The translations under genes were made by a program, and so were the position numbers. Positions 1-57,920 of a stretch of 57,920 nucleotides of DNA are shown here, piece after piece. Origin of the DNA: Patescibacteria group bacterium (GTDB lineage: Bacteria > Patescibacteriota > Minisyncoccia > Minisyncoccales > Staskawiczbacteraceae); NCBI GenBank assembly GCA_018829965.1, contig JAHJTG010000013.1:1-57920 (forward strand), in the 5' to 3' direction. Positions within the stretch are counted from its first letter, which is position 1, and each line of letters opens with the position of its first letter. Under the pieces are notes generated by a model that saw only the letters and a list, made by a program, of their open reading frames with translations, made no database searches and was not told the origin of the DNA.

Positions 1-1
1 A

Positions 2-121
2 GAACTTCAGAATCAAATTCAGACATTAGAGCAAGAGCAAACAAGAATTGAAAGCTTCGTAAAAGATCAGGAGGGCAAATTCAGTTTATTCGGTTGGTTT
101 GTAAAATTGTTTAATAAATAA
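2..121 (+). CDS. 3' end of an upstream gene (partial, coiled-coil-like tail ...GWFVKLFNK*)
   Basis: Frame 2 is the only frame open from the window edge. It stops at TAA 119-121 and is followed by a hairpin plus T-tract. Confidence 0.4.
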   Translation, partial: ELQNQIQTLEQEQTRIESFVKDQEGKFSLFGWFVKLFNK

Positions 122-148
122 CTAGATAATAGGCGCAAATTGTTTAAA

Positions 149-176
149 AGTCGCCTCTTTGGGAGGTGGCTTTTTA
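149..176 (+). terminator. Rho-independent terminator
   Basis: AGTCGCCTC-TTTG-GGAGGTGGCT followed by TTTTT. Confidence 0.6.
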
Positions 177-316
177 TACCAGATAGGTTTTAATATCATC
201 CATTATTTCTTCAGGGTGCTTAATAGCATCAACCCACCTTAAAGTTCGAATCTTTCGGTTGTACTCAGGACATACTGAATCGTCCTACCTGCGGGGCTTA
301 GTTAAGTCGTGTCAAG

Positions 317-345
317 AACCACCTTTTAATTGGGGTGGTTTTTTG
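317..345 (+). terminator. Rho-independent terminator closing a ~170-nt non-coding stretch
   Basis: AACCACC-TTTTAATT-GGGGTGGTT followed by TTTTT. Confidence 0.6.
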
Positions 346-387
346 ATAAGATAAGATAAGAATAATAAATAGATAAAAATATTTAAA

Positions 388-660
388 ATGCAGGGAATAA
401 AAGATAAAATTAAAAATAGAAGCAAAGAAGTTAAAAGAGAAATTCGTCAAAAAATAGTCGGTTATATATTAGCTGCTTTTGGATTAGTAGCTGCGCTTTC
501 TTGGAATGAATCGATAAAAGGTTTGATAGAATACTTTTTTCCGATTAGTAAGAATACAGTTTCAGCTAAATTTATTTATGCTATTGTAATAACTTTTGTG
601 GTGGTAATAATTTCTATTTATCTGACAAGATTGTTAGATAACAAAAACGAAGATAAATAA
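388..660 (+). CDS. Small membrane protein (DUF5654-like, typical of CPR)
   Basis: 90-aa ORF with a basic N-terminus, two hydrophobic spans, and an AALSWNESIKGLIEYFFP motif. Confidence 0.55.
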   Translation: MQGIKDKIKNRSKEVKREIRQKIVGYILAAFGLVAALSWNESIKGLIEYFFPISKNTVSAKFIYAIVITFVVVIISIYLTRLLDNKNEDK

Positions 661-937
661 AACAAAAGTTATTCAAAATAAGTTTTAGCATCAGACCATA
701 TTTTTTTATCATAACTTAATCGGAGCAGATTTTTTCTGTGAGATTGACTCCGATGGGTTTATATTTTTTTAATTTTGTTGTAGAATATAATAAAAGGTAA
801 AATTATAATTAATAATAAAAAAAATTTAAAAATATCTCTTTGAAATTAGAGAAGAAGACATATCGTTTTTCTTTGGTTTTGAAAGGTTGGCAAAGAGTTC
901 AGAAATGAGTAACTAATAAATAATAGAAAAATAAAAT

Positions 938-1015
938 ATGGCAAAAAAACGCTCAAAAAAATCTCGTCCTGTAAAAAAAGCTAAGACAAAAAAACGCTCA
1001 AAAAGTAAAAGATAG
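938..1015 (+). CDS. 25-aa Lys/Arg-rich peptide MAKKRSKKSRPVKKAKTKKRSKSKR (hypothetical)
   Basis: ATG 938 to TAG 1013-1015, with its own terminator 1039-1065. Too short for the ORF track. Confidence 0.3.
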   Translation: MAKKRSKKSRPVKKAKTKKRSKSKR

Positions 1016-1038
1016 TAGGATAAGGGTCTATTAGGGGA

Positions 1039-1065
1039 AGCTCCGATATTTTATCGGAGTTTTTC
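1039..1065 (+). terminator. Rho-independent terminator
   Basis: CTCCGAT-ATTTT-ATCGGAG followed by TTTTT. Confidence 0.6.
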
Positions 1066-1180
1066 CATATTACGAGTTCCCTTTTTCGGTCGCCTTAGGC
1101 GACCTACGGATGGACACAGCCGGACGGACGAGGTCTTCCTTTGCTTGCGAGCTTTGGATGGACGCGGTAGCATAAATCAA

Positions 1181-2311
1181 ATGTTTTACCAATTCAAGAT
1201 ATTTATCGTTTCATTATTTATTGTAATTATTCTCGTTGGTTTTTTTTATTACATCGATATTTTCAAAAAAGATAATGAGTTAAAAAATAAAATTGGACAG
1301 ATGCTAATGGTGGGTTTTCGTGGAACCGAAATATCGACCGATTCCTATATTGTGGGTGTTGTTAAAAATCTAAAAGTGGGAGGAATAATTTTATTTGATT
1401 ATGATGTCCCTACCAAAAGTTTTCCCCGAAACATTATTAATCCAAAACAAACAAAAAAACTTATTTCAGATTTGCAATCTTATACCACAGCCCCTCTATT
1501 AATTGCAGTTGATGCAGAGGGAGGGAGTGTTAATCGTTTAAAGTTAGATTATGGTTTTCTTAATATTCTTTCTGCGAAAGAGATGGGACAGAGTATAGAA
1601 ACAACAGTTAAAGAATCTGAAAAATTAGCCACGGAACTTAAAGAATTAGGATTTAATATGAATCTTGCGCCTGTTATTGATGTTGATATAAACCCCAATA
1701 ATCCAATAATCGGTGGACTAAACCGCTCCTTTTCTTCTGACCCAAACAAAGTTATAACATACGCAACAGCCTTTATAAAAACACATCATGAGAAAAATAT
1801 AATCATTGTAGGAAAACATTTTCCTGGACACGGTAGTTCAATGGGCGATAGCCACTTAGGTATAGTTGATGTCACGAATACTTATCAGGAAAAAGAATTA
1901 ATGCCATATATAGAGCTTCAAAAAGAGGGATTGCTTGACGTTGTAATGACTGCTCACATTATTAATCGAAATATAGATAAAAGTTATCCCGCAACACTTT
2001 CTTCAAATTTTCTTCAAAAAATATTACGGCAACAAATAGGATTTAAAAGTGTTATTATCTCAGATGATTTAAATATGAATGCCATCGTTGATAATTATGG
2101 ATTCGGAGAAGCAATAATTAAAGCCGTTAATGCTGGCTGTGACATCCTTTTAATTTCTAATAATGGTACCTCAAAATATGACGAGCAGTTACCGTACAAA
2201 GCTCGGGATATTATTTATGAAGCAGTAAAAAACGGTAAAATTTCCTTAGAAGCGATAACAGAATCCTATAATCGCATCTATAATTTGAAGAAAAAATTTG
2301 GAATAATCTAA
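1181..2311 (+). CDS. Membrane-anchored glycoside hydrolase family 3 (beta-N-acetylhexosaminidase, NagZ-like)
   Basis: GKHFPGHG motif plus the GH3 N-domain pattern. Start moved to ATG 1181 (MFYQFKIF.. TM anchor); the track start at 1145 is a TTG inside a GC-rich leader. Confidence 0.85.
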   Translation: MFYQFKIFIVSLFIVIILVGFFYYIDIFKKDNELKNKIGQMLMVGFRGTEISTDSYIVGVVKNLKVGGIILFDYDVPTKSFPRNIINPKQTKKLISDLQSYTTAPLLIAVDAEGGSVNRLKLDYGFLNILSAKEMGQSIETTVKESEKLATELKELGFNMNLAPVIDVDINPNNPIIGGLNRSFSSDPNKVITYATAFIKTHHEKNIIIVGKHFPGHGSSMGDSHLGIVDVTNTYQEKELMPYIELQKEGLLDVVMTAHIINRNIDKSYPATLSSNFLQKILRQQIGFKSVIISDDLNMNAIVDNYGFGEAIIKAVNAGCDILLISNNGTSKYDEQLPYKARDIIYEAVKNGKISLEAITESYNRIYNLKKKFGII

Positions 2312-2397
2312 AAGATGTGGTAGGATAAAAATAGTACTTATTAAAGAGGGGAAAAGCTAATTATAAAAGGTCGCGATTTTAATTAAATTAAATTCAT

Positions 2398-2453
2398 CCA
2401 GTTAAATAATTTCGCCGATAGCGAAATTACTGCAAAAAGCAGTATTTAACTGG
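2398..2453 (+). promoter_or_regulatory. Perfect three-way-junction structure in the leader of the ATP-cone gene
   Basis: P1 is CCAGTTAAATA/TATTTAACTGG (11 bp), enclosing hairpins ATTTCGC-CGATA-GCGAAAT and TACTGC-AAAAA-GCAGTA. It ends 14 nt before ATG 2467. Confidence 0.3.
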
Positions 2454-2466
2454 GTAAATATTTATT

Positions 2467-2751
2467 ATGGCAAAAGAAGTTATAAAAAAAGATGGGACAA
2501 AAGAGCCATTTGATGCAGGAAAAATCAGAAACGCAATTGTCGCCACTGTTGCATCGGTTGCTCTTTCAGAAGAAAGAAAAAATGAAGTAGTGGAGCAAGT
2601 GGTTTCCAAGGTAACCCAAACAATAGTAGAAGGAAAAGACGAAATACCAACCAGCGAAATTAAAGAAAATATTCTTAGCGAATTGGATAGTATAGAACCA
2701 TCGGTTTCTGCGGCATGGAGAAAGTATGAACAGGAGAAACAAGCGCCTTAA
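2467..2751 (+). CDS. Stand-alone ATP-cone domain protein
   Basis: VIKKDGTKEPFDAGKIRNAI... matches the ATP-cone N-terminal pattern of NrdR/NrdD-type proteins. Confidence 0.7.
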   Translation: MAKEVIKKDGTKEPFDAGKIRNAIVATVASVALSEERKNEVVEQVVSKVTQTIVEGKDEIPTSEIKENILSELDSIEPSVSAAWRKYEQEKQAP

Positions 2752-2774
2752 TCTATTTTTGATAAATTGTAACA

Positions 2775-2817
2775 AAAATCGCTCGGTCGCCTAAGGCGAC
2801 ATAGAGCGATTTTTGTT
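2775..2817 (+). terminator. Terminator hairpin (outer AAAAATCGCTC/GAGCGATTTTT, inner GGTCGCC-TAA-GGCGAC)
   Basis: Nested perfect inverted repeats followed by TTTTGTTT. It shares the AATCGCTCGGTCG word with the leader-cassette family. Confidence 0.6.
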
Positions 2818-2867
2818 TACATTAAACTTATTCAAATGGTAAAGTAAGTAAATACAAATAAAATTAT

Positions 2868-3782
2868 ATGCAAGAAATCTTTTTAGACGCTTTAATGGAC
2901 ACCATAAAAATGGTTCCATTATTATTAATAATTTATATTGGAATAGAAATAGCAGAGTATAAGTTTGGGAACAAAACAAGAGAAAAAATCCAAAAAGCAG
3001 GAATGGCTGCTCCGGCAGTGGGGGCAGTAGTTGGAATTTTTCCCCAGTGCGGATTTTCAGTTGTTACTACTGCTCTGTATACCAAAAGGCTTGTTACCAT
3101 AGGAACATTATTAGCTGTTTATCTTTCTACTTCTGACGAGGCAATCCCAATAATTTTATCTCAGCCAGATAAAGTCGGGATTATTTTGCCGTTGATTTTA
3201 ACAAAAATTTTCATTGCTTTAATTGCTGGATATGCTATTGACTTCGCTTTTAGAAAAGCAAAGAAGAAAACATCAGCACACATAGAATCTTATATACAAG
3301 GCAAGGACGATAAAGATTATAAACACGAATCAATAGTAAATGAAAAAGCTTGTTGTGGGCACAGTACGAGTTCAATTGCCAAAAAGTTTAATCCGAAAGA
3401 AATATTTATACATCCAATAGTTCATACGATAAAGATATCTGTTTTTATTTTTGTTGTTTCATACTTAATTAATTTTGTAATTTTCCAAATAGGAGAAGAA
3501 GCATTCGGCAAATTATTTTTGAACCATAGTTTTTTTCAGCCTTTTTTGATGGCATTGGTCGGGCTTATCCCAAATTGTGCGGCATCTGTTGCTGTGATAG
3601 AATTGTACCTTAAGGGTTTAATTTCCTACGGCTCTGTTATTGCTGGATTATGCGCAAGCGGTGGATTAGGAATATTGGTTTTATTCAGAGAGGAGAGAAA
3701 GAAAAAAGATGTATTTAAAATTTTATTTTTACTTTTTGGAATAAGCGTTTTGGTTGGATTAATTATTCAATATATTTTTTAA
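2868..3782 (+). CDS. Polytopic membrane protein, putative 10-TM metal (Mn/heavy-metal) transporter family
   Basis: Two pseudo-repeats, each with a Cys-containing motif (FPQCGFSVVTTALY and IPNCAASVAVIELY). Family assignment is from memory. Confidence 0.5.
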   Translation: MQEIFLDALMDTIKMVPLLLIIYIGIEIAEYKFGNKTREKIQKAGMAAPAVGAVVGIFPQCGFSVVTTALYTKRLVTIGTLLAVYLSTSDEAIPIILSQPDKVGIILPLILTKIFIALIAGYAIDFAFRKAKKKTSAHIESYIQGKDDKDYKHESIVNEKACCGHSTSSIAKKFNPKEIFIHPIVHTIKISVFIFVVSYLINFVIFQIGEEAFGKLFLNHSFFQPFLMALVGLIPNCAASVAVIELYLKGLISYGSVIAGLCASGGLGILVLFREERKKKDVFKILFLLFGISVLVGLIIQYIF

Positions 3783-3787
3783 AAAAA

Positions 3788-4105
3788 ATGACAACCATTT
3801 TAACTGATGAAAATTTCGAAAAAGAAATACAGGATATAAATAAACCGGTTTTGGTCGATTTTTTTGCTACTTGGTGCGGACCATGCGCTATTTTAGGCCC
3901 GATTTTAGAAAAAATAGCAAATGAATTAAAAGATAAAATTGTTTTAATAAAAGTTGACCTTGATAATGTTCCCTTAATTGCCCAAAAATTTGGAATTGAT
4001 AGAATTCCTACTGTTATTCTTTTCAAGGCTGGAAAGCCAGTAGATGGTTTTATGGGATTAAGAGTAGAAGGGGATATTAAAGAATGGTTAGAAAAGATAA
4101 TATAG
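3788..4105 (+). CDS. trxA: Thioredoxin
   Basis: WCGPC active site, 105 aa. Confidence 0.92.
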   Translation: MTTILTDENFEKEIQDINKPVLVDFFATWCGPCAILGPILEKIANELKDKIVLIKVDLDNVPLIAQKFGIDRIPTVILFKAGKPVDGFMGLRVEGDIKEWLEKII

Positions 4106-4178
4106 GCGACGAATCGCCTATATATTTAATCGCTCGGTCGGAATAAAAATAAATTTTTATTTCTCCCTCGCTCATAAA
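4101..4178 (+). repeat. Leader cassette family F, copy 1
   Basis: Hairpin ATAGGCGA-CGAA-TCGCCTAT, then TATATTTAATCGCTCGGTCGGAAT..hairpin..TTCTCCCTCGCTCATAAAT. It ends 9 nt before ATG 4188. Confidence 0.8.
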
Positions 4179-4187
4179 TATAAAAAT

Positions 4188-4469
4188 ATGAAAAAAGATA
4201 ATATCCAAGATAAAATCGATGATTTGAATAAATGGTATGCTGATTACGCTAAAGAGAACGGATTCAAATTAAATCCCAAAAAAGAAATTACGCAAAAATT
4301 AATGAGAGGTTTATTGGAAAACGAGAAAAAATATGGTCAAAGATGTTGTCCGTGTAGAAGAGCCACGGGAGACAAAGAGACGGATGCAAAAATCGTTTGT
4401 CCTTGTTCTTACCATCGCGACGAGATTGAGAAAAATGGGCAGTGTCTTTGCGGATTGTTTATAAAGTAG
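4188..4469 (+). CDS. Ferredoxin:thioredoxin reductase catalytic-subunit-like protein
   Basis: CPC-x16-CPC-x...-C-x-C pattern (CCPCRR..VCPCSYH..QCLCGLF) typical of the FTR catalytic chain. Confidence 0.7.
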   Translation: MKKDNIQDKIDDLNKWYADYAKENGFKLNPKKEITQKLMRGLLENEKKYGQRCCPCRRATGDKETDAKIVCPCSYHRDEIEKNGQCLCGLFIK

Positions 4470-4481
4470 TATAATAAATAA

Positions 4482-4598
4482 ATATATAGATTTTTAAAAA
4501 TCTATATATTTGTGCGTTCGGTCGGAATGAAAATTTCGGTTGTTAAAAATAAAAACGTTATTTTCTCCTTCCTTAGCTCTCATCCCTTCCTCATTTAC
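4482..4598 (+). repeat. Leader cassette family F, copy 2
   Basis: Palindrome ATATATAGATTTTTAAAAATCTATATAT, then TTGTGCGTTCGGTCGGAATGAAAAT...CATCCCTTCCTCATTTAC. Confidence 0.8.
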
Positions 4599-4626
4599 AA
4601 ATATAATTAATAATCATTTTAATAAT

Positions 4627-4836
4627 ATGAGTAAAATATCTATTCTCGCGAAAATAATTTTTATAGTTATATTTCTGATTTTTGCTGTTGCCTTTTTTCT
4701 GTATAAGCAGTATATGTTTTCTTTCCTTACGCTTGTCGTTATACTTGTTATTTCAAGATGGGATAGGGTAAAGAAATTAATTGCCGGCCGAGGCAGGGTA
4801 GAGGTTCAGATAGAAAAAGATAAGGATGTAAAATAA
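4627..4836 (+). CDS. Small membrane protein (hypothetical)
   Basis: Start moved from 4540 to ATG 4627 because the first 29 track codons lie inside repeat F2. Hydrophobic 69-aa product. Confidence 0.45.
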   Translation: MSKISILAKIIFIVIFLIFAVAFFLYKQYMFSFLTLVVILVISRWDRVKKLIAGRGRVEVQIEKDKDVK

Positions 4837-4846
4837 GGGAAAAAGA

Positions 4847-4875
4847 TTGACTTTTAACAACGGCTAGGCTACTAT
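4847..4875 (+). promoter_or_regulatory. Sigma70-like promoter candidate (TTGACT-17-TACTAT)
   Basis: -35 at 4847-4852 and -10 at 4870-4875, about 110 nt upstream of the RRM gene. Confidence 0.4.
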
Positions 4876-4984
4876 AATATAGTAAGTTTCTATTGAATTT
4901 TCTTTCCCTTCTAATTTATTAATTTGGAAAAGAAACGAGATAGCAGGTCGGCTTACTCATTAATAAATTATTAAGGAAAAAAAT

Positions 4985-5242
4985 ATGTCCAAAAAATTAT
5001 TTGTAGGTGGATTATCATATGAAACCACCGGTGAAACCTTGAAAGAGGCTTTTGCTCAGATTGGAACAGTTGAATCAGCAAATGTGATCACTGATAAAAT
5101 ATCCGGTCGTTCAAAAGGATTTGGTTTTGTTGAAATGTCTTCTGAAGAAGAAGCTAAAAAAGCTATTGAAACATTGAATGGCAAAGAGATTGATGGAAGA
5201 AATGTTACAGTGAACGAAGCTAAACCTTTAGCGCCTCGTTAA
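4985..5242 (+). CDS. RRM-type RNA-binding protein
   Basis: RNP-2 LFVGGL and RNP-1 KGFGFVEM. Confidence 0.88.
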   Translation: MSKKLFVGGLSYETTGETLKEAFAQIGTVESANVITDKISGRSKGFGFVEMSSEEEAKKAIETLNGKEIDGRNVTVNEAKPLAPR

Positions 5243-5267
5243 GTAGACAGTTTCAAAGTTTGAAAAA

Positions 5268-5306
5268 GTCCCCTATACAGCTATGCTGTCGGGGATTTTT
5301 TCTTTT
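5268..5306 (+). terminator. Rho-independent terminator
   Basis: GTCCCC..ACAGC-TAT-GCTGT..GGGGAT followed by TTTTTTC. Confidence 0.6.
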
Positions 5307-5333
5307 TAAGCGTTGTGGTATTATAGAATAATT

Positions 5334-5452
5334 ATAGAGATTATTAGTAATCTATATAATTGGTTCGCTCGCTCGGAATGAAAATTTCGGTTGTCAAAAT
5401 AAAAGTAAATTTTTATTTTTTCCTCCCTCAGTTTTCATTCCTTACTCGCTGC
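5334..5452 (+). repeat. Leader cassette family F, copy 3
   Basis: TATAGAGATTA-TTAG-TAATCTATATA, then ATTGGTTCGCTCGCTCGGAATGAAAAT...TTTTCATTCCTTACTCGCTG. Confidence 0.8.
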
Positions 5453-5476
5453 CAATTATTAACATCATTTAAAAAC

Positions 5477-6535
5477 ATGATATCAAAATACAAAGTTCTA
5501 TTAACTCTTTTTATATTCCTCGGAGCAATTTTAATTGCTCCTTTAGCCGTTAGCGCCCAAGAAGAAAATGCAGTTATCACCAGTGAAGCCGACCAGGCGT
5601 TAGCTGAAAGCGCCGATTTGTCTGATGAGCCGGAAGTATTAGAATCAGTTACTATTGAAGAGCCTAAAAGCATTCCCTCTAATTTCGGGCTTTGGTGGCG
5701 TAATTTAAAAGAACAGATTTCTTTAGTAATAACCTTTAATCCAGTAAAAAAAGCTGAAAAACAATTAAAATTTGCTGAAGAAAGAATAAAGTTAGCTGAA
5801 TATACTCTTCAAAATAGTACTGGTCCAAAAATTCAGGAGAAAGCTCAAAAAATGGTAGAAAAGGCTAATGAGTATATACAGAAAGTTGAAGAGAAAAAAA
5901 ATGAATTAGCCCAGAGCTCTGATTTAAAAGCTAAAACAATATTAAAAGATGTGGCAAAACATTATTTAAATACAGAACGGGTTTTTGAAAAAATAGAAGA
6001 CAAATTGCCTCCAGAAAAATTAGAACAATTTCAACAAATTCGTGAGCGAATAGAAGAAAGACAAGGGTCTGTTTTAGAAGAAATAAAAAATAACTTTAAT
6101 GTTTCTCAAGAAATAAAAGATAAAGTAATTGAAGTCGGGAATAAAATAAAAGAAAAATTGCAGATTAGAGAAGAGTTTAGAGCAGAGCAAAAAGATATTT
6201 TAGATGAGATAAAGGCTGGAAATCAAGAGGCTAAAAATGAATTTCAACAGTTGAGGCAAGAAAAAGAGCAGAAAACAGAAGAACTGCGCCAGCAATATAA
6301 AGAAGAAAAAACCGAAATTATTGATAAGGTAAAATCCGGCGATGAAACAGCCGTTAAAGAATTAAAAGAGCTCAACCAAAAACAGCAAGGCAAACTTCAA
6401 GAAGTTCGCCAAGAGGTTACAGAAAAAGCCAAAGAAATCAAACAGGAAGTGATTAAAAATGTGCAAGTGAAAAAAGAACAGATGCAGCAAAATAGAGAAG
6501 AGCTTAAAGAAACTATTAAAGCAAATAAACCATAA
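5477..6535 (+). CDS. Secreted Lys/Glu-rich coiled-coil protein (DUF5667-like)
   Basis: Start moved from 5360 to ATG 5477 (the upstream codons are repeat F3). Signal peptide ...APLAVSAQ, then long EK-rich heptad-like sequence. Confidence 0.6.
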   Translation: MISKYKVLLTLFIFLGAILIAPLAVSAQEENAVITSEADQALAESADLSDEPEVLESVTIEEPKSIPSNFGLWWRNLKEQISLVITFNPVKKAEKQLKFAEERIKLAEYTLQNSTGPKIQEKAQKMVEKANEYIQKVEEKKNELAQSSDLKAKTILKDVAKHYLNTERVFEKIEDKLPPEKLEQFQQIRERIEERQGSVLEEIKNNFNVSQEIKDKVIEVGNKIKEKLQIREEFRAEQKDILDEIKAGNQEAKNEFQQLRQEKEQKTEELRQQYKEEKTEIIDKVKSGDETAVKELKELNQKQQGKLQEVRQEVTEKAKEIKQEVIKNVQVKKEQMQQNREELKETIKANKP

Positions 6536-6562
6536 ATAGCAAAAAAAACATTGTTATAAATA

Positions 6563-6603
6563 AAAAAACCGCCCTGTGCCTTTTGGCCGGGGCGGTTTTT
6601 TTT
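6563..6603. terminator. Bidirectional terminator between convergent genes
   Basis: AAAAAAACCGCCC-loop-GGGGCGGTTTTTTTT, with an A-tract and a T-tract on either side. Confidence 0.7.
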
Positions 6604-6605
6604 AA

Positions 6606-6794
6606 CTAACGACTAAATCTTGGCGGTCTTTTCTTTGACCAACATTCTCTACAATAAATAGGTCTGTCTGGAGCTGGTTCGAATGGTAGCTCTGTTATTG
6701 CTACTGCGCATTCTGAACATTTCCAGTCACCTTTTACCATAGGTCTTGGTTCAAAGTTTCCGCGTGATCTGTCATCAAATTTTTTGAAGACCAT
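6606..6794 (-). CDS. CxxC-x18-CxxC zinc-ribbon protein
   Basis: KCSEC...PIYCRECW, with basic N- and C-termini. Resembles the CxxC-x17-CxxC family common in CPR. Confidence 0.65.
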   Translation of the reverse strand: MVFKKFDDRSRGNFEPRPMVKGDWKCSECAVAITELPFEPAPDRPIYCRECWSKKRPPRFSR

Positions 6795-7001
6795 GATAAC
6801 GTATATAACTTTACTAAATAAAAAAAGCGACCTTTTTCTGACTTCTAAGCCGCTCTACTTTTTGGGTCTTCAACTTTTAAGATTAAAAACTTATTTAAGA
6901 TGCCTCGACTTATTAGTCTACTTAGTACGATTTTTCAATCTTATTACTAAGTCTATAATTACTATACTCCTAATCCTACGTATGTCAATGGTTGGAGGGA
7001 A

Positions 7002-7032
7002 TAAAAAAGCCTAAGATATTTCTACCTTAGGC
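7002..7032 (-). terminator. Rho-independent terminator (minus strand)
   Basis: On the minus strand: GCCTAAG-loop-CTTAGGC followed by TTTTTT. Confidence 0.6.
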
Positions 7033-7056
7033 CAGGGCTTTTAGAGGATTGTTCAA

Positions 7057-7533
7057 TCAGCTGACAATTCTTACTTGATAACGATTGATTCCTTTTGCAG
7101 GAACACTTAGGCCAGCTCCCCATTGTTCGCAAACAAGATCGTCTCCTTTTACCACTTCTCCCATAGCAATAATTTCTGGCTTAAGAAGTGATGCTTCGGA
7201 CGGTTTGCATATAAATCGAAAACCGATAAAAGATTCTTTCCTTAGCCATTCGATAGTAAAGCTGTCTGATTTGGGAATTTTATTAAATTCGTCCTGTGTG
7301 AATTCAATGATGGGATATTTTTCTATCCTTCTCCTTTCTTCGCTAATTTCTCCCCATGTTTTCTTCCGTGGCTTCTTAGGTTTTTGTGGTTTCTTAGATT
7401 TTTGTTCAAGTTCCCCTCTTTTTTTATTCGATTTTCGTCTAAAGTACTTTATTAACCGGAAGGTTGCGAGAAGACCAATAATTGATATTAAAGAGAAAAA
7501 ATAAAAATTAGGCACGTCTTTTAACATATCCAT
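7057..7533 (-). CDS. N-terminally anchored hypothetical protein with a basic linker
   Basis: 158-aa ORF with one N-terminal TM span and a KKPQKPKKPRKK stretch. The antisense ORF 7085-7504 is treated as a shadow. Confidence 0.5.
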   Translation of the reverse strand: MDMLKDVPNFYFFSLISIIGLLATFRLIKYFRRKSNKKRGELEQKSKKPQKPKKPRKKTWGEISEERRRIEKYPIIEFTQDEFNKIPKSDSFTIEWLRKESFIGFRFICKPSEASLLKPEIIAMGEVVKGDDLVCEQWGAGLSVPAKGINRYQVRIVS

Positions 7534-7643
7534 TTCCTACCTTTCATATTAATCAGAATTAATAGTAATATTATTTTTAAACGAACAGGTTTATTTCTAT
7601 CACTATTTGTCTTTTCTGTCAAAAAGTATTGTATAATAAGCGT

Positions 7644-7791
7644 ATGCCCAGTAATACAACCTCCAGTAATTTTTCGCCAAACACGAAAATATCGGAAAAT
7701 TATCAAGGAAGTATATCTGGGTTCAAGCAATCAATACCACTACCTACGCGAAAAATAGTGTTTGGTTCTGGAGGTTGATATACTGGGTATG
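7644..7791 (+). repeat. Element K, copy 1: 148-nt structured leader whose closing helix contains the rlmN start codon
   Basis: ATGCCCAGTAATACAACCTCCAG pairs with CTGGAGGTTGATATACTGGGTATG. There is an inner helix GCCAAACAC/GTGTTTGGT. Homologous to 18927-19073. Confidence 0.8.
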
Positions 7792-8856
7792 GATTTAAGT
7801 AAGCTCAACGAAGTTTTAAAAGACGAACCGTCTTATCGTCAAAAACAGGCGCAAAAAGCTGTTTTTCAGGATTTAGCGGATAATTGGATGCAGGTACAAA
7901 CTCTACCTATTGAATTGAGAAAAGAACTGAAAAAGAGTTGTCCGCTAAAAATAGATTTTCAAGCGTCTGTTTCTCAAGACGAGAAAGTGATTAAAGGATT
8001 GATCACTCTTAAAGATGGATTGAAGGTAGAGACGGTTTTAATGAAGCATGGCGATAATCGAAATACGGTTTGCGTTTCTTCCCAAGTCGGATGCCCTTTG
8101 GGATGTGTCTTTTGCGCAACAGGGAATATCGGTTTTAAAAGAAGTCTTAGTATCTACGAAATTGTCGAGCAAGTGCTGTTTTTCGCCCGTTATTTGAAAA
8201 GCAAGGGACCTGCCCGCAGTGGCTTCGCCCGCCAGACACGCCGACTCGAGTCGCGCGGGCTGGCTACAAGCGATGCAGGCGGGGAGAGGATAACAAATGT
8301 CGTATTTATGGGAATGGGTGAGCCATTCTTGAATTACGATAATGTTCTGGGGGCGATACGGATACTAAATGATGAAGAGAGGTTTAATTTAGGCGCTCGG
8401 CATTTTTCTATCTCTACTGTCGGGATAATAGAAGGAATTGAAAAGTTTTCTCAAGAAAAACTGCAAGTTAACCTAGCTATTTCTCTGCATGCTCCGGATG
8501 ATAAATTACGGTCAGAGATTATGCCGATTAACAAAAAGTATTCTGTGAAAGAAGTATTAAAGGCAGTGGACGAGTATATAAAAAAAACAAAAAGAAGAGT
8601 AATGTTTGAATATGTTATGATAAAAGATGTAAATGATACTGATGAGTGCGCGAAAGAATTAGCAAAATTAGTAAAGAAGCCACTTTACTTCGTAAACTTA
8701 ATTTTGTACAATCCGACTGGCATTTTTAAGTCATCTGAACCCGCAAGAATTAAAAGGTTCAAAGAGATTTTAGAAAAGTATGGCGTACCGGTTACTCAAA
8801 GGTATCGTTTTGGTAAAGACCTTAAAGCTGCTTGTGGCCAGTTAGCGGGAAAATAA
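7789..8856 (+). CDS. rlmN: 23S rRNA/tRNA adenine-C2 methyltransferase (radical SAM) RlmN
   Basis: CPLGCVFCATG radical-SAM cluster and RlmN-like ends. Start moved to ATG 7789, since the track start 7762 lies in element K. Confidence 0.9.
   Translation: MDLSKLNEVLKDEPSYRQKQAQKAVFQDLADNWMQVQTLPIELRKELKKSCPLKIDFQASVSQDEKVIKGLITLKDGLKVETVLMKHGDNRNTVCVSSQVGCPLGCVFCATGNIGFKRSLSIYEIVEQVLFFARYLKSKGPARSGFARQTRRLESRGLATSDAGGERITNVVFMGMGEPFLNYDNVLGAIRILNDEERFNLGARHFSISTVGIIEGIEKFSQEKLQVNLAISLHAPDDKLRSEIMPINKKYSVKEVLKAVDEYIKKTKRRVMFEYVMIKDVNDTDECAKELAKLVKKPLYFVNLILYNPTGIFKSSEPARIKRFKEILEKYGVPVTQRYRFGKDLKAACGQLAGK
8209..8284 (+). repeat. GC-rich intragenic hairpin element, family GCI-1 (in rlmN)
   Basis: CCTGCCCGCAGTGGCTTCGCCCGCCAG...GGCTGGCTACAAGCGATGCAGGCGGGG, read through as PARSGFARQTRRLESRGLATSDAGG. 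Confidence 0.8.
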
Positions 8857-8873
8857 AAATAAAAAAAAATGAA

Positions 8874-9006
8874 CCCCGTTAGAGGTCTTTGATAGAAAAA
8901 TTTTATTAAAATTTTTCTATGTTGACCGGACGGGACTTCTTAATATAATAATATGGCTGTCTGAAATTGACTATTTTAGTCATATAAAGATAAGTCTCTA
9001 ACGGGG
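8874..9006. repeat. Family H element, copy 1 (TIR CCCCGTTAGAGGTC / AGTCTCTAACGGGG)
   Basis: 13-14-nt terminal inverted repeats ~120 nt apart, plus an inner perfect hairpin ATAGAAAAATTTT-ATT-AAAATTTTTCTAT. The last G is the first base of the GTG start at 9006. Confidence 0.7.
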
Positions 9007-9836
9007 TGAATAAAAAAATATTTATAATCTTAATCATAGTATTATTAATAGGCATTTCAGCTTTAATAATTTTTGAAAAGTATAAGACAAAACCAATAAT
9101 AGAAGAGATTAAAAAGGGAATGGTGGTTCTTTCTCCAAGAGCCGGAGAAGAGATTGCTTCACCTGTAAAAATCACAGGATATGTTAATGGCGATGGTTGG
9201 ATAGGATTTGAAGGACAAGTTGGTTCAGTTAAGCTATTGGATAGCAATAGTAATGAGATAGCCTCTAGTATATTGAGTGCTGTAGGCGATTGGATGACTT
9301 CATTAATTAATTTTGAAGCAAATTTGAATTTTATATCTTTGAAAGATCAATCTGGCGTACTTGTTTTTTCAAATGAGAACCCGAGTGGATTATTAGAAAA
9401 AGATAAAGAGTTTCAATTGCCCGTAAAGATTAAAAGACCTAGCGGGGAAACAACTAAGATAAAAGTATATTTTAATAATAATGAAATGGATTCTGAATTT
9501 TCTTGTAATAAAGTTTTTTATACAGAAAGGGAAATTTTAAAAGTACCATCAATTGCAACAGCTACTTTACAAGAACTTTTAGGCGGGCCGAGTGATGCAG
9601 AGAAATCTCAAGGATTCTTTTCTAGTATAAAACAAGGAGTCGAAATTCAATCTTTAATTATTGAGAACGGTGTGGTAAAAGTTGATTTCAGCGAACAATT
9701 AGAATACAAGGTGGGTGGATCTTGCATGGTTTCGGCAATAAGGGCGCAGATTACAGAGACATTGAAGCAGTTCCCGACAATTGAAAGCGTAGTCATTTCA
9801 ATAAACGGTCGGACAGAAGATATTTTACAGCCATGA
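9006..9836 (+). CDS. Secreted Gmad2 Ig-like + GerMN domain protein
   Basis: GTG start, N-terminal TM/signal, and a C-terminal GerMN-like pattern (LQELLGGPSDAEK..GGSCMVSAIRAQITETL). Confidence 0.65.
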   Translation: MNKKIFIILIIVLLIGISALIIFEKYKTKPIIEEIKKGMVVLSPRAGEEIASPVKITGYVNGDGWIGFEGQVGSVKLLDSNSNEIASSILSAVGDWMTSLINFEANLNFISLKDQSGVLVFSNENPSGLLEKDKEFQLPVKIKRPSGETTKIKVYFNNNEMDSEFSCNKVFYTEREILKVPSIATATLQELLGGPSDAEKSQGFFSSIKQGVEIQSLIIENGVVKVDFSEQLEYKVGGSCMVSAIRAQITETLKQFPTIESVVISINGRTEDILQP

Positions 9837-10972
9837 TAGAGTTTAAAATTTTAAAGAAGTCAAAAAAAAGTCGGGCAAGATTAGGATTATTAGAAACAAG
9901 TCATGGCGTTGTTGAGACGCCTTCTTTAGTTCCGGTTGCTACACAGGCAGTTATTAAAACTTTAACCAGCGAAGAAGTTTTACAAACTAAATCACAGATT
10001 TTAATTTGCAATACTTTCCATTTACATTTAAAGCCCGGCGAAGAAATAGTAAAAAAGTCAGGAGGTTTGCATAAATTTATGAATTGGCAAAAACCCTTGA
10101 TGACTGATTCAGGTGGGTTTCAGGTTTTTTCTTTGGGTTTTGGAAAGGATTTAGGTGTCGGTAAAATAATAAAAAATTACAAAAGAAAGAAGGTTATAAA
10201 ATATAGAAGCCAGCCAGTATCAATTAAAATAAATCAAGACGGAGTTTATTTCCGTTCACCAGTAGATGGAAGGAAGATATTTTTAGGGCCCAAGGAATCA
10301 ATTAGAATTCAAGAAAAACTGGGGGCTGATATCATTTTTGCTTTTGACGAATGCACTCCGCCTTTAGCTGAAAGAAAATATATTGAGAACTCGCTGGAAA
10401 AAACTCACAGATGGGCGAAGATATGCTTAGAGTCTAAAAAAACAAATCAGGCTTTGTTCGGCATCACCCAAGGCTCTAATTTTAAAGATTTGCGCATAAA
10501 AAGCGCCAAATTTATCAATTCTTTAGGATTTGATGGTTTTGGCATTGGCGGAGATTTAGGGGAAAGTAAAGAGGGGACGGAAAAGATATTGGAATGGACG
10601 ATTCCTTTATTGGAAGAGAAAAAACCGCGTCATTTATTAGGCATAGGATACCTTGAAGATATGGAGAATATTATAAAAGGCGGGGTTGATTTATTTGATT
10701 GTACGGTTCCGACGCATTATGCGAGAAGAGGGATTGCTTTTGTTTCAACAGGCAGATTAGATATGCAAAAATCAAAGTTTTTAAAGGATTTTAATCCTTT
10801 AGATAAAAAATGCGGTTGTTTCGTTTGCCAGAATTATAAAAGAAACTATATTTGCCATCTTTTCAGAGCAAAAGAAATTACTGCCTTGAAATTACTCACT
10901 TTCCACAATCTATATTTTTTCAATACTTTTGTAGGAAAGATACGAGAGAAGATAAAAAATGGGAAGTTGTAA
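9833..10972 (+). CDS. tgt: tRNA-guanine transglycosylase (queuine tRNA-ribosyltransferase)
   Basis: MTDSGGFQV catalytic motif and CGCFVCQNY...H zinc site. The ATGA overlaps the upstream stop. Confidence 0.9.
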   Translation: MIEFKILKKSKKSRARLGLLETSHGVVETPSLVPVATQAVIKTLTSEEVLQTKSQILICNTFHLHLKPGEEIVKKSGGLHKFMNWQKPLMTDSGGFQVFSLGFGKDLGVGKIIKNYKRKKVIKYRSQPVSIKINQDGVYFRSPVDGRKIFLGPKESIRIQEKLGADIIFAFDECTPPLAERKYIENSLEKTHRWAKICLESKKTNQALFGITQGSNFKDLRIKSAKFINSLGFDGFGIGGDLGESKEGTEKILEWTIPLLEEKKPRHLLGIGYLEDMENIIKGGVDLFDCTVPTHYARRGIAFVSTGRLDMQKSKFLKDFNPLDKKCGCFVCQNYKRNYICHLFRAKEITALKLLTFHNLYFFNTFVGKIREKIKNGKL

Positions 10973-11001
10973 GATTAGGGCGTTTATTATAGAATAAATT
11001 C

Positions 11002-11664
11002 ATGATTAATTTAGCTCAAGTAAAAAAGAATCCGTTAATCTCTGAATATATCAGGCAGACAGAGAAATCTCTGGCTGCCCTTTCATATACCGACCATGGA
11101 CTTAGGCATTGTAATTTAGTTGCTGATAGGGCAAGAAACATTGCCAAGGAAATCGGTTTAGCCCAAAAAGAGCAGGAACTGGCATCAATTGCTGCTTTTT
11201 GCCATGATATGGCTAATTTTTTAAGCAGAACCTATCATAACTATTTAGCCCCGTTGCTTTTTCAGCAGGTTTTTATCAACCAATTTACTCCGGAAGAAAT
11301 GACAGAAATTATGCAGGCGATTGCAAATCACGACAAAGATGAAATGAATTTTACTACTAAAATTTCAGCAATAGTCGTCTTGGCTGATAAATCCGATGTT
11401 CATCGCTCAAGGGTAACTGTCAGCAAGATGGAGGATATAAAGGCAGATATTCACGATAGGGTGAATTATGCCACGAAAGAAAGTAAGCTTAAGGTTGAAA
11501 AAGATAAGAAAAGAATTACTTTAACTTTAAAGATTGATACAAATTTTGTTCCAATAGTAGGGTATTTCGAGATTTTCACGGAAAGAATGGTTTTTTGCAG
11601 AAAAGCAGCCGAGTTTTTAGGTTATAATTTCGGGCTTGTAATAAATAAGTTCAGATTGCTTTGA
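11002..11664 (+). CDS. HD-domain phosphohydrolase
   Basis: H...HD pattern (HGLRHC, FCHDMAN, NHDKD). Confidence 0.7.
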   Translation: MINLAQVKKNPLISEYIRQTEKSLAALSYTDHGLRHCNLVADRARNIAKEIGLAQKEQELASIAAFCHDMANFLSRTYHNYLAPLLFQQVFINQFTPEEMTEIMQAIANHDKDEMNFTTKISAIVVLADKSDVHRSRVTVSKMEDIKADIHDRVNYATKESKLKVEKDKKRITLTLKIDTNFVPIVGYFEIFTERMVFCRKAAEFLGYNFGLVINKFRLL

Positions 11665-11725
11665 AAACGATAATCATAGTCGTAACACTAAAGGTCGTTG
11701 GCTACAAAATTAACAAACATAGAAC

Positions 11726-11843
11726 AAATCCTAAACACTAAATCCTAAATCCTAAATAAATTCAAAATAACAAATCCAAAAGGTTTTGAATTTTAAAATT
11801 TAGATTTTGAAATTGTTTAGAGTTTAGATATTAGAATTTAGGG
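11726..11843. repeat. Intergenic palindromic element family B (CCTAAATCC/GGATTTAGG words), copy 1
   Basis: AAATCCTAAACACTAAATCCTAAATCCTAAAT...centre...TTTAGAGTTTAGATATTAGAATTTAGGG. Confidence 0.75.
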
Positions 11844-11854
11844 CTTGTAATTGT

Positions 11855-12130
11855 ATGACGCCAGATCAATTTGTAAAATTAATGGAGAACCCGACAACAA
11901 GCGTACCACTTTTCTCTGCGTGGTTTTTATTAGTAGCTTGGTCTCTTATTTGGAAAGGTATTGCCTTATGGAAGGCGAGTCAAAATCGTAGCAAGGTTTG
12001 GTTTATTCTTCTTTTGATAGTAAACACTATGGGCATATTGGAAATCCTCTATATTTTTTGGTTCAGCAAGAAAAGCTGTTGTTTTGGAAAGAAAAAAGAA
12101 GAGCAGTTGCCGATGAACCCGCCACAATAG
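11855..12130 (+). CDS. Small membrane protein (DUF5652-like)
   Basis: WSLIWKGIALWKASQNRSKVWFILLLIVNTMGILEILYIF, two TM spans. Confidence 0.55.
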   Translation: MTPDQFVKLMENPTTSVPLFSAWFLLVAWSLIWKGIALWKASQNRSKVWFILLLIVNTMGILEILYIFWFSKKSCCFGKKKEEQLPMNPPQ

Positions 12131-12147
12131 AATCTCCTAAAAACAAT

Positions 12148-12726
12148 ATGCACGATGCTACTTTGTGTCTTTTAATAAAACCTGCCCGCAATGCTTCGCC
12201 CGCCAGCAACGCTTCGCCCGCCAGAAACGCTGTATCTGCTGCGGACTGGCGTAGCGATGCGGGCTGGTATAGCGACGCAGGCGGGGATAACGAAATTCTT
12301 TTAGCGATGAAAAAGCGCGGTTTTGGAATGGGTAAATGGAATGGGGTGGGCGGAAAGCCGGATTTAGAAAAAGGGGATAAGACTATTATTGACACGGCTA
12401 TTAGAGAAACAGAAGAAGAAATTGGAGTTAAGCCGTCTAATTTAAAAAAGGTTGCATTATTGCGCTTTCGTTTTCCCTATGAGGAAAACTGGAATCAAGA
12501 TGTCTATGTTTTTTTAACTAATAATTGGGAAGGCGAATTAAAAGAATCAGAAGAAATGCTTCCGAAATGGTTTAAAACCAGCGAGATTCCTTATCAAGAA
12601 ATGTGGGATGATGATAAGTTTTGGTTGCCTCATATTCTGGCCGGAAAGAAATTAGAAGCCGACTTTATCTTTAAAGAAGGGGAGAAGATAGATAAGCATA
12701 CTATTAATTTTGTTTCAGAAATATGA
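12148..12726 (+). CDS. Nudix hydrolase (MutT-like)
   Basis: Nudix-box-like GGKPDLEKGDKTIIDTAIRETEEEIGV. Start moved to ATG 12148, because the track start 11998 overlaps the previous gene out of frame. Confidence 0.8.
   Translation: MHDATLCLLIKPARNASPASNASPARNAVSAADWRSDAGWYSDAGGDNEILLAMKKRGFGMGKWNGVGGKPDLEKGDKTIIDTAIRETEEEIGVKPSNLKKVALLRFRFPYEENWNQDVYVFLTNNWEGELKESEEMLPKWFKTSEIPYQEMWDDDKFWLPHILAGKKLEADFIFKEGEKIDKHTINFVSEI
12181..12286 (+). repeat. GC-rich intragenic hairpin element, family GCI-1 (in the Nudix gene)
   Basis: CCTGCCCGCAATGCTTCGCCCGCCAG...GCGACGCAGGCGGGG. Its reverse complement is near-identical to 15024-15111. Confidence 0.9.
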
Positions 12727-13274
12727 TTGATATTTATGAAGCAATAAAAAAGCGAAGAAGCGTAAGGCTTTACAAAGAGAAAAAGATAGAAAATGCTGTT
12801 TTAAACAGAATTTTAGAGGCAGCAAGGTTGGCTCCTTCAGCCAATAATGTCCAAGGATATAAGCTGATAATTGTTAAAGATAGTCAGAAAAGACAACAAC
12901 TTGCTAAGGCTGGTTTATACCAAAGCTTTATTTCCCAAGCCCCGATTATAATAGTAGGCGTGGCCGTAAATCCAGAATTAGACCAAACATCTGAAAATCC
13001 TTTTTACGCTATTGATTTAGCAATTGCTTTTGATCATTTAACGCTGGTGGCAGCAAGCGAAGGCTTAGGCACTTGCTGGATTGGCGCTTTCAAACAAGAT
13101 AAAGTTAAAAAGATTTTAGAAATTCCGGAAAAATGCAAGGTCATTGTTTTAATGCCCATTGGTTTTCCAGATGATAAGCCAAAAAACAGATCAAGGAAAA
13201 GCTTAAAAGAATTAATTTATTACGAGAAATTTTCAAATAGGATTGGACTTGGTGCTTGGGTTGATATAATATAA
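12723..13274 (+). CDS. Nitroreductase family protein
   Basis: KRRSVRLY N-terminal motif and nitroreductase-fold length/pattern. ATGA overlap with the Nudix gene. Confidence 0.8.
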   Translation: MIDIYEAIKKRRSVRLYKEKKIENAVLNRILEAARLAPSANNVQGYKLIIVKDSQKRQQLAKAGLYQSFISQAPIIIVGVAVNPELDQTSENPFYAIDLAIAFDHLTLVAASEGLGTCWIGAFKQDKVKKILEIPEKCKVIVLMPIGFPDDKPKNRSRKSLKELIYYEKFSNRIGLGAWVDII

Positions 13275-13285
13275 TAAGTGAAGTT

Positions 13286-13325
13286 ACCTGTGCCTGCCGA
13301 AAGGGAGTGTGCAGGTTTTTATTTT
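13286..13325 (+). terminator. Rho-independent terminator
   Basis: ACCTG..loop..CAGGT followed by TTTTTATTTTATT. Confidence 0.5.
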
Positions 13326-13327
13326 AT

Positions 13328-13336
13328 TGGTATAAT
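13328..13336 (+). promoter_or_regulatory. Extended -10 promoter candidate (TGgTATAAT) for the toxin-antitoxin pair
   Basis: Exact TGnTATAAT about 40 nt upstream of ATG 13379. Confidence 0.4.
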
Positions 13337-13367
13337 TATAAAAGAAGTTAAAAAACTATTGACATCG

Positions 13368-13387
13368 ATATATCATATATGATATAT
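13368..13387. promoter_or_regulatory. Perfect 20-bp palindrome ATATATCATATATGATATAT spanning the toxin start codon (candidate operator)
   Basis: The sequence is its own reverse complement. It lies between the promoter candidate and the first codons of the toxin-antitoxin operon. Confidence 0.45.
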
Positions 13388-13756
13388 AATAAAGAAGAAG
13401 AATATAAAGTAAAATTTTATAAAAGCACCAAAACCAACAAAAGTCCTGTTTTAGATTATATTGATAAATTAAATGTTAAAGAAAAAGCCAAGGTATTAAA
13501 ATATATTGAGTTTTTGAGAGTTAATAAAGGAGTTTTAGATGAACCATACTCAAAGCATATTAAAGGAAAAATTAGGGAATTAAGAGTTGATTTTTTCAAG
13601 TCAAAACACAGAATACTTTATTTTACCTTTATTAAGAGAAATATAATTTTACTTCACGCGTTTTTGAAAAAGACCGCCAAAACGCCGATAAACGAAATTA
13701 GGATAGCAGAAGAGAATTATAATAATGTTATAAATAATAACAAAATCTATGAATAA
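13379..13756 (+). CDS. RelE/ParE-superfamily toxin (Gp49/HigB-like)
   Basis: YKVKFYK..KSPVLDYI..L pattern, 125 aa, 8-nt overlap with a downstream HTH gene. Confidence 0.7.
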   Translation: MIYNKEEEYKVKFYKSTKTNKSPVLDYIDKLNVKEKAKVLKYIEFLRVNKGVLDEPYSKHIKGKIRELRVDFFKSKHRILYFTFIKRNIILLHAFLKKTAKTPINEIRIAEENYNNVINNNKIYE

Positions 13757-14039
13757 AAGTAAAAAGGCAATTGATTTTCAAGATTACCTTAAAGAACAAC
13801 TTAAGAATCCGATACTCAAAAAGCATTACGACGAATACGGTAAACAATTAGAAATTGCTTATCAGATTTTGAAACTTCGCAAACAAAAAAAGATGTCGCA
13901 AGCAGAGTTTGCTAAAAGATTAAAAACAAAACAAAGTAATGTGGCGAGAATGGAATCTGGCCAGCAAAATTTTACTACAGATACATTGCAGAAAATTGCT
14001 GATATTTTTAGTATGGATTTAAGGGTAGAATTTCAATAA
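13749..14039 (+). CDS. XRE-family HTH antitoxin
   Basis: LRKQKKMSQAEFAKRLKTKQSNVARMESG helix-turn-helix. Confidence 0.75.
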   Translation: MNKSKKAIDFQDYLKEQLKNPILKKHYDEYGKQLEIAYQILKLRKQKKMSQAEFAKRLKTKQSNVARMESGQQNFTTDTLQKIADIFSMDLRVEFQ

Positions 14040-14127
14040 CTAATACTACCCATTTGAAACATACACTGCATAAGGAAGGCAAGAAGTAGGTTCCAGAATG
14101 GTAGGTAGTTAAAAAACAATAAACATT

Positions 14128-14153
14128 AATCCGAGTCAGCGCTCGGATTTTTA
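14128..14153 (+). terminator. Rho-independent terminator
   Basis: AATCCGAG-TCAGCG-CTCGGATT followed by TTTAG. Confidence 0.6.
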
Positions 14154-14182
14154 GTTGGAAGAGGCGAAGACCTAAATTGCGC

Positions 14183-14211
14183 TTGACACTATATCTTGAC
14201 CTTGCTACAAT
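14183..14211 (+). promoter_or_regulatory. Sigma70-like promoter (TTGACA-17-TACAAT) of the Rrf2-iscS-iscU-mnmA cluster
   Basis: -35 at 14183-14188 and -10 at 14206-14211, followed by the hairpin AAAGCCGACA-AGATT-TGTCGGCTTT. Confidence 0.5.
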
Positions 14212-14264
14212 AAAAGCCGACAAGATTTGTCGGCTTTTAAATTAATTCACTCACCAAAACTTAT

Positions 14265-14660
14265 ATGCGTATATCAAAAAAATCACAATACGGCCTTCGT
14301 TCAATGGTTTATCTTGCAAAAAAATCTTCAAAAGATAACCCTTGCTCGATAAACGAAATCTCAAAAAAAGAGAATGTCCCTTTTGAGTTTCTGGGGAAAA
14401 TAATGTCTGAATTGGAAAAAGCGAATTTGGTTAAAACAAAAAAAGGAGTAAGCGGAGGATATTTTTTAGCAAAGTCGGCAAACAAAATTACGCCAGGCGA
14501 TATAGTTTTAGCATTAGAGGAAAATACCGAATTGGTTAATTGTTCTGGTTGTCCGATGGCAGGCAGCTGTTCCAGCGAAGATGTTTGGGACGAGGTTCAA
14601 GAATCAATGGACAACAGCTTGAATGCAAAAACTTTAGCAGACTTAATTAAGAGAAAATAA
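14265..14660 (+). CDS. Rrf2-family transcriptional regulator (IscR-like)
   Basis: MRISKKSQYGLRSMVYLA N-terminus and a C-terminal Cys cluster CSGCPMAGSC. Confidence 0.85.
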   Translation: MRISKKSQYGLRSMVYLAKKSSKDNPCSINEISKKENVPFEFLGKIMSELEKANLVKTKKGVSGGYFLAKSANKITPGDIVLALEENTELVNCSGCPMAGSCSSEDVWDEVQESMDNSLNAKTLADLIKRK

Positions 14661-14748
14661 TATAGAAATGGCTTCACCGTTTATATAATTAATCGTTCGG
14701 TCGGAATATATAAAAACGAGTTTTCATATATTCCTCCCTTTTTCATAA
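14661..14748 (+). repeat. Leader cassette family F, copy 4
   Basis: TATAGAAATGG..CCGTTTATATA, then ATTAATCGTTCGGTCGGAATATATAAAAAC-GAG-TTTTCATATATTCCTCCC. It ends 2 nt before ATG 14751. Confidence 0.8.
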
Positions 14749-14750
14749 TT

Positions 14751-16001
14751 ATGAAGCATGTATATTTTGATTATGCGGCGACAACGCCGGTTGATTCTCG
14801 CGTAAAAAAAGCGATGCTCCCTTATTTTTCAGAAAAATTCGGGAATACAATGTCTCTCCATAGTTTCGGCCAAGAGGCAAAATTAGTTTTAGAAAAGAGC
14901 AGGGAAACAGTGGCGGATTTAATTAGAGCTAAACCTGAAGAAATAATTTTTACCGGTTCGGCAACCGAAAGCAATAATTTGGCGTTAAAAGGCATAGCAT
15001 TTGCGAATCAGAATAAGGGGCATACCCGCCTGCATCGCTATGCCAGCCCGCATCGCTACGCCAGTCCGCAGCAGATACAGCGTTTCTGGCGGGCGAAGCG
15101 TTGCGGGCAGGTAATAATTTCTCCGATTGAACATCCTTGTATTATTGAAACTGCAAAATGGCTGCAAAAGCAGGGTTTTCAGATAACAAAACTAAAGGTT
15201 GATAAATACGGAATGGTTAATCCTTTAGCTCTTGAAAAAGAAATTAGGAAAGATACTATTTTAGTTTCTGTGATTCACGCCTCAAATGAAATCGGCACAA
15301 TCCAACCGATAGAAAAAATTGGAAAGATCTGTCGCAACAAGGGAGTATATTTCCACACAGATGCTGTTCAAAGCTTTGGAAAAATCCCCATTGATGTAAA
15401 TAAGATGAACATAGATTTGCTGACTGCAAGCTCTCATAAGATGTATGGTCCCAAGGGAGCTGCTTGTTTGTATATAAGAGAGGGTGTAAGAATAGAGCCG
15501 ATTTTGCACGGTGGAGGCCAAGAAAGAGGATTAAGGTCTTCAACTGTGAATATTCCTGCAATTGTCGGTTTTGCCAAGGCTTGTGAAATCTGCAAGAAGG
15601 AAATGGGGAAAGAAGCTCAAAGGTTGATTAAATTAAGAGATAAATTAATAAGGAATGTTTTAAAGATAAAAGGCAGTTATTTAAACGGTCATCCTCAAAA
15701 AAGATTGCCGAATAATGCTAATTTCCGTTTTGATTTCATAGAAGGGGAATCAATAATTTTACGATTGGATCTGCTCGGAATAGCTGTCTCAACCGGTTCT
15801 GCTTGTTCTTCAATAAAATTAGAGCCAAGTTCTGTTCTTTTAGCAACAGGCTTGAAGCCGGCAGAAGCTCATGGTTCTTTGCGCATTTCTTTGGGTCGCT
15901 GGACTACGGAAAAAGAAATCGATTATTTAATAAAAGTTTTGCCGGGAATAATAAATCAATTAAGAAAAATTTCACCGTTTAAGGTTATAAAATCCGCATA
16001 A
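14751..16001 (+). CDS. iscS: Cysteine desulfurase (IscS/NifS type)
   Basis: PLP-lysine motif SSHKMYGPKG and catalytic loop GSACSS. It contains a ~29-aa insert. Confidence 0.9.
   Translation: MKHVYFDYAATTPVDSRVKKAMLPYFSEKFGNTMSLHSFGQEAKLVLEKSRETVADLIRAKPEEIIFTGSATESNNLALKGIAFANQNKGHTRLHRYASPHRYASPQQIQRFWRAKRCGQVIISPIEHPCIIETAKWLQKQGFQITKLKVDKYGMVNPLALEKEIRKDTILVSVIHASNEIGTIQPIEKIGKICRNKGVYFHTDAVQSFGKIPIDVNKMNIDLLTASSHKMYGPKGAACLYIREGVRIEPILHGGGQERGLRSSTVNIPAIVGFAKACEICKKEMGKEAQRLIKLRDKLIRNVLKIKGSYLNGHPQKRLPNNANFRFDFIEGESIILRLDLLGIAVSTGSACSSIKLEPSSVLLATGLKPAEAHGSLRISLGRWTTEKEIDYLIKVLPGIINQLRKISPFKVIKSA
15024..15111 (-). repeat. GC-rich intragenic hairpin element, family GCI-1 (in iscS, inverted orientation)
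   Basis: ACCCGCCTGCATCGCTATGCCAGCCCGCATCGCTACGCCAGTCCGCAGCAGATACAGCGTTTCTGGCGGGCGAAGCGTTGCGGGCAGG is the reverse complement of the Nudix copy minus one 18-nt unit. Confidence 0.9.
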
Positions 16002-16087
16002 ATCAGTCGTATCAGCATAAATCAGCGGTCAATCATATTTAGTCATTTAGACATCATCCACTGATTTATACAGATTTCGGCGGATTA
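16002..16087. repeat. Intergenic element, degenerate relative of family A (ATCAGC/GCTGAT, GCGGATT words)
   Basis: AAATCAGTCGTATCAGCATAAATCAGCGG...CCACTGATTTATACAGATTTCGGCGGATT fills the whole iscS-iscU spacer. Confidence 0.55.
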
Positions 16088-16495
16088 ATGCCGATAAAAA
16101 TTATGTATTCAAAAAAAGTAATGGAGCATTTTCAAAAACCCCACAATTACGGGAGAATGAAAAATCCTGATGGGGTTGGTTGCGTTGGTAATCCTCAATG
16201 TGGAGATGTAATGAAACTATATATCAAAGTATGGAAGAATAAGAAAGGGGAAGAGATAATAAAAGATATATTATTCGAAACTTTTGGGTGTGCGGCCGCT
16301 ATAAGCACGAGCAGTGTTGTTACCGACTTAGCAAAAGGGAAAACATTAAAAGAAGCTTTGAAGATAGATAATAAAAAAATCGTTGAGTCATTAGGCGGCT
16401 TACCCTTGATAAAAATCCATTGTTCCGTGCTTGGCGCTGACGCTCTAAAAAAAGCAATTCAAGGTTATCAATCAAAGAAGAAAGATGATAAATAA
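16088..16495 (+). CDS. iscU: Fe-S cluster scaffold protein IscU/NifU-like
   Basis: Three conserved Cys (GNPQCGD, FGCAAAI, IHCSVL). Confidence 0.9.
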   Translation: MPIKIMYSKKVMEHFQKPHNYGRMKNPDGVGCVGNPQCGDVMKLYIKVWKNKKGEEIIKDILFETFGCAAAISTSSVVTDLAKGKTLKEALKIDNKKIVESLGGLPLIKIHCSVLGADALKKAIQGYQSKKKDDK

Positions 16496-17690
16496 AGAGA
16501 ATAAACCCCGCATCAGAACATTCGGTTCAGTACGGGGAAAGAAAGTAATAGTGGCGATGTCGGGAGGTGTTGATTCAAGCGTGGCGGCGGCTCTGTTGAA
16601 AAGAGATGGTTTTGATGTTGTTGGTGTACATCTCAAATTTTGGTCAGAAGGTAAGAGTAGCGCAGAAAATAGGTGTTGCACATTAGAGAGCGAAAAAAGA
16701 GCGAGAATAGTTGCCAAAAAATTAAATATTCCTTTTTATGTTTTTAACTTTGAAAAAGAATTTAAAAGAAAAGTAGTCGGGTATTTTTTAAAAGAATATA
16801 GGGCTGGCAGAACACCTAATCCATGTGTTGTTTGTAATAAAGAAATTAAATTCGGTTTATTGATAGAAAAAGCATTAAAATTAGGTGAGGATTTTGTGGC
16901 CACGGGACACTACGCCCGCCTCGGGCGGGAAATCCCAAATCCCAAATCTCAAACCCCAAACAAACCCAAAACCCAAAACCCAAAACCTATAAAACTTTTT
17001 AAAGCCAAAGATGAGAATAAAGACCAGTCGTATTTTTTATGGCAATTAAATCAAAGGCAATTAAATAGAGTTTTATTTCCCATAGGCAATTATACTAAGC
17101 CTCAAGTTCGCGCTTTGGCTAAAAAGTTTAAATTACCGGTTGCCGAGACCCCGGAATCTCAAGAGGTTTGTTTTATCAAGAATAAGACAAATGATTTTCT
17201 CAAAAAATATATTAAAATAAAAATAGGTGAGATAAGGGATAAACAAGGTAGGTTGTTAGGTGAGCATCAAGGTTTATGTTTTTATACTATCGGTCAAAGA
17301 AAAGGAATCGGTTTACCCGGCGGTCCATATTATGTTTTAGATAAAGATATTAAAAAGAACATTTTAGTTGTTACGCAGGACGAAAAAGATCTATTAAGGA
17401 AAGATTTGATTGTTGGAAATGTAAACTGGATTTCTGGTAAAAAACCCCGCCTTCGCGAAGGCTATAGCGGGCAGGCGAAAATGCCGATTAAAGTAATGGC
17501 GAAGATAAGGTATAGGAATAAAGGCGCGTCAGCTGTCATTAAAAAAGCCGCCGTAGGCGAGCCTCGCCAAGGGCGGGAAAACAGAAAGATAAAAGTAATT
17601 TTTTCAAAGCCGCAGAGAGCAATCACTTCAGGCCAGTCAGCGGTCTTTTACCGAGGAGGCGAATTGCTGGGAGGTGGAGTAATAGAATAA
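16485..17690 (+). CDS. mnmA: tRNA 2-thiouridine(34) synthase MnmA
   Basis: PP-loop VAMSGGVDSSV plus CCTLE, TGHYAR and KDQSYFL motifs. It carries three repeat-derived inserts. Confidence 0.9.
   Translation: MINKENKPRIRTFGSVRGKKVIVAMSGGVDSSVAAALLKRDGFDVVGVHLKFWSEGKSSAENRCCTLESEKRARIVAKKLNIPFYVFNFEKEFKRKVVGYFLKEYRAGRTPNPCVVCNKEIKFGLLIEKALKLGEDFVATGHYARLGREIPNPKSQTPNKPKTQNPKPIKLFKAKDENKDQSYFLWQLNQRQLNRVLFPIGNYTKPQVRALAKKFKLPVAETPESQEVCFIKNKTNDFLKKYIKIKIGEIRDKQGRLLGEHQGLCFYTIGQRKGIGLPGGPYYVLDKDIKKNILVVTQDEKDLLRKDLIVGNVNWISGKKPRLREGYSGQAKMPIKVMAKIRYRNKGASAVIKKAAVGEPRQGRENRKIKVIFSKPQRAITSGQSAVFYRGGELLGGGVIE
16913..16990 (+). repeat. Composite in-frame insert in mnmA: GC hairpin plus family-B-like CCCAAA(T/A)C tract
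   Basis: CCCGCC-TCG-GGCGGG, then AAATCCCAAATCCCAAATCTCAAACCCCAAACAAACCCAAAACCCAAAACCCAAAACC, translated GREIPNPKSQTPNKPKTQNPKP between HYAR and KLFKAKDENKDQSYFL. Confidence 0.8.
17445..17475 (+). repeat. Short GC element family GCI-3 (in mnmA)
   Basis: CCCCGCCTTCGCGAAGGCTATAGCGGGCAGG. Related to 28046-28075 and 47874-47900. Confidence 0.65.
17547..17577 (+). repeat. Short GC element family GCI-4 (in mnmA)
   Basis: GCCGCCGTAGGCGAGCCTCGCCAAGGGCGGG. It shares GGCGAG-S-CTCGCC...GGGCGG with the rplF insert. Confidence 0.6.
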
Positions 17691-17737
17691 TTAAAGAAGT
17701 TTTAAAATAAATTAAGGTCGTGGTAAAATAATAGGCA

Positions 17738-18883
17738 ATGAAAAAGATTCTCTTATTTCTCATCTTGTTTGCTACTCTTTCAAGCTTTATTGTAAAAGCT
17801 GATTTTGTTTCTGCTCAACAAGTAAGGCCAGAAATTACTTTATTCTATAGTTCTACTTGTCCAAATTGCGTTAAAGAAGAAGAATTTCTTAAAGATTTAA
17901 TAATAAGATATCCGGAGATAGACTTGAAAGAATATGAGGTGATGCAAAGTCAGGATAACCAAAAACTTTTAGGAGAATTTTATCAGAAATACAATGTACC
18001 TAAAAACGAACAAGGATTTGTTCCAGCTACATTCACAGCAGCTAGGTATTTTATTGGTTTTAACGAGCAAATAGGAAAAGATATAGAAAATTGTTTAGAA
18101 GAATGTATCGGGCATGGGTCCGTTATTTACCAACAGAAGGTTAAAGTTCCTTTTTTTGGAGAAATTGATTTAGCGAGATTATCTTTACCGACTCTAACAA
18201 TAGTTTTAGGAACTTTAGATGGTTTTAATCCCTGCGCAATGTGGGTTTTGGTAATTTTAGTCTCGCTTTTGCTTTCTTTAAAATCGCGGAAAAAAATAGC
18301 GCTAGTCGGAGGAACGTTTATTTTTGCAGAAGGACTCCTGTACTTTTTATTCATGGCTGCCTGGCTGAACGCTTTCATAGCCTTAAGCTATACTTATTTG
18401 GTCAGGATTCTGGTCGGTATTTTCGGCATTATATTCGGTGTTTGGAGGATAAGAGATTTCATTAATTGGAAGCCGGGGGTTTGCAAGGTTGTAAAAAACG
18501 TTAAATCTCAGGCAAAGTTAATGGATAAAATTAAAAATGTTTTAAAACCATCAGCAGTACCTGCTACGATTTTAGGGGTAGTTGGATTGGCTTTCAGCGT
18601 AAATTTAGTTGAATTTTTCTGTTCAGCTGGTTTCCCGACAATATACACAAGGATTTTATCTTTGCAGGGATTGAGCTCTCTACAATATTATCTTTGGCTA
18701 GTTTTCTACAACATTTTCTATATGCTGGACGACTTCATAGTTTTCGGGGTAGCTTTCTTTACGATGAGTCGGTATAATTTTTCAGATAAATATAATCGCT
18801 GGTCAACTTTAATAGCCGGTCTTTTGATATTAATTTTGGGAATTTTACTGATATTAAGGCCGGAGCTGTTAATGTTTGCATAA
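17738..18883 (+). CDS. Secreted thioredoxin-fold domain fused to a DsbD/CcdA-like membrane domain
   Basis: Signal peptide, CPNC motif, then multi-TM region with DGFNPCAMWVL. Confidence 0.6.
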   Translation: MKKILLFLILFATLSSFIVKADFVSAQQVRPEITLFYSSTCPNCVKEEEFLKDLIIRYPEIDLKEYEVMQSQDNQKLLGEFYQKYNVPKNEQGFVPATFTAARYFIGFNEQIGKDIENCLEECIGHGSVIYQQKVKVPFFGEIDLARLSLPTLTIVLGTLDGFNPCAMWVLVILVSLLLSLKSRKKIALVGGTFIFAEGLLYFLFMAAWLNAFIALSYTYLVRILVGIFGIIFGVWRIRDFINWKPGVCKVVKNVKSQAKLMDKIKNVLKPSAVPATILGVVGLAFSVNLVEFFCSAGFPTIYTRILSLQGLSSLQYYLWLVFYNIFYMLDDFIVFGVAFFTMSRYNFSDKYNRWSTLIAGLLILILGILLILRPELLMFA

Positions 18884-18926
18884 ATAGTGGTAGAATTAAA
18901 TTAATAATAATTAATATTTAAATAAT

Positions 18927-19073
18927 ATGCCCAGTAATACAATCCCCAGTAGTTTTTTGCCAAACGGGAAAGGAGCGAAAAACTATCGAAGGATGTGTCT
19001 GGGCTTAAACAATCAATACCATCGCTAACGCAAAAAACAGCGTTTGGTTCTGGGGATTGATATACTGGGTATG
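18927..19073 (+). repeat. Element K, copy 2: structured leader whose closing helix contains the SDR start codon
   Basis: ATGCCCAGTAATACAATCCCCAG pairs with CTGGGGATTGATATACTGGGTATG. The inner helix is GCCAAACG/CGTTTGGT. Compensatory changes relative to copy 1. Confidence 0.8.
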
Positions 19074-19913
19074 TTTTTAAGAAAAGCCCTAAGACACAAT
19101 TTTTGTAATTTAGTAGACAAGGTAGCAATTATAACCGGAGCCAAGCAGGGGATGGGGAAAGCCCATGCTTTAAAATTAGCTAAAGCGGGAGCTAATGTAG
19201 TAGTTTCTGATATCTCTCAAGAGGAATGCCAAATTGTTGTAGATGAAATAAAAAAAGCCGGCGGTAAGGCCATAGCAGTAAAATGCGATATAAGCAATAA
19301 AACAGAAGTTGAGCAATTAGTTAAAAAAACAGTTGAAACTTTTGGTAAATTAGATATTTTAGTAAATAACGCTGGTATTTGTCCCTTCAAGCCATTTTTA
19401 GAAATGACCGAGGAAGAATTCAGCAAGGTGATAGATATAAACCTTAAGGGATACTTTTTATGCGCCCAAACAGCAGCCAAAGAAATGTCCCGACCCCGAC
19501 CTGTCGTGGGTCGCGGATCCTCGACGGCTTCGCCGTCGGGAGCAAAATCTGGCGGAGCGATTGTTAATATCGCTTCAATTGCAATGGGGCAGGTGGGAGT
19601 TGGGTTTCAGGGTTTAACGCATTATTGCGCTTCAAAGGGCGGTATTGTAGCTATGGCAGAAGCAATGTCTTTAGAGCTGGCCCCGCTTGGCATAAGAGTA
19701 AACACAATTGCTCCGGGAGCGATTGATACTCCGATGGCGGCTTCAGTAAAGCAGGATATGAAAACCTTAGAAGCGACCTTATCGGGTATTCCTTTGGGCA
19801 GAATGGGCAATCCAGAAGAAATTTCCAACGCAGTTCTATTTTTAGCTTCAGATGAGTCTTCATATATTACAGGTTCAGTTGTTGTAGTTGATGGAGGTTG
19901 GCTTGCCGGTTAA
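19071..19913 (+). CDS. Short-chain dehydrogenase/reductase (FabG-like)
   Basis: TGAKQGMG, NNAG and YCASKGG motifs. Start moved to ATG 19071. It carries a ~19-aa GC insert. Confidence 0.85.
   Translation: MFLRKALRHNFCNLVDKVAIITGAKQGMGKAHALKLAKAGANVVVSDISQEECQIVVDEIKKAGGKAIAVKCDISNKTEVEQLVKKTVETFGKLDILVNNAGICPFKPFLEMTEEEFSKVIDINLKGYFLCAQTAAKEMSRPRPVVGRGSSTASPSGAKSGGAIVNIASIAMGQVGVGFQGLTHYCASKGGIVAMAEAMSLELAPLGIRVNTIAPGAIDTPMAASVKQDMKTLEATLSGIPLGRMGNPEEISNAVLFLASDESSYITGSVVVVDGGWLAG
19487..19543 (+). repeat. GC-rich intragenic element family GCI-2 (in the SDR gene)
   Basis: GTCCCGACCCCGACCTGTCGTGGGTCGCGGATCCTCGACGGCTTCGCCGTCGGGAGC (57 nt = 19 codons), with hairpin CGACGGC-TTC-GCCGTCG. Confidence 0.75.
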
Positions 19914-19934
19914 ATATTTGACTTAAAACATGTA

Positions 19935-19960
19935 TTAAAGTAGGATAAACCTACTTTTAA
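19935..19960 (+). terminator. Terminator-like hairpin
   Basis: AAAGTAGG-ATAAA-CCTACTTT followed by TAATAAAAAA. Confidence 0.45.
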
Positions 19961-19996
19961 TAAAAAACATAATCAAGGTCGAGCTCTTAAAATAAA

Positions 19997-20061
19997 CCTT
20001 ACGAATTACAAATCAAACCGAATTACGAATTCGTAATTCGAAAATATTCGTAATTCGTAGG
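19997..20061. repeat. Intergenic palindromic element family D (ACGAATTACGAAT / ATTCGTAATTCG), copy 1
   Basis: CCTTACGAATTACAAATCAAACCGAATTACGAATTCGTAATTCGAAAATATTCGTAATTCGTAGG. Confidence 0.8.
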
Positions 20062-20074
20062 AAATTAGGAAATT

Positions 20075-20236
20075 ATGACAGAAGCATACTGCGTAAAATG
20101 TAAAGCCAAAAGAGAAATGAAAGACGAAAAAGAAGTTTCTTTTAATGCAAAAGGAGGCAAAAAGAGAAACGCTATGTCAGGTATATGCCCAACTTGCGGA
20201 ACCAAGATGTTTAGAATTTTGGGTAATAAGAAATAA
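20075..20236 (+). CDS. 53-aa zinc-ribbon protein (DUF5679-like)
   Basis: MTEAYCVKCKAKREM...GICPTCGTKMFRILGNKK with two CxxC pairs, AGGA 7 nt upstream, and a strong terminator downstream. Not in the ORF track (<60 aa). Confidence 0.6.
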   Translation: MTEAYCVKCKAKREMKDEKEVSFNAKGGKKRNAMSGICPTCGTKMFRILGNKK

Positions 20237-20252
20237 AACCAAAAAGAATCTC

Positions 20253-20295
20253 GCAAACGCCCCGACCCGTAGGGAACTCGGGGCGTTTGCTTATT
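20253..20295 (+). terminator. Rho-independent terminator
   Basis: GCAAACGCCCCGA-loop-TCGGGGCGTTTGC followed by TTATT. Confidence 0.7.
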
Positions 20296-20301
20296 CAAAA
20301 A

Positions 20302-21168
20302 ATGAAGTATTCTAAAAACAAAGTCGTTTTTATATTTGTCAGTTCGTTGTTTTTATTAAATATTTTTGCTTGGCAAATAGTTTGGGATTTATCTCAAAGC
20401 CGTGATTTAATGGTGGATTTTCTAAATATTGGGCAAGGAGATTCTATTTTTATTGAAACTCCCTGGAATCAACAGATATTAATTGACGGCGGTCCCGATT
20501 CTAAAATTTTAGAGAAATTAGGCAAAGAAATGCCTTTTTACGATAAAACAATTGATTTAATAATTTTAACTCATCCTGAAAAAGACCATTTGGCCGGATT
20601 ATTAGAGGTTTTAAAAAGATATAAAGTTAAAAATATTTTATGGACTGGTGTTGTAAGGGATACAGTTGAATGGCAGGAGTGGGTTAATTTAATTAAAAAA
20701 GAAAAAGCAGAAATTAAAATAGCAAAAATAGGGGCTCGGATTATTTTTAAAAAAGAAAACCCCCAGATTTTTATTGATATTTTAAATCCAGTAGATAGTT
20801 TAAATGGCAAAGAATTAAAAGACAGCAACGATAGTTCCATAGTTGCTTATTTAACAATTGGAAAAAATTCCTTTTTGTTCACCGGTGATATAGGTTTTGC
20901 AGTTGAAAAACAATTAGCAAAAGAAGATATTAACGCGGATGTTTTAAAGATAGCTCATCACGGAAGTAAATATTCCAGTTCGGAAGATTTTCTAAAAGCT
21001 GTTTTGCCGAAATTTGCAATAATTGAAGTTGGAGAAAATAATTATGGGCATCCGACTAACGAGGTCTTGGCAAGATTAAGTAATTTTGGTATAGAAACAT
21101 TAAGAACAGATAAAGACGGAGATATCAAAGTCTTTTCTGACGGAGAGAGTGTTAGTATAAAAAAATAG
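20302..21168 (+). CDS. MBL-fold metallo-hydrolase (ComEC C-terminal-domain-like), membrane anchored
   Basis: LTHPEKDH and IAHHGS motifs. Start moved to ATG 20302, since the TTG at 20287 lies in the terminator. Confidence 0.75.
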   Translation: MKYSKNKVVFIFVSSLFLLNIFAWQIVWDLSQSRDLMVDFLNIGQGDSIFIETPWNQQILIDGGPDSKILEKLGKEMPFYDKTIDLIILTHPEKDHLAGLLEVLKRYKVKNILWTGVVRDTVEWQEWVNLIKKEKAEIKIAKIGARIIFKKENPQIFIDILNPVDSLNGKELKDSNDSSIVAYLTIGKNSFLFTGDIGFAVEKQLAKEDINADVLKIAHHGSKYSSSEDFLKAVLPKFAIIEVGENNYGHPTNEVLARLSNFGIETLRTDKDGDIKVFSDGESVSIKK

Positions 21169-21173
21169 ACTAA

Positions 21174-21310
21174 AATTCTAAGCACTAAACTCTAAATCCT
21201 AAACAAATTCAAATGTTTCAAATTCCAAATTCCAAACGACGACGGGTTTGTGATTTATAGTATTGTGATTTGGGATTTATTTAGAATTTAGAAATTAGGA
21301 TTTAGAATTT
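21174..21310. repeat. Intergenic palindromic element family B, copy 2
   Basis: TTCTAAGCACTAAACTCTAAATCCTAAAC...TTTAGAATTTAGAAATTAGGATTTAGAATTTC. It ends 4 nt before ATG 21315. Confidence 0.75.
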
Positions 21311-21314
21311 CATT

Positions 21315-22385
21315 ATGAAGGATATTAATTTTCCGATATTCAAAACAAAAAGCGATACATACAAAAAATTTGACTTAACCAATTTTGACCAAAGACAGGC
21401 GTATTTTGAATACAAGACAGGAGAAGAAATAAAAAAACTTAGAGAATATTTAAAGAAGAATACTTTTGTGGTTTACCTTTTAGGGAAAAAAGGTTCTGGG
21501 AAAGGGACTTATTCAAAAATGCTGAAAGAGGTGATTGCTCCGGATAAAATAGCCCATTTTTCTATTGGAGATATGGTGAGGTCCTTTGATGAAATTATAG
21601 GAGATGAAAAGAAAAAAAAAGAATTAATTTCTTTCTTGGAAAAAGAATACAGGGGATTTGTGCCGTTACAGGATATAATCAAATCATTAGAAAATAGAAG
21701 CACGAAAACTCTTTTGCCGACTGAATTAATTTTGGCATTGGTAAAAAGAGAAATTCAAAAATTGGGCAAGAAAGCAATTTTTATTGACGGATTTCCGAGA
21801 GACCTAGATCAGATTTCCTACTCCCTATTTTTTAGAGATTTGATAGGATATAGAGATGACCAGGATATTTTTGTGCTTATTGATGTTCCGACTTCGGTTA
21901 TTGACGAAAGGATAAAATTTAGAGTAATTTGCCCTCTTTGCCAAACTTCAAGAAGCTTGAAGCTTTTGCCTACAAAAAAAGTTGAATACGACAAGGAAAA
22001 TAAAAAGTTTTATCTCGTCTGCGACAATCCTGATTGCAGCGGGGCAAAAATGGTTACGAAAGAGGGAGATGAATTAGGGATAGGACCGATTAAAGAAAGG
22101 TTAAGCAAGGACGAAATTTTAATAAAACAGGCATTTTCATTAAACGGAATACCAAAAATTCTTTTAAGAAATTCTATTCCAATTGATAAAGCAAAAGAAT
22201 TTGTTGACGATTATGAAATTACTCCGGAATATTGCTATGCTTTTAATGAAAAAGAAGACAAAGTTGAAGTAATAGAAAAGCCATGGCAGGTCTTAAATGA
22301 TGAAGGGGTTGCTTCAAACAGCTTAATGCCTCCACCGGTAGTAGTTTCTTTAATAAAGCAATTAGTAAAAATTCTTAATATTTAA
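21315..22385 (+). CDS. Long adenylate-kinase-like NMP kinase paralog with a zinc-knuckle lid
   Basis: P-loop LLGKKGSGKGT plus CPLC...CDNPDC. 356 aa, against the canonical adk at 55878. Confidence 0.55.
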   Translation: MKDINFPIFKTKSDTYKKFDLTNFDQRQAYFEYKTGEEIKKLREYLKKNTFVVYLLGKKGSGKGTYSKMLKEVIAPDKIAHFSIGDMVRSFDEIIGDEKKKKELISFLEKEYRGFVPLQDIIKSLENRSTKTLLPTELILALVKREIQKLGKKAIFIDGFPRDLDQISYSLFFRDLIGYRDDQDIFVLIDVPTSVIDERIKFRVICPLCQTSRSLKLLPTKKVEYDKENKKFYLVCDNPDCSGAKMVTKEGDELGIGPIKERLSKDEILIKQAFSLNGIPKILLRNSIPIDKAKEFVDDYEITPEYCYAFNEKEDKVEVIEKPWQVLNDEGVASNSLMPPPVVVSLIKQLVKILNI

Positions 22386-22386
22386 T

Positions 22387-22414
22387 TTGACTTACTTTTT
22401 TTAAGAGTTAAAAT
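22387..22414 (+). promoter_or_regulatory. Promoter candidate TTGACT-16-TAAAAT
   Basis: Hexamers at 22387-22392 and 22409-22414. It would drive a ~165-nt non-coding transcript ending at terminator 22556-22586. Confidence 0.35.
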
Positions 22415-22555
22415 TAAAGTAGTCCTGCTTTTTCTATATTAAAATTTCTAACAAACCTTTTTTAAAGGAGTTCAATATTTATTCAGGCTGTGGTCTGAAT
22501 GTGAGAGCACCTACTTTGATTTTTTTAGAAAATCAATAGAGAAAGGCACGACACC

Positions 22556-22586
22556 AAAAAAGCGACGCTTCACGTCGCTTTTTTAG
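22556..22586 (+). terminator. Rho-independent terminator
   Basis: AAAAA-AGCGACG-CTTCA-CGTCGCT-TTTTTT. Confidence 0.7.
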
Positions 22587-22636
22587 TTTTCTTTGATTAG
22601 TATCTCAAATTATTATAAAATAAAAATAGCTGTTCT

Positions 22637-22808
22637 CAACACCCGGTGTTGTTAAATCAATTAAATCAACACCCGGTGTTGAACACCCGTGTTGTATAAA
22701 ATATTTGTAAAAAAGTACACAAAAGTAAAACAATAAAACAATTAGAACACTTCGCATTAACGGAACACTAACGGAACACCCGGTGTTCCGTTAATAAACG
22801 GTGTTCTA
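22637..22808 (+). repeat. REP-like cluster (left of the RAYT gene)
   Basis: CAACACCCGGTGTTG at 22637 and 22667, CGGAACACCCGGTGTTCCG at 22782, and degenerate half-sites between them. Confidence 0.85.
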
Positions 22809-22820
22809 TTAATAAATTAT

Positions 22821-23546
22821 ATGCCTTCAAGAGAAGTTCAATTTTATCCAGGAGAATTTTATCATATTTATAATCGTGGCAACGCAAAGCAGGATATTTT
22901 TTATAATGACAGGGATAGATATAGATTTCTTCAAGCAATGTATTTATCAAATAATAGCGATTGTTCTGTTCGGCTAATGGAATTAGAAAAAAATAAAAGC
23001 GGATATACCCTTGCCGATATAAAAAAAGTTTTTAATGAAGGAAAAATTTCTTATAATCCATTGGTTAGAATAAGCGCTGATGTTTTAATGCCTAATCATT
23101 TTCATTTGCTGATTGAGGAACTGCAAGAGAAGGGGATCAGTCGTTTTATGCAGAGGTTGGGAGATAGTTACGGGAAATATTTTACTATAAAATATGATCG
23201 TCCGGGCAGTTTGTTCCAGGGTCGTTTTAAGGCAGTTCATATAAAAAATGACGATCAACTTAGATATTTATTGGCTTATATTAATGCGATAAACCCGGCG
23301 CAATTAATAGAACCAAAAATTAAAGAAAAAGGTATTGAGGATTTCCAAAAAATATTAGAAGGAATAAATAAATATTCATGGGGTACTCATTTTGAATATA
23401 TGGGCAAGAGAGAATCTGCTATTATTGATAAAGGATTATTGGGAAAAATTTTTTCAACTCCAGAAATTTATTACGAATTTATCAAAGAAATTTTACATGG
23501 GAAAGAAGATATGTGGAGCCCCATAGAAGGATTAATGCTTGATTGA
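22821..23546 (+). CDS. IS200/IS605-like HUH Y1 transposase, REP-associated tyrosine transposase (RAYT)-like
   Basis: HUH motif LMPNHFHLLIEE, Tyr motif LAYINAINPA, N-terminal FYHIYNRGN. Confidence 0.75.
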   Translation: MPSREVQFYPGEFYHIYNRGNAKQDIFYNDRDRYRFLQAMYLSNNSDCSVRLMELEKNKSGYTLADIKKVFNEGKISYNPLVRISADVLMPNHFHLLIEELQEKGISRFMQRLGDSYGKYFTIKYDRPGSLFQGRFKAVHIKNDDQLRYLLAYINAINPAQLIEPKIKEKGIEDFQKILEGINKYSWGTHFEYMGKRESAIIDKGLLGKIFSTPEIYYEFIKEILHGKEDMWSPIEGLMLD

Positions 23547-23554
23547 TTGAAAAT

Positions 23555-23670
23555 GGTGTTTCAACACCCGGTGTTGAACACCAGGGAATCAACACCCGGT
23601 GTTGATTGAACGCCCCTCAACACCCGAAACGCTCAACACGAATACTCAACACCCGGTGTTGAACACCCGA
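23555..23670 (+). repeat. REP-like cluster (right of the RAYT gene)
   Basis: TCAACACCCGGTGTTGA at 23561, 23589 and 23646, plus half-sites CAACACCCGAAAC and GAACACCCGAAAA. Confidence 0.85.
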
Positions 23671-23796
23671 AAATTTATAACCGGTACCAATTTTTTTAAC
23701 AAAATACTTGGCTTGACAGAGATTTTTATGGTAAAATATATTAATTATAAGCATATTTTGGGATTAAGAACTCCCAGAAGTTTTATTGCATAAAAA

Positions 23797-26700
23797 ATGT
23801 TGTGGCAGATGAAAAATAAAACAAGCGGGTTTCGTAAATCTGGCTTGTGGAACACCCGGTGTTCCACAAGTGGTAAATCCGCCAGGCTAAAATCTTTTTT
23901 GAGTTCGCTATTAAACGGGATTATAATCGCCGGTATTTTTTCATTTATCTTTTACGCTTTTGCCGCGCCACCCGATAGTCCCTATAATCCAGGAGAAATT
24001 CTTAATCCCAGTTGTGCGCCGGGGGATGCTTATTGTACAGTGCTTACGCCAGCAATTTCTGGTAATAATACTGACATCACCGGCCTAAGAGGACTGAATA
24101 CTCAAGAAGCAATTAAAATTTCGCCTTTTGGAACTTCAACAGGTGAAACAGGAGAAATTAGATTTTTGGAATTATCTGCCGGTGGAACTAATTATATTGG
24201 CTTTAAATCTTCGGATAGTTTAACTGCTAATGTTATTTGGGTTTTGCCGGATGCAGACGGAAGTACAAGTCAAGCTTTAATAACCAATGGCTCAGGTAGT
24301 TTAAGTTGGGGAGACGTTCAAGCTTACGATGCTGATTTAACAACTTACGCGGGAATAACTCCAAGCGCTAATATTCAATCATTTCTTGGTTCAGCCGACT
24401 ATGCTACTGCAAGAACTAATCTCGGAGTTGCTATTGGAAGCAATGTTCAAGCTTACGAAGCAACACTTACAGGGCTCGCTAGCATGCCAGCTACTGTAGG
24501 TTTTGTGAAACAGACAGCAGAAAATGTATTTGGAATAGATGAGAGCGTTTATCTCACTGCTGAAACCGACCCTGTTGTGAAAGCCCTTACTGGCATAATT
24601 AAATCTGATGGTTCTACAATATCCGCAATTACCGACAATTCTTCTAATTGGGACGCGGGATATACTTATCGTCTCATTTCTGCCAGCGGAACTTCTCCTT
24701 TAACCTTAACTTTAGCGAGCAATGGATTAACAGGGAGCATAGCCGATGCTACCGCTTCAACAAAAGGAATTGCATCGTTCAATTCCACAAACTTTTCTGT
24801 AGCTTCTGGCGCGGTAAATACGATACAGGATATAGCGACAACTTCTAGCCCTACTTTTGCAGGACTGACTTTAAGCGCCGCAAACATTGTAACCGACACG
24901 ACAACAGGAACAAAAATAGGAACAGCAACTGACCAGAAGCTCGGGTTTTTCAACGCTACTCCTGTTATTCAGCCGACAAGCACCACTGAACTAAGACAAG
25001 CTTTAATTGATCTGGGGTTATACGCTTCAGGCGGAGCAACTCCGCTTAATTTAAATGGCGGGGCGTTTACCACCACAGGCACTCTCGGAGCAGGGGCGAT
25101 AACAGGGACTTCTCTGAGTGCTGGTTCTGGAACACTTACCGCGGGGATAGGAACATTAACAAGCCTTAATCTTACGGCAGATACCAATCAGATAGTTTTA
25201 GATTCCGATGGGACATATACCACTACCCTTACAGGTGGTGCAACTGGTTCATCTAAAATTATTACTTTTCCCGATATTACTGGGACCGTTGCCCTTACTA
25301 CAGGAGCAGGTGGTTTATCTTCTTATCTACCACTTGTAGGTGGCACTATGGCAGGAGATATTTTACTTACGGGAACAGTAAATCTTGGTGCTACTGGAAG
25401 CCGTTTTACTAATATATGGGGAACGACCATAACAGGGACTTCTCTTACCGACGGCACAGCAACTTTATCAGGGGGAAACCTAACTGGTATGGGTGATATT
25501 ACAGGAACGGATATTGACTTATCTTTAGGCACTGGTGATATTTTAACCTCTGGGACTTTAGGTGCAGGGGCTACTACTTTAACAGGTGATTTGATTGTAG
25601 ACGAACATAGCGTTTATATAAATAGTGCTTTGGGGGACGAAATTGCACCTGCACTTGAAGCCGCTAATTGGACTTTAGGTGCTATGTGGTCAGCAGGAGC
25701 AGGACAATTAGTAAGAACTTTCATTTATCCCGCATCAAGCACAGCAACCCCGTCAGGAACTTTTACGATTACAGCAGGTCATCTTTATAAAGTTACAATT
25801 ACCGCCTCTGCAGTTAGCGGAACAATTACTTATACGCTTGGTGGTGTGTCGGGAACGGCTATCACAGCAACGACAATTACAGATTATATAACAGCCACAA
25901 CTACTGGTAAGATAATCTTTACAGGTGCACCATCGGCTACTTGCACGATAACTTCTGTAAGTGTTAAAGAGGTTACTACTGATGGTGATTTGACGGTTCA
26001 GGGAGATGCGTCTATTTGGGGTGATTTGACAATTACGGGCACGGTTCTAGATGTAGCGAAAATTGAGAGAGCTTATATAGGAACATCTGGTTATGACTTG
26101 CCGTCAGCTACAAGTTATTTCACAGTAGCACATGAAGGTTCTGGATTTATTAAAATGGCTGGTTTTACAAACGTTGCGGAAAGTGGCACTGCTATTCGTG
26201 CTATGAGAGGACGAGGAACGATAGCATCTCCAGCAGTTGTCGCTGAGAATGATAGAATGTTTGCGTTTCAAGCGGGTGCTTTGGATTCCGACCTTGCCGA
26301 GAACTTTCCCGCACAAATGGCTTTTTATGTTGATGGTGCTGTTAGTGCTGGGAATATCCCCACAAGGTTTTCTATCAGCACAGGATATTCAGCAGGAACA
26401 AGAACAGAATATTTAATAGTAAAATCATCAGGTGATGTATGGTTGCCCGTAGATGACCAAGAATTATTATTTGGCACGGCACACGACTTTGGAATAACCT
26501 TTAACGGAAGTGGTGGTGTAATTCAATCTGATTTAGTAACCGCAACCGACTACTTACAACTGCGTGGCGGGACAAATGGGATAGATTTTAATATAGGGGC
26601 AACGGAACAGATAAGTTTAATTGATGGTGTATTGCAACCCACAACTACAAATGATATAGATTTAGGAACTTCCTCGTTGCTTTACAAAGATATTTGGGAA

Positions 26701-28143
26701 ACAGGGAATCATTATTTTAGGGATAGTGCTATTTATATCGCAAGTTTAGATGATGGACACCTTGACTTGACGGCGGATGTTAGTATTGATTTGAATGGGG
26801 TAGTTATGCTCGGAACTTTAGGAGTCACCGATACCGCTACTCATCTTTGTAGAAATAGCAGTAATCAAATCGCTGGTTGTAGCGCCGATATTTCAGAATA
26901 TGCGCCGACAGCAGATGATGTTGGAGCTGGCGATATCGTAATGGTAAGCAAAGACAAGGAAAATCCAATTGAAGACCCGACCACTCCTTTCTTATTAGAA
27001 AAATCTTCTGAAAAAAATCAAAAAGAAATTATAGGGGTGATAGCGGATATTGCTGGCGGCGCATCAATTGGAGAGAAGAAAGGGGAACATTACAAACCAT
27101 TGGTTTTAGTTGGAAGGGTGCCTGTTAAAGTATGTGGAGAGAACGGCGCCATTGAACGGGGCGATTATCTTACTTCTTCTTCAATCCCGGGAGTAGCAAT
27201 GAAGGCAATAGAGCAAGGTTCAGTTATAGGAAAAGCATTAGAGAGCTATAACGGATCAGAGGTTGGTAATATTATGACTTTTGTTAATCTCGGTTGGTAT
27301 GGAGGAGAGATTGTTGGAAGCGGTTCTTTGGCGGATGTGGGAATTGAAGACAATGTAAGCCTTATTCAGAGAATAAAAGATATCTTTGTCTCATTGGGTG
27401 TCGCGATTGAAAACGGCGTAATGACCTTAAAAGAAATAATTGCTGATAAACTTACGGTCAAAGTCGCTAAAATAGAAAAATTGGAAATGGTTGATGGCAC
27501 GACCGGCGAAATTTACTGTACCTGGATTGAAAATGGAGAATGGCAGAAGGTAAAAGGAGAGTGCGGAATAGAGCAATCTCCGGTGCCAGAAGTTTGCGAT
27601 TCAAACCATCTGAATTTATGCCAAAATGAAACAGATTGCACAGTTGCCAGTGGTCATTGGTATAATGAAGTTTGCAATAATGAGCAACAAAATGATGGCG
27701 GTCAAGAACCTGTGGCGGTTTGCGATATTGATAATTTGAATCTGTGTTTGATTCAAACTGATTGTGAGGCTAATGTCGGCTATTGGTACAACGAAATTTG
27801 TAATAGCGAACAACAGGTGGTAGTTTGTGTCCCTGGCTGGCAATGTAGTGAATGGCAGCTGACTGCGGACACTGTTGCTTGCAATGAAACTTTTACTCAA
27901 ATTCGAATCTGCGCTGATTTAAATAATTGCGGCTCTGATGAAGGGAAACCAACCGAACAACAAGAAGCCGTTGGAATTCAAAATTGTCAGACCGGATTTG
28001 AGCCTGAACCTGAACCCGAGCCTGAACCTGAACCGACACCCGAACCCCCGCCTTCGCCAGAGGCTACGGCGGGCGAACCAGAACCCCTGAACCAGAACCC
28101 GAGCCTGAATCTGAGCCCGTTGAAACACCATAATAATTTTTAA
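23797..28143 (+). CDS. Giant (1448-aa) N-terminally anchored surface protein with Thr/Gly-rich fibre-like repeats, Cys-rich modules and an (EP)n tail
   Basis: Long uninterrupted ORF with a TM span at residues ~35-55, TGT/GTL-rich beta-like repeats, and duplicated CD..NLNLC..TDC..G.WYNE.CN modules. The start is uncertain because a REP copy lies in codons 18-24. Confidence 0.7.
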   Translation: MLWQMKNKTSGFRKSGLWNTRCSTSGKSARLKSFLSSLLNGIIIAGIFSFIFYAFAAPPDSPYNPGEILNPSCAPGDAYCTVLTPAISGNNTDITGLRGLNTQEAIKISPFGTSTGETGEIRFLELSAGGTNYIGFKSSDSLTANVIWVLPDADGSTSQALITNGSGSLSWGDVQAYDADLTTYAGITPSANIQSFLGSADYATARTNLGVAIGSNVQAYEATLTGLASMPATVGFVKQTAENVFGIDESVYLTAETDPVVKALTGIIKSDGSTISAITDNSSNWDAGYTYRLISASGTSPLTLTLASNGLTGSIADATASTKGIASFNSTNFSVASGAVNTIQDIATTSSPTFAGLTLSAANIVTDTTTGTKIGTATDQKLGFFNATPVIQPTSTTELRQALIDLGLYASGGATPLNLNGGAFTTTGTLGAGAITGTSLSAGSGTLTAGIGTLTSLNLTADTNQIVLDSDGTYTTTLTGGATGSSKIITFPDITGTVALTTGAGGLSSYLPLVGGTMAGDILLTGTVNLGATGSRFTNIWGTTITGTSLTDGTATLSGGNLTGMGDITGTDIDLSLGTGDILTSGTLGAGATTLTGDLIVDEHSVYINSALGDEIAPALEAANWTLGAMWSAGAGQLVRTFIYPASSTATPSGTFTITAGHLYKVTITASAVSGTITYTLGGVSGTAITATTITDYITATTTGKIIFTGAPSATCTITSVSVKEVTTDGDLTVQGDASIWGDLTITGTVLDVAKIERAYIGTSGYDLPSATSYFTVAHEGSGFIKMAGFTNVAESGTAIRAMRGRGTIASPAVVAENDRMFAFQAGALDSDLAENFPAQMAFYVDGAVSAGNIPTRFSISTGYSAGTRTEYLIVKSSGDVWLPVDDQELLFGTAHDFGITFNGSGGVIQSDLVTATDYLQLRGGTNGIDFNIGATEQISLIDGVLQPTTTNDIDLGTSSLLYKDIWETGNHYFRDSAIYIASLDDGHLDLTADVSIDLNGVVMLGTLGVTDTATHLCRNSSNQIAGCSADISEYAPTADDVGAGDIVMVSKDKENPIEDPTTPFLLEKSSEKNQKEIIGVIADIAGGASIGEKKGEHYKPLVLVGRVPVKVCGENGAIERGDYLTSSSIPGVAMKAIEQGSVIGKALESYNGSEVGNIMTFVNLGWYGGEIVGSGSLADVGIEDNVSLIQRIKDIFVSLGVAIENGVMTLKEIIADKLTVKVAKIEKLEMVDGTTGEIYCTWIENGEWQKVKGECGIEQSPVPEVCDSNHLNLCQNETDCTVASGHWYNEVCNNEQQNDGGQEPVAVCDIDNLNLCLIQTDCEANVGYWYNEICNSEQQVVVCVPGWQCSEWQLTADTVACNETFTQIRICADLNNCGSDEGKPTEQQEAVGIQNCQTGFEPEPEPEPEPEPTPEPPPSPEATAGEPEPLNQNPSLNLSPLKHHNNF
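23848..23866 (+). repeat. REP-like copy inside the annotated 5' end of the giant gene
   Basis: TGGAACACCCGGTGTTCCA, translated LWNTRCS. Confidence 0.8.
28046..28075 (+). repeat. Short GC element family GCI-3 (in the giant gene tail)
   Basis: CCCCGCCTTCGCCAGAGGCTACGGCGGGCG, translated PPSPEATAGE. Confidence 0.6.
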
Positions 28144-28190
28144 CTAAAATAGCTATTACAAAAATCGTAATTTTATGTTAAAATAACAGT

Positions 28191-28505
28191 ATGAAAACGC
28201 TCCAAAAAACCTCTCTTTCAAATTTAAAGAAGTATTTTTGGGAAGTGGATGCCGATAAACTTGATTTTAAAAAATATCCAGAATATGTTATTTCTCGGGT
28301 TTTGGAATATGGCGACGAAACGGCAGTAAGATGGTTATTTAAGAATTTTAAAAAACCATATTTAAAAAGAGCATTAATTAAAAGACGAGACATTTCAGCT
28401 AAAACCGGTAATTATTGGGGATTAATTTTGGGTATTCCTAAAAATAGGATTTTATGTTTGAAGAAACAATCTCGAAACAAACAAAAGAAAACCTGGAAAT
28501 TTTAG
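28191..28505 (+). CDS. Small partner protein of the AbiEii-like gene (putative antitoxin, DUF6922-like)
   Basis: KYFWEVDADKLDFKKYPEYVISRVLEYGDETAVRWL pattern. Overlaps the downstream NTase-like gene by 52 nt. Confidence 0.45.
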   Translation: MKTLQKTSLSNLKKYFWEVDADKLDFKKYPEYVISRVLEYGDETAVRWLFKNFKKPYLKRALIKRRDISAKTGNYWGLILGIPKNRILCLKKQSRNKQKKTWKF

Positions 28506-29095
28506 GAAAGTTAAAGGTATTAAAGGATGCTTATCTCGCCGGCGGCACTGCCTTGGCTTTGCAAATAGGCCATAGGGTTTCTTACGACCTCGATTTTTTT
28601 ACTGACAAGAAATTTCAGGCCCAGATTTTTTTAAAAAAAATTAGCCAGATTAAATCATATCGTCACGAACTGATTGAATGGGGAACAATATTGGGAAAAT
28701 TGGGTAATGTAAAATTTAGCGTTTTTTATTATGATTATCCATTATTAAAAAAAACAATCCAATTTAAAAATATCAATATAGCCAGTATCAATGATATAGC
28801 CGCCATGAAAATAGCGGCAATTAGTGAAAGGGGCGCAAAAAGAGATTTTATAGATTTATATTTTATTCTCCAAAAATTTACTCTTCCTGAAATACTTGAT
28901 TTTTATAATCAAAAATACAAAAAATTGTCCTCCAATCTGATTCATATAAAGAAAAGTTTAGTTTATTTTAATGATGCTGAAGAAGAAGAAATGCCGAAGA
29001 TGTTAAAACGAATTTCTTGGAATGAGGTAAAATTATTTTTCCAAAAAGAAATAACCAAATGCGCGGCTTATGAATTATTAATTAAGAAAATTTAA
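28454..29095 (+). CDS. Nucleotidyltransferase AbiEii/AbiGii-like toxin family protein
   Basis: YLAGGTALALQIGHRVSYDLDFF and AAMKIAAISERGAKRDFIDLYFIL motifs. Confidence 0.6.
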   Translation: MFEETISKQTKENLEILGKLKVLKDAYLAGGTALALQIGHRVSYDLDFFTDKKFQAQIFLKKISQIKSYRHELIEWGTILGKLGNVKFSVFYYDYPLLKKTIQFKNINIASINDIAAMKIAAISERGAKRDFIDLYFILQKFTLPEILDFYNQKYKKLSSNLIHIKKSLVYFNDAEEEEMPKMLKRISWNEVKLFFQKEITKCAAYELLIKKI

Positions 29096-29109
29096 AAATT
29101 ATAAAAACT

Positions 29110-31440
29110 ATGCCAAAAAATTCATCTTCCGTGATAAGCGTTTGCGAAAAAATTTCAAAAATCAGCGTCTATTTACTTGTTTTTTTATTGCCTATTTTCT
29201 TTTTACCTTTAACTGTTAGTCCATTAGAAATCAACAAACAGATGCTGGCTTTAATTTTGGTTTTTATTGCTTTCCTTTGCTACCTTATCCGTTCTATTAA
29301 TAGTCGGACTATTTCTTATCCTAAAAACCTTTTAGGTTTAGCAGTTTTGTCTCTTTTAATAGTAACAGGCATAAGCGCTATTTTTTCTAGAGCTCGGGGA
29401 GTTAGTTTTTTCGGAAATTTCGTTCAAGTTGACACTTTTTTATGCTTTATTATCTATGGCTTAGTTTTCTTTTTAGCCGCAGTTTTATTTAAAAAAGAAG
29501 ATTTTTCAAAAATTGGTCTCTGTTCTTTGGGTGGTTTTGTTTTATTGATGATTTTTGGCTTGTTTCAAATTTTCGGTAAGTTTATTTTACCTTTTGCTTT
29601 CACTCATTTTATTAATTTCAATACTATCGGATCAGTCGTCAGCTGGGGCATTTTTATTACTCTTGGCTTAGTAACAATTATAACGGTTTTGACCAATTTT
29701 AAACTTTCCAAGTTCTTAAAAATTATTTTATTTTTAGTCGGTCTTTTAACGGCAATAGTTCTATTTTTACTTAATTATCAATTGATTTGGGTTGAGTTAG
29801 TTTTGATAATGTTCTTACTTATGGTTTTGCGATTTGCGTCAAAGACGGATATAAATTTGCCTTTAATAATTCTTACTGTTTCTCTGCTTTTTATTTTTAT
29901 CAATCAACAATTGCCGTCTTTGATAACAATGCCGGTAGAGCTGCGTCCCAATCTTAGTACTACTTTAACAGTGGCTAAGGATGTTTTATCCGGTAATTCC
30001 TCACCGAATATTTTATATGGGGCAAAACAATTTATAGTTGGTTCTGGTCCCGCCACTTTTGGTTTTTACTATTCTCGTTTTAGACCCGCGGATTTAAACC
30101 AAACTAATTTTTGGTCAGTAAGATTTAATCAGGGCTTCAGTTTTTTAACTACTCTTTTATCAACTTTAGGTATTTTGGGGCTCGGCGCTATCATTTTCTT
30201 GCTCGTTTCTTTTATTCTAAAATTGTTGAAAGATTGGAAACCTCAAAAAAATTTAGTTATTTTTATCGGCGTAAGCTTTCTGTTTATTAGTTTGTTTTTC
30301 TATCAGGCCTCTTTCAGCCAAATGGTTTTTATCTTTCTTGGTTTGGGTCTTTTGTCTATTAATTCTATTCAGAGCTTCAATATGGAGTTTTATTCAACTA
30401 ATAAATGGCAGAATATCAGAAGCTTTATGGTTTTTCTGGGAATTATTATTTTATTGAGTCTTTCTTTGTTCTTTATTTATTTAGCAAGTTTAAAATATAC
30501 AGCTGCTATTTATTACGAAGCTGGAACAAAAAGCGCCTCTTTAGCACAAGTAGCGGGCTATTTAGAAAAAGCTGTGAAATTAAACCCTCAATCAGATTTG
30601 TATTTGCGGGTTCTTAGCCAAGCACGACTTAGCCAGGCCAATGAGTTAACTAACACTGCTAATCAGCAAAATATTAAAGATGCGCAAGTCCAGTTCCAGA
30701 ATCTTATTGCTTATGCTATTAATGCCGGTCTTCGGGCAACAGAAATTAATCCGATAGATTCTGTAAATTGGTCTAATTTGGGTAGCGTTTATGAAAGTAT
30801 TATTCCAATGAATGGGGCAGAAGCTTTTGCTGAAACTAGCTATATTAAAGTAATGGAGCTTGACCCAAAAAACCCCCAATATCTTGTTGATTTAGCCCGG
30901 GTTTTAATAATTTCTGCTGACCAAGAAACCGATAAGAGTAAAGATAATAAAGCTTGGCAAGAAAAATTAGACAAAGCTAAAACCGCCTTAGATAAATCCA
31001 TTAAGCTCAAATCAGATTATGCGCCTGCTCATTTTTTAATTTCTCAAATTTATGTGCGCGAAGGCGAGCTTCAGAAAGCTATTGGAAAAGTTAATGAACT
31101 TACGATTACTAATCCGCAAGATTCCGGGTTGGCTTTTCAACTAGGTTTGCTTTATTACCAAGACGATCAGCTGGATGGGGCCCAAAATGAATTCGAGAGA
31201 GCAATTAGTTTGAATGAAAATTATTCAAACGCCCGCTATTTTTTAGGATTAATATTTAGCAAGAAAGGGCAGAAAGAAGCAGCCATCGTTCAGTTTGAAG
31301 AGATTGAAAAACTTAATCCTGAGAACGAGGAAATAAATAAAATTCTTAATAATCTGCGTTCTGGCAAAGCCGCTTTGGAGGGGGTTGTTCCGCCAGCTGA
31401 ATCACCGGCTAAACGTACTGAAACGCCTGTTTCGGATTAA
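29110..31440 (+). CDS. Polytopic O-antigen-ligase-like membrane protein fused to C-terminal TPR repeats
   Basis: About 12 TM spans, then TPR-like units (AISLNENYSNARYFLGLIFSKKGQKEAAIVQFEEIEKLNPENEE). Confidence 0.6.
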   Translation: MPKNSSSVISVCEKISKISVYLLVFLLPIFFLPLTVSPLEINKQMLALILVFIAFLCYLIRSINSRTISYPKNLLGLAVLSLLIVTGISAIFSRARGVSFFGNFVQVDTFLCFIIYGLVFFLAAVLFKKEDFSKIGLCSLGGFVLLMIFGLFQIFGKFILPFAFTHFINFNTIGSVVSWGIFITLGLVTIITVLTNFKLSKFLKIILFLVGLLTAIVLFLLNYQLIWVELVLIMFLLMVLRFASKTDINLPLIILTVSLLFIFINQQLPSLITMPVELRPNLSTTLTVAKDVLSGNSSPNILYGAKQFIVGSGPATFGFYYSRFRPADLNQTNFWSVRFNQGFSFLTTLLSTLGILGLGAIIFLLVSFILKLLKDWKPQKNLVIFIGVSFLFISLFFYQASFSQMVFIFLGLGLLSINSIQSFNMEFYSTNKWQNIRSFMVFLGIIILLSLSLFFIYLASLKYTAAIYYEAGTKSASLAQVAGYLEKAVKLNPQSDLYLRVLSQARLSQANELTNTANQQNIKDAQVQFQNLIAYAINAGLRATEINPIDSVNWSNLGSVYESIIPMNGAEAFAETSYIKVMELDPKNPQYLVDLARVLIISADQETDKSKDNKAWQEKLDKAKTALDKSIKLKSDYAPAHFLISQIYVREGELQKAIGKVNELTITNPQDSGLAFQLGLLYYQDDQLDGAQNEFERAISLNENYSNARYFLGLIFSKKGQKEAAIVQFEEIEKLNPENEEINKILNNLRSGKAALEGVVPPAESPAKRTETPVSD

Positions 31441-31448
31441 CGAGAAAG

Positions 31449-31500
31449 CGGTGTTCAACACCCGGTGTTGCGGAGTGGTGCGTTCAACACCCGGTGTTGC
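31449..31500 (+). repeat. REP-like pair
   Basis: CAACACCCGGTGTTG at 31456 and 31485, both preceded by GTGTT/GCGTT. Confidence 0.85.
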
Positions 31501-31581
31501 AGGGTTTAGGATTTAGAGGAAAACATTTAATGGAAAACGTGGAACGAAAAATTTTAAAATCATTTAATAGAAATCAGTAAA

Positions 31582-32964
31582 ATGATTGGTAGCTTAATAA
31601 AATCTGTAAATAAAAATTCTACTAAATCTTATATCCTATGTTCTATATTCCTTTTTTTATCCCTATATTCTATATTCTATATCCTATATCCTAAAACTAT
31701 CTTCGCTTCAACAACTGACGGTACGATCAACGCTATTTATAAATACTCTTGGTCAGAAAATATGGGCTGGCTTAATTTTGGTACTAGCGGCGGAAATGTT
31801 CATATTACCGATACTGCTTTGACAGGTTATATTTGGAGCACGAATTATGGTTGGATTAATCTAAATCCCACAGAAGCCGGCGTGACAAATAATGGAGAAG
31901 GAACTCTTTCTGGTTATGCTTGGGGTGAGAATTGCGGTTGGATAAATTTCAATGGCGTTGCTATAAATTCTGATGGTGAGTTTGCTGGTTATTCTTCAGG
32001 GGTAATCAGTGGTGATATTAGTTTTGATTGCGCTAGTTGTATGGTGAAAACTGATTGGCGACCAAGAAGTTCAAGACCTGCTTGTAATAATGCTTTAGAC
32101 GATGATAGCGATGGAAAAGTTGATTATCCAGATGACCCAGGTTGTTCTTCTTTGGATGATACTGACGAAACAGACGCTGTTGTGCCACCATCTGGAGGGG
32201 GTGGCGGAGGTGGAGGATCAGCTATTATTACTCAGCAAGTAATATTTAGCGGTCGGGCTTATCCTTTAAGCAAAGTTACTATTTTAAAAGACGGACAAAC
32301 AGCAATAAATACTGTAGCTGGGCTTGATGCTACTTTTAATGTTTCTTTAGCAAACTTGTCTTCAGGTAGTTATACGTTTGGTGTTTTTAGCGAGGATAGC
32401 CAGGGGAGGCGTTCTACCCTGTTTACTTTTCCGGTAACAGTTACTTCAGGTGCTACCACAACTATTAGCGGTATTTTTCTTTCTCCAACTATAGATGTTG
32501 ATAAAATTGAAGTAAAGCGGGGAGATAATATTACTATCCTTGGGCAGAGTGTTCCTGTTAGTGAAATTACCATCGCCGTAAACTCAAACGAAGAATTATT
32601 TGCTAAAACTAAAGCTGATAAAGACGGAGTTTATTTATACAACTTTGATACTTCGCCGCTTGAGTTGGGTCAGCATAATACTAAATCTAAATCAACCCTT
32701 GATGGACTAATAACTTCCTATAGTTTAGCCGTTGATTTTAAGGTAGGCACAAAAAATATTGTTAAAGTCCCAACAAAGTGTCCGGTAAAGGCTGATTTAA
32801 ATAATGATTGTAAGATTAATTTAATAGATTTTTCCATCGCCGCTTATTGGTATAAAAGACCTTTAAGCGAAGCATTTTCAAAAATAGAAAAGGAAAAATT
32901 GAACGCTGATGGAAAAATTACATTAGTTGATTTTAGTATAATGGCTTATTATTGGACTGGATAA
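31582..32964 (+). CDS. Secreted protein with GW(I/L)NF repeats, a poly-Gly linker, an Ig-like region and a C-terminal dockerin-like module
   Basis: GWLNFG/GWINLN/GWINFN repeats, GGGGGGGG, and two EF-hand-like dockerin segments (DLNNDCKINLIDFSIAAYW, LNADGKITLVDFSIMAYYW). Confidence 0.6.
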   Translation: MIGSLIKSVNKNSTKSYILCSIFLFLSLYSIFYILYPKTIFASTTDGTINAIYKYSWSENMGWLNFGTSGGNVHITDTALTGYIWSTNYGWINLNPTEAGVTNNGEGTLSGYAWGENCGWINFNGVAINSDGEFAGYSSGVISGDISFDCASCMVKTDWRPRSSRPACNNALDDDSDGKVDYPDDPGCSSLDDTDETDAVVPPSGGGGGGGGSAIITQQVIFSGRAYPLSKVTILKDGQTAINTVAGLDATFNVSLANLSSGSYTFGVFSEDSQGRRSTLFTFPVTVTSGATTTISGIFLSPTIDVDKIEVKRGDNITILGQSVPVSEITIAVNSNEELFAKTKADKDGVYLYNFDTSPLELGQHNTKSKSTLDGLITSYSLAVDFKVGTKNIVKVPTKCPVKADLNNDCKINLIDFSIAAYWYKRPLSEAFSKIEKEKLNADGKITLVDFSIMAYYWTG

Positions 32965-32974
32965 ACAAAAGATT

Positions 32975-33880
32975 ATGAATAAATATTTAGCAATAATCAT
33001 TTTAATAATAGCGTTAGCGGGTTTTAATTTCTTTACGTCTTCAGCGGAAGCGGCTAATTTTTTTGTAGTTCCGCCAGTGTTGGCTACTGGGCAGGAGACC
33101 ACGATTATTTTGGGAATAAACACTGAAAATCAAAATATTAACGCTGTGGAGTTAAATCTTAAATTTTCAAACGATGATTTTCTTATTAAAAATATTAATG
33201 ACGGTAACTCAATCATTAATTTTTGGGTGGAAAGACCGAAGTTTTCCAATGAACAAGGGGAAGTTAGTTTTTCTGGTATTATTGCCGGCGGGTATTCCGA
33301 CAAAGACGGGGGATTGATAAAAATTGATTTAATAGCAAATAGAGAGGGAGAAAAAGAATTTTCCGTTCAAAACGCTAAAGTTTTATTAAATGACGGGCAG
33401 GGCACTGAAGCTAAGCTCACGGCAAATAGTTTGAAGCTTAGCGTCGTCGGCGCAGTTGAGCCGTCAATGGATACAAAGCCGTTAATAATTAAAGATAACG
33501 ATTCTCCAGAATCATTTCTGCCTCAGGTAGCCCAAGACCCGAATGTTTTTGACGGAAAATATTTTTTAGTATTTACTGCCCAAGATAAAAATTCCGGCAT
33601 AGACCATTATGAAATTAAAGAAAAGCGCGTATTTGAAATACTTGGTCTTAAGATAGGGGTTGCAAAATGGATTGAAGTAGAGAGTCCGTATATTCTAAAA
33701 GACCAAAAATTAAAAAGATATATTTATGTGAAAGCGATTGATAGAGCTGGCAATGAAAGAATTGAGACTTTATTGCCACAGACACCAGCGGTTTGGTACG
33801 AAAAATATTTGATTTGGAGTATACTGATAATAATAGTAATAATTGTTTTATATATTAGTAGAATTTTATGGAAAAGATAA
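32975..33880 (+). CDS. Cohesin-like domain surface protein (C-terminal TM anchor)
   Basis: The N-domain is paralogous to the next gene (SIINFWVERPKFSNEQGEVSFSGI vs SIINLWVQDPSFSNSAATINFEGI), with shared SGIDHYEI and AIDRAGN motifs. The cohesin call is tentative. Confidence 0.5.
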   Translation: MNKYLAIIILIIALAGFNFFTSSAEAANFFVVPPVLATGQETTIILGINTENQNINAVELNLKFSNDDFLIKNINDGNSIINFWVERPKFSNEQGEVSFSGIIAGGYSDKDGGLIKIDLIANREGEKEFSVQNAKVLLNDGQGTEAKLTANSLKLSVVGAVEPSMDTKPLIIKDNDSPESFLPQVAQDPNVFDGKYFLVFTAQDKNSGIDHYEIKEKRVFEILGLKIGVAKWIEVESPYILKDQKLKRYIYVKAIDRAGNERIETLLPQTPAVWYEKYLIWSILIIIVIIVLYISRILWKR

Positions 33881-35607
33881 ACTACAAAACAGACGCGAAA
33901 TTATACGTAAAACAGACGCGAAGTTTTTGTGCTGGTTTAGCGTTATTGTTTAGCGTCAGTTTAGCGTTGCCTCTCGGTTTAGCGTTGCCACTTGCCGTTC
34001 AAGCGGCAAGTTTGTATTTTTCTCCTTCCGCCGGTTCCTATGCGGTTGGCCAAAATTTTTCTGTAGGAGTCTATGTTTCCAGTTCTAACCAAGCGATGAA
34101 TGCGACTTCGGGCGTTATTTCTTTTCCTAAAGATAAGATAGGAATTACTTCTCTTTCTAAAACAGGTTCCATAATCAATTTATGGGTTCAAGATCCAAGC
34201 TTTTCAAACAGCGCTGCTACAATAAATTTTGAAGGCATTGTTTTAAATCCAGGGTTTACAGGTTCCAGCGGGAAAATTATCAGCATAAATTTTAAAGCAA
34301 AAGCAGCGGGCAACGCTTCTTTAAATTTTTCTTCTGGCTCTGTTTTAGCTAATGATGGCAGTGGTACGAATATCTTAAAGAATTTGAGTAGCGCCAAATT
34401 TGCCATAGGAATTCAAGGTCTGGAAGAATTAAAGGCGCCAAAAATTTATTCACCAACACATCCTGACCAAGGAAAATGGTACAGCAATGCTAATCCAAAA
34501 TTCACGTGGTCATTATCAGCCGATATAACTGCGATAAGAACGTTGTATAACAAAGACCCAGATTCTCAACCAACAATTTTTCTTTCTCCGGCGGTTTCTG
34601 AGCAAGAACTAAAAAATATTAAAGATGGCATCTGGTATTTTCATCTTCGACTCCGCGATGCTAGCGGATGGAGCGCAGCCTCTCGTTTTCGTTTCCAAAT
34701 TGATACCGGGAAGCCCAATTATTTTGATATAAAAGAAATAAAACGAGAAGATTTAACAGAGCCGAAAGTTAAATTTACTTTTGATTCAAGCGATGCAGTT
34801 TCAGGAATTGACCACTATGAGATTCAAATTGATAACGAAAATTTTCAAACTTGGTACGAAGGCGACTTTTATGAGACACCAGTCTTAAGCCCCGGTAAAC
34901 ATATTTTTATTGCTAAAGCCGTAGATAAAGCCGGAAACTTTTTAGCCAATTCAACAGAAATTTTTGTTCAAGCATTAGAATCGCCGAGAATTGTTGATTA
35001 CACTGAAAAATTAGTAGAAGGAGAAACATTTATTATTAAAGGTATAACTTATCCAAGAATAACCGTTAGAATGTTTTTGCAGGGAACAGATAACGGGAAA
35101 ATCATTGAGCAGGAAGTTAAAAGCAACGGAAAAGGGGATTTCTCTTTGATTTGGGAGAAAAAAATATCAAATGGTATTTATAAGTTTTGGCTGGAAGTTA
35201 TTGACGAAAGAGGCGCTAAAAGCGAACCAACAGATAAATTCAGTTTAATAATTGTTCTCCCGACCATTATAAAAATTTTAGGGATAGCTATAAACTATTT
35301 AGTTGTAATAATGACTTTATTTATTTTAATCGTTGGCGCTCTAATAATCATTCTTTATGTATGGTATCGCTTTAAAATTTGGCGGAAGAAAGTTAGAAAA
35401 GAAACTCAAGACATAGAAAAAACTTTACGCCAATCGTTTGATTTTCTTAGAGAAGAAATAGAAAAACAGGTAGCGAAATTAGATGGTAGGCCAGGTTTAA
35501 GCGAAAGAGAAAAAGAAATTTACGATGAGCTTAAAGAAGCATTAAAGATTTCCGAAGAAGCAATTAATAAAGAAGTAAAAGATATAAAAGATTTAACGGA
35601 GAAATAA
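33868..35607 (+). CDS. Cohesin-like domain surface protein, larger paralog (C-terminal TM anchor plus coiled coil)
   Basis: See the paralog. The signal peptide region is built from four GTTTAGCGT repeats. Confidence 0.5.
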   Translation: MEKINYKTDAKLYVKQTRSFCAGLALLFSVSLALPLGLALPLAVQAASLYFSPSAGSYAVGQNFSVGVYVSSSNQAMNATSGVISFPKDKIGITSLSKTGSIINLWVQDPSFSNSAATINFEGIVLNPGFTGSSGKIISINFKAKAAGNASLNFSSGSVLANDGSGTNILKNLSSAKFAIGIQGLEELKAPKIYSPTHPDQGKWYSNANPKFTWSLSADITAIRTLYNKDPDSQPTIFLSPAVSEQELKNIKDGIWYFHLRLRDASGWSAASRFRFQIDTGKPNYFDIKEIKREDLTEPKVKFTFDSSDAVSGIDHYEIQIDNENFQTWYEGDFYETPVLSPGKHIFIAKAVDKAGNFLANSTEIFVQALESPRIVDYTEKLVEGETFIIKGITYPRITVRMFLQGTDNGKIIEQEVKSNGKGDFSLIWEKKISNGIYKFWLEVIDERGAKSEPTDKFSLIIVLPTIIKILGIAINYLVVIMTLFILIVGALIIILYVWYRFKIWRKKVRKETQDIEKTLRQSFDFLREEIEKQVAKLDGRPGLSEREKEIYDELKEALKISEEAINKEVKDIKDLTEK

Positions 35608-35744
35608 TACTCAGCAATAGCGCTCGGCAACAAGTTTGAAAGTACCGATAGTCAAAATTCCCAGTGCCGATTGTATAACAATCGAGCATCCTCGATTTCT
35701 TTCAGAAATCGGGACGAGGTTTTGCTATCTAAATTCTCGCGACT

Positions 35745-35821
35745 CCGCAACACTGACTCCGCAACACCGGGTGTTGAACACATTGAACACAATGTCCGGG
35801 TGTGGAACACCGGGTGTTCCA
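35745..35821 (-). repeat. REP-like cluster, inverted orientation (AACACCGGGTGTT)
   Basis: GCAACACCGGGTGTTGA at 35761, TGGAACACCGGGTGTTCCA at 35803, with degenerate copies between them. Confidence 0.85.
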
Positions 35822-35825
35822 CTAT

Positions 35826-35862
35826 AAAAAAATAGCCCAGTAAGGTATAACCTTAAAGGGCT
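35826..35862 (-). terminator. Rho-independent terminator (minus strand)
   Basis: On the minus strand: GCCC..TAAGGT-TAT-ACCTTA..GGGC followed by TATTTTTTT. Confidence 0.55.
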
Positions 35863-35888
35863 TTGAGAGAAATTACTGGTTAATGTTC

Positions 35889-36077
35889 CTACGTGGAAAC
35901 TTTTTGCCAGGTACAAGCACTGTGTGAAATTCGCTCATACACTACCTTGATTCTCTTGGTTTTGGAGACTTGAAGCCAACCAATATTGTACTCAATTTTT
36001 TCTGCTAAGATATTCCCGGTAGAAGATGAGTACGCTTCTCCTACCACTGACTTTTCTTTGTTGTTTTCAATGGTCAT
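35889..36077 (-). CDS. Hypothetical 62-aa protein
   Basis: AAGGAG Shine-Dalgarno 5 nt upstream of the ATG, and its own terminator. Confidence 0.5.
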   Translation of the reverse strand: MTIENNKEKSVVGEAYSSSTGNILAEKIEYNIGWLQVSKTKRIKVVYERISHSACTWQKVST

Positions 36078-36130
36078 GTGAGCTCCTTTTTGATAGAGTT
36101 GCGTTAGTTTTTTTCATCTTGCGTCAGCAC

Positions 36131-36163
36131 CGCAAAACAAAACGAGCTCTTTCAAGAGCTCGT
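36131..36163 (-). terminator. Rho-independent terminator (minus strand, downstream of rpmB)
   Basis: ACGAGCTCT-TGAA-AGAGCTCGT followed by TTTGTTTTG on the minus strand. Confidence 0.65.
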
Positions 36164-36362
36164 CATTATAATATAATAAAAAGAAAAATTAAATAGCAAT
36201 AACCAGCCCTTGAATCAAAGGTTGGTTATGATGATTAATCAAATTTTTTACCTGATTTTTCATACAATTTAACAATACTATTTAATTAGATAATTGTCAA
36301 ATATTTTTACCTGCCTAAATTTTAAAGTTTCGGGTTGCTGGGATTTGTACCCAGGTACTCCA

Positions 36363-36393
36363 CAACACCGGGTGTTGAACACACGGGTGTTGG
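36363..36393 (-). repeat. REP-like pair, inverted orientation
   Basis: CAACACCGGGTGTTG plus degenerate AACACACGGGTGTTGG. Confidence 0.8.
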
Positions 36394-36400
36394 ATACACC

Positions 36401-36465
36401 CTAGAAAAATCCCAAGTCCCAAATTCTATTTTCTATTTTCTATATTCTAAATTCTAAATTCTATC
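36401..36465. repeat. Family-B-like AT-rich tract abutting the rpmB stop
   Basis: CCCAAGTCCCAAATTCTATTTTCTATTTTCTATATTCTAAATTCTAAATTCTATC. Confidence 0.5.
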
Positions 36466-36690
36466 TTACTTCGTTTTCGAGAAGGCCTTGATGCATTTAG
36501 CGCAAGCTAAAACTCTTTTTCCATATAATGGCTTCGCTGCTTTTGGAGATTTTGCTCCGATAGGCACTATAGTCCATTGCAAGTTAGGATATTTTCTGTA
36601 TTTTCTGGTAGGATTATATTTACCTCTAAGTTTTTTTAACTTCCAATTTACAGTAGAAGTTTTTCCGCAGATTGAACAAATTTTGCTCAT
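36466..36690 (-). CDS. rpmB: 50S ribosomal protein L28
   Basis: MSKICSICGK...NLQW pattern, 74 aa. Confidence 0.85.
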   Translation of the reverse strand: MSKICSICGKTSTVNWKLKKLRGKYNPTRKYRKYPNLQWTIVPIGAKSPKAAKPLYGKRVLACAKCIKAFSKTK

Positions 36691-36840
36691 TTTCTTGAAA
36701 CTTGTAACTTATAACTCATAGCTTATAGCTTAAAGCTCATAGCTTATGTTTTAGGTTTTAAGCTTCATGTTTTATGAATTGATAACTTTTTTATATTATC
36801 CTAACTTTCAATTTTTTACAATATCCGCTATAATCATAAT

Positions 36841-37467
36841 ATGATCGCCCTAACTATTTTCGCATTAATTATACTACTTTTTTCAGTTATTATCCATGAA
36901 ATTGCTCATGGATTTATTGCTTTATTGCTAGGGGATACTACCGCAAAAAGAGAAGGAAGGTTAACTTTAAATCCTATAAAGCACCTTGACCCTATTGGTT
37001 CTATCGCCGTTCCTTTACTTTTACTTTTAGTAAACAGCGGAATTATTTTTGGATGGGCAAAACCCGTTCCAGTAAACCCTTATAATTTTAAAGACCAGAA
37101 ATATGGACAGGCGAAAGTGGCTTTGGCAGGTCCCGCAGTTAATTTTTTAATCGCCATAATTTTTGGAATTATTATAAGATTTATTCCCGAACAAGCAAAT
37201 CTTTTTTATCAGAATTTAATAACTACTTTCGGATTTATAGTCTGGATAAATCTTCTTTTAGGGATATTTAATCTTATACCAATTCCACCATTAGATGGGT
37301 CGCACATCCTTTTTACCTTTTTACCCGACTCTTCTCAAAAAATAAAAATCTTCTTTAGCAGATACGGCCTTTTCTTCCTGCTCTTTTTTATTTTTTATCT
37401 TTTCCCTTTGATTATTCCAATAATTAGTTTCCTTTTTAAATTAATCACAGGGATATCCTTTTATTAA
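36841..37467 (+). CDS. Site-2 protease family (M50) zinc metalloprotease
   Basis: HEIAHG motif in TM1, LIPIPPLDGSHIL. A TATAAT ends 6 nt before the ATG, so the mRNA may be leaderless. Confidence 0.75.
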   Translation: MIALTIFALIILLFSVIIHEIAHGFIALLLGDTTAKREGRLTLNPIKHLDPIGSIAVPLLLLLVNSGIIFGWAKPVPVNPYNFKDQKYGQAKVALAGPAVNFLIAIIFGIIIRFIPEQANLFYQNLITTFGFIVWINLLLGIFNLIPIPPLDGSHILFTFLPDSSQKIKIFFSRYGLFFLLFFIFYLFPLIIPIISFLFKLITGISFY

Positions 37468-37522
37468 AATTTACAAAATTTACAAAGTTGACAATCTAAA
37501 ATCTGTTTGCTAATCTATGTTA

Positions 37523-37546
37523 TAAGCGCTCTGCGCTTTATTTTTA
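37523..37546 (+). terminator. Rho-independent terminator
   Basis: AAGCGC-TCT-GCGCTT followed by TATTTTT. Confidence 0.55.
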
Positions 37547-37661
37547 AAACCAAAACTCAAAAATCAAATACCAAAACCACAAACCAAAAATAAAAAGATA
37601 AAAAGTTTAAAGGTCTTTAATCTGTATTTTTGATTTTTGATATTTGGTCTTTGGTTTAATT
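37546..37661. repeat. Family-B-like palindromic element (CCAAAA/TTTTGG variant) upstream of rpsL
   Basis: AAAACCAAAACTCAAAAATCAAATACCAAAACC...GTATTTTTGATTTTTGATATTTGGTCTTTGGTTT. It ends 3 nt before ATG 37665. Confidence 0.65.
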
Positions 37662-37664
37662 CAA

Positions 37665-38075
37665 ATGCCGACAATTCATCAACTTATTAAAAAGGGAAGA
37701 AAGCAACAAAAAAAGCGCACAAAAATGGTGGCGCTTGAATTTGGTTTCAACGTTTTAAAAAATAGACCAACGACATACCCTTCACCATTTAAAAGAGGAG
37801 TTTGTGTTAAGGTTTTTACTACTACTCCAAAAAAACCAAATTCTGCTTTAAGAAAAGTTGCGAGAGTTAAACTCTCAAATGGCATGGAAGTCTCTGCCCA
37901 TATTCCAGGAGAAGGTCATAATTTACAAGAACATTCGGTAGTTATAATTCGTGGAGGCAGAGTTAAAGATTTACCAGGGGTAAGATACCATATTGTTAGA
38001 GGAATTTTAGATACAGCGGGCGTGGAGGGGAGGAAACAGGAAAGAAGTAAATATGGCGCTAAAAAACAAAAATAA
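37665..38075 (+). CDS. rpsL: 30S ribosomal protein S12
   Basis: [14 protein letters not shown] and [13 protein letters not shown]. Start moved to MPTIHQL (ATG 37665). Confidence 0.95.
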
Positions 38076-38078
38076 ACT

Positions 38079-38172
38079 ATCAGCGTAAATCCGCTATCAT
38101 CGGCGTAATCAAAAAAGGTATTTCAATACACAGAAAAGATTACCGCTGATTAATAGCTGATTGTCACAGATA
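38079..38172 (+). repeat. Intergenic palindromic element family A, copy 1
   Basis: ATCAGCGTAAATCCGCTATCATCGGCGTAATC...GATTACCGCTGATTAATAGCTGATTGTCACAGATA fills the rpsL-rpsG spacer. Confidence 0.85.
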
Positions 38173-38177
38173 AAAAA

Positions 38178-38648
38178 ATGGCAAGAAAGTTCAAAAAACA
38201 TACAATTGAACCAGACAGACTATATAATGATGTTGTTATTGCTCGATTTATAAATAAAATTATGGAAATGGGCAAGAAAACAGTTGCCCAGAAAATTGTT
38301 TATGGCGCTCTTGATATTATAAAAGAAAAAACAAAAAAAGATCCTTTAGAAGTTTTTAGACAGGCGATTGATAATGCTTCGCCGGTTTTAGAGGTAAAAC
38401 CAAAAAGAATAGGTGGCGCAACATATCAGGTTCCAATGGAAGTAAAAGGAGAAAGAAGATTGGCATTGGCCATAAGATGGATACTTATTGGAGCAAGGGC
38501 TAAAAAAGGGAAACCAATGGCAGAAAAGTTAAGTCAAGAATTGATTGATGCTGCTAACGATACTGGGTCCGCGATTAAAAAGAAAAATGATACACATCGT
38601 ATGGCCGAAGCGAATAAGGCATTTGCTCATTTTGCGAGAAAGAGATAA
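38178..38648 (+). CDS. rpsG: 30S ribosomal protein S7
   Basis: [17 protein letters not shown]... Confidence 0.95.
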
Positions 38649-38786
38649 TCGCTCGGTAGTAGCCATAAAAGTGGCGATAATCCAAACCCCTTACTCCGCA
38701 ACACCCGGTGTTGCGGACGTCAATCGGAGAAACCATGCAAAATCGCCTGCGAGAGGCACTTTTATAACTACCACCTCGCTTAACAG
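38647..38786 (+). repeat. Element with CGCTCGG...CCTCGCTTAACAG termini carrying a nested REP copy
   Basis: Left end AATCGCTCGGTAGTAG, right end CTACCACCTCGCTTAACAG, and inside them CCGCAACACCCGGTGTTGCGG (38696-38716). Confidence 0.65.
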
Positions 38787-38836
38787 TTTAAAAGTTAAAT
38801 CATTAAAAATTTATTAGAAATTAAAAATTCGTTATT

Positions 38837-40912
38837 ATGCCTAGGCTTTCCCCAATAGAAAGAAATAGAAATATCGGAGTTATAGCTCACATTGATGCTG
38901 GTAAAACTACGGTTTCCGAGCGTCTGATTTTTTATACAGGCGCTTCTCATAAAATAGGCGAAGTGCATGAAGGAGAAGCAGTTATGGATTGGATGGCTCA
39001 AGAGAGAGAAAGAGGTATTACTATTACCTCCGCCGCAATCACTTTATCTTGGAAAAATCATCAAATAAATTTAATTGATACTCCGGGTCATATTGACTTT
39101 ACAGCAGAGGTTCAGCGATCTTTGCGTGTTTTAGATGGCGCAGTTGTCGTATTTGATGGTGTGGCCGGAGTAGAGCCTCAATCGGAGACAGTCTGGAGAC
39201 AAGCTGACCGTTATGGCACTCCAAGGATTTGTTTTATAAATAAACTTGATAGAATGGGCGCTAATTTTGAGGCTGACATTCAATCAATACATGATAAGCT
39301 CACTTTAAATGCAGTTCCTGTTCAGATACCAATGGGCGTGGAGGAAAAACTTCAAGGAGTGGTTGATTTGTTTAATATGAAGGCCCTTTATTTTGAGGGT
39401 GAGATGGGAGAAAAAATTGTAGAAAAAGATATTCCGGAAGAGTTTAAAGAAATGGCAGAAACCTATCGCCAAAAAATGGTAGAGAAAATTGCCGCTGAAG
39501 ATGAAGCGTTATTAGAAAAGTTTTATGCAAAAAAAGAAATTACTGTTCCAGAATTAAAAACAGTTTTAAGAAAATCATGTTTGGCTTATAAGCTAGTCCC
39601 TATATTTTGTGGTTCTGCTTTAAAAAACAAAGGAGTTCAACCAGTTCTTGATGCAATTGTTGAATATCTGCCTTCGCCGATAGATTTGCCGCCAGTGCAG
39701 GGGATTGATACTAAAACAGGCCAAACAATTGAAAGAAAGCCAGATGATAAAGAGCCTTTTTCAGCTTTAGTGTTTAAGGTTGCAACTGATCCTTATGTCG
39801 GGACATTAACTTACTTTAGAATTTACTCAGGTACTTTAAATAAAGGTTCTTATGTTTTAAATTCAATCACTGGAGAACAAGAAAGAATTAGTAGAATTAT
39901 AAGAATGCATTCAAATACAAGAGCAGAATTAGATTCTTTATGCGCTGGTGAAATTGGAGCTACTGTTGGTTTGAAAAATACAGTTACTGGTAATACTCTT
40001 TGTGATATAGCCAGCCCGATTATTTTAGAAAAAATAGTGTTTCCAGAACCTGTTATCTCAATGAGGGTTGAGCCAAAAACAAAAGCAGATCAAGAAAAAT
40101 TGATTGCTTCTTTGAGAAAATTAACCACCGAAGATCCGACCTTTAGAATAAAAGAAGACCAGGAAACAGGAGAAACAATTATTTCCGGCATGGGAGAGTT
40201 GCATTTAGATATTATTGCCGATAGATTAAGAAGAGAGTTTAATGTAGATGCTAATTATGGCAGACCGCAAGTAGCCTATAAAGAAACTATTTTAGGAGAA
40301 GCTGAAGCTGAGGGAAAATATATAAGGCAGTCAGGCGGCAAGGGTCAGTATGGTCATGTTTGGTTGAGAGTTAAACCAAAAGAAAGAGGAGCCGGATATG
40401 AATTTATAGATGAAATTAAAGGAGGAGCTATTCCAAAAGAATTTATTGCACCAACCCAGAAAGGCATTAAAGAGGCTATGGATAAAGGTATTTTGGCGGG
40501 TTATCCTGTTGTTGATGTTGAGGTTACTCTTTTTGATGGTAGTTTTCACGAAGTTGATTCTTCAGAATTTGCTTTTAAAATCGCAGGTTCTATGGCTTTT
40601 CAAGCAGCTGCAAAGCGAGCCAAAACTATTATATTGGAACCTATTATGAAAACCGAAGTTATTACTCCGCCGGATTTCTTTGGTCAGGTTATTTCTGATT
40701 TAAATTCAAGGCGCGGCAAAATTGAAGAAACAAAAGAAAGAGTTGGCGTAAAAGTAATTGATGCCCTAGTCCCACTTTCTGAAATGTTTGGTTATGCCAC
40801 AAGTATCCGTTCTTTAACTGAAGGCAGGGCATCGTTTACAATGCAATTTGACAGGTATGATAGAGTCCCTGAGAATGTGGCTAAAGAGATTATTGAGGGG
40901 AAGAGGAAATAG
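38837..40912 (+). CDS. fusA: Elongation factor G
   Basis: AHIDAGKTT and DTPGHIDF G-domain motifs, 691 aa. Confidence 0.97.
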
Positions 40913-41133
40913 CGCTCGGCAATAATATATGCGGGAGCACGGCGTCGGCTTAAGCAAAAACAGATTTATTCTCCCGCCGCGCCTATTTCTCGCCAAGCAC
41001 GTAGACAATATTATTCCGAGCCCTCATTAACAGCTTGTCTCCGAAGTGCTCCCGTATACATTATTGCCTCGCTCAACAGATTGGGAATTGAGCCTGCGAA
41101 ATTTACTTTTAAACTTATCGTCTCGCTTAACAG
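40912..41133 (+). repeat. Nested/tandem array of CGCTCGG...CCTC(G/A)YT(C/T)AACAG elements
   Basis: CGCTCGGCAATAATATATGCGGGAGCAC (40913-40940) pairs with GTGCTCCCGTATACATTATTGCCTCGCTC (41046-41074). Three right-end motifs lie at ~41023, 41067 and 41120. Confidence 0.65.
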
Positions 41134-41154
41134 TAATAAATGAGAATCTAGAAA

Positions 41155-41230
41155 ATATGAACTTCGTTCATATAATTACGTCGCTCGGTCGGAATGAAAA
41201 TAAATTTTCACTCCTCCTTCGTTAGTAATT
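41155..41230 (+). repeat. Leader cassette family F, copy 5 (orphan, no downstream plus-strand gene)
   Basis: ATATGAAC-TTC-GTTCATAT, then AATTACGTCGCTCGGTCGGAATGAAAAT-AA-ATTTTCACTCCTCCTTCGTTAGTAATT. Confidence 0.75.
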
Positions 41231-41259
41231 ATAGAAAGTAGAAAATAGAATTTTGAAAA

Positions 41260-41296
41260 TAAAAAAACGCCAAGCTCCGATTAAGGAATTTGGCGT
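41260..41296 (-). terminator. Rho-independent terminator (minus strand)
   Basis: On the minus strand: ACGCCAA-loop-TTGGCGT followed by TTTTTTT. Confidence 0.6.
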
Positions 41297-41343
41297 ATAC
41301 TACGAGTGGTTGGCCATTGGCGTGAATCGTAGAGCTATGTCGG

Positions 41344-41517
41344 CTACGGTTCGGGAATTTCCCGTTCCAATAATAGGTTGCTAAGATCGCTAAAAATAGA
41401 AGAAGGAACCAATCTCCATCCATTTTCCCCTTCTTCATTAAGCGTTTTAATCACTTCAAATAAACATTTTAAGCCGGTAGGTATTTTAACAATTTTGTAT
41501 TCGTACTTCTTTCCCAT
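41344..41517 (-). CDS. 57-aa DUF4177-like protein
   Basis: MGKKYEYKIVKIPTGLK...LNEEGENGWRLV pattern, in a different frame from track ORF 41229-41438. Below the 60-aa track cutoff. Confidence 0.55.
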   Translation of the reverse strand: MGKKYEYKIVKIPTGLKCLFEVIKTLNEEGENGWRLVPSSIFSDLSNLLLEREIPEP

Positions 41518-41715
41518 CTTAAGCCCTTTCGTATAAAAATAAAAAGAACAATTAATTTAACAGTATAATTTTATTAACAAAATAAACCATGATTGTCAGG
41601 ATTTTTGAAAATTAGACTATTCCAGAGTTAATTTCGCTTGACTATATCCCAAATATTTAATAAGATAACAGATATTGTTTAAAAATTAAAAAATTAATAA
41701 TTAATTAAAAATATT

Positions 41716-41833
41716 ATAGAGGCGATAAATCGCCTATATATTTAATCGCTCAGTCAGAATGAAAGTTTCGGTCGTCGAAAATAACTTTGTTATTTTCTCC
41801 CTTCCTCAGTTTTCATTCTTTCTTCGCTCATAA
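41716..41833 (+). repeat. Leader cassette family F, copy 6 (upstream of tuf)
   Basis: AGGCGA-TAAA-TCGCCT, then ATATATTTAATCGCTCAGTCAGAATGAAAGT...TTTTCATTCTTTCTTCGCTCATAAAT. It ends 2 nt before ATG 41836. Confidence 0.8.
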
Positions 41834-41835
41834 AT

Positions 41836-43032
41836 ATGGCAGTAGAAAAATTCGAGAGGTCAAAACCTCATATAAATATCGGTACCATTGGTCACGTTGA
41901 CCATGGCAAAACCACTTTATCGGCCGCAATTATGAAGATTTCAAAATTGCGCGGTTTTAAGTGTTCGGATAAGAGCGTTGATCAAATCGACGCATCTCCG
42001 GAAGAAAAAGCAAGAGGGGTGACGATTTCAATTACTCACTTAGAATTTGAAACAGAAAAAAGGCATTATGCTTTGATTGATTGCCCGGGTCACGCTGACT
42101 ATATTAAAAATATGATTACAGGAGCTGCCCAAATGGACGGCGCGATTTTATTAGTTTCTGCCCCAGATGGGCCAATGCCTCAAACAAAAGAGCATGTTCT
42201 TTTAGCCCGTCAGGTTGGTTTGCCAACCTTAGTTGTCTTTTTGAATAAAGTTGACCAAGTTGATGACCCAGAAATTTTAGAATTAGTTGAATCAGAGGTA
42301 AAAGAATTATTGAAGAAATATAAATATCCTGGAGATGAAATTCCTATTATAAGGGGTTCAGCTTTGAAGGCTTTAGAAGCTAAATCAGCTGATGATGAAA
42401 ATGCAAAGTGTATTATTCAATTGTTAGACGCAGTAGACAACTATATTCCCGAACCTTCCAGAGAATTAGATAAACCTTTTATTATGGCAGTTGAAGATGT
42501 TTTCTCAATTGAAGGTAGGGGAACAGTAGCTACGGGAAGAATTGAAAGAGGTATTGTCAAATCTAATGAAGAAGTAGAAATAGTCGGTATTAAACCAACT
42601 TCAAAAACAGTCGTGGTTTCAGTTGAAATGTTTAATAAGTCCTTAGATGAGGGAAGAGCGGGCGATAATGTAGGCTTGCTTTTGAGGGGTATTAAAAAAG
42701 AAGATATTGAAAGAGGTCAGGTTTTGGCTAAAGCCGGTTCAATTACTCCTCACACTGAATTTGAAGGCGAAGTTTATGTTTTAACAAAAGAAGAAGGCGG
42801 TCGTCATACCCCGTTCTTTTCAGGTTATAAGCCACAACTTTATATTAGAACAACTGATATTACTGGTGACGTAACATTGCCAGCAGGAACTGAAATGGTA
42901 ATGCCAGGTGATACCGCCAATTTAACAGTTAAATTAATCGCCCCAGTTGCATTAGAAGAAAAACAAAGATTTGCGATTAGAGAAGGAGGCAAAACAGTCG
43001 GCGCAGGAGTAGTTACCAAAATTATCAAATAA
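41836..43032 (+). CDS. tuf: Elongation factor Tu
   Basis: [22 protein letters not shown]. Confidence 0.97.
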
Positions 43033-43035
43033 TTT

Positions 43036-43170
43036 TGGAAATCCCAAATCCAAAATCCTAAATTCTAAACAAATCCAAATATCAAAATCAAAAATCCAAA
43101 ACACGTTTTGAATTTTGAAAATTTGAGTTTTGAACTTATTTAGGATTTAGTGCTTAGTATTTAGAATTTC
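43036..43170. repeat. Intergenic palindromic element family B, copy 3
   Basis: GGAAATCCCAAATCCAAAATCCTAAATTCTAAAC...AAACACGTTTTG...TTTAGGATTTAGTGCTTAGTATTTAGAATTTC. Confidence 0.75.
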
Positions 43171-43190
43171 AAAAAATTAGATTTTTTGTC

Positions 43191-43592
43191 ATGCCAGTAA
43201 AGAAAGTAATAAAGTCCCGACTTAGTCGAGGATCCTCGTCAGAGACGGGAAAAATTGAAAAAGCAGAAGAAAAGGTTGCTGAAGAAGCAAAGCCTCGACT
43301 TCGCATCAAACTCCAAGCTTATGACCATAAGATAATTGATAATAGTGCTCGGCAAATTATTGATATTGCAACAAGATATGGGGCAGATGTGATAGGGCCT
43401 ATTCCTTTACCAACTGAAATATTAAAATTTACCGTGGACAGGTCTAGTTTTATTCATAAAGATGCAAGAGAACAGTTTGAAATGAGAGTCCATAAACGTA
43501 TAATTGACATTTTAAATCCTAATCCGGATATTTTAGAAGCATTGAGAGACATAAACCTTCCTTCCGGGGTTGATATTGCTGTAAAGATTTAA
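43191..43592 (+). CDS. rpsJ: 30S ribosomal protein S10 with a ~30-aa N-terminal extension
   Basis: RLRIKLQAYDHKIIDNS core. The extension contains a GC element. Confidence 0.9.
   Translation: MPVKKVIKSRLSRGSSSETGKIEKAEEKVAEEAKPRLRIKLQAYDHKIIDNSARQIIDIATRYGADVIGPIPLPTEILKFTVDRSSFIHKDAREQFEMRVHKRIIDILNPNPDILEALRDINLPSGVDIAVKI
43214..43250 (+). repeat. GC-rich intragenic element family GCI-2 (in the rpsJ N-terminal extension)
   Basis: GTCCCGACTTAGTCGAGGATCCTCGTCAGAGACGGGA. It shares GTCCCGAC...GGATCCTCG...CGGGA with the SDR insert. Confidence 0.7.
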
Positions 43593-43724
43593 AGTAGTCC
43601 CTCTTGTAATTGAGAGGGATATATTGTAGAATTGCAATAATTATGGAGATAAAATATTTTTAATAAAAAATCCGAAGTTAAGTCCTTAGTTTTTAAATAC
43701 CGGGCTTAATGCCCGGTATTCAGT

Positions 43725-43806
43725 TATATGGATAGTGAAGCTATCCATATAATTAATCGTTCGGTCGGAATGATAATGAATTCTCATCCCTTCCTCACTC
43801 ATAATT
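43725..43806 (+). repeat. Leader cassette family F, copy 7 (upstream of rplC)
   Basis: TATATGGATAG-TGAA-CTATCCATATA, then ATTAATCGTTCGGTCGGAATGATAATGAATTCTCATCCCTTCCTCACTCATAATT. Confidence 0.8.
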
Positions 43807-43813
43807 ATAAAAA

Positions 43814-44452
43814 ATGAAATTTATTCTTGGTCAAAAAATTGGAATGTCACAATTATTCGGTAAGGATAGCAAAGTGGCGCCAGTAACCCTGATTGAAGTC
43901 GGGCCTTGTTATGTTTTACAGAAAAAGACTAAAGAGAAAGATGGATATGAAGCGCTTCAAATAGGATTTAATAAAATTGAGAAAAAGAATAAGATTTTAA
44001 AATCTCAAAAAGGAAAAGAGTACAAATATATAAAAGAGTACCGATTGCAAAGCAATCGAGTATCCTCAATAGAATCGGGACAAAATATAAAAGATCCTTT
44101 AGATATTAAAGTCGGAGATAAGATTGATGTATCAATTTTTAAAGAAGGAGACAAAGTAAAGATTGCTGGTATTTCTAAAGGAAAAGGTTTTCAGGGAGCA
44201 ATAAAAATGTGGAACTTTGCCGGGAAGTTTGCTTCGCACGGCGTAAAGCACGAGCACAGAAGCATAGGATCAATCGGCGGTCGTTTTCCACAAAGAGTTG
44301 TTCCGGGAAAGAAAATGCCGGGTCGTATGGGAGGGGAAAGAATAACAGTAAAAAATTTAGAAATAATGAAAATTGATTTGGAAAACAATTTATTAATAAT
44401 TAAAGGAGCGGTTTCGGGGAGAAAGGGAACTTTGTTAGAGATTAAAGGATAA
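43814..44452 (+). CDS. rplC: 50S ribosomal protein L3
   Basis: FKEGDKVKIAGISKGKGFQG...HRSIGSIG. Confidence 0.92.
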   Translation: MKFILGQKIGMSQLFGKDSKVAPVTLIEVGPCYVLQKKTKEKDGYEALQIGFNKIEKKNKILKSQKGKEYKYIKEYRLQSNRVSSIESGQNIKDPLDIKVGDKIDVSIFKEGDKVKIAGISKGKGFQGAIKMWNFAGKFASHGVKHEHRSIGSIGGRFPQRVVPGKKMPGRMGGERITVKNLEIMKIDLENNLLIIKGAVSGRKGTLLEIKG

Positions 44453-44527
44453 AATATTTAAGTAAATTTAAAACAAAAAGGCGCCTATTTTCATAGACGC
44501 CCTGGATAGACGATTCTGTCGGTTTAT

Positions 44528-44809
44528 TTAAGCAGTTTTTTCGGCGGTAGCGGCGGTAGGCTTTTTGGAGATTTTAGGCATAATTGTTTCGATGCTTATC
44601 TTTCTGAATTTTTCCTTTACGGCCTTAATCGTTGCGAAAAGCATAGGCAGTATGATCGAGCTTGAAACTATTGCAACCGCTAAAATCAGGCCAACAAAAA
44701 TAGGTTTATTATTACCCCTATAAAGGAAATAATTTGAAAAAGAAATAACGAGGAGGAAAAGACTATAACCGGCGAGCATTGAATAACCAAACCAAAGATT
44801 TTTATCCAT
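44528..44809 (-). CDS. Small 3-TM membrane protein encoded antisense between rplC and rplD
   Basis: AAGGAGA 7 nt upstream of ATG 44809 (MDKNLWFGY...), three hydrophobic spans. The track start 44857 is rejected. Confidence 0.5.
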   Translation of the reverse strand: MDKNLWFGYSMLAGYSLFLLVISFSNYFLYRGNNKPIFVGLILAVAIVSSSIILPMLFATIKAVKEKFRKISIETIMPKISKKPTAATAEKTA

Positions 44810-44882
44810 TTTTTGTCTCCTTGTATAAAAAAAGAAATAAATATTTTTAAACAGCAATTAATAAATAGTATAAGTTAAAAAC

Positions 44883-45563
44883 ATGAATGTCAAGGTTTTA
44901 AATCAAAAAGGGAAAGAAGTTGGAAGTGCCTTATTGCCAAAGGAAATTTTTGATGTAAAGATGAATTCTGATTTAGTCCATCAGGTTAAAGTTTCTCAGA
45001 TGTCTAACCATAGGCAAGGGTCAGCCCATACAAAAGACAGATCAGAAGTGAGAGGAGGGGGGAAAAAACCATGGAGGCAGAAAGGAACAGGCAGAGCTAG
45101 AAGTGGTTCCAGTCGTTCGCCAATTTGGAAAGGTGGTGGAGTGACCTTTGGTCCTAGAAATGATAAGAATTACAAAAAAGAGATTCCAAGGAAAATAAGG
45201 AGAAAAGCCTTACTTATGGTTTTGTCTCAAAAATTTAGAGAAAACTTATTAGTTGTTTTAGATGAATTAAAATTGGAAAAATCCCAGAACGAAAACCTTC
45301 GGTTTTCTACGGGGCAGGCAAAAACAAAATTAACCAAATCAATGGCAGAAATTATAAAAAAATTACCATTTCAAGATAAAAGCTGTTTAATTGCTTTACC
45401 TAATTATGACAAGAAAATAATTTTAGCAGCAAGAAATATTCCTAAGGTTAGCACAATTGAAGCAAGAAACCTTAATGTTTTAGATTTATTGAATTCTAAA
45501 TACTTATTGATGTCAAAAGATACGATAAAAGCAATTAAAGAAACATTCCTTGGTAGCGTCTAG
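44883..45563 (+). CDS. rplD: 50S ribosomal protein L4
   Basis: GGGKKPWRQKGTGRAR. Confidence 0.92.
   Translation: MNVKVLNQKGKEVGSALLPKEIFDVKMNSDLVHQVKVSQMSNHRQGSAHTKDRSEVRGGGKKPWRQKGTGRARSGSSRSPIWKGGGVTFGPRNDKNYKKEIPRKIRRKALLMVLSQKFRENLLVVLDELKLEKSQNENLRFSTGQAKTKLTKSMAEIIKKLPFQDKSCLIALPNYDKKIILAARNIPKVSTIEARNLNVLDLLNSKYLLMSKDTIKAIKETFLGSV
45283..45319 (+). repeat. GC hairpin insert in rplD
   Basis: Perfect hairpin GAAAACC-TTC-GGTTTTC followed by TACGGGGCAGG (GCI-1-like end), translated SQNENLRFSTGQA. Confidence 0.55.
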
Positions 45564-45620
45564 GGTATAGCGTTTAGCGTATAGTTAACTGAACCCTGAA
45601 CCCTGAACCCTAAACCCTAA
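45553..45620 (+). repeat. Intergenic element family C (TAGCGTATAGGG.. / ..AACCCTAAACCC), copy 1
   Basis: TAGCGTCTAGGGTATAGCGTTTAGCGTATAGTTAACTGAACCCTGAACCCTGAACCCTAAACCCTAA. It contains the rplD stop codon. Confidence 0.8.
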
Positions 45621-45634
45621 TTATAAAAATAATC

Positions 45635-46093
45635 ATGAAATTATCAGATATTTTTAAAAAGAAAATAAAAAAACAGAAAAAAACAGAGGTTAAAGAAATT
45701 GAAACAATTGCGGAGAAGAAACCTGTCCACAATGCTCCCGCCCCAACTTCAAAGATGTTGGCGGATGCAGGCGGGGAAGCTCCAAAAAGAGAAACTGTGA
45801 AGCGCAAGAAAAGCGTAGCTACTGTCTATAACATTGTTTCAGAGCCGCATATTTCAGAAAAATCAATGGGTTTGAATGAAATTAACCAGTACATATTTGA
45901 TGTTTTTCCAAAAGCTAATAAGGTTCAGATAAAAGAGGCGATAGAAATAATTTATGGAGTAGATGTTTTATCAGTAAATATAATTAATATCGCGCCAAAG
46001 AAAAGAAGATTAGGAAAAATTCAGGGTTTTAAAAAAGGATACAAAAAGGCAATAGTAAAAGTGAAGGCTGGACAAAAAATAGAGATTTTATAA
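45635..46093 (+). CDS. rplW: 50S ribosomal protein L23 with a ~55-aa N-terminal extension
   Basis: The core IFDVFPKANKVQIKEAIEIIYGV is preceded by a K/E-rich extension. Confidence 0.85.
   Translation: MKLSDIFKKKIKKQKKTEVKEIETIAEKKPVHNAPAPTSKMLADAGGEAPKRETVKRKKSVATVYNIVSEPHISEKSMGLNEINQYIFDVFPKANKVQIKEAIEIIYGVDVLSVNIINIAPKKRRLGKIQGFKKGYKKAIVKVKAGQKIEIL
45722..45776 (+). repeat. Degenerate GCI-1 copy inside the rplW extension
   Basis: CCTGTCCACAATGCTCCCGCC...GGCGGATGCAGGCGGGG (compare CCTGCCCGCAATGCTTCGCCCGCC...GCGATGCAGGCGGGG). Confidence 0.6.
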
Positions 46094-46095
46094 AT

Positions 46096-46204
46096 ATCAG
46101 CGTAAATCCGCTATCATCAGCGTAATCAGAAGAGTCATTTCACGACCCGCAAGCGGGTACCCCGAAAAAGATAACTGCTGATTAATAGCTGATTGCCACA
46201 GATT
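46096..46204 (+). repeat. Intergenic palindromic element family A, copy 2 (with nested GC hairpin)
   Basis: ATCAGCGTAAATCCGCTATCATCAGCGTAATC..CACGACCCGC-AA-GCGGGTACCCCG..ATAACTGCTGATTAATAGCTGATTGCCACAGAT. Confidence 0.85.
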
Positions 46205-46211
46205 AAAAAAC

Positions 46212-47039
46212 ATGAAGATATATAAACCTAATACATCAAGCCAAAGAGGAATGACTGGAATTGATTATTCTATTTTAATAAAGAAAGAGCCAGAGAAGAC
46301 TCTTACCGTTTCTTTACAAAGAAGAGTTGGAAGGGCAAGTAATGGCAGAATTACTACTCGTCATAGAGGGGGTGGAGTAAAAAGAATGTATAGAATAATT
46401 GAGTTTAAGCAACCAAAGTTAGAAGTAGCAGGGAAGATTATTTCCTTAGAATATGACCCGAATAGAACGTCTTTTATTGCTTTAGTCCAATATCCAGATA
46501 ATAGCAAGGTTTATATTTTAGCCCCTAAAGATTTAAAAGTTGGGGATACGGTTATTTGTGGAGAAAAAACTCCTATAGCTCTTGGGAACAGAACAAGGCT
46601 TAAAAATTTATTGGTAGGAACTATGGTTCATAATATTGAATTTGAGCCAGGAAGAGGTGGAATAGCTGTAAAAGGAGCTGGGACAGGAGCCCAGATATTA
46701 GCTCAAGATGGCCCATATACACAATTAAAAATGCCGTCAACTGAAATCAGAAAATTAAAAAGCGATTGTTTTGCTTCAATCGGTATGGTTTCTAATTCGG
46801 AACATCGTTTTGTTAATATTGGAAAAGCAGGAAGGGCAAGATTAATGGGGAAAAGACCTGCGGTTCGGGGTACCGCTATGAACCCTTGCGACCATCCTCA
46901 CGGAGGTGGCGAAGGTAGGCAACCCATTGGCCTGAAACATCCTAAGACCCCATGGGGTAAAGCGGCTTTAGGACTTAAGACAAGAAAAAGAAGCAAACGA
47001 TCAAATAAGTTCATTATTCAAAGAAGAATTAAAAAATAA
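46212..47039 (+). CDS. rplB: 50S ribosomal protein L2
   Basis: CDHPHGGGEGR. Confidence 0.96.
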   Translation: MKIYKPNTSSQRGMTGIDYSILIKKEPEKTLTVSLQRRVGRASNGRITTRHRGGGVKRMYRIIEFKQPKLEVAGKIISLEYDPNRTSFIALVQYPDNSKVYILAPKDLKVGDTVICGEKTPIALGNRTRLKNLLVGTMVHNIEFEPGRGGIAVKGAGTGAQILAQDGPYTQLKMPSTEIRKLKSDCFASIGMVSNSEHRFVNIGKAGRARLMGKRPAVRGTAMNPCDHPHGGGEGRQPIGLKHPKTPWGKAALGLKTRKRSKRSNKFIIQRRIKK

Positions 47040-47040
47040 T

Positions 47041-47134
47041 ATTAGCGTAAATCCGCTATCATCGGCGTAATCAAAAAAAGTATTTCAACACACAGAAAAG
47101 ATTACCGCTGATTAATAGCTGATTACCACAGATA
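47041..47134 (+). repeat. Intergenic palindromic element family A, copy 3
   Basis: ATTAGCGTAAATCCGCTATCATCGGCGTAATC...GATTACCGCTGATTAATAGCTGATTACCACAGATA. Near-identical to copy 1. Confidence 0.85.
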
Positions 47135-47139
47135 AAAAC

Positions 47140-47484
47140 ATGTCCCGTAGCTTAAAAAAGGGTCCGTATATAGACCCAAGATTATTAGAAAAAATAGGGA
47201 AAGTAAGAAAGGGGGATAAGGTTATTATTAAAACATGGGCAAGAGCTTCATCAATTGCGCCAGAAATGATTGGCTTTACTTTTGGCGTTCACAATGGGAA
47301 AGAGCACATCCCAGTTTATATCACAGAAGATATGGTAGGACATAAACTTGGAGAATTTGCTTCAAGTACAAAATTCCAAAGACATGGAGGCAGGATGCAA
47401 AAGGAAATAGAAGCAGGAGCTGAACAAAAGGAGGTAGCAAAGACAGAAGCAGTAATTAAGCCGGCTGATAATCCAGTTAAATAA
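47140..47484 (+). CDS. rpsS: 30S ribosomal protein S19 (C-terminally extended)
   Basis: SRSLKKGPY and GHKLGEF. Confidence 0.93.
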
Positions 47485-47489
47485 AAACT

Positions 47490-48080
47490 ATGCAGATTAA
47501 AGTTAAATTAAATTATTCAAGAATAGCGCCCAGAAAAGTAAGACAGGTCGCAGATATGATTAGAGGGAAAGGAAGTGAACAAGCTCAGAATATTCTTGAG
47601 TTTACAGTAAGAAAGCCAGTAGTCCCAATTTTAAAACTATTAAACAGCGCATTGGCTACAGCTAAGCATGAGTTTCAGATAGAAGCTACCAATCTTTACA
47701 TTTCCAAAATCATAGTTGATGAAGGACCGAAGTTAAAAAGATTTAGGCCGGTTTCACGTGGAAGTGCCCACCCCTTATGGAAAAGAACATCGCATATCAC
47801 TTTAATTTTAGATGAGATAGATCCGACCGCTAAAAAGAAAACAGCTCGTAGCAAAGGAAAAACAAAAGGTGAATCCTCCTTCGCTAAAGCTACGGCGGAC
47901 AAGAAGGAAGAGTCTATTGAGGCAATAGAAACAAAACCAGTTCAGGAAAATGGAGAGATTTCAAAAGAGGAAGATTTTCAGAAAAAGAAACCTGCTTACA
48001 ATACTTTTGAGAGGAGAGATTTTAAAAAGAAAAAAGGTCAGAATGTTTTAAATAAAATGTTTAGAAGAAAATCCATATAA
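47490..48080 (+). CDS. rplV: 50S ribosomal protein L22 with a ~80-aa C-terminal extension
   Basis: The core ISKIIVDEGPKLKRFRPVSRGSAHPLWKRTSHIT is followed by a K/E-rich tail. Confidence 0.9.
   Translation: MQIKVKLNYSRIAPRKVRQVADMIRGKGSEQAQNILEFTVRKPVVPILKLLNSALATAKHEFQIEATNLYISKIIVDEGPKLKRFRPVSRGSAHPLWKRTSHITLILDEIDPTAKKKTARSKGKTKGESSFAKATADKKEESIEAIETKPVQENGEISKEEDFQKKKPAYNTFERRDFKKKKGQNVLNKMFRRKSI
47874..47900 (+). repeat. Degenerate GCI-3 copy in the rplV tail
   Basis: TCCTCCTTCGCTAAAGCTACGGCGGAC (compare CCGCCTTCGCCAGAGGCTACGGCGGGC at 28048). Confidence 0.45.
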
Positions 48081-48084
48081 GATG

Positions 48085-48151
48085 TAGCGTATGGGGTATA
48101 GCGTTTAGCGTATAGTTAACTAAACCCTAAACCCTAACACCTAAACCCTAA
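48085..48151 (+). repeat. Intergenic element family C, copy 2
   Basis: TAGCGTATGGGGTATAGCGTTTAGCGTATAGTTAACTAAACCCTAAACCCTAACACCTAAACCCTAA. Confidence 0.8.
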
Positions 48152-48155
48152 AAAG

Positions 48156-48809
48156 ATGACACACAAGGTTCATCCAAAATCATACAGAATTAAAGGAATG
48201 GAGGATTGGAGCATCCGCGGTTTTTACGGTAAAAAACCAGCGAAATTATTTGAAGAAGATTTTTTAATAAGAGAATTTTTACAAAAACAATTAACCGAAG
48301 CCTCGGTCGCAAATATTGAAATTGAACATTCCGCGAATAAAATGAATATTATAATTCATACAGCAAGACCAGGTTTAATTATTGGCAGGGGAGGTGAAGG
48401 AATAGAAAAACTAAAGGCGGTTTTATTTAAAAGAGCGCTTAATAGAAAAATTATAAATCCGAAAAAAGAAATAAAAATAGAAATAAGAGAAATAAAAAAT
48501 CCTTTATTGTCCGCTGTTCTTGTAGGCCAACAAATGGCGCAACAGATTGAAAAAAGACTGCCTTTCCGTCAGGTTTTAAAAAGGACAATAGAAAAAGTAA
48601 TGTTAAATAAGGAAGCAAAGGGTGTAAGGGTTGAAGTAGGGGGAAGGTTAAATGGGGTTGAAATCGCAAGAAAAGAATGGTTAAGGCAAGGACGTTTGCC
48701 TAGAAATACAATAAGAGCAGACATTGACTATTCAGAAACCCGAGCCTATTGCACTTATGGTGTGATTGGCATTAAGGTTTGGATTTACAAAGGAGACAAA
48801 TTCGAGTAA
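48156..48809 (+). CDS. rpsC: 30S ribosomal protein S3
   Basis: KH-domain GRGGEGIEKLK and a C-terminal S3 pattern. Confidence 0.94.
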   Translation: MTHKVHPKSYRIKGMEDWSIRGFYGKKPAKLFEEDFLIREFLQKQLTEASVANIEIEHSANKMNIIIHTARPGLIIGRGGEGIEKLKAVLFKRALNRKIINPKKEIKIEIREIKNPLLSAVLVGQQMAQQIEKRLPFRQVLKRTIEKVMLNKEAKGVRVEVGGRLNGVEIARKEWLRQGRLPRNTIRADIDYSETRAYCTYGVIGIKVWIYKGDKFE

Positions 48810-48810
48810 T

Positions 48811-48938
48811 CCTACGAATTACGAATTAAACCGAATTACGAATAAAAAATTCGTAGTGAAAGGTGAAAGTTCGTAAATTCGTACAACCGTACAACACTTT
48901 CCGTATATTCGTAATTCGAAAATATTCGTAATTCGTAA
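48811..48938. repeat. Intergenic palindromic element family D, copy 2
   Basis: CCTACGAATTACGAATTAAACCGAATTACGAAT...ATTCGTAATTCGAAAATATTCGTAATTCGTAAG. Confidence 0.85.
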
Positions 48939-48944
48939 GAGAAC

Positions 48945-49355
48945 ATGAGCATATTAATGCCGAAAAAAGTAAAACACAGAAAATGGCACAAGTATACGTC
49001 TAAGGGTATTGAGAATAGAGCGACTGAATTAAATTTCGGAAGTTTTGGGTTGAAATCGTTAGGAACAAAATGGGTTACAGCAAGGCAAATCGAAGCTGCG
49101 AGAAGGGTAATAATTCGTCATCTTAAAAAAGGGGGAAAACTTTGGATTCGTATTTTTCCTGATAGGCCCATAACTTTTAAAGGAAACGAAGTGCCAATGG
49201 GCGGAGGCAAAGGAGCTGTAGATCATTATGTTTTTGCAGTTAGGCCAGGGAGGATGATTTTTGAATTAGATGGTATTAAAGAAGAAGTAGCAAAAGAAGC
49301 TTTTAAAGTGGCGTCAGGTAAGTTGCCAATTAAGACTAAATTTGTTAAAAGATAA
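48945..49355 (+). CDS. rplP: 50S ribosomal protein L16
   Basis: [10 protein letters not shown] and ARQIEAARR. The start may be ATG 48945 or 48957. Confidence 0.93.
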
Positions 49356-49420
49356 TAGCGTAGGGTATAGCATCTAGGGTATAGCTTATAGTTAACTAAA
49401 CCCTAAACCCTAAAACCTAA
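49356..49420 (+). repeat. Intergenic element family C, copy 3
   Basis: TAGCGTAGGGTATAGCATCTAGGGTATAGCTTATAGTTAACTAAACCCTAAACCCTAAAACCTAA. Confidence 0.8.
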
Positions 49421-49425
49421 AAAAT

Positions 49426-49611
49426 ATGAAAGCAAGTGAATTAAAAAAGAAAAATAAAAAGGAGCTTGAAAAGGATTTGGAAAAATTGAAAGAGAATTTG
49501 AGCGGTCTTCGTTTTAAGCTTGCTGCCAATAAGTTAAAGAATGTTAGGGAAGTAAGGAATATAAAGAAAGATATTGCCAGAATATTAACCATATTAAAAA
49601 TGAAATCCTAA
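49426..49611 (+). CDS. rpmC: 50S ribosomal protein L29
   Basis: 61 aa, ELKKKNKKELEKDLEKLKENL...NKLKNVREVR. The last codons and the stop lie in repeat B4. Confidence 0.85.
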   Translation: MKASELKKKNKKELEKDLEKLKENLSGLRFKLAANKLKNVREVRNIKKDIARILTILKMKS

Positions 49612-49717
49612 ATCCTAAATTCTAAATCCTAAATAAATTCAAATATAAAAGTTCAAAATCAAAAATGTTTAGAATTTAGAAATTAGAGCTTAGAATTTCT
49701 TTTACGAAGTAAAAGTA
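49603..49717. repeat. Intergenic palindromic element family B, copy 4
   Basis: AAATCCTAAATCCTAAATTCTAAATCCTAAAT...TTTAGAATTTAGAAATTAGAGCTTAGAATTTC plus terminal hairpin CTTTTAC-GAA-GTAAAAG. Confidence 0.8.
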
Positions 49718-49719
49718 AT

Positions 49720-49953
49720 ATGCCTAAAAAAACATTACAAGGAAAAGTCGTTTCCGATAAAATGCAAAAGACAGTTGTGGTAGAGGTGGAAAGAATTAAA
49801 GAGCATCCTAAATATAGGAGAAGATTTAAGGTACATAAAAAATATAAGGCTCACGACGAGAAAGGAGAATATAAAGTTGGAGATAAGGTTACGATCGAAG
49901 AATGCAAGCCTTTATCTAAAGATAAAAATTGGAAGGTAGTTAATAAAATATAG
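49720..49953 (+). CDS. rpsQ: 30S ribosomal protein S17
   Basis: [20 protein letters not shown]. Confidence 0.92.
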
Positions 49954-50015
49954 CGTTAGCGTCTAGGGTATAGCGTATAGTTAACTAAACCCTAAATCCT
50001 AAACCATAAACCCTG
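49951..50015 (+). repeat. Intergenic element family C, copy 4
   Basis: TAGCGTTAGCGTCTAGGGTATAGCGTATAGTTAACTAAACCCTAAATCCTAAACCATAAACCCTG. Its first TAG is the rpsQ stop. Confidence 0.8.
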
Positions 50016-50020
50016 AAAAA

Positions 50021-50389
50021 ATGATTCAACCAAGGTCAATGTTAAAAGTTGCCGACAATAGTGGAGCTAGGATTATCCAATGCATGTGTGTTTTAGGGGG
50101 AACCCGCAGGCGATATGCCCAGCTGGGTGATGTTATAGTAGCTGCAGTAAAAAAGGCTGACCCAAGAAAATTGGTAAAAAAACACGAAGTGGTGAAAGCG
50201 ATAATTATTCGTCAAAAAAAAGAATATAGAAGAGTAGATGGTTCATATATCCGTTTTGATGATAACGCAGCTGTAATTATTGGAGACGAAAATAAACCAA
50301 AGGGCGGAAGAATTTTTGGTCCTGTAGCGAAAGAAATAAAAGAAAAAGGTTTTAACGATGTGGCAATGTTAGCCTCAGAGTTAGTATAA
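50021..50389 (+). CDS. rplN: 50S ribosomal protein L14
   Basis: MIQPRSMLKVADNSGA. Confidence 0.96.
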   Translation: MIQPRSMLKVADNSGARIIQCMCVLGGTRRRYAQLGDVIVAAVKKADPRKLVKKHEVVKAIIIRQKKEYRRVDGSYIRFDDNAAVIIGDENKPKGGRIFGPVAKEIKEKGFNDVAMLASELV

Positions 50390-50408
50390 AAGATCAGAAA
50401 GAATACAC

Positions 50409-50516
50409 ATCAGCGTAAATCCGCTATCATCAGCGTAATCAGAAAAGATATTTCACGACCCGCAAGCGGGTACCCCGAAAAAGATTACCGCTGATTAATA
50501 GCTGATTGCCACAGAT
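50409..50516 (+). repeat. Intergenic palindromic element family A, copy 4 (with nested GC hairpin)
   Basis: Near-identical to copy 2, including CACGACCCGCAAGCGGGTACCCCG. Confidence 0.85.
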
Positions 50517-50522
50517 AAAAAT

Positions 50523-50828
50523 ATGAAAATACATAAAAATGACCATGTCCTTATAATTTCAGGAAAAGACCGTGGAAAGACGGGCAAGGTTTTGAGCGTT
50601 CTTTCAGAGAAAAGCAAGATTGTTGTTGAAGGAGTTAATTTAAGAAAGAAATGCGTAAGGCCGAAGAAATCTGGAGAAAAAGGTCAGATTATTCAGATTA
50701 CAGCTCCGTTGAGTTCTTCAAATGTCAAGGTAATTTGCGGAAAGTGTGGAAAGGCTTCAAGAATGGGGTATAAAATTAATGGAGATAAAAAATATAGAAT
50801 TTGTAAGAAGTGTAAGCAAAAAATTTAA
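50523..50828 (+). CDS. rplX: 50S ribosomal protein L24 (with a zinc-ribbon-like C-terminus)
   Basis: KNDHVLIISGKDRGKTGKV KOW motif. The C-terminus reads CGKCGK...CKKCK. Confidence 0.9.
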   Translation: MKIHKNDHVLIISGKDRGKTGKVLSVLSEKSKIVVEGVNLRKKCVRPKKSGEKGQIIQITAPLSSSNVKVICGKCGKASRMGYKINGDKKYRICKKCKQKI

Positions 50829-50908
50829 GACACAGATTTATACAGATACTGCGGATTTATGCGGATACGTATCAGTATAAATCAGTTAAAATCAGTATTA
50901 ATCAGCGT
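50829..50908. repeat. Degenerate family-A-related element
   Basis: CACAGATTTATACAGATACTGCGGATTTATGCGGATACGTATCAGTATAAATCAGTTAAAATCAGTATTAATCAGCG fills the rplX-rplE spacer. Confidence 0.55.
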
Positions 50909-50910
50909 TT

Positions 50911-51465
50911 ATGCTAAGATTAAAAGACAAATACAAAAAAGAGGTAATACCGGTAATGATGGAAAAATTCGGGTATAAAAATGTTATGGCAATCCCAAAG
51001 ATTGTAAAAGTTGTAATAAACTCTTGCTTTGGAAAAGAAGTCGCCACTAAAACCTCGCAAGAAAGAGAAAAAGTTGTCCAGAATGTTACAAATGATTTGA
51101 CCCTAATTTCAGGGCAAAAACCAAGGATTGTGAAGTCAAAAAAATCAATTGCTGGTTTTAAATTAAGAGAAGGTCTTGATATTGCCGTAGCAGTTACCTT
51201 AAGGAAAGATAGAATGTATGATTTTTTGGAAAGATTAATTTACTTGACTCTTCCTCGTTCTAGAGATTTTCAAGGTATTAATCCAAAATCAATCGACCAA
51301 AAGGGAAATTTAAATATTGGATTTAAAGAGCACATCTCTTTCCCAGAAGTTATTACTGAAAAAGAGAAAACCATTTTTGGTTTGGAGATATCAGTTGTAA
51401 CAAATGCTAAAAATAAAGAAGAAGGCTTAAGGTTGTTTAAATTATTAGGATTTCCAATAAAATAA
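50911..51465 (+). CDS. rplE: 50S ribosomal protein L5
   Basis: [21 protein letters not shown]... L5 pattern. Confidence 0.94.
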
Positions 51466-51466
51466 T

Positions 51467-51652
51467 ATGGCTACAACCGCACAAATAGCAAAAGCAAAAA
51501 AGAAACCAAAATTCAGCTCAAGAACTATTAGGCGCTGTTTTAGATGTGGAAGAAGAAGGGGCTTTATACGGAAGTTCGGTCTTTGCAGAATATGTTTCAG
51601 AGAATTAGCCAATAAAGGAGATATACCAGGTATTAAAAAATCTTCGTGGTAG
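51467..51652 (+). CDS. rpsN: 30S ribosomal protein S14 type Z (zinc-binding)
   Basis: 61 aa, [20 protein letters not shown]. Confidence 0.92.
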
Positions 51653-51659
51653 TAGTTAT

Positions 51660-51756
51660 CCCTACGAATTACGAATTTAACCGAATTACGAATTATTCGC
51701 AGAGGAAATAAAAATTGATTCGTATTCGTAATTCGAAAATATTCGTAATTCGTAAG
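51660..51756. repeat. Intergenic palindromic element family D, copy 3
   Basis: CCCTACGAATTACGAATTTAACCGAATTACGAATTATTCG...ATTCGTATTCGTAATTCGAAAATATTCGTAATTCGTAAG. Confidence 0.85.
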
Positions 51757-51778
51757 AAAATAATTAAAATAATTATTT

Positions 51779-52168
51779 ATGGTAGATCCAATAACAGACA
51801 TGTTAAATCAAATAAGGAACGCTCAAGCCGTGGAAAAAGCAGAAGTATCTGTGCCGTTTTCGCAATTAAAGCAATCAATTGCTGAAATATTGGCGGAGGA
51901 AGGTTTCATAGGCGCTATTAAAAAGAGTTTAAAAAAAGAAAGCAGGACATTAAAGATTAATTTAAAATACAAAGAAGGCGCGCCAGTTATTGTAGGGTTA
52001 AAAAGGATTTCAAAGTCGGGACAGAGAATTTATGTAAAATCGTCTGAAATAAAAGCTGTGCGTGGCGGAAGAGGTTTCAGTATAATCTCAACGCCTAAGG
52101 GATTAATGACAAATAGGAAAGCAAGGCAGGAGAAATTAGGAGGGGAAGTTATTTGCGAAATTTGGTAA
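51779..52168 (+). CDS. rpsH: 30S ribosomal protein S8
   Basis: DPITDMLNQIRNA. Confidence 0.94.
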   Translation: MVDPITDMLNQIRNAQAVEKAEVSVPFSQLKQSIAEILAEEGFIGAIKKSLKKESRTLKINLKYKEGAPVIVGLKRISKSGQRIYVKSSEIKAVRGGRGFSIISTPKGLMTNRKARQEKLGGEVICEIW

Positions 52169-52186
52169 ATTAAAATATCAGCGTAA

Positions 52187-52270
52187 ATCCGCTATCATCA
52201 GCGTAATTAAAGAAGTCGCTTCAATAAAGAAAAAAGATTACCGCTGATTAATAGCTGATTGCCACAGATA
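52187..52270 (+). repeat. Intergenic palindromic element family A, copy 5
   Basis: ATCAGCGTAAATCCGCTATCATCAGCGTAATT...GATTACCGCTGATTAATAGCTGATTGCCACAGATA. Confidence 0.85.
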
Positions 52271-52275
52271 AAATT

Positions 52276-52872
52276 ATGTCAAGAATAGGTAAACAACCAA
52301 TTCAAATACCGGCAGACGTGAAAGTAGAAATAATAGAGGGTCCCGTCCCAGCAGGGCGAGGCTCGCCCAATTCTATTGGGCGGCAAGAAATAAAAGTTTC
52401 GGGACCACTGGGGAATTTAGCTCAAACAATTAACCCAGAGATAAAGATAGAAGTTAAGGACGGGCAGATTTTGCTTTCTCCTAAAAAAGAAGATTACTTG
52501 AAGAAAACAGGAGCTCTTTGGGGCTTATTCAGAGCTATTGTTGCTAATATGATTACTGGTGTTACAAAAGGTTTTGAAAAGAAGTTGGATATAGAAGGGA
52601 TTGGGTACAAGGCGTCTGTTGAAGGAAACGATTTATCTTTAAGCGTTGGATTTACTTTGCCAGTAAAGGTAAAATGTCCAGAAGGCGTAAAGTTTGCTGT
52701 TGAGAAAAACCTAATCTTCGTCACCGGTTCTGACAGGGCAAAAGTAGGGCAAATTGCAGCAATCATTAGAAAGGTTAAGAAAGCAGAGCCATATAAAGGA
52801 AAAGGTTTGAGATATTTTGACGAAGTAATTAGGAGAAAAGAGGGCAAAAAAGTAGTTGCAACAAAAAAATAA
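52276..52872 (+). CDS. rplF: 50S ribosomal protein L6 (with a ~15-aa insert)
   Basis: MSRIGKQPIQIP and an L6 two-domain pattern. Confidence 0.93.
   Translation: MSRIGKQPIQIPADVKVEIIEGPVPAGRGSPNSIGRQEIKVSGPLGNLAQTINPEIKIEVKDGQILLSPKKEDYLKKTGALWGLFRAIVANMITGVTKGFEKKLDIEGIGYKASVEGNDLSLSVGFTLPVKVKCPEGVKFAVEKNLIFVTGSDRAKVGQIAAIIRKVKKAEPYKGKGLRYFDEVIRRKEGKKVVATKK
52339..52383 (+). repeat. GC-rich intragenic element (GCI-4-like) in rplF
   Basis: GGTCCCGTCCCAGCAGGGCGAGGCTCGCCCAATTCTATTGGGCGG (45 nt), with palindrome GGGCGAG-G-CTCGCCC and hairpin CGCCCAAT-TC-TATTGGGCG. Confidence 0.7.
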
Positions 52873-52897
52873 ATAATCACAGATATTTGCAAAGCAA

Positions 52898-53335
52898 ATG
52901 AGTATAAAAAGTCAAAAAAGGCAAAGACGCCATAAAAAGATAAGAGCAAGAATAAAAGGCACGGCTAAAAGGCCGAGACTTTGTGTTTTTAAGTCCTCAC
53001 AACATATTTATGCTCAATTGATAGATGATGATAAAAATAATGTTATAGTCTTAGTTAGCGATTTTGATGTCAAGAAATCTTCAAAACAGAGTCCTGCCCG
53101 CATTGCTACGCCAGCCCGCATTGCTACGCAAAGCGTTGCAGGCGGGCAAAGCGTTGCTGGCGTGGTAAAGCGAGGGAATAAAGAAAATAATTCCTTTGAA
53201 GTAGGTAAGTTAATAGCAGAAAAAGCTAAAGAATTAAAAATTACAGAAGTAGTTTTTGACCGCGGAGGTTTTGTATTCCACGGGAGGATAAAAGCAGTTG
53301 CTGATGGAGCTAGAGAAGGCGGACTTAAGTTTTAA
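52898..53335 (+). CDS. rplR: 50S ribosomal protein L18 (with a ~25-aa insert)
   Basis: RRHKKIRARIKGT and FDRGGFVFHGRIKAVADGAREGGLKF. Confidence 0.92.
   Translation: MSIKSQKRQRRHKKIRARIKGTAKRPRLCVFKSSQHIYAQLIDDDKNNVIVLVSDFDVKKSSKQSPARIATPARIATQSVAGGQSVAGVVKRGNKENNSFEVGKLIAEKAKELKITEVVFDRGGFVFHGRIKAVADGAREGGLKF
53093..53166 (+). repeat. GC-rich intragenic hairpin element, family GCI-1 (in rplR)
   Basis: CCTGCCCGCATTGCTACGCCAGCCCGCATTGCTACGCAAAGCGTTGCAGGCGGGCAAAGCGTTGCTGGCGTGG, translated PARIATPARIATQSVAGGQSVAGV. Confidence 0.8.
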
Positions 53336-53351
53336 AATATTTAAAAATATG

Positions 53352-53482
53352 TCCCGTTAGAAGTCCGACAATTATAATAAAGACTTTTTATGAGGCAGAG
53401 AAAAAATATTAATTAATAATTTGTCCTTGCAATTAAGAAAAAATTTATTCAAAATTTTTTTCATCAAGGACTTCTAACGCGG
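53352..53482. repeat. Family H element, copy 2 (TIR CCCGTTAGAAGTCC / GGACTTCTAACGCGG)
   Basis: Terminal inverted repeats ~100 nt apart fill the rplR-rpsE spacer and end 1 nt before ATG 53484. Confidence 0.7.
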
Positions 53483-53483
53483 T

Positions 53484-53960
53484 ATGTTTGATTCTAATAG
53501 AAAAAGAGGTCCAAGAGAGTTTAAACCAAAAGATGAATTTGATTCAAAGCTTTTGGATTTAACTAGAGTTACTAGAGTTACTGGCGGTGGTAAGCGTATG
53601 ACGTTTCGTGCAGTTGTCGTTGTTGGCGACAGAAAGGGAAAAATTGGTTTTGGAGTTGATAAAGGTAGAGATGTTTCTCAATCAATAGAAAAAGCAACCA
53701 GACGCGCAAAAAAGAATTTAATTACAATAGCTATTAAAGAAAATACAATTCCTCATGAGGTTCAAGTTAAAGTGGGTTCGTCAGAAATTTTATTAAAACC
53801 TCAAACAAAAGGCCGTGGTTTGGTCGCAGGTGGCGTAGTTAGAGTAATTTGCGAATTAGCAGGAATTAAGGATGTATCCTCAAAAATTCTTTCAAGGTCA
53901 AAAAATAAACTTAACAATGCAAGAGCGACAATAGAAGCGTTAAAAAAACTTAATAAATAG
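53484..53960 (+). CDS. rpsE: 30S ribosomal protein S5
   Basis: RVTRVTGGGKRMTFRAVVVVGD. Confidence 0.94.
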   Translation: MFDSNRKRGPREFKPKDEFDSKLLDLTRVTRVTGGGKRMTFRAVVVVGDRKGKIGFGVDKGRDVSQSIEKATRRAKKNLITIAIKENTIPHEVQVKVGSSEILLKPQTKGRGLVAGGVVRVICELAGIKDVSSKILSRSKNKLNNARATIEALKKLNK

Positions 53961-54040
53961 ATTACTGCTGGTTAACCGCTGATAATTTCCGCGTAAATCC
54001 GCGTAGATATCCGCGTAAATCAGCGGTGAGCGAAGCGAAA
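53961..54040. repeat. Degenerate family-A-related element
   Basis: ATTACTGCTGGTTAACCGCTGATAATTTCCGCGTAAATCCGCGTAGATATCCGCGTAAATCAGCGGTGAGCG lies where rpmD would normally sit. Confidence 0.55.
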
Positions 54041-54490
54041 ATGCAATTACAAGAATTAAAACCAACACATAAAGGGAAAAGATCACAAAGAGTAGGTCGT
54101 GGCGGAAAGCGCGGGACCTATTGCGGTCGTGGAGTGAAAGGTCAAAACTCAAGAGCAGGAGCAAAAATGATGCCTATGATTAGAGAAATGATTAAAAGAT
54201 ATCCGAAACTTAGAGGTTATAGACATTCAGGGGTGCCAAAAAATATTGTTGTGGTAAACCTTGATATTTTAGAGAAAAAATTTAAAATCGGAGAAACAGT
54301 TTCTCCTGAAACTTTGCTAAAATTAAGAATTATTCGTAATATAAATGGAAAGGCTCCTAAAGTTAAAATTTTAGGCAGGGGAGAGCTAAAAAAATCTTTA
54401 ATTTTTGAAAATTGTTTAGTGTCTGGCAAGGCAAAAGAAATTATTGAAAAAGCAGGCGGCACAGTTAAAATCCTAAATCCTAAATCCTAA
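54041..54490 (+). CDS. rplO: 50S ribosomal protein L15
   Basis: RVGRGGKRGTYCGRG. Start taken at ATG 54041 (MQLQELKP), since the GTG at 54026 lies in the repeat. The tail KILNPKS* is encoded by repeat B5. Confidence 0.88.
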   Translation: MQLQELKPTHKGKRSQRVGRGGKRGTYCGRGVKGQNSRAGAKMMPMIREMIKRYPKLRGYRHSGVPKNIVVVNLDILEKKFKIGETVSPETLLKLRIIRNINGKAPKVKILGRGELKKSLIFENCLVSGKAKEIIEKAGGTVKILNPKS

Positions 54491-54575
54491 ATAAATTCCA
54501 AATTCCAAATTCCAAATTCTAAACGTGTTTAGGATTTAGATATTAGAGTTTAGAATTTCTTTTGCGAAGCAAAAG
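54467..54575. repeat. Intergenic palindromic element family B, copy 5
   Basis: AAAATCCTAAATCCTAAATCCTAAAT...AAACGTGTTTAGGATTTAGATATTAGAGTTTAGAATTTC plus terminal hairpin CTTTTGC-GAA-GCAAAAG. Confidence 0.8.
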
Positions 54576-54577
54576 CT

Positions 54578-55855
54578 ATGTGGTTAGAAAAAGTCATTTT
54601 TCTTTTTAAAAATAAAGAACTGCGCAACAAAGTGCTCTTTATCTTAGGGCTTTTTGTTGTTTTTAGAATAGCATCTAATATTCCTATTCCAGGTGTAGGC
54701 GTTGAGAACCTACGCCAATTTTTTGATAATAATCAGGTTTTTGGATTATTAAACCTTTTCACTGGCGGAGCTTTAAGTAATTTTTCAATTGTTATGTTGG
54801 GATTAGGCCCTTATATTACTGCTACGATTATTTTACAGTTATTGACAATGATATTTCCTGCTTTAGAAAAATTATACAAAGAAGAGGGTGAAGCTGGACG
54901 TCAGAAATTTAACCAATACGGACGTTTATTAGGAATTCCTTTAGCTGCTTTTGAAGGTTATGGAATGATAACTATATTCCAAAGGCAGCATTTAATAGGC
55001 GCCCTTTCTCCGTTTGTTTTATTAAGTGCGATTATAACAATCGTAGCGGGCGCAATGTTTTTAATGTGGTTGGGTGAATTAATTTCGGAAAAGGGCTTAG
55101 GCAACGGTATTTCTCTGTTAATCTTCGCTGGTATTGTGGCTCGTTTGCCAATGTCTATTTTTGAAACATTTGTTACTTGGGACCCCTCCAAAATTCCGTC
55201 TTATATTTTATTCTTTGTCTTTGCCGTAGTAATTATTGCCGGAGTAATTTTAATAACAGAAGCAAGAAGAAATATCCCTGTTTCTTATGCGAAAAGAGTA
55301 AGGGGTAATAAAATTTATGGCGGTTCTTCAACCTATTTGCCGTTAAATGTTAATCCAGCTGGCGTTATTCCTATTATCTTTGCTCTTTCCGTTTTATTAT
55401 TCCCAGGCATGATAGCAAACTTTTTAGGAGGATCAGGGGGATTTATAGGCACTGCCGCTCAAGCTGTGGGCGCATTTTTTCAGAATGTTTGGATTCACGG
55501 AGTATTTTATTTCTCGTTAGTCATCGTCTTTACTTATTTTTACACGATGGTTACATTTGACCCTAAAAATATCGCTTCTAACTTGCAAAAAATGGGCGGT
55601 TTCGTGTCGGGAGTAAGACCCGGTGAATCAACAGCCGCATTTATAAAAGTTATCTTAAACAGAGTTTTATTCACCGGCGCTATTTTCTTAGGATTAATTG
55701 CTGTTTTGCCTTCAATTGTTGCTGGGCTTACCGGCGTTCAGGGTTTTGGTTTCTTAATTGGCGGTACAAGTTTATTAATTGTGGTTAGCGTAGTTTTAGA
55801 CACTATGCGTCAAGTTGATTCTCAATTAGAAATGAGAGAATATGACACATTCTAA
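54578..55855 (+). CDS. secY: Preprotein translocase subunit SecY
   Basis: 10-TM pattern, GLGPYITATIILQLL, GNGISLLIFAGI. Confidence 0.96.
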   Translation: MWLEKVIFLFKNKELRNKVLFILGLFVVFRIASNIPIPGVGVENLRQFFDNNQVFGLLNLFTGGALSNFSIVMLGLGPYITATIILQLLTMIFPALEKLYKEEGEAGRQKFNQYGRLLGIPLAAFEGYGMITIFQRQHLIGALSPFVLLSAIITIVAGAMFLMWLGELISEKGLGNGISLLIFAGIVARLPMSIFETFVTWDPSKIPSYILFFVFAVVIIAGVILITEARRNIPVSYAKRVRGNKIYGGSSTYLPLNVNPAGVIPIIFALSVLLFPGMIANFLGGSGGFIGTAAQAVGAFFQNVWIHGVFYFSLVIVFTYFYTMVTFDPKNIASNLQKMGGFVSGVRPGESTAAFIKVILNRVLFTGAIFLGLIAVLPSIVAGLTGVQGFGFLIGGTSLLIVVSVVLDTMRQVDSQLEMREYDTF

Positions 55856-55877
55856 GTTTAATTTATAATTATTTATT

Positions 55878-56594
55878 ATGGTAGATAAGCAAAGACAAAT
55901 CGTTATTCTTTTTGGTCCGCCAGGAGCCGGCAAGGGCACTCAAGCAGAGTTATTATCAGACAAGCTAAGTTTATATGCTTTTGATACCAGCAAAATTTTA
56001 GAAGAAGGATTCAAACAGGCTAAGAATCTTACGGAAGATTCTCCAGAAAGGTTTATTGAAGTTGATAAAGAGAAATTCGATATTTTAAAAGAAAAAGAGC
56101 TTTGGACAAAAGGGGTTCTTTGCAGCCCTCCTTTCGTCACTTATTTAATAAAAGAAAAAGTCAAAAAGCTTTTTGAAGATGGTGAAAATATAATCTTTTC
56201 CGGCTCTCCGAGAACTGTCTATGAGGCAGAAGAAGAAATCCCGTATTTCATAGATCTTTACGGAAAAGGAAATATCAAAGCTTTTTTTATAAACATCAGC
56301 GCCGAACAGACAATTTTTAGAAATTCAAACAGAAAGATATGCGAATTAATGCGACATTCCATATTATTTAATAAAGAAACCGAGAATCTCAGTATTTGTC
56401 CTCTAGACGGATCAAAATTATTAAAGAGGGAATTAGATACTCTGGAAACAATTAAGGTTAGAATAAAAGAATTTCAAGAAAGAACGTTTCCCATAATCAA
56501 TGTTTTTGAAAAACAGGGTATTGAAGTTTGTGAAATCAACGGCGAACAGCCGATAGCGGATGTGTTTAAAGACATTTTATTAAAACTAACTTAA
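55878..56594 (+). CDS. adk: Adenylate kinase
   Basis: GPPGAGKGTQ P-loop, at the canonical position after secY. Confidence 0.85.
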   Translation: MVDKQRQIVILFGPPGAGKGTQAELLSDKLSLYAFDTSKILEEGFKQAKNLTEDSPERFIEVDKEKFDILKEKELWTKGVLCSPPFVTYLIKEKVKKLFEDGENIIFSGSPRTVYEAEEEIPYFIDLYGKGNIKAFFINISAEQTIFRNSNRKICELMRHSILFNKETENLSICPLDGSKLLKRELDTLETIKVRIKEFQERTFPIINVFEKQGIEVCEINGEQPIADVFKDILLKLT

Positions 56595-56631
56595 TGGAAC
56601 ACCCGGTGTTCCACGTTAACACCCGGTGTTG
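56595..56631 (+). repeat. REP-like pair
   Basis: TGGAACACCCGGTGTTCCA and TAACACCCGGTGTTGG immediately after the adk stop. Confidence 0.85.
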
Positions 56632-56668
56632 GAGAGCGTATTTGACTTACTATTAATTAAAAATTTTA

Positions 56669-57415
56669 ATGATAACTATTAAAACCACTGAAGAAATTAA
56701 AATAATGAAAGAAGGCGGAAAGATTTTGGCTAAGATTATGAAAGAATTGGAGAAGCAAATTAAACCGGGAATTACCACTAAAGAATTAGATAGGGCTGCT
56801 GAGGCCCTTATTTTAAAACACGGGGGAAAGCCTTCGTTCAAGGGCTATCTGGACTTCCCAGCCTCTCTATGTACGTCTATAAACGAGGAAATAGTCCATT
56901 GTTTTCCTTCAGAGAGACGATTACAGGAAGGGGATATAATTTCTCTGGATTTAGGCGTCTTATACAAAGATTTCCATACTGATATGGCTATAACGGTTCC
57001 GGTTGGAAAAGTGTCTCCGGAAGCTCATAGATTGATTTGGGTTACGAAAAAAGCCCTGAAAAGAGGGCTTAAAAAAGTAAAGATTGGGAATACAGTTAGC
57101 GATATTGGGAATACAATACAGAGATATGTAGAAAGCCAAGGATTAGGCGTTGTCAGAGAGCTTTGCGGACATGGGATTGGCAGAAAAGTTCACGAAGATC
57201 CTCAGATTCCTAATTTTGGGAAAAGGGGAGAAGGTTCGGTTTTAAGAGAAGGGATGATAATATGTTTAGAGCCGATGGTAACAATAGGTGATTGGCAGAT
57301 AAAAAAAGCTAGGGATAATTACGGATTTAAAACAAAAGACAATTCTTTATCTGCTCATTTTGAGCATACTATATTAGTGACTAAAGCCGGGTTTCAGGTA
57401 TTGACGGAGTTATAA
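56669..57415 (+). CDS. map: Type I methionine aminopeptidase
   Basis: Metal ligands in DIISLDLG, HTDMA, CGHGIG, LEPM, HFEHT. Confidence 0.94.
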   Translation: MITIKTTEEIKIMKEGGKILAKIMKELEKQIKPGITTKELDRAAEALILKHGGKPSFKGYLDFPASLCTSINEEIVHCFPSERRLQEGDIISLDLGVLYKDFHTDMAITVPVGKVSPEAHRLIWVTKKALKRGLKKVKIGNTVSDIGNTIQRYVESQGLGVVRELCGHGIGRKVHEDPQIPNFGKRGEGSVLREGMIICLEPMVTIGDWQIKKARDNYGFKTKDNSLSAHFEHTILVTKAGFQVLTEL

Positions 57416-57635
57416 AGTGAGCAAAAAATATTTATAATTATTAACTTAGTCTTGACTTCTTCGTAAGAAAGAATAAATTGAAGAAATAGGCAATCTTATT
57501 TGATAACTCGAAAATGGGCTTGACAAGTAATTGTTATTATTATAACGTCTAAATTAGATATAAATTACATAAAAATCAAGGCAACTCGTTGGTTGCCAAA
57601 TTAGTTATATAAAAATTAAAATTAAAAAAATAAAT

Positions 57636-57920
57636 ATGCAAAAAATATTAAATAGCTCTACTCTCTCTCTCTCTCTCTCTCTCAATAAAGCCTTAAGGGG
57701 GAAAGTTTTTTTAGTTAGTTTAACCGCAATTTTAATTATGAGCGGTTTTTTTGTTGTTGCAGGAGCTGCACTCGCAGATTCCAATGACGCCACTTTAAAA
57801 ATATTCACCATTGGAGATCAAGATGTGCGTGATCTTACAGGAATAAACGATTTAGCTGGCGCAACATTATTAATATCTGCCGATAAAATTTTAACTGGTA
57901 TCGTGGCAACCGCTAATGAC
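57636..57920 (+). CDS. 5' part of a secreted/surface protein gene containing a (CT)11 tract (partial at window end)
   Basis: ATG 57636 is in frame through the CT tract (TLSLSLSL) into a signal peptide KALRGKVFLVSLTAILIMSGFFVVAGAALA|DS, and the frame stays open to 57920. Absent from the ORF track because it has no stop in the window. Confidence 0.5.
   Translation, partial: MQKILNSSTLSLSLSLNKALRGKVFLVSLTAILIMSGFFVVAGAALADSNDATLKIFTIGDQDVRDLTGINDLAGATLLISADKILTGIVATAND
57661..57683 (+). repeat. Dinucleotide microsatellite (CT)11C
   Basis: CTCTCTCTCTCTCTCTCTCTCTC read directly from the sequence. Confidence 0.95.

What the first reader, a model, noticed from the sequence alone, without database searches (positions are those of the whole stretch)
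4101..5452. Seven-copy two-hairpin leader cassette (family F) with compensatory stem changes
Seen: copies lie at 4101, 4482, 5334, 14661, 41155, 41716 and 43725, and they share one architecture. Hairpin 1 has a TATA-type base, but its stem sequence differs in every copy while pairing is kept: ATAGGCGA/TCGCCTAT, ATATATAGATTTTT/AAAAATCTATATAT, TATAGAGATTA/TAATCTATATA, ATATGAAC/GTTCATAT, AGGCGA/TCGCCT, TATATGGATAG/CTATCCATATA. This is followed by the conserved (A/T)TTAATCG(C/T)TCGGTCGGAATGAAAAT, a second variable hairpin, and TTTTCATTCC(T)TCCTC(G)CTCATAA. Six copies sit directly upstream of plus-strand start codons: the FTR-like gene, a small membrane protein, a secreted coiled-coil protein, iscS, tuf and rplC. 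One copy is an orphan. The arms TCGGTCGG and CCTTCCTC would pair as alternating 2-bp GC steps and pyrimidine-pyrimidine mismatches. The 3' arm is CCUCC-like, i.e. it resembles the anti-Shine-Dalgarno rather than an SD. Hairpin 1 also doubles as the terminator-like stem of the upstream gene (e.g. trxA) and is followed by TATAAT-like words. Inference: this is a portable terminator/promoter/leader module or a structured 5'-UTR regulator. The covariation in hairpin 1 argues that structure (RNA or ssDNA), not sequence, is under selection.
Basis: partly seen in the sequence, partly recalled or inferred. Interest (0 to 1): 0.72.

Follow-up and report, generated by a model that had tools for sequence, protein, structure and literature searches.

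The report
Hairpin repeat inserted before start codons
An ~85-base non-coding repeat that folds into two hairpins has been copied, always in the direction of the neighbouring genes, into the short gaps in front of start codons in this and many other Parcubacteria (CPR) genomes. It is an acquired insert whose structure is kept by selection, not the genes' original leader, promoter or terminator.

Summary
A covariance model finds exactly the seven listed copies, all on the + strand. Both hairpins keep pairing through compensatory changes, in the window and in about 47 further copies from unrelated metagenome contigs.

The interpretation needs revision. In three related genomes the sites upstream of tuf and rplC lack the cassette. 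The window keeps the native tuf promoter and leader, with the cassette inserted a few bases before the ATG. So family F is a dispersed, duplicative insert.

- All 54 copies examined lie in the sense of the abutting gene.
- 21 of 54 supply the upstream gene's stop codon at their left edge.
- 15 of 54 contain the downstream ATG at their right edge.
- About nine sit in 3' ends with no gene behind them.

The TATAAT-like word is one strand of a covarying outer helix. Hairpin 1 is weak and has no U-tract. The host lineage appears to lack Shine-Dalgarno pairing.

Best reading: a MITE-like intergenic repeat carried on the mRNA sense strand, probably targeting TA, whose two-hairpin fold is kept by selection. 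Its mobilising factor and any RNA function are unknown. There is no Rfam or literature match, and no RNA-seq was available.

The parts
4100..4182 (+). Copy 1. Hairpin 1 at 4100-4123 (ATATAGGCGA cgaa TCGCCTATAT). Hairpin 2 at 4118-4182. The trxA stop codon TAG (4103-4105) lies in the 5' arm of hairpin 1. The FTR-like gene's ATG is at 4188.
   Evidence: 83.9 bits; -23.3 kcal/mol, z -4.6
4480..4605 (+). Copy 2. Hairpin 1 is a perfect 16-bp palindrome at 4480-4511. Hairpin 2 at 4502-4605. The small-protein ATG is at 4627.
   Evidence: (52.7 bits)
4535..4576 (+). Nested inner module of copy 2: TTCGGTTGTT, an AU stem, then TTCTCCTTCCTTAG. It is a second clamp-plus-stem inside the loop of hairpin 2.
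   Evidence: read directly
5333..5460 (+). Copy 3. Hairpin 1 at 5333-5358. Hairpin 2 at 5352-5460. It lies downstream of a terminator and an extended -10-like TGGTATTAT. The DUF5667 protein's ATG is at 5477.
   Evidence: (64.5 bits)
5386..5431 (+). Nested inner module of copy 3: TTCGGTTGTC, an AU stem, then CCTCCCTCAG.
14660..14753 (+). Copy 4, between the Rrf2 regulator gene (stop TAA at 14658-14660) and iscS. The iscS ATG (14751-14753) lies inside the outer helix.
   Evidence: (53.3 bits)
41155..41233 (+). Copy 5, the orphan, in the enlarged fusA-tuf spacer. No downstream +-strand gene follows; it faces the end of a minus-strand DUF4177 gene.
   Evidence: (85.8 bits)
41715..41838 (+). Copy 6, inserted into the tuf 5' leader a few nt before the ATG (41836-41838). 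The native promoter TTGACT-17-TAAGAT (41638-41666) and the AT-rich leader are kept upstream.
   Evidence: (59.8 bits)
41765..41809 (+). Nested inner module of copy 6. A contig from the same metagenome has identical flanks but ATTAA in its place, at single-copy depth.
   Evidence: joint 41764->41810
43724..43809 (+). Copy 7, inserted between the conserved hairpin ACCGGGCTTAATGCCCGGT and the rplC ATG (43814). Absent from this site in three relatives.
   Evidence: (77.1 bits)

Best explanation
Family F is a non-coding, non-autonomous interspersed repeat. The basic unit is about 80-95 nt; copies with an internally duplicated module reach about 125 nt. It is MITE-like in behaviour.

Where it sits. 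It has been copied into the short AT-rich spacers of this Parcubacteria genome and of many others. It always lies in the sense of the flanking genes. Typically it sits directly after (or supplies) the stop codon of the upstream gene and directly before (or contains) the ATG of the downstream gene.

What it is not. It is not the ancestral leader, promoter or terminator of those genes. Native promoters and leaders remain upstream, and orthologous sites in relatives are empty.

How it folds (inferred to be co-transcribed with the host mRNA).
- Hairpin 1 has an AU-rich base, (T)ATAGAAAT / ATTTATAT, with a conserved G.A mismatch and a freely covarying apex.
- Hairpin 2 has an outer AU helix that includes the TATAAT-like word.
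- Next comes a 'clamp' of GC steps separated by conserved pyrimidine-pyrimidine mismatches, CGCUCGGUCGG / CCUCCCUCGCU.
- Innermost is an AU helix.

What is shown: multicopy status, insertion relative to relatives, strict sense orientation, and compensatory evolution of both hairpins.

What is inferred:
- Insertion at TA dinucleotides, in TAA/TAG stop codons and in TATG start contexts. This would explain the stop codon at the left junction and the ATG at the right junction.
- Selection keeps the fold, and only the sense orientation, because an 85-nt insert between cistrons must stay compact and harmless on the mRNA. The host seems to have no SD/anti-SD pairing and uses very short spacers.
- The invariant clamp is the site recognised by whatever factor copies or binds the element.
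For: Multicopy status:
- Seven window copies by covariance model; none in about 60 kb of orthologous DNA from three relatives.
- Depth over the core is about 9x single copy in the source metagenome, and there are further copies at genome depth outside the window.
- Copies 1 and 6 share a private hairpin-1 and outer-stem subtype, which points to duplication within this genome.

Insertion:
- Alignments of the tuf and rplC upstream regions show a clean 124-nt and about 85-nt extra block in the window. Promoter, leader and the rplC-upstream hairpin are conserved on either side. A TA is present at the empty site in the relatives.

Spread:
- 52 metagenome matches, about 44 of them real. Together with further copies in the same loci this gives 54 distinct copies.
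- They lie in contigs whose ribosomal proteins are 56-82% identical to the window's, at many different junctions of the r-protein cluster and before other housekeeping genes.

Orientation:
- 54 of 54 copies are sense to the abutting gene. L138 carries copies on both contig strands and L162 has one in a divergent spacer; each follows its gene.

Junctions:
- The upstream stop codon lies inside or at hairpin 1 in 35 of 54 copies. It is exactly the TAG/TAA of the ATAGAAAT box in 21.
- The ATG lies within the outer helix in 15 of 54, and within 48 nt in 45 of 54.
- Orphans sit between a stop codon and a terminator.

Structure:
- Hairpin 1 is 89% paired against about 40% in slid controls, with 60 double-change cells against at most 14.
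- Hairpin 2 is 91.9% paired against about 50%, with 8 pairs showing double changes against 0-2.
- Folds have z scores of -3.1 to -4.7.

Host context:
- The 16S 3' end of an element-bearing organism reads GGAUCAUUUUUUU, with no CCUCC.
- About half of Parcubacteria lack the anti-SD (PMC9297842).
Against: - No terminal inverted repeats beyond an AT-only TATA..AATT resemblance.
- No variable target-site duplication of 3 nt or more. A TA duplication cannot be told apart from element sequence.
- No transposase with matching ends was found. The only Y1 transposase-like gene in the window is flanked by a different repeat family.
- The relatives used as empty sites are not close (L2 protein about 75% identical), so loss rather than gain is not formally excluded.
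- Transcription of the element is inferred only. No RNA runs could be found.
- G.U versus A.C counts do not favour the sense strand.
- The antisense strand would fold about 4.7 kcal/mol better. So RNA-level selection on the sense strand is not proven.
- Strict sense orientation, enrichment before highly expressed genes, and near-invariance of the clamp across organisms with saturated synonymous sites all fit a real RNA function better than a merely tolerated insert.
Confidence: 0.6

Rival explanations
1. Dedicated cis-acting RNA module. The element is kept because it does something on the mRNA. Candidate roles:
- a 5'-proximal or intercistronic stabiliser and insulator, with hairpin 2 blocking 5'-exonuclease RNase J after processing and hairpin 1 protecting the upstream fragment;
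- a platform for SD-independent initiation or re-initiation, in which the pyrimidine-mismatch clamp binds a protein or the ribosome.

Its dispersal is secondary.
For: - Strict sense orientation, 54 of 54.
- Placement within 0-48 nt of start codons of highly expressed genes: r-proteins, EF-Tu, RecA, MreB, SHMT, RNase J.
- The clamp and helix bases are as conserved as codon positions 1-2 of neighbouring r-protein genes, while synonymous sites are near saturation.
- The clamp-plus-stem module is reduplicated inside the loop in four copies. The same CGCUCGG...CCUCGCU clamp closes an unrelated ~140-nt structured element.
- RNase J is encoded in an element-bearing contig.
- The host lacks SD/anti-SD pairing.
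- An RRM RNA-binding protein gene lies between copies 2 and 3.
Against: - Absent from the same genes in relatives, which express tuf and rplC without it.
- About nine copies have no gene behind them.
- Distances to stop and start codons are not fixed.
- Different subfamilies occupy the same junction in different organisms.
- No transcript data.
- The conservation estimate is inflated because loci were found with an exact 20-mer from the element.
Confidence: 0.25
2. Portable terminator/promoter cassette. Hairpin 1 ends the upstream transcript. TAGAAA-N15-18-TATAAT restarts transcription. Hairpin 2 is then the new 5' leader.
For: - The consensus copy matches 10 of 12 sigma-70 positions, and copy 5 is called promoter-like.
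- TATAAT is nearly invariant.
- Hairpin 1 of copy 6 is called terminator-like on the + strand.
- The conserved G of ATAGAAAT coincides with the G of TTGACA.
Against: - Positions 2-3 nt after the TATAAT word covary with bases about 50 nt downstream (AU, GC, UA and CG types). A position inside the word switches A-U to U-A together with its partner. That requires a transcript, or a single strand, that starts upstream of the presumed start site.
- The spacer is 15-16 nt in 26 of 39 copies.
- Hairpin 1 is weak, has no U-run, and is unlike the GC-rich terminators of the same genome.
- Only 1 of 7 window copies scores as a promoter and 1 of 7 as a + strand terminator.
- Canonical promoters persist upstream of copies 3, 6 and 7.
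- Orphan copies fire into terminators.
- One copy lacks hairpin 1 altogether (L158:834).
Confidence: 0.1
3. Single-stranded-DNA hairpin transposon of the IS200/IS605 or REP-RAYT kind. On this reading the hairpins and the mismatched clamp are recognition structures for a Y1 HUH enzyme. They matter in DNA, not in RNA.
For: - The window encodes a Y1 transposase-like / RAYT-like protein (22821-23546). It matches PF01797 at 27.8 bits (Pfam cut-off 23) and NCBIfam REP_Tyr_transpos at 30.9 bits, well below that model's cut-off of 80. A different palindromic repeat has 15 sites in the window. So this kind of machinery may exist in the genome.
- No target duplication is detectable.
- The mismatches are strand-asymmetric. 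On the minus strand they become tandem G.A pairs and fold better.
- G.U and A.C counts are balanced.
Against: - No conserved tetranucleotide target on the left flank.
- Hairpins 1 and 2 are unlike each other, whereas IS200/IS605 ends share one hairpin.
- The RAYT-like gene is flanked by AACACCCGGTGTT repeats, not by F.
- Orientation follows the local gene direction across a strand switch and in a divergent spacer, not one replication strand.
- The hairpin-1 apex varies freely, which is unexpected for a sequence-specific binding site.
Confidence: 0.12

Closest known systems
Co-transcribed MITE-like intergenic repeats of other bacteria: ERIC/IRU in enterobacteria, Correia/NEMIS in Neisseria, BOX and RUP in pneumococcus (from general knowledge)
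   Same: - Short, non-coding and multicopy.
- Inserted in intergenic spacers, with TA targets reported for Correia and ERIC.
- Present or absent at orthologous sites.
- Transcribed with neighbouring genes and folding into hairpins that can alter mRNA processing or stability; some carry promoter-like words.
   Different: - Those elements have long terminal inverted repeats that form one hairpin, and they occur in both orientations.
- F has two unlike hairpins, no real inverted termini and sense-only orientation.
- F has a conserved pyrimidine-mismatch clamp.
- F is shared by organisms whose ribosomal proteins are only about 56-82% identical.
bcr1-type repeats of the Bacillus cereus group (from general knowledge)
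   Same: Dispersed ~150-nt repeats with a predicted RNA structure supported by compensatory changes, found near gene ends and transcribed.
   Different: Different sequence, size and host. A TTTAT duplication is reported for bcr1. No such variable duplication is seen for F.
REP / REPIN elements with their RAYT transposase
   Same: Hairpin-forming intergenic repeats. A RAYT-like gene flanked by its own palindromic repeats is present in this same window.
   Different: - F is not the repeat that flanks the RAYT-like gene.
- F lacks a conserved head tetranucleotide.
- F lies mostly 5' of start codons rather than at 3' ends.
- F is strictly sense-oriented.
Ribosomal-protein mRNA leaders and 5'-terminal stabiliser stem-loops (e.g. 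the S10/L4 leader; ompA, aprE and ermC 5' hairpins; from general knowledge)
   Same: Structured RNA directly upstream of ribosomal-protein and other highly expressed genes. A 5' hairpin next to the start codon could protect against RNase J.
   Different: - Leaders are single-copy, gene-specific and conserved at orthologous sites.
- F precedes unrelated genes, is absent in relatives at the same genes, and has orphan copies.
- No Rfam family matches.

Membership tests
MITE (miniature inverted-repeat transposable element) | Small, non-coding, many copies per genome | tested here: met
   Seven copies in 58 kb, no ORF, basic unit about 80-95 nt. Further copies at genome depth outside the window.
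MITE (miniature inverted-repeat transposable element) | Presence/absence at orthologous sites | tested here: met
   tuf and rplC upstream sites are empty in L121, L123 and L125. Caveat: these relatives are only about 75% identical in L2.
MITE (miniature inverted-repeat transposable element) | Terminal inverted repeats | tested here: not met
   The ends read TATAGAAATT... and ...AATTATA. Only an AT-only 4+4 nt resemblance exists. The two hairpins are internal and unlike each other.
MITE (miniature inverted-repeat transposable element) | Target-site duplication | tested here: inconclusive
   No variable duplication of 3-5 nt above cross-copy background. A TA duplication fits both empty sites but cannot be separated from element sequence.
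MITE (miniature inverted-repeat transposable element) | Related autonomous element with the same ends | tested here: inconclusive
   None seen in the window ORFs that were scanned or noticed in about 0.45 Mb of loci. There was no systematic protein scan of the loci.
REP/REPIN-RAYT system | The repeats flank, and are recognised by, a RAYT (Y1 HUH) gene | tested here: not met
   The RAYT-like gene 22821-23546 is flanked by AACACCCGGTGTT palindromes, not by F.
IS200/IS605-derived element (PATE) | Conserved target tetra- or pentanucleotide 5' of the left end, and similar subterminal hairpins at both ends | tested here: not met
   Left flanks vary (aaa, aat, att, cag and others). Hairpins 1 and 2 share no stem sequence.
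Intrinsic (Rho-independent) terminator | Stable GC-rich stem followed by a U-tract | tested here: not met
   Most metagenome copies of hairpin 1 fold at -2 to -7 kcal/mol and are followed by AUAUAAUU. Only 1 of 7 window copies is flagged on the + strand. Bona fide terminators in the window are GC-rich with T-runs.
Sigma-70 promoter | -35 and -10 hexamers 16-18 nt apart that direct initiation | tested here: inconclusive
   TAGAAA and TATAAT match 10 of 12 positions in the consensus copy. The spacing is 15-16 nt in 26 of 39 copies. The -10 word and bases just 3' of it covary with a distant partner. Initiation cannot be tested without RNA data.
Gene-specific leader / riboswitch / r-protein autoregulatory RNA | Conserved at the orthologous gene across relatives; one or a few per genome | tested here: not met
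   Absent upstream of tuf and rplC in relatives. It precedes more than 25 different gene families.
Any Rfam 15 family | Score at or above the family's gathering threshold | tested here: not met
   No hits in the window at gathering threshold. Only chance-level hits at E up to 10 over copies 1-3.

The most novel reading that the evidence does not exclude
Family F, and perhaps the other intercistronic hairpin families of this genome, may be a dedicated RNA device of Parcubacteria that lack the anti-SD. On this reading it is a sense-only module whose conserved pyrimidine-mismatch clamp recruits a protein or the ribosome. It would either mark or boost SD-independent initiation and re-initiation at the adjacent AUG, or set processed 5' ends that resist RNase J. 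It would spread between gene junctions because it is useful there.
Probability: 0.2. Interest if true: 0.85.

Novelty: new variant of a known kind. Interest (0 to 1): 0.55.

Why it matters
CPR/Patescibacteria are uncultured for the most part, and almost nothing is known about how they start transcription and translation. About half of Parcubacteria lack the anti-Shine-Dalgarno sequence.

This is an 85-nt element, absent from Rfam and from the searched literature, that sits immediately before the start codons of ribosomal-protein genes, EF-Tu, RecA, MreB and others. It occurs in many such organisms, always in the sense direction, with both helices kept by compensatory change.

It is one of two things. 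It may be the first described family of structure-constrained mobile repeats in this radiation, which would be useful for assembly, strain typing and genome-dynamics work, since contigs break at it. Or it may be a handle on SD-independent gene expression.

It also shows that in this genome nearly every spacer of the ribosomal-protein operon has been colonised by hairpin repeats. That raises the question of how operon expression tolerates them.

Tried and rejected
- A 15-mer scan of the species-representative genome collection returned only chance hits in high-GC genomes. The one Patescibacteria hit lay inside a coding region. That scan was wasted.
- Four searches for RNA sequencing runs found none, so transcription starts, ends and processing could not be examined.
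- Laying Logan contigs of related strains gave no empty-site allele, because coverage was too low. It did show extra copies and a variant without the inner module.
- Rfam searches at gathering and at permissive thresholds gave nothing.
- Full-text searches for the motif and for CPR repeats or MITEs gave nothing relevant.
- An IMG/VR scan gave one chance hit and no phage copies.
- The wobble test for the functional strand (G.U versus A.C) was balanced and undecided. An earlier count based on minimum-free-energy folds was biased and was dropped.
- The loop statistics first looked like UUCG enrichment. Most cases are in fact C-UUC-G triloops, whose complement is the stable C-GAA-G, so they do not identify the strand.
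- Rejected by inspection (no tool call): boxA (Nus factor) similarity of the 3' end, because the positions that would matter covary with the 5' linker; known small ribozymes; a T-loop; K-turn or bulge-helix-bulge motifs.
- Nested transposition as the origin of the inner modules was rejected. They lack hairpin 1 and the outer helix, so they are internal reduplications.
- A fixed stop-to-start geometry for translational coupling is not seen.
Full report
**Source and setting.** The window is about 35% G+C, and nearly all genes are on the + strand. Its EF-Tu is 86-93% identical to proteins named Patescibacteria / Parcubacteria / Candidatus Staskawiczbacteria. The same sequence occurs in groundwater metagenomes. 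Rfam finds no known RNA in the window at gathering threshold.

**The observation.** The conserved 17-mer gives 6 hits at up to 3 mismatches against 0.26 expected. A covariance model built from hairpin 2 finds exactly these seven in the window, all on the + strand, at 52.7-85.8 bits. Hairpin 1 is different in each copy yet always pairs. The conserved blocks and the pattern of GC steps separated by pyrimidine-pyrimidine mismatches are as described. Folding gives the two-hairpin structure with z scores of -3.1 to -4.6.

Three refinements apply:
- An outer helix, TATA(A/T)TTxx with x'x'AA(T/A)TATA, encloses hairpin 2 and contains the TATAAT-like word.
- The inner stem is conserved rather than variable.
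- Copies 2, 3 and 6 carry a second clamp-plus-stem module nested in the loop.

**It is an insertion.** I fetched the tuf regions of three related genomes through EF-Tu homologues. Their L2 proteins are about 75% identical to the window's. All three have the same TTGAC(C/T)-17-TAnnAT promoter and the same AT-rich leader upstream of tuf. That includes a 22-nt stretch identical between L125 and the window. They then run straight into the ATG. The window has 124 extra bases, the whole of copy 6 including hairpin 1, between ...TTAAA and ATATG. Upstream of rplC all four genomes share the hairpin ACCGGGCTTAATGCCCGGT followed by (A/T)GTTA. Only the window then has copy 7. The covariance model finds no copy anywhere in about 60 kb of distinct sequence from these relatives. 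So the cassette is neither the ancestral leader nor the promoter of these genes.

**It is widespread.** A metagenome scan with a 20-position pattern from the core returned 52 loci. About 44 are low-GC contigs with the complete architecture. The rest are chance hits in high-GC DNA. Loose searches and the model found more diverged copies in the same loci, giving 54 distinct copies.

The consensus unit reads as follows:
- (T)ATAGAAAT-nnn-loop-nnn-ATTTATATAAT
- T-xx(x)-CG(Y)TCGGTCGG-AATGAAAAT-aaa-TTTTCA(C/T)T-CCTCCCTCGCT-x'x'-AATTAT(A/G)

Its length is remarkably uniform. Ribosomal proteins on these contigs are 56-82% identical to the window's. They are therefore often more distant than the relatives that lack the element at tuf and rplC.

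Downstream genes identified by Pfam are S17, L25, S11, L5, L13, L22, L17, L29, S19, L23, methionine aminopeptidase, RecA, SHMT, MreB, LemA and RNase J. By eye I also recognised L2, L4, L24, S8, L14, S14 and triose-phosphate isomerase. At least nine different junctions of the S10-spc cluster carry F in one organism or another. The three reference relatives have 2-10 nt spacers there.

No copy was found in IMG/VR. No Rfam family matches. No paper in the library contains the motif.

**Orientation and junctions.** All 54 copies lie in the sense of the gene that abuts them. L138 has two copies on one contig strand and one on the other, each matching its gene. L162 has a copy in a divergent spacer, oriented with the nearer gene. 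Orientation therefore follows transcription rather than a fixed replication strand.
- In 45 of 54 copies a same-strand ATG opens an ORF within -3 to +48 nt of the 3' end. In 15 the ATG is the last three bases of the outer helix (AATTATG).
- In 35 of 54 copies the stop codon of an upstream same-strand ORF lies inside or at hairpin 1. In 21 it is exactly the TAG or TAA of the ATAGAAAT box.
- About nine copies have no gene behind them. Several of these sit between a stop codon and a normal terminator.

Both empty sites have a TA at the insertion point. Insertion at TA with TA duplication would put TA+G, a stop codon, at the left junction. It would put TA+TG, restoring an ATG, at the right junction. 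That accounts for both junction features in compact operons, where the TA of stop codons and of TATG start contexts is almost the only harmless target. This step is inference. A search for variable duplications of 2-5 nt found none above background.

**Structure is under selection.**
- Hairpin 1, aligned from its conserved feet, is 89% paired against 37-59% when the partner is slid. It has 60 cells changed on both sides against at most 14, and a covariation score of 0.447 against 0.148 in shuffles. Position 4 is a conserved G.A mismatch in 28 of 36 copies.
- Hairpin 2 is 91.9% paired against about 50%. It has 8 pairs with double changes against 0-2.
- Double changes include one inside the TATAAT word (A-U to U-A, with TATATT paired to AAATAT). 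They also include the two positions just 3' of that word (AU, GC, UA and CG types).
- Same-junction copies in organisms with near-saturated synonymous sites differ in hairpin 1 by compensatory pairs, for example TTGC/GCAA against TTAC/GTAA upstream of rplE.

Caveats: the copies are paralogues with subfamily structure, so the events are fewer than the cells. The 20 core positions were fixed by the search. Palindromes can also self-correct by template switching without selection.

**Which strand matters is unresolved.** G.U and A.C oppositions are balanced: 9 against 5 in hairpin 1, and 27 against 31 in hairpin 2. The antisense strand would fold about 4.7 kcal/mol better as RNA in 38 of 45 copies. 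There the pyrimidine mismatches become tandem G.A pairs and the common A.C becomes G.U. The frequent CTTCG apex can be read as C(UUC)G on the sense strand or as the stable C(GAA)G on the other. The conserved asymmetry shows that one strand matters. The strict tie to gene direction points to the transcript or to the non-template strand. That is as far as the sequence evidence goes.

**Terminator and promoter.** Hairpin 1 folds at -2 to -7 kcal/mol in most metagenome copies. It is followed by AUAUAAUU, not a U-run. It looks nothing like the GC-rich terminators of this genome. The consensus scan flags hairpin 1 as a + strand terminator in one window copy, and flags one copy as promoter-like.

TAGAAA-N-TATAAT matches 10 of 12 promoter positions in the consensus copy. 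However, the spacer is 15-16 nt in 26 of 39 copies. The bases between the -10 word and the expected start site covary with a partner about 50 nt downstream. That partner relationship needs a strand that begins further upstream. Copies 3, 6 and 7 each have a separate promoter-like site upstream. A weak outward promoter cannot be excluded, but it is not what is being conserved.

**Host context.** One element-bearing contig (L161) carries the end of a 16S gene. After GGATCA it reads TTTTTTTAAAT, so CCTCC is missing. Tsurumaki et al. (PMC9297842) report that the anti-SD motif is detected in only 48% of Parcubacteria. Genes in the window mostly have A/T-rich sequence and no GGAGG before the ATG. 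The CCUCC-like arm is therefore unlikely to act as an anti-SD mimic.

The same genome is crowded with other hairpin-forming repeat families. They fill nearly every spacer of the ribosomal-protein operon. It also encodes a Y1 transposase-like / RAYT-like protein flanked by its own palindromic repeat. Hairpin repeats are evidently a general feature of this lineage.

**Conclusion.** The best-supported account is a non-autonomous, duplicative intergenic repeat with these properties:
- It inserts, probably at TA, into the tiny spacers before start codons.
- It survives only in the sense orientation.
- It is held to a two-hairpin fold.

It behaves like the co-transcribed MITE-type repeats of other bacteria. 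It differs in lacking inverted termini, in its strict orientation, in its conserved mismatch clamp, and in its breadth across a CPR clade. Whether it is only tolerated or actually used cannot be decided without RNA-end data. Possible uses are as an RNase J-resistant 5' structure, an insulator, or an aid to SD-independent initiation. I give the used reading about one chance in four or five.

Noticed in passing
window 22821-23546 (+); repeats at 22638-23863, 31457-31498, 35763-35818, 36364, 38700, 56598-56630: A 241-aa protein matches the Y1 transposase (IS200-like) Pfam family at 27.8 bits. Its best NCBIfam match is REP-associated tyrosine transposase at 30.9 bits, below that model's cut-off of 80. 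The gene is flanked by clusters of the palindrome AACACCCGGTGTT, which has 15 sites in the window against 0.05 expected. This looks like a REP/RAYT-type system in a CPR genome.
   Followed up: partly
window spacers 38076-38177, 43033-43190, 45564-45634, 46094-46211, 47040-47139, 48081-48155, 48810-48944, 49356-49425, 49612-49719, 49954-50020, 50390-50522, 52169-52275, 54491-54577; also 11665-11860, 19914-20064, 21169-21314: Nearly every spacer of the ribosomal-protein operon holds a 70-135-nt imperfect hairpin belonging to one of several other repeat families (ATCAGCGTAAATCCGC...; TAGCGTATAGTTAACTAAACCCTAAACCC; CCTAAATTCTAAAT.../...TTTAGAATTTAGG; ACGAATTACGAAT...). Relatives have 2-10 nt spacers at the same junctions.
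   Followed up: partly
window 38649-38790 and 40913-41075; L121 9641-9790, L122 4855-5004: A ~140-nt multi-stem element lies directly after rpsG and after fusA. It is closed by the same CGCUCGG...CCUCGCUUAAC clamp as family F and is conserved with compensatory changes in a relative (UAGUAG/CUACCA against CAGUAG/CUACUG). It folds at -40.1 kcal/mol with z -3.0. It has no Rfam match.
   Followed up: partly
window 43699-43718; L121 ~11715, L123 ~11725, L125 ~11705: The hairpin ACCGGGCTTAATGCCCGGT is conserved between rpsJ and rplC in the window and in all three relatives. It may be a ribosomal-protein leader or operator.
   Followed up: no
L161 minus strand, about 120-220 nt from the contig end: The 16S rRNA 3' end reads ...AAGTCGTAACAAGGCACGGGTAGCGGAAGCTGCTCGTGGATCATTTTTTTAAAT. 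The anti-SD CCTCC is replaced by a U-run. Many genes in the window have an A-run just before the ATG.
   Followed up: partly
window 4847-5242: An RRM-domain RNA-binding protein gene lies between copies 2 and 3. It has its own canonical promoter (TTGACT-17-TATAAT) and one of the few SD-like AAGGA sequences. It is a possible partner for pyrimidine-rich RNA.
   Followed up: no
L147 2028-2095: This is a variant copy. Its clamp is a perfect helix with a single tandem G.A (CGCTCGGGAGG...CCGACCGAGCG), as if the core were inverted relative to hairpin 1 and the outer helix.
   Followed up: no
window 41229-41517 (-): A small minus-strand DUF4177 gene with its own terminator sits in the fusA-tuf spacer. 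That spacer is 77-360 nt in relatives but 920 nt here.
   Followed up: no
L001 position 1; window 41715: A public assembly contig of the same organism ends exactly at hairpin 1 of copy 6, so the repeat breaks assemblies.
   Followed up: no

Follow-up and report, generated by a model that had tools for sequence, protein, structure and literature searches.

What does it mean that two unrelated genes on one contig of a Patescibacteria bacterium, rlmN and an SDR gene, begin at the foot of the same hairpin? The window, that is, the whole stretch of DNA analysed here (57,920 nt), contains two related elements, each of which ends directly at a start codon. The original prediction left two readings side by side, namely a mobile hairpin that targets TATG at start codons, or a translational riboregulator common to unrelated genes. 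Judged from the comparisons described below, both copies are very probably non-autonomous, MITE-like transposable elements of a family that is spread through Patescibacteria (CPR). The surprising part is the choice of target, which is the translation start codon across a superphylum.

Two elements on start codons and their empty sites

Copy 1 occupies positions 7647-7787 of the forward strand (141 nt). It is preceded by a TATG at 7643-7646, the duplicated target that is present only once at empty sites, and followed by a second TATG at 7788-7791. The ATG of the latter (7789-7791) is the ancestral start codon of the radical-SAM gene rlmN (7789-8856, forward strand) and also its called start. 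Copy 2 (18930-19069, forward strand, 140 nt) lies between a TATG at 18926-18929, whose ATG at 18927 opens a 33-codon upstream ORF (uORF), and a TATG at 19070-19073, whose ATG (19071-19073) is the called start of the SDR gene (19071-19913, forward strand). The two copies show 86% column identity from end to end, and the similarity ends at the flanks. A pair aligning over its full length had been predicted, and it is present, with start coordinates that were one base off. Both elements have CCCAGTAATACAAYCYCCAG at the start and its near-complement CTGGRGRTTGATATACTGGG at the end. The terminal inverted repeats lie at 7647-7666 (CCCAGTA-ATA-CAAC-CTCCAG) and 7768-7787 (CTGGAG-GTTG-ATA-TACTGGG) in copy 1, and at 18930-18949 and 19050-19069 in copy 2, all on the forward strand. 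The 20-nt ends, written as CCCAGTA-WWW-CAAYCYCCAG, match at four places in the window and at no others with up to three mismatches (0.04 by chance). When folded in silico as RNA, each copy is predicted to form a long hairpin that closes over the called start, as anticipated, and that holds the flanking TATGs within the closing helix (-47.5 kcal/mol, z -4.5, for copy 1; -55.9 kcal/mol, z -6.5, for copy 2). A check against known families, by searching Rfam with both copies at gathering and permissive thresholds, matched no family.

Comparison with orthologous loci supplied the empty sites that a mobile element would leave in its relatives. The closest rlmN orthologues (approximately 71% identity), in the syntenic loci L125 and L123, both lack the element and have a single (T)ATG. 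The L125 locus reads ...ATTGTATAAT-AGAGAT-ATGGATCTAACT and the L123 locus ...ATTGTATAAT-GAATTT-ATGGATATAACT, whereas the window reads ...ATTGTATAAT-AAGCGT-ATG-element-TATG-GATTTAAGT. The encoded N terminus, MDLSKL, aligns with MDLTKL of its orthologues, and the ATG at 7789 fits the conserved MDL(S/T)KL. Judged by this alignment, the element in rlmN was inserted precisely at the start codon and duplicated (T)ATG. The SDR orthologues in loci L247, L248, and L249 (86%, 77%, and 78% identity) also have one TATG and no element (...AAAAAATATGTTTTTAAGAAAAGCC and similar). Single-TATG empty sites at the orthologous rlmN and SDR genes indicate that both window copies are insertions, and the flanking TATGs, for which a part of the helix had been considered as an alternative, are a target-site duplication. 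An empty rlmN allele of the same species was sought in JGI metagenomes and was not found there. A TTG-started ORF at 7762 is an example of a mis-called N-terminal extension caused by the element.

The TATAAT box reported upstream of copy 1 is present at 7632-7637 (forward strand), outside the element and 6 nt upstream of the 5' ATG copy. Since ATTGTATAAT-N6-ATG is kept in the element-free loci L125 and L123, the box is the native -10 box of rlmN, with a spacing that corresponds to a leaderless mRNA. The 3' inverted repeat of copy 1 includes TGaTATACT, which resembles an extended -10 box. An outward promoter at this place was considered and rejected; it lies 4 nt from the ATG, a distance never seen for native extended -10 boxes, whose spacing peaks at 6-8 nt.

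A family of covarying ends in Patescibacteria

A genome scan covering one genome per prokaryotic species, in which the outer 13 nt of each end had to be separated by 95-125 nt, returned at least 118 stretches. A scan of metagenome contigs returned at least 120 stretches, and at least 94 further distinct elements were obtained from them. Over both scans there are more than 200 further copies, and among the matches listed nearly all come from Patescibacteria wherever the record names an organism. Listed hosts include Doudna-, Kerfeld-, Azam-, Wolfe-, Terry-, Portnoy-, Uhr-, Lipton-, and Magasanikbacteria, Saccharibacteria, and Parcubacteria. More than 10 candidate phyla are represented among the Patescibacteria MAGs that carry the element, and the richest genome has at least about 17 copies, again among the matches listed. 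A few matches are labelled Gammaproteobacteria; these records are probably mislabelled, because the EF-G encoded there shares 74% identity with its counterpart in a Kerfeldbacteria MAG. The single match in Lachnospiraceae looks like chance.

Among the matches listed, the element is 126-150 bp long, and it is non-coding except for short, unconserved uORFs. Its 20-bp terminal inverted repeats combine 17 complementary positions with a conserved 3-nt mismatch. Positions 1-7 from each end (CCCAGTA/TACTGGG) are paired and invariant, and were fixed by the search pattern; the invariance of the termini is partly ascertainment, as the pattern fixed 13 nt per end. Invariant termini of 13-14 nt across a superphylum are unusual for a MITE. 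At positions 8-10, ATA stands opposite ATA and is never complementary (125 of 130 in the first set of listed matches and 94 of 96 in the second). The pattern permitted any A/T triplet here, so ATA was not imposed. This triplet is the only conserved asymmetric feature of the element, and the only conserved feature that could set its orientation. Positions 11-14 are CAAC/GTTG, and positions 15-20 vary between subfamilies and are matched between the two ends, with 95-99% Watson-Crick pairs among the matches listed. At position 21 of the same matches, pairing falls abruptly to 9-17%. The interior of approximately 85-110 nt is hypervariable between genomes, also in length, and is common to the copies within one genome.

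Further copies with helix-preserving substitutions had been named as a check on the prediction, and they are plentiful. In an alignment of the ends of 103 sequences, positions 15-20 each show 16-60 double changes versus 0-2 single changes, the covariation score was reached by no shuffle, and slid controls drop to 23-42% paired. The compensatory changes originally seen between the two window copies are real in the outer stem (CCTCCAG/CTGGAGG versus TCCCCAG/CTGGGGA), but they are not evidence of structure at the RNA level. Of the compensatory changes claimed for the inner helix, one A-T to G-C exchange between copies 1 and 2 stood. Mismatches in the stem are rare and unbiased, with 7 G·T versus 6 A·C in 875 pairs. 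What had been taken for a closing RNA helix is the strictly Watson-Crick pair of terminal inverted repeats, and covariation of this kind without a G·U bias is what inverted repeats or a DNA hairpin would show, rather than an RNA helix that drifts.

Every structural feature of a MITE is found except a known autonomous parent. Specifically, the element is shorter than 300 bp, non-coding, bounded by terminal inverted repeats, flanked by a site-variable duplication, and dispersed in many copies. Mobility is further evidenced by copies with at least 94% identity at different genes, a nested insertion, and tandem arrays. An autonomous parent, that is, a transposase between the same inverted repeats, was not found in approximately 240 fetched loci or in viral contigs, and the latter gave chance 14-mer matches only. 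Inverted-repeat pairs at longer spacing in the fetched loci were noise or composite arrays, and no multi-copy ORFs were found there. No integrase was found among the ORFs of 150 aa or more shared by different loci, a check that covered recurring ORFs only.

Target choice and the explanations for it

The flanking direct repeats are 3-5 bp long, mostly 4 bp, identical on both sides of a copy and different between sites. In the first set of listed matches, TATG was duplicated 76 times, ATGA 10 times, ATG 7 times, and CATG 3 times, and AATG, TATGA, TATA, TAAA, CAAA, TCAA, TTGA, TGTG, CCTA, and TATT were rarer. The second set of listed matches contained TATG 37 times, ATG 11 times, ATGA 6 times, and CATG 3 times, together with TTGA, TCAA, CACA, and others. 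In the nested case, one element lies inside another and CTTG was duplicated; in tandem arrays, neighbouring elements have one TATG in common. Two copies in the same genome that are 98% identical have a TATG duplication in one case and an ATGA duplication in the other, which indicates that the same machinery duplicates 4 bp in either register around ATG. Off-target tetramers are found in either orientation (TTGA and TCAA, CACA and TGTG). These tetramers dominate the insertions away from start codons, and TATG is not the preferred tetramer among them.

Duplications that contain ATG account for 157 of 219 (72%) among the matches listed, in the forward orientation as judged by the ATA triplets. 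A single listed ATG-type duplication is reversed, against the 157 forward ones, and it is a CATA at the start of uvrB (locus L050). In the first set, 89 of the 125 elements have a flank ATG that begins an ORF of 80 aa or more; the corresponding proportion for 5,576 other TATGs, taken from these loci as a control, is 23.7%. The second set of listed matches serves as an independent replicate, with ATG in 59 of 94 duplications and an ORF of at least 80 aa in 55 of 94. Overall, about 70-85% of the copies among the matches listed are positioned on a start codon. Together with the empty sites, the more than 200 copies, and the site-specific duplications, this bears out the original idea of a mobile hairpin that targets TATG at start codons.

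Canonical N termini follow the flank ATG in gatA, gatB, serS, recA, metK, eno, pyrG, and the GAPDH gene, and further in uvrB, ruvA, ftsE, era, mreB, and the IF-1 gene. The same was found for ribosomal proteins S3, S6, S7, S12, S13, S16, and S19, and L1, L13, L17, L18, L20, and L25, operon-internal genes included. The downstream genes are functionally unrelated and range over translation, repair, cell division, metabolism, and membrane proteins; by our estimate, gene families struck twice are as numerous as expected from random gene choice. In 5 of the 10 copies of the ATGA class, the 5' ATGA copy supplies the TGA stop codon of an upstream ORF, so that the duplication preserved the overlapping stop and start. 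Many insertions lie 4-15 nt after the stop of the upstream gene, inside operons. The SDR gene has a -10-like box approximately 30 nt upstream, which implies a leader of approximately 25 nt. Targeting of the transcription start sites of leaderless genes, which rlmN had suggested, is ruled out by this leader and by the operon-internal insertions.

How far start codons exceed expectation depends on the available TATG sites. Outside genes, start codons make up at most 44% of TATG sites when ORFs of at least 50 aa are counted as coding, which gives a density of 87%. TATG-flanked copies outside arrays are nearly all on start codons, a count derived from ORF categories and not from direct tabulation. 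In the genome of the window, start codons are most often preceded by T (position -1), and no extended DNA motif was found that separates the targeted from other TATG start codons. Among young pairs, defined as copies with at least 94% identity at different loci, all 13 of 13 occupy start codons or belong to arrays that immediately precede one, which indicates that the specificity lies in insertion and not only in survival. We tentatively propose, with rather less than even confidence, that the insertion machinery recognises start codons as such, in leaderless, leadered, and operon genes, in a fixed orientation and with no extended motif. The duplicated ATG would then neutralise the insertion, and a short uORF driven by the original initiation context would unzip the hairpin, or RNase III would trim it.

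Three rival explanations were also weighed. A purely selective filter supposes that the transposase prefers TATG or ATGA and that a gene-dense genome spares start-codon insertions, since the duplicated ATG restores the gene. The high coding density, the large proportion of start codons among the TATG sites outside genes, the common T at -1, and the missing extended motif would all agree with such a filter, and the ATGA duplications that keep an overlapping stop and start look like survivorship. It is nevertheless unlikely. The excess of non-array TATG copies at start codons over the expected 44% or less corresponds to odds of approximately 40-fold, by a rough estimate, and the 13 young pairs show the same position. 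Moreover, neutral intergenic insertions into TATG/CATA would be expected in both orientations, and almost none are seen; insertions away from start codons do not favour TATG; and the reversed copy at uvrB survives, so that reversed insertion is not lethal in principle. Pure survivorship is unlikely because of the young copies and the orientation ratio. Fixed orientation could also arise if the element moved as a folded single strand, via an HUH/Y1 transposase, as do the PATEs of IS200/IS605 or REPINs, or via a tyrosine recombinase, as do integron attC sites or CTX phage, and not via a DDE enzyme acting on duplex DNA, with recognition of a hairpin whose 3x3 internal loop sets the orientation. 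We regard this as somewhat improbable, although several observations suit it: the near-absolute orientation on a non-palindromic target (157 to 1 among the matches listed), a covarying stem whose sequence is not conserved and which breaks off at 20 bp, pairing being avoided at position 21 (9% Watson-Crick), a conserved unpaired triplet between two helices that recalls the central spacer of attC, and mismatches without strand bias, which fit DNA rather than RNA. A Y1_Tnp gene is also present in the window (22821-23546). However, the flanking repeats differ from target to target and are equal on both sides, which is the signature of a staggered-cut duplication, and IS200/IS605 elements make no target duplication. 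Off-target duplications occur in both orientations, and neither an integrase nor a Y1 gene was found beside any copy in the fetched loci. The Y1 gene of the window has another palindrome, a REP-like one (CAACACCCGGTGTTG), at its flanks instead of the element; it has no homologue in the other loci and was rejected as the mobiliser.

Least probable, and indeed very unlikely, is a host cis-regulatory RNA whose spread is secondary, that is, a translational riboregulator (a thermosensor, or a protein-binding or RNase III-dependent switch) that sequesters the AUG. The AUG always lies at the foot of a very stable helix, which is 95-99% paired in all copies, and the 5' copy of TATG is also conserved. 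As interiors are common within a genome, a common trans factor could in principle co-regulate the genes concerned. An internal CTGGG, which had been predicted to act as a switch, occurs in both window copies and is strand-asymmetric (21 of 125 elements versus 0 of 125 for the complement CCCAG, among the matches listed). The switch did not prove general, however: there is no general alternative pairing of the 5' arm, and the 3' arm pairs better with the interior. The hypervariable interior of varying length, the unrelated downstream genes, the lack of a match in Rfam, and the absence of G·U enrichment in the helix also speak against a shared riboregulator as the primary nature of the element, and that half of the original prediction is not sustained. 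Empty sites, target duplications, tandem arrays, and a nested copy are hallmarks of transposons. The features of a riboswitch family, namely a conserved core beyond the terminal helix, functionally related genes, and RNA-type covariation, are absent. On these sequence grounds, a ligand-sensing or gene-class-specific riboregulator is excluded, in view of the variable interior, the unrelated genes, and a covariation that is not of the RNA type.

Consequences for the host gene and relation to known elements

Insertion of the MITE-like element adds a hairpin leader of approximately 145 nt to the mRNA, in which the closing helix is predicted in silico to pair the region of the true AUG with the 5' copy. 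The 3' ATG copy remains the start codon of an intact gene, and the 5' ATG copy retains the original upstream context, whether this is a promoter, a leader, or the overlapping stop of the preceding gene. Among the matches listed, 99 of approximately 105 start-associated unique copies (approximately 94%) have kept the 5' ATG copy intact. The uORF that it opens begins with MPSNTT in the TATG class and reads MTQ-stop in the ATGA class. In copy 1, this uORF (MPSNTTSS...GSGG, 7644-7778, forward strand, 44 codons) runs from the 5' ATG copy to a TGA within the 3' inverted repeat. In 22 of 89 cases, the uORF extends to the TGA of the 3' inverted repeat and stops 10 nt short of the true start codon. These 22 are the full-length uORFs in frame 0; the two remaining sense frames gave 6 and 13, and one antisense frame gave 19, a weak hint of selection for full length. 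In-frame read-through fusion of the uORF to the gene was found in 0 of 36 cases, and an in-frame N-terminal extension of the host protein was rejected on the same count.

The insertion might be tolerated in the following way. Ribosomes would still initiate at the 5' ATG copy, which keeps its native context (a leaderless end, an AU-rich leader, or upstream coupling), and insertions at start codons would be tolerated since this copy is still used. A ribosome reading into the 5' arm would melt the closing helix and transiently free the real AUG. Alternatively, RNase III may cut the stem of approximately 24 bp with its internal loop. RNase III cleavage of such hairpins is documented for Correia elements and for the processing sites of phage T7.

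Correia elements (CREE/NEMIS) of Neisseria, in which the mRNA hairpin is cut by RNase III and the expression of neighbouring genes is altered, resemble the present element in several respects. They are non-coding, approximately 100-155 bp long, with inverted repeats of approximately 20-26 bp, a short duplication, and many gene-adjoining copies, and they are co-transcribed into mRNA as a long hairpin. In contrast, they duplicate TA, insert in either orientation, and have no known link to start codons, whereas here ATG is in 72% of the duplications, the orientation is 157 to 1 among the matches listed, the termini are invariant across a superphylum, and no parent IS is known. The PATEs of the IS200/IS605 group and the REPIN/RAYT systems are also small hairpin elements, with orientation-specific insertion by a specific tetranucleotide (TTAC in IS608) and possible mobilisation in trans by a single-copy Y1 enzyme, of which the window contains a candidate gene. 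In the present element, orientation is fixed at the ATG-type sites, and other tetramers are entered either way round. The PATEs and REPINs, in contrast, lack inverted repeats spanning both ends and make no target duplication, and REPINs lie mostly at the 3' ends of genes. The ends of the present element are mutual inverted repeats, and site-dependent direct repeats flank it.

Integron attC sites are imperfect inverted repeats of 57-141 nt with conserved ends, an unpaired central spacer, and a variable central loop. They recombine in a strand- and orientation-specific manner and lie immediately upstream of the next ORF, as the present element does. Unlike it, they require IntI and outer cores of the form RYYYAAC/GTTRRRY, and they delimit mobile gene cassettes. 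The present element has CCCAGTA/TACTGGG as its outer ends, its neighbours are syntenic core genes, a target is duplicated, and tandem copies occur without an ORF between them. A further likeness exists to elements that use safe havens, such as Ty3 at Pol III starts, Tn7 at attTn7, class C group II introns, and Rickettsia palindromic elements, in that harm is limited by the use of a recurrent functional site and the gene stays usable. Class C group II introns insert after terminators, and Rickettsia palindromic elements sit in-frame in genes. To our knowledge, none of these four uses the translation start codon.

Searches of the literature, in full text and with the inverted-repeat sequences included, returned no description of such an element or of a bacterial transposon that behaves in this way at start codons. 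Should start codons be found in the insertion step itself, this would be a choice of target without described precedent in the literature searched. It would also pose a puzzle, as an enzyme acting at the DNA level would read a signal that is defined at the mRNA level. For practical purposes, the element can serve as a marker by which true start codons are recognised in CPR MAGs, and it is also a hazard, as a source of assembly breaks and mis-called N-terminal extensions. Its self-contained "ATG-hairpin-ATG" design is a candidate translational coupling device that is directly testable.

Translation initiation in CPR bacteria is poorly understood, and most genes in the genomes concerned have no Shine-Dalgarno sequence. 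In the richest genomes, at least 16-17 genes carry the element on their start codon, including genes for ribosomal proteins, recA, and aminoacyl-tRNA synthetase genes, so that the element must presumably shape gene expression in CPR bacteria. If recognition of start codons proves true, the family would represent a new type of target selection, a bacterial counterpart of Ty3 at transcription start sites, and would provide a natural, portable module for translational coupling in organisms largely without Shine-Dalgarno sequences.

Variation within the start-codon element family

Away from start codons, the most frequent target duplication of the start-codon element, a MITE-like mobile hairpin, is TTGA (loci L046, L273, L285, L304, L309, and L336, from other genomes or metagenomes) or its complement TCAA (L085, L311, L354, and L359), often located inside TTGACA. 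Such sites take the element in both orientations, whereas sites with an ATG-containing duplication carry it almost exclusively in one. A variant subfamily occurs in the Wolfebacteria MAG S40-20 (L020 4844-4986 and 5921-6060; L110 342-483). Its ends (CCCAGTATTACAAC...GTTGTAATACTGGG) are fully complementary and therefore lack the conserved 3-nt mismatch of the terminal inverted repeats; despite this, the variant remains positioned on TATG start codons.

Other repeats and a Y1 transposase gene

An IS200-like Y1_Tnp gene encoding 241 aa is located at 22821-23546 of the window; its Pfam match scores 27.8 bits, where the cut-off is 23 bits. The palindrome (T)CAACACCCGGTGTTG(A) is clustered on both sides of this gene (22638-22705 and 23561-23685), and further copies lie near 31455, 35761, 36362, and 38668. 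Together, the gene and its flanking clusters resemble a system of the REP/RAYT type, here within the genome of a CPR bacterium. The palindrome has no sequence kinship to the start-codon element.

Units of the AAATCCTAAATCC type form a heptamer repeat family at 11726-11848, 16928-17009, 21173-21312, 43037-43171, 49601-49700, and 54461-54592, and are often arranged as intergenic inverted pairs; the copy at 16928-17009 lies within the mnmA reading frame, where it gives rise to a low-complexity insert (...PNPKSQTPNKPKTQNPKPIK...). Another repeat, TCGCTCGGTCGGAATGAAAAT...TTCCTCGCT..., is found at 4092-4198, 4476-4604, 5353-5459, 14655-14711, 41181-41249, 41708-41837, and 43757-43825. It recurs directly upstream of several genes, and in a related genome (L247 1-60) it also precedes the orthologue of the SDR gene. 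This repeat is possibly a further leader element, either mobile or regulatory.

A 90-nt inverted repeat with arms that are 94% complementary (12199-12288 and 15022-15111) is composed of GC-rich CCCGCC(A/T)GCA(A/T)CGCT units. Its arms enclose a 2.7-kb segment with a Gp49/HTH toxin-antitoxin-like pair and an Rrf2 gene, and a related third copy is present at 53093-53129.

Host genes and translation-start context

Both host genes of the element in the window, rlmN and the SDR gene, contain in-frame low-complexity inserts of about 17-25 aa with a high content of Gly, Ser, Arg, and Ala. The rlmN insert (about 8209-8300, codons about 141-171) is partly common to the two closest relatives; the other lies within the SDR gene (19071-19913). 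Most orthologues have no such inserts (about 330 vs 355 aa for rlmN and 263 vs 280 aa for SDR).

Start contexts were surveyed for all called gene starts at 388-29095 of the window and in loci L005-L122 and L250 onward. A Shine-Dalgarno sequence is absent from almost all of these genes, which have A/T-rich upstream regions instead, and extended -10 boxes (TGnTATAAT-like) concentrate 6-8 nt upstream of the ATG. Some of the genes in the CPR genomes concerned thus seem to be expressed from leaderless mRNAs.

Follow-up and report, generated by a model that had tools for sequence, protein, structure and literature searches.

Rickettsia palindromic elements (RPEs) measure about 100-150 bp, fall into ten families and have been regarded as peculiar to Rickettsia (Ogata et al. 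2000, 2002, summarised in PMC10969869). In REP sequences and REPINs, one end carries a conserved tetranucleotide, GTAG or CGTC (PMC3733652). MITEs, including the intragenic ERIC, Correia/NEMIS, Nezha and QMITE, are 50-500 bp long, end in terminal inverted repeats, are flanked by target-site duplications and seldom lie inside genes (PMC10969869, PMC2759123).

Here we describe a 36-nt GC-rich hairpin from a stretch of 57,920 nt of a small-genome bacterium of the Patescibacteria (CPR) group, hereafter the window, in which five protein genes (rlmN, an MTH1-like Nudix gene, iscS, rplW and rplR) carry in-frame inserts, the one in iscS being reversed. The original prediction had proposed five copies of an RPE-like mobile hairpin, and all five were located to within about one base (Table 1). 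The core of every insert is the 36-nt unit CCTGCCCGCAnTGCTnCGCAnAGCGnTGCAGGCGGG, and the longer forms are nested copies of it. With a GC content of 61-64% (~63%) against ~35% for the window, the copies are its main GC islands. A left-arm pattern (up to 3 mismatches) matches 8 times in the window compared to 0.03 expected, and a pattern joining both element ends matches 3 times with 0 expected. As proposed, the Nudix and iscS copies match each other in reverse complement, over 90 nt at 94% identity (12199-12288 and 15022-15111), while a second arm of 34 nt at 94% (12180-12213 and 15079-15112) explains the one extra 18-nt unit reported in the Nudix copy. As claimed, the host frame passes through all five copies without a stop codon, and a search of the window with a profile of the unit detected no additional copies, genic or intergenic.

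Table 1. Copies of the 36-nt element and the RAYT-type gene in the window
Feature	Position	Strand	Form	Encoded peptide or flanks
rlmN copy	8209..8283	+	75 nt; 39-nt outer variant plus 36-nt inner unit; phase 0	PARSGFARQTRRLESRGLATSDAGG
Nudix copy (MTH1-like gene)	12181..12285	+	105 nt; three nested layers of 36 + 36 + 33 nt; phase 0	PARNASPASNASPARNAVSAADWRSDAGWYSDAGG
iscS (cysteine desulfurase) copy	15025..15111	-	87 nt; reverse orientation	TRLHRYASPHRYASPQQIQRFWRAKRCGQ
Y1_Tnp gene (IS200-like, RAYT-type)	22821-23546			flanked by CAACACCCGGTGTTG, not by the 36-nt unit
rplW (L23) copy	45722..45775	+	degenerate; in N-terminal extension; phase 0	...MLADAGG
rplR (L18) copy	53093..53164	+	72 nt; two nested 36-mers; phase 0	PARIATPARIATQSVAGGQSVAGV

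The inserts interrupt conserved sequence, as had been proposed. Pfam identifies the host proteins as radical SAM/RlmN, NUDIX, Aminotran_5, L23 and L18. For Aminotran_5 and L18 the match is broken into two stretches, and the insert divides the alignment of L18 to PDB 3j3v as well. The Nudix insert lies at the beta1-beta2 turn: the Pfam match begins downstream of it, and the alignment to human MTH1 begins at query residue 50, directly past it. In L23 the Pfam domain begins only at residue 67. For IscS and RlmN, neighbouring residues of the PDB homologs align on either side of the insert (IscS residues 4-91 to residues 2-89 of 4r5f and 120-410 to 90-379; RlmN to residues 38-167 and 166-357 of 6fz6). 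In the AlphaFold model of IscS the insert (pLDDT 40-59, flanks 81-87) is placed between a confident helix and a confident strand, in line with the surface loop that had been expected.

An ancestral peptide at these sites would have overturned the original prediction. Only 2 of 121 IscS orthologs have the element, that of the window and a distant one. When orthologs are ordered by similarity to one of the two, the other comes 119th of 120, and the closest relatives of both lack the insert. On this ortholog comparison, the inserts were acquired and are not ancestral. Removal of exactly 87 nt from iscS joins CAT to ATA ATA ATT (H-I-I-I) and regains the ortholog consensus (H-IIIS). The target-site duplication typical of MITEs is absent from the iscS, rlmN and Nudix junctions, and flank profiles are without repeated bases. 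The only flank preference, among the matches listed at low-GC loci, is an A at -1 in ~60% of copies, with T depleted. A filled and empty site pair in near-identical genomes was not found, and no transposition event was directly observed.

In nested forms the unit is divided precisely into 18 and 18 nt. We found nine cases in which removal of the inner 36-mer leaves a canonical outer 36-mer with 0-2 mismatches, and insertion of the unit into the centre of existing copies explains the nested forms of 72-105 nt. In rplR (nhmmer E = 5e-12), the inner 36-mer (53111-53146) has 1 mismatch to the consensus and the outer 36-mer left after its removal has 2. In the iscS copy an outer 36-mer encloses inner layers from which one left 18-nt unit is missing. 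The inner unit of the rlmN copy has the termini CCCGCCAG...GCGGGCTGG, and the 39-nt outer form of this copy is found again in other genomes. The rplW insert, already described as degenerate, retains the termini CCTGtCCaCA...TGCAGGCGGG and is weakly supported (nhmmer E = 6.4 and 28 for its two ends); we read it, with that reservation, as a putative decaying copy.

The long hairpin proposed for the arms is real, with uneven statistical support from RNA folding alone (z-scores of -4.1 for Nudix, at -58.9 kcal/mol, -2.9 for L18, -2.6 for iscS, -1.4 for rlmN and -1.2 for L23). Its form has to be revised: covariation supports two alternative offset hairpins as the conserved fold, rather than the obvious palindrome. 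All six of the highest-ranking mutual-information pairs are Watson-Crick; together they outline two mutually exclusive hairpins, nt 5-36 and nt 1-32, with covariation scores of 0.182 and 0.207 compared to 0.08-0.09 when shuffled (0 of 500 shuffles as high), whereas the plain palindrome scores below its own shuffles. One offset hairpin is the minimum-energy fold of the top-strand DNA (89% of the ensemble). The conserved mismatches of the unit are T15.T27 or A10.A22.

The 36-mer is distributed far beyond the window, with nearly identical copies in many other bacteria known only from uncultured material. Public sequence scans, in which copy counts are matches listed and lineage and copy totals are lower bounds, found it nearly invariant in at least 15 named Patescibacteria lineages and also in GC-rich contigs labelled PVC. 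Hundreds of records contain it; they stem from many different projects and assemblers, and some are contigs of 0.7-1.2 Mb. With only the middle fixed in the search, exact 5' CCTGCCC is found in 102 and exact 3' AGGCGGG in 93 of the 121 matches listed. In other genomes the unit lies in unrelated genes and in intergenic DNA, in both orientations, which bears out the mobile, RPE-like hairpin of the original prediction. In-frame hosts include synthetases (ValRS/IleRS-type, AlaRS, GluRS, AspRS-type), ribonucleotide reductase, CTP synthase, IF-2, Mur ligases, GyrA, ThiI, ATP synthase gamma, thioredoxin reductase, ribosomal protein S9 and a UvrD-family helicase-nuclease. No match to the element was found in Rfam, PLSDB plasmids or GenBank phages. 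Its near-invariance over very distant lineages, unlike ordinary REP or MITE families, is odd for decaying junk and counts against the mobile-element reading. Other hairpin families, also read in frame, are present in the same genome as the window; these, the 36-nt nesting, the near-invariance far beyond this genome and the offset hairpins had not been foreseen.

Such conservation could mean that the 36-mer is a nucleic-acid motif under selection for a benefit to the host (a protein binding site, a processing signal, or an mRNA-stabilising or terminator-like hairpin) whose presence in genes is a side effect of genome compactness. Variation is confined to four positions, always with compensation, and same-site copies in orthologous genes are 94-100% identical compared to 58-77% for their flanks, including at would-be synonymous positions. 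This identity and the near-invariance call for either repeated fresh insertion at preferred sites or a constraint on the nucleotide sequence. Most copies in the PVC-labelled contigs are outside long ORFs, and those compared with ORF coordinates follow directly after stop codons, as REP-like stabilisers or terminators do; among the matches listed, 15% of GC-rich copies are on the tip of a longer flanking stem compared to 2% expected. Nonetheless, a beneficial motif fits poorly with patchy presence in close orthologs, with distinct sequence variants occurring together in single genomes, with degenerate copies such as that of L23, and with intergenic copies that show no orientation preference toward transcription (21 same and 18 opposite to neighbouring genes). 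It is not obvious how a host would profit from insertions in essential enzymes, and a partner protein is not known. We therefore consider a host-beneficial motif unlikely.

Among the matches listed at low-GC loci, 72 of 120 copies (60%) are inside ORFs and 48 outside any ORF of at least 120 codons. The element is always open in four frames, and 57 of the 72 intragenic copies (79%) are read in forward phase 0 as a PARNASHSDAGG-type loop (p = 8e-22), with 89% sharing one orientation. Length is filtered as well: copies of non-multiple-of-three length are never found in ORFs (0 of 12, compared to 23 of 60 with multiple-of-three length; p = 0.007). Because intergenic copies are unbiased, the orientation bias in genes reflects selection on the peptide and not an insertion bias. 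The original prediction had left undecided whether the inserts are tolerated as loops or removed; the frame bias, the multiple-of-three rule and the unbiased intergenic copies favour translated, selection-filtered inserts, translation itself being inferred without RNA or peptide data.

Removal after transcription or translation, as an intron, bulge-helix-bulge intron, bypass element or intein, would leave mature proteins without the inserts. The strong hairpin joins both flanks, the geometry used by such removal systems, and there is a precedent in yeast mitochondria, whose GC clusters and byp elements are likewise short, GC-rich, palindromic and mobile and lie within protein genes in a strongly AT-rich setting. 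The ribosome skips byp elements, which are therefore free to break the frame, whereas the present element keeps frame and length strictly. Removal would impose neither the length rule nor the phase and orientation biases described above; moreover, no window host frame contains a stop codon, Rfam has no match, and the 12-35 insert residues are without intein motifs. Judged without RNA or protein data, the element does not fit these classes, and we regard removal as very unlikely. That the inserts are ordinary lineage-specific low-complexity insertions or assembly artefacts with incidental DNA similarity can be dismissed: the peptides are indeed low-complexity Ala/Gly/Ser/Pro stretches and all data come from metagenome assemblies, but opposite-strand copies encoding unrelated peptides match at 94%, the 36-mer recurs across projects, assemblers and very long contigs, and artefacts are not expected to nest or covary.

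How does the element compare with the known families? We rate the element as RPE/REP-like, Rickettsia-RPE-like selfish DNA, and found no description of it in the literature searched. Like RPEs, it is palindromic, lies in frame in diverse housekeeping genes of an AT-rich, reduced genome with the added peptide tolerated by the fold, and has intergenic copies too; in-frame palindromic insertion into protein genes is shown by the five window copies and by the intragenic share of the low-GC listed matches. The present element differs in being nearly invariant across Patescibacteria, GC-rich in an AT-rich host and able to grow by nesting. It fails the RPE length (a 36-nt unit, with longer forms nested; no sequence comparison with an RPE consensus was made) and the RPE host range of Rickettsia and relatives, its hosts being Patescibacteria and the GC-rich PVC-labelled contigs.

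REP/REPIN sequences are similar in being imperfect GC-rich palindromes of 20-40 nt, a criterion the 36-nt unit meets, with a conserved mismatch, a short single-stranded tail beside the stem and no target duplication, and in being intergenic in large genomes, often after stop codons. The window also has a RAYT-type gene, which is bordered by palindromes of its own. However, the tetranucleotide tag is absent, the tail being CCTG or CGGG according to the termini counted above, and extragenic location fails, with 5 of 5 window copies and ~60% of the low-GC listed copies being genic. The element is not lineage-specific, and it forms two overlapping alternative hairpins where REP/REPIN form one hairpin or an inverted doublet. 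A REPtron, i.e. a RAYT gene flanked by the same palindromes, was ruled out for every RAYT-type gene examined: the homologs at three other loci (L088, L065 and L265) each have different palindromes of their own on either side. Intragenic MITEs are likewise small and non-autonomous with occasional in-frame fusions, but the present element is only 36 nt long, mostly intragenic in Patescibacteria and without duplication. PATE, derived from IS200/IS605, insert 3' of a fixed target of 4-5 nt, leave no duplication and have hairpins at both ends; for the present element, no duplication is seen, there are two offset hairpins, and the flank signal is limited to the A at -1 with T depleted. In the ~1.7 Mb of flanking DNA examined, no TnpA lies beside any copy and no RAYT-type gene or TnpA is flanked by the 36-nt unit. 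The enzyme that suggests itself, by inference only, is a transposase of the HUH/tyrosine type (IS200 or RAYT-like); none was identified.

We put at about 0.7 the probability that the inserts stem from a tiny mobile DNA element, non-autonomous, whose copies are filtered by selection and translated, not spliced out. The 36-nt hairpin would enter DNA without duplicating its target and would also insert at the exact centre of existing copies; being 12 codons long, the unit never shifts the reading frame. Selection would retain only harmless copies, those of multiple-of-three length in loops or termini of host proteins, in the orientation and phase giving a small hydrophilic Pro/Ala/Ser/Gly loop, PAR[N/I]A[S/T/A][H/Q]S[D/V/A]AGG. 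Retained inserts would be transcribed and then translated as extra loops, without splicing. The element's own constraint may act on a folded single strand, an inferred intermediate, with both offset hairpins kept through compensatory changes, which point to recognition of that strand by a trans-acting enzyme. Of this account, the data show the insertion, the nesting, the broad distribution, the filtering by frame and length and the covariation; translation, the single-stranded hairpin intermediate and the type of enzyme are inferences.

More tentatively, and on balance doubtfully, an as yet unrecognised machinery may be spreading or maintaining this one hairpin, with its sequence almost unchanged, throughout the Patescibacteria radiation and in PVC bacteria. 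Such machinery would read two alternative offset hairpins, insert without target duplication, and prefer hairpin tips and a few re-used genic sites. If this is true, minimal mobile elements of a new class would be remodelling the essential proteins of ultra-small bacteria, ribosomal proteins among them, and the hairpin might serve as a tracer of DNA passing between episymbionts and hosts.

The window has a GC content of about 35% and nearly all its long ORFs lie on the + strand. A scan for GC islands (40-nt stretches with at least 62% GC) picked the same five GC-rich sites that the original prediction had named, inside rlmN, the Nudix gene, iscS, rplW and rplR (Table). The left-arm pattern of the inserted element matches the window 8 times with up to three mismatches, compared to 0.03 expected. 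As proposed, the Nudix copy matches the reverse complement of the iscS copy, with 94% identity over 90 nt, and the Nudix copy has one extra 18-nt unit, as shown by a second 34-nt arm with a 94% match. The host frame is read through all copies without a stop, and Pfam confirms the identity of the host genes, with the Aminotran_5 and L18 matches each in two pieces. A profile built from 109 distinct units recovers just these five sites and no intergenic copy in the window, as had been claimed. With the sites found again, the frames open, the hosts identified by Pfam and the profile search in agreement, the observation therefore stands.

Table. Hairpins, GC-rich islands and related genes in the window.
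Feature	Positions	Strand	Remarks
Copy in rlmN	8209-8283		39-nt outer variant + 36 nt
Copy in Nudix gene	12181-12285		36 + 36 + 33 nt
Copy in iscS	15025-15111		36 nt + inner layers missing one left 18-nt unit
Copy in rplW (L23)	45722-45775
Copy in rplR (L18)	53093-53164		36 + 36 nt
Long AT-rich hairpins	11720-11850, 21173-21333, 43033-43175, 49595-49705, 54461-54592		Arms of tandem 7-mers, (AAATCCT)n/(AGGATTT)n
Arm of the same family in mnmA	16928-17003		In frame
Intergenic hairpins	45553-45620, 48084-48151, 49360-49427, 49949-50016		Arms (TAGGGTW)n/(AACCCTR)n
Intergenic hairpins	19990-20070, 48805-48945, 51658-51762		Arms (CGAATTA)n/(TAATTCG)n
GC-rich islands in mnmA	17446-17475, 17537-17589		In frame, different sequences
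GC-rich island in SDR gene	19462-19564		In frame, different sequence
GC-rich island in rplF	52327-52388		In frame, different sequence
IS200-like Y1 transposase gene	22821-23546	+	PF01797, 27.8 bits; HUH motif NHFHLL
Palindromic repeats flanking Y1 gene	22638-22705, 23561-23685		CAACACCCGGTGTTG
Further copies, scattered between genes	31455-31494, 35761-35800, 36362-36401, 38668-38713		CAACACCCGGTGTTG
1448-residue ORF	23797-28143	+
PEPEPEPEP tract at its end	28002-28109		GC island

To describe the element beyond the window, we used a pattern tying both of its ends, which matched at least 120 loci with one genome per species. This pattern replaced a first left-arm DNA pattern with 17 specified bases, for which most matches were chance hits to GC-rich phage contigs. 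Most of the matches listed have the form of a 36-nt unit (36-mer), CCTGCCCGCA-n-TGCT-n-CGCA-n-AGCG-n-TGCAGGCGGG, and the longer forms (72, 69, 52 nt and others) contain it. In a second scan, run on a metagenome collection and giving at least 121 matches, only the middle of the unit was fixed and the ends were left free. Among the 121 matches listed, 102 have the exact CCTGCCC 5′ end and 93 the exact AGGCGGG 3′ end, while about 6 look like chance. The ends are thus conserved even where the scan does not constrain them, meaning that the whole 36-mer is conserved; free variation is limited to positions 11, 16, 21 and 26. When 36-mers were found, cut out and the sequence searched again, removal of the inner 36-mer regenerated a canonical outer 36-mer (0-2 mismatches), split exactly into 18 and 18 nt, in nine cases among the matches listed, one of them the L18 copy of the window.

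The conserved fold of the 36-mer is not the obvious palindrome. In the 109 distinct units, the six pairs with the highest mutual information (16-26, 11-21, 3-30, 12-20, 7-34 and 12-30) are all Watson-Crick and define two mutually exclusive hairpins. Hairpin A pairs positions 5-9 with 32-36 and 12-19 with 23-30, with a T.T mismatch and a loop of 3 nt, and leaves a 5′ tail of 4 nt; hairpin B mirrors it, pairing 1-5 with 28-32 and 7-14 with 18-25 and leaving a 3′ tail of 4 nt. Their covariation scores (0.182 for A and 0.207 for B, compared to 0.08-0.09 for shuffled alignments) were reached by none of 500 shuffles and far exceed slid controls, whereas the plain 16-bp palindrome scores 0.065, under its own shuffles. 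Folded with DNA parameters, the top strand adopts hairpin A (-12.5 kcal/mol), which makes up 89% of the ensemble. A caveat is that these sequences were gathered by consensus similarity, with search patterns that prescribed some of the positions. Neither scan constrained positions 11, 16, 21 and 26, whereas positions 3, 7, 12, 20, 30 and 34 were each fixed in one, their variation coming from the other scan and from inner nested layers.

Next, we asked whether the segments are inserted or ancestral. The best 120 relatives of the window IscS share 72-76% identity with it (local BLASTP), those with a named source being Patescibacteria, and most have 381-393 residues and lack the segment. Among the 121 aligned proteins, the only carriers are the window IscS and one ortholog (P0012), both at the same nucleotide position, which supports insertion. 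The window DNA reads ...GGG CAT A[87 nt]TA ATA ATT... at the junction, and excising exactly CCCGCCTGCA...TGCGGGCAGG gives CAT ATA ATA ATT, that is H-I-I-I, the ortholog consensus, with no duplication of target bases. In the alignment with Archaeoglobus IscS2 (4r5f), residues 4-91 and 120-410 of the protein correspond to its residues 2-89 and 90-379; as residues 89 and 90 are adjacent, the insert falls between neighbouring residues. Likewise, residues 38-167 and 166-357 of 6fz6 align on either side of the RlmN insert, and the alignment of L18 to a solved structure is split in the same way. The inserts of these three proteins do, as suggested from the sequence alone, interrupt family-conserved protein. 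The insert of the MTH1-like Nudix protein occupies the first beta turn. For IscS, an AlphaFold model based on the 121 sequences (mean pLDDT 79.9) places the insert between a helix and a strand, with a pLDDT of 40-59 compared to 81-87 for the flanks; it was used in place of a model from a 22-sequence alignment, which was too poor (mean pLDDT 50).

Two fates had been considered for such inserts: translation as a tolerated loop, or removal from the mRNA or the protein. We addressed this question with 206 distinct canonical copies with flanks among the matches listed, 120 of which come from loci with at most 46% GC. Of these low-GC copies, 57 sit forward and in phase 0 within an ORF of 120 or more codons, 15 occupy another frame and 48 fall outside long ORFs. 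Although every copy has four of its six frames open, a single frame accounts for 57 of the 72 listed intragenic copies (p = 8e-22 against one in four) and a single orientation for 64 of the 72. Length is filtered as well: among the matches listed, none of the 12 copies with a length that is not a multiple of three is found in an ORF, compared to 23 of the 60 copies with a length that is (p = 0.007). Intergenic copies listed show no orientation preference relative to the neighbouring genes (21 same, 18 opposite), and the intragenic bias is therefore a filter on the encoded peptide rather than an insertion bias. This finding also speaks against excision from RNA or protein and leaves the translated loop as the favoured option. 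Translated directly, the unit reads PAR[N/I]A[S/T/A][H/Q]S[D/V/A]AGG in the favoured frame and hydrophobic or Cys-containing peptides in the remaining ones. Hosts identified by Pfam in the sample include ValRS/IleRS-type, AlaRS, GluRS and AspRS-type synthetases, ribonucleotide reductase, CTP synthase, IF-2, Mur ligases, GyrA, a second IscS site, ThiI, ATP synthase gamma, thioredoxin reductase, S9 and a UvrD-family helicase-nuclease.

A simple 'junk' picture leaves two facts unexplained, the re-use of sites and the identity of same-site copies. Ranked by similarity to the window protein, the IscS ortholog sharing the insert comes only 119th of 120, the nearest relatives of both are without insert, and two more orthologs have a different palindromic insert in the same loop. 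Same-site copies in orthologous genes (IscS, ribonucleotide reductase and S9, the last in three genomes) are 94-100% identical, compared to 58-77% for the 180-nt flanks. Either new copies repeatedly arrive at a small number of sites that are tolerated or preferred, or a constraint acts on the nucleotide sequence as such. Homogenisation within a genome is unlikely, because different variants coexist in one genome. We found no target-site duplication and no strong target motif; the flanks show only a preference for A and a depletion of T at position -1. In GC-rich loci, 15% of copies occupy the tip of a longer stem formed by the flanks, compared to 2% expected, which, together with the nesting, hints that hairpin tips are preferred sites.

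According to record titles, the 36-mer is found in at least 15 candidate phyla of Patescibacteria, including Saccharibacteria, Daviesbacteria, Nomurabacteria, Roizmanbacteria, Gottesmanbacteria, Levybacteria, Berkelbacteria, Portnoybacteria, Magasanikbacteria, Staskawiczbacteria and Moranbacteria. GC-rich carriers (54-62% GC) are titled Kiritimatiellia, Lentisphaerae, Verrucomicrobia and Chthoniobacterales, by label only. These loci labelled PVC encode glycogen phosphorylase, a Na+/H+ exchanger, a PolX-type polymerase and a type II/IV secretion ATPase, and most of their copies are outside any long ORF; in six of the loci, the copies checked against ORF coordinates lie between ORFs, in three of these six starting 33-93 nt past a stop codon. 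Public taxon names look wrong for two other records and such labels are unreliable. We reject a Gammaproteobacteria origin for CAZKCV010000003.1, whose ValRS is 85% identical to a Daviesbacteria protein, and a Bdellovibrionales origin for CAYMRZ010000094.1, which shares 73% DNA identity over 308 nt with a Parcubacteria locus. A few predicted viral contigs (L005, L015, L009 and L146 from IMG/VR, 51-64% GC) carry the element as itself or nested. In four loci (L062, L070 and L097 from the GC-rich genome of Kiritimatiellia SO_2017_LW3_126, and L178), the 36-mer lies within a larger repeat of 200-300 bp, the copies of this repeat being 84-94% identical with conserved flanks (ttattctgacta before and ctgact... 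after the 36-mer).

The 36-mer has no match in the 72,556 plasmids of PLSDB or in 50,697 GenBank phage records. At gathering thresholds Rfam has no match to the whole window, and a permissive search gives only chance-level miRNA and Plasmodium RUF6 matches. For proteins, a word-index search with the 41-residue Nudix insert region gave one candidate and nothing at E <= 10, and an exhaustive phmmer search with a 35-residue insert against 1.84 billion representatives gave no match at E <= 0.001. Short, biased peptide queries cannot be detected in this way, so the census relies on the DNA scans.

Other hairpins are present in the window. The (AAATCCT)n hairpins (fold z between -3.3 and -5.2) are intergenic, some of them within the ribosomal protein cluster, and one arm of this family lies in frame in mnmA (EIPNPKSQTPNKPKTQNPKP), where the alignment to structure 9hln has a gap of 15 residues. 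The (CGAATTA)n hairpins reach a fold z of about -6.5. Growth by addition of units to both arms seems to be a general habit of hairpins in this genome. Two further gaps, of about 10 residues, appear when MnmA is aligned to 9hln, and one of 17 residues when the short-chain dehydrogenase is aligned to 2uvd. The first mnmA island, with termini CCCGCCT...GCGGGCAGG, may be a short relative of the 36-mer; its profile match is not significant.

Close Patescibacteria orthologs of IscS carry other short inserts at other sites, several visibly palindromic in DNA (P0005, P0012, P0075, P0104, P0110, P0010, P0020, P0028, P0066, P0069, P0073 and P0118). Examples are IYPHTK...YGVGV near the N-terminus of five proteins, PSFGRLKRPSEGQG, REARLPAR, GPPCREA and YPVKSSKGGSPKAKFNGV. 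Insertion of hairpins in frame thus looks widespread among Patescibacteria.

These analyses demonstrate that the unit is inserted, repeated and nested, that its folded form is conserved, and that copies within genes are filtered by frame and length. By inference, the folded single strand would be the form that moves, recognised by an enzyme acting in trans, and surviving copies would be translated as extra surface loops. The Y1 gene of the window is not supported as the mobiliser: flanked on both sides by CAACACCCGGTGTTG palindromes, it is a RAYT-type gene of the classical kind, accompanied by a REP family of its own that differs from the 36-mer. Three Y1 homologs elsewhere have, in the same way, their own different palindromes beside them. 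Just downstream of the window Y1 gene lies a long ORF with abundant Thr/Gly/Ser repeats and, at its end, a Cys-rich region and the PEPEPEPEP tract. We found no larger autonomous element around the copies, only the composite repeats of 200-300 bp in one Kiritimatiellia genome, and nothing obvious among the ORFs enclosed by inverted copy pairs (L168 and L171).

Rickettsia palindromic elements (RPEs) are palindromic elements of about 150 bp in ten families, and nearly half of the R. conorii copies are fused in frame to genes (PMC10969869). The 36-mer works alike, but falls outside the RPE family by size and by host. It resembles REP elements in size, conserved mismatch, absence of target duplication and location in large genomes, and differs from them in lacking a GTAG or CGTC tag, RAYT linkage, extragenic position and lineage specificity. 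In the literature searched, the 36-mer sequence is found nowhere, and the best-ranked papers never pair RPEs with these phyla. The most far-reaching reading, that of a novel, minimal mobile element common to several phyla, is still possible.

In-frame 'protein-coding palindromes' have so far been viewed as a Rickettsia curiosity; here they are found with a far smaller unit and on a much wider scale in Patescibacteria, one of the largest bacterial radiations. The well-defined substrate (36 nt, two competing hairpins, four free positions) offers a handle on the moving enzyme. Given its near-identity across very distant bacteria, the element may mark gene flow, and it already exposes mislabelled MAGs, such as the Daviesbacteria contig labelled Gammaproteobacteria. 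Finally, the element would account for some of the short insertions in CPR proteins that so far lack an explanation; such insertions affect alignments and phylogenies as well as structure prediction and CPR ribosome models.
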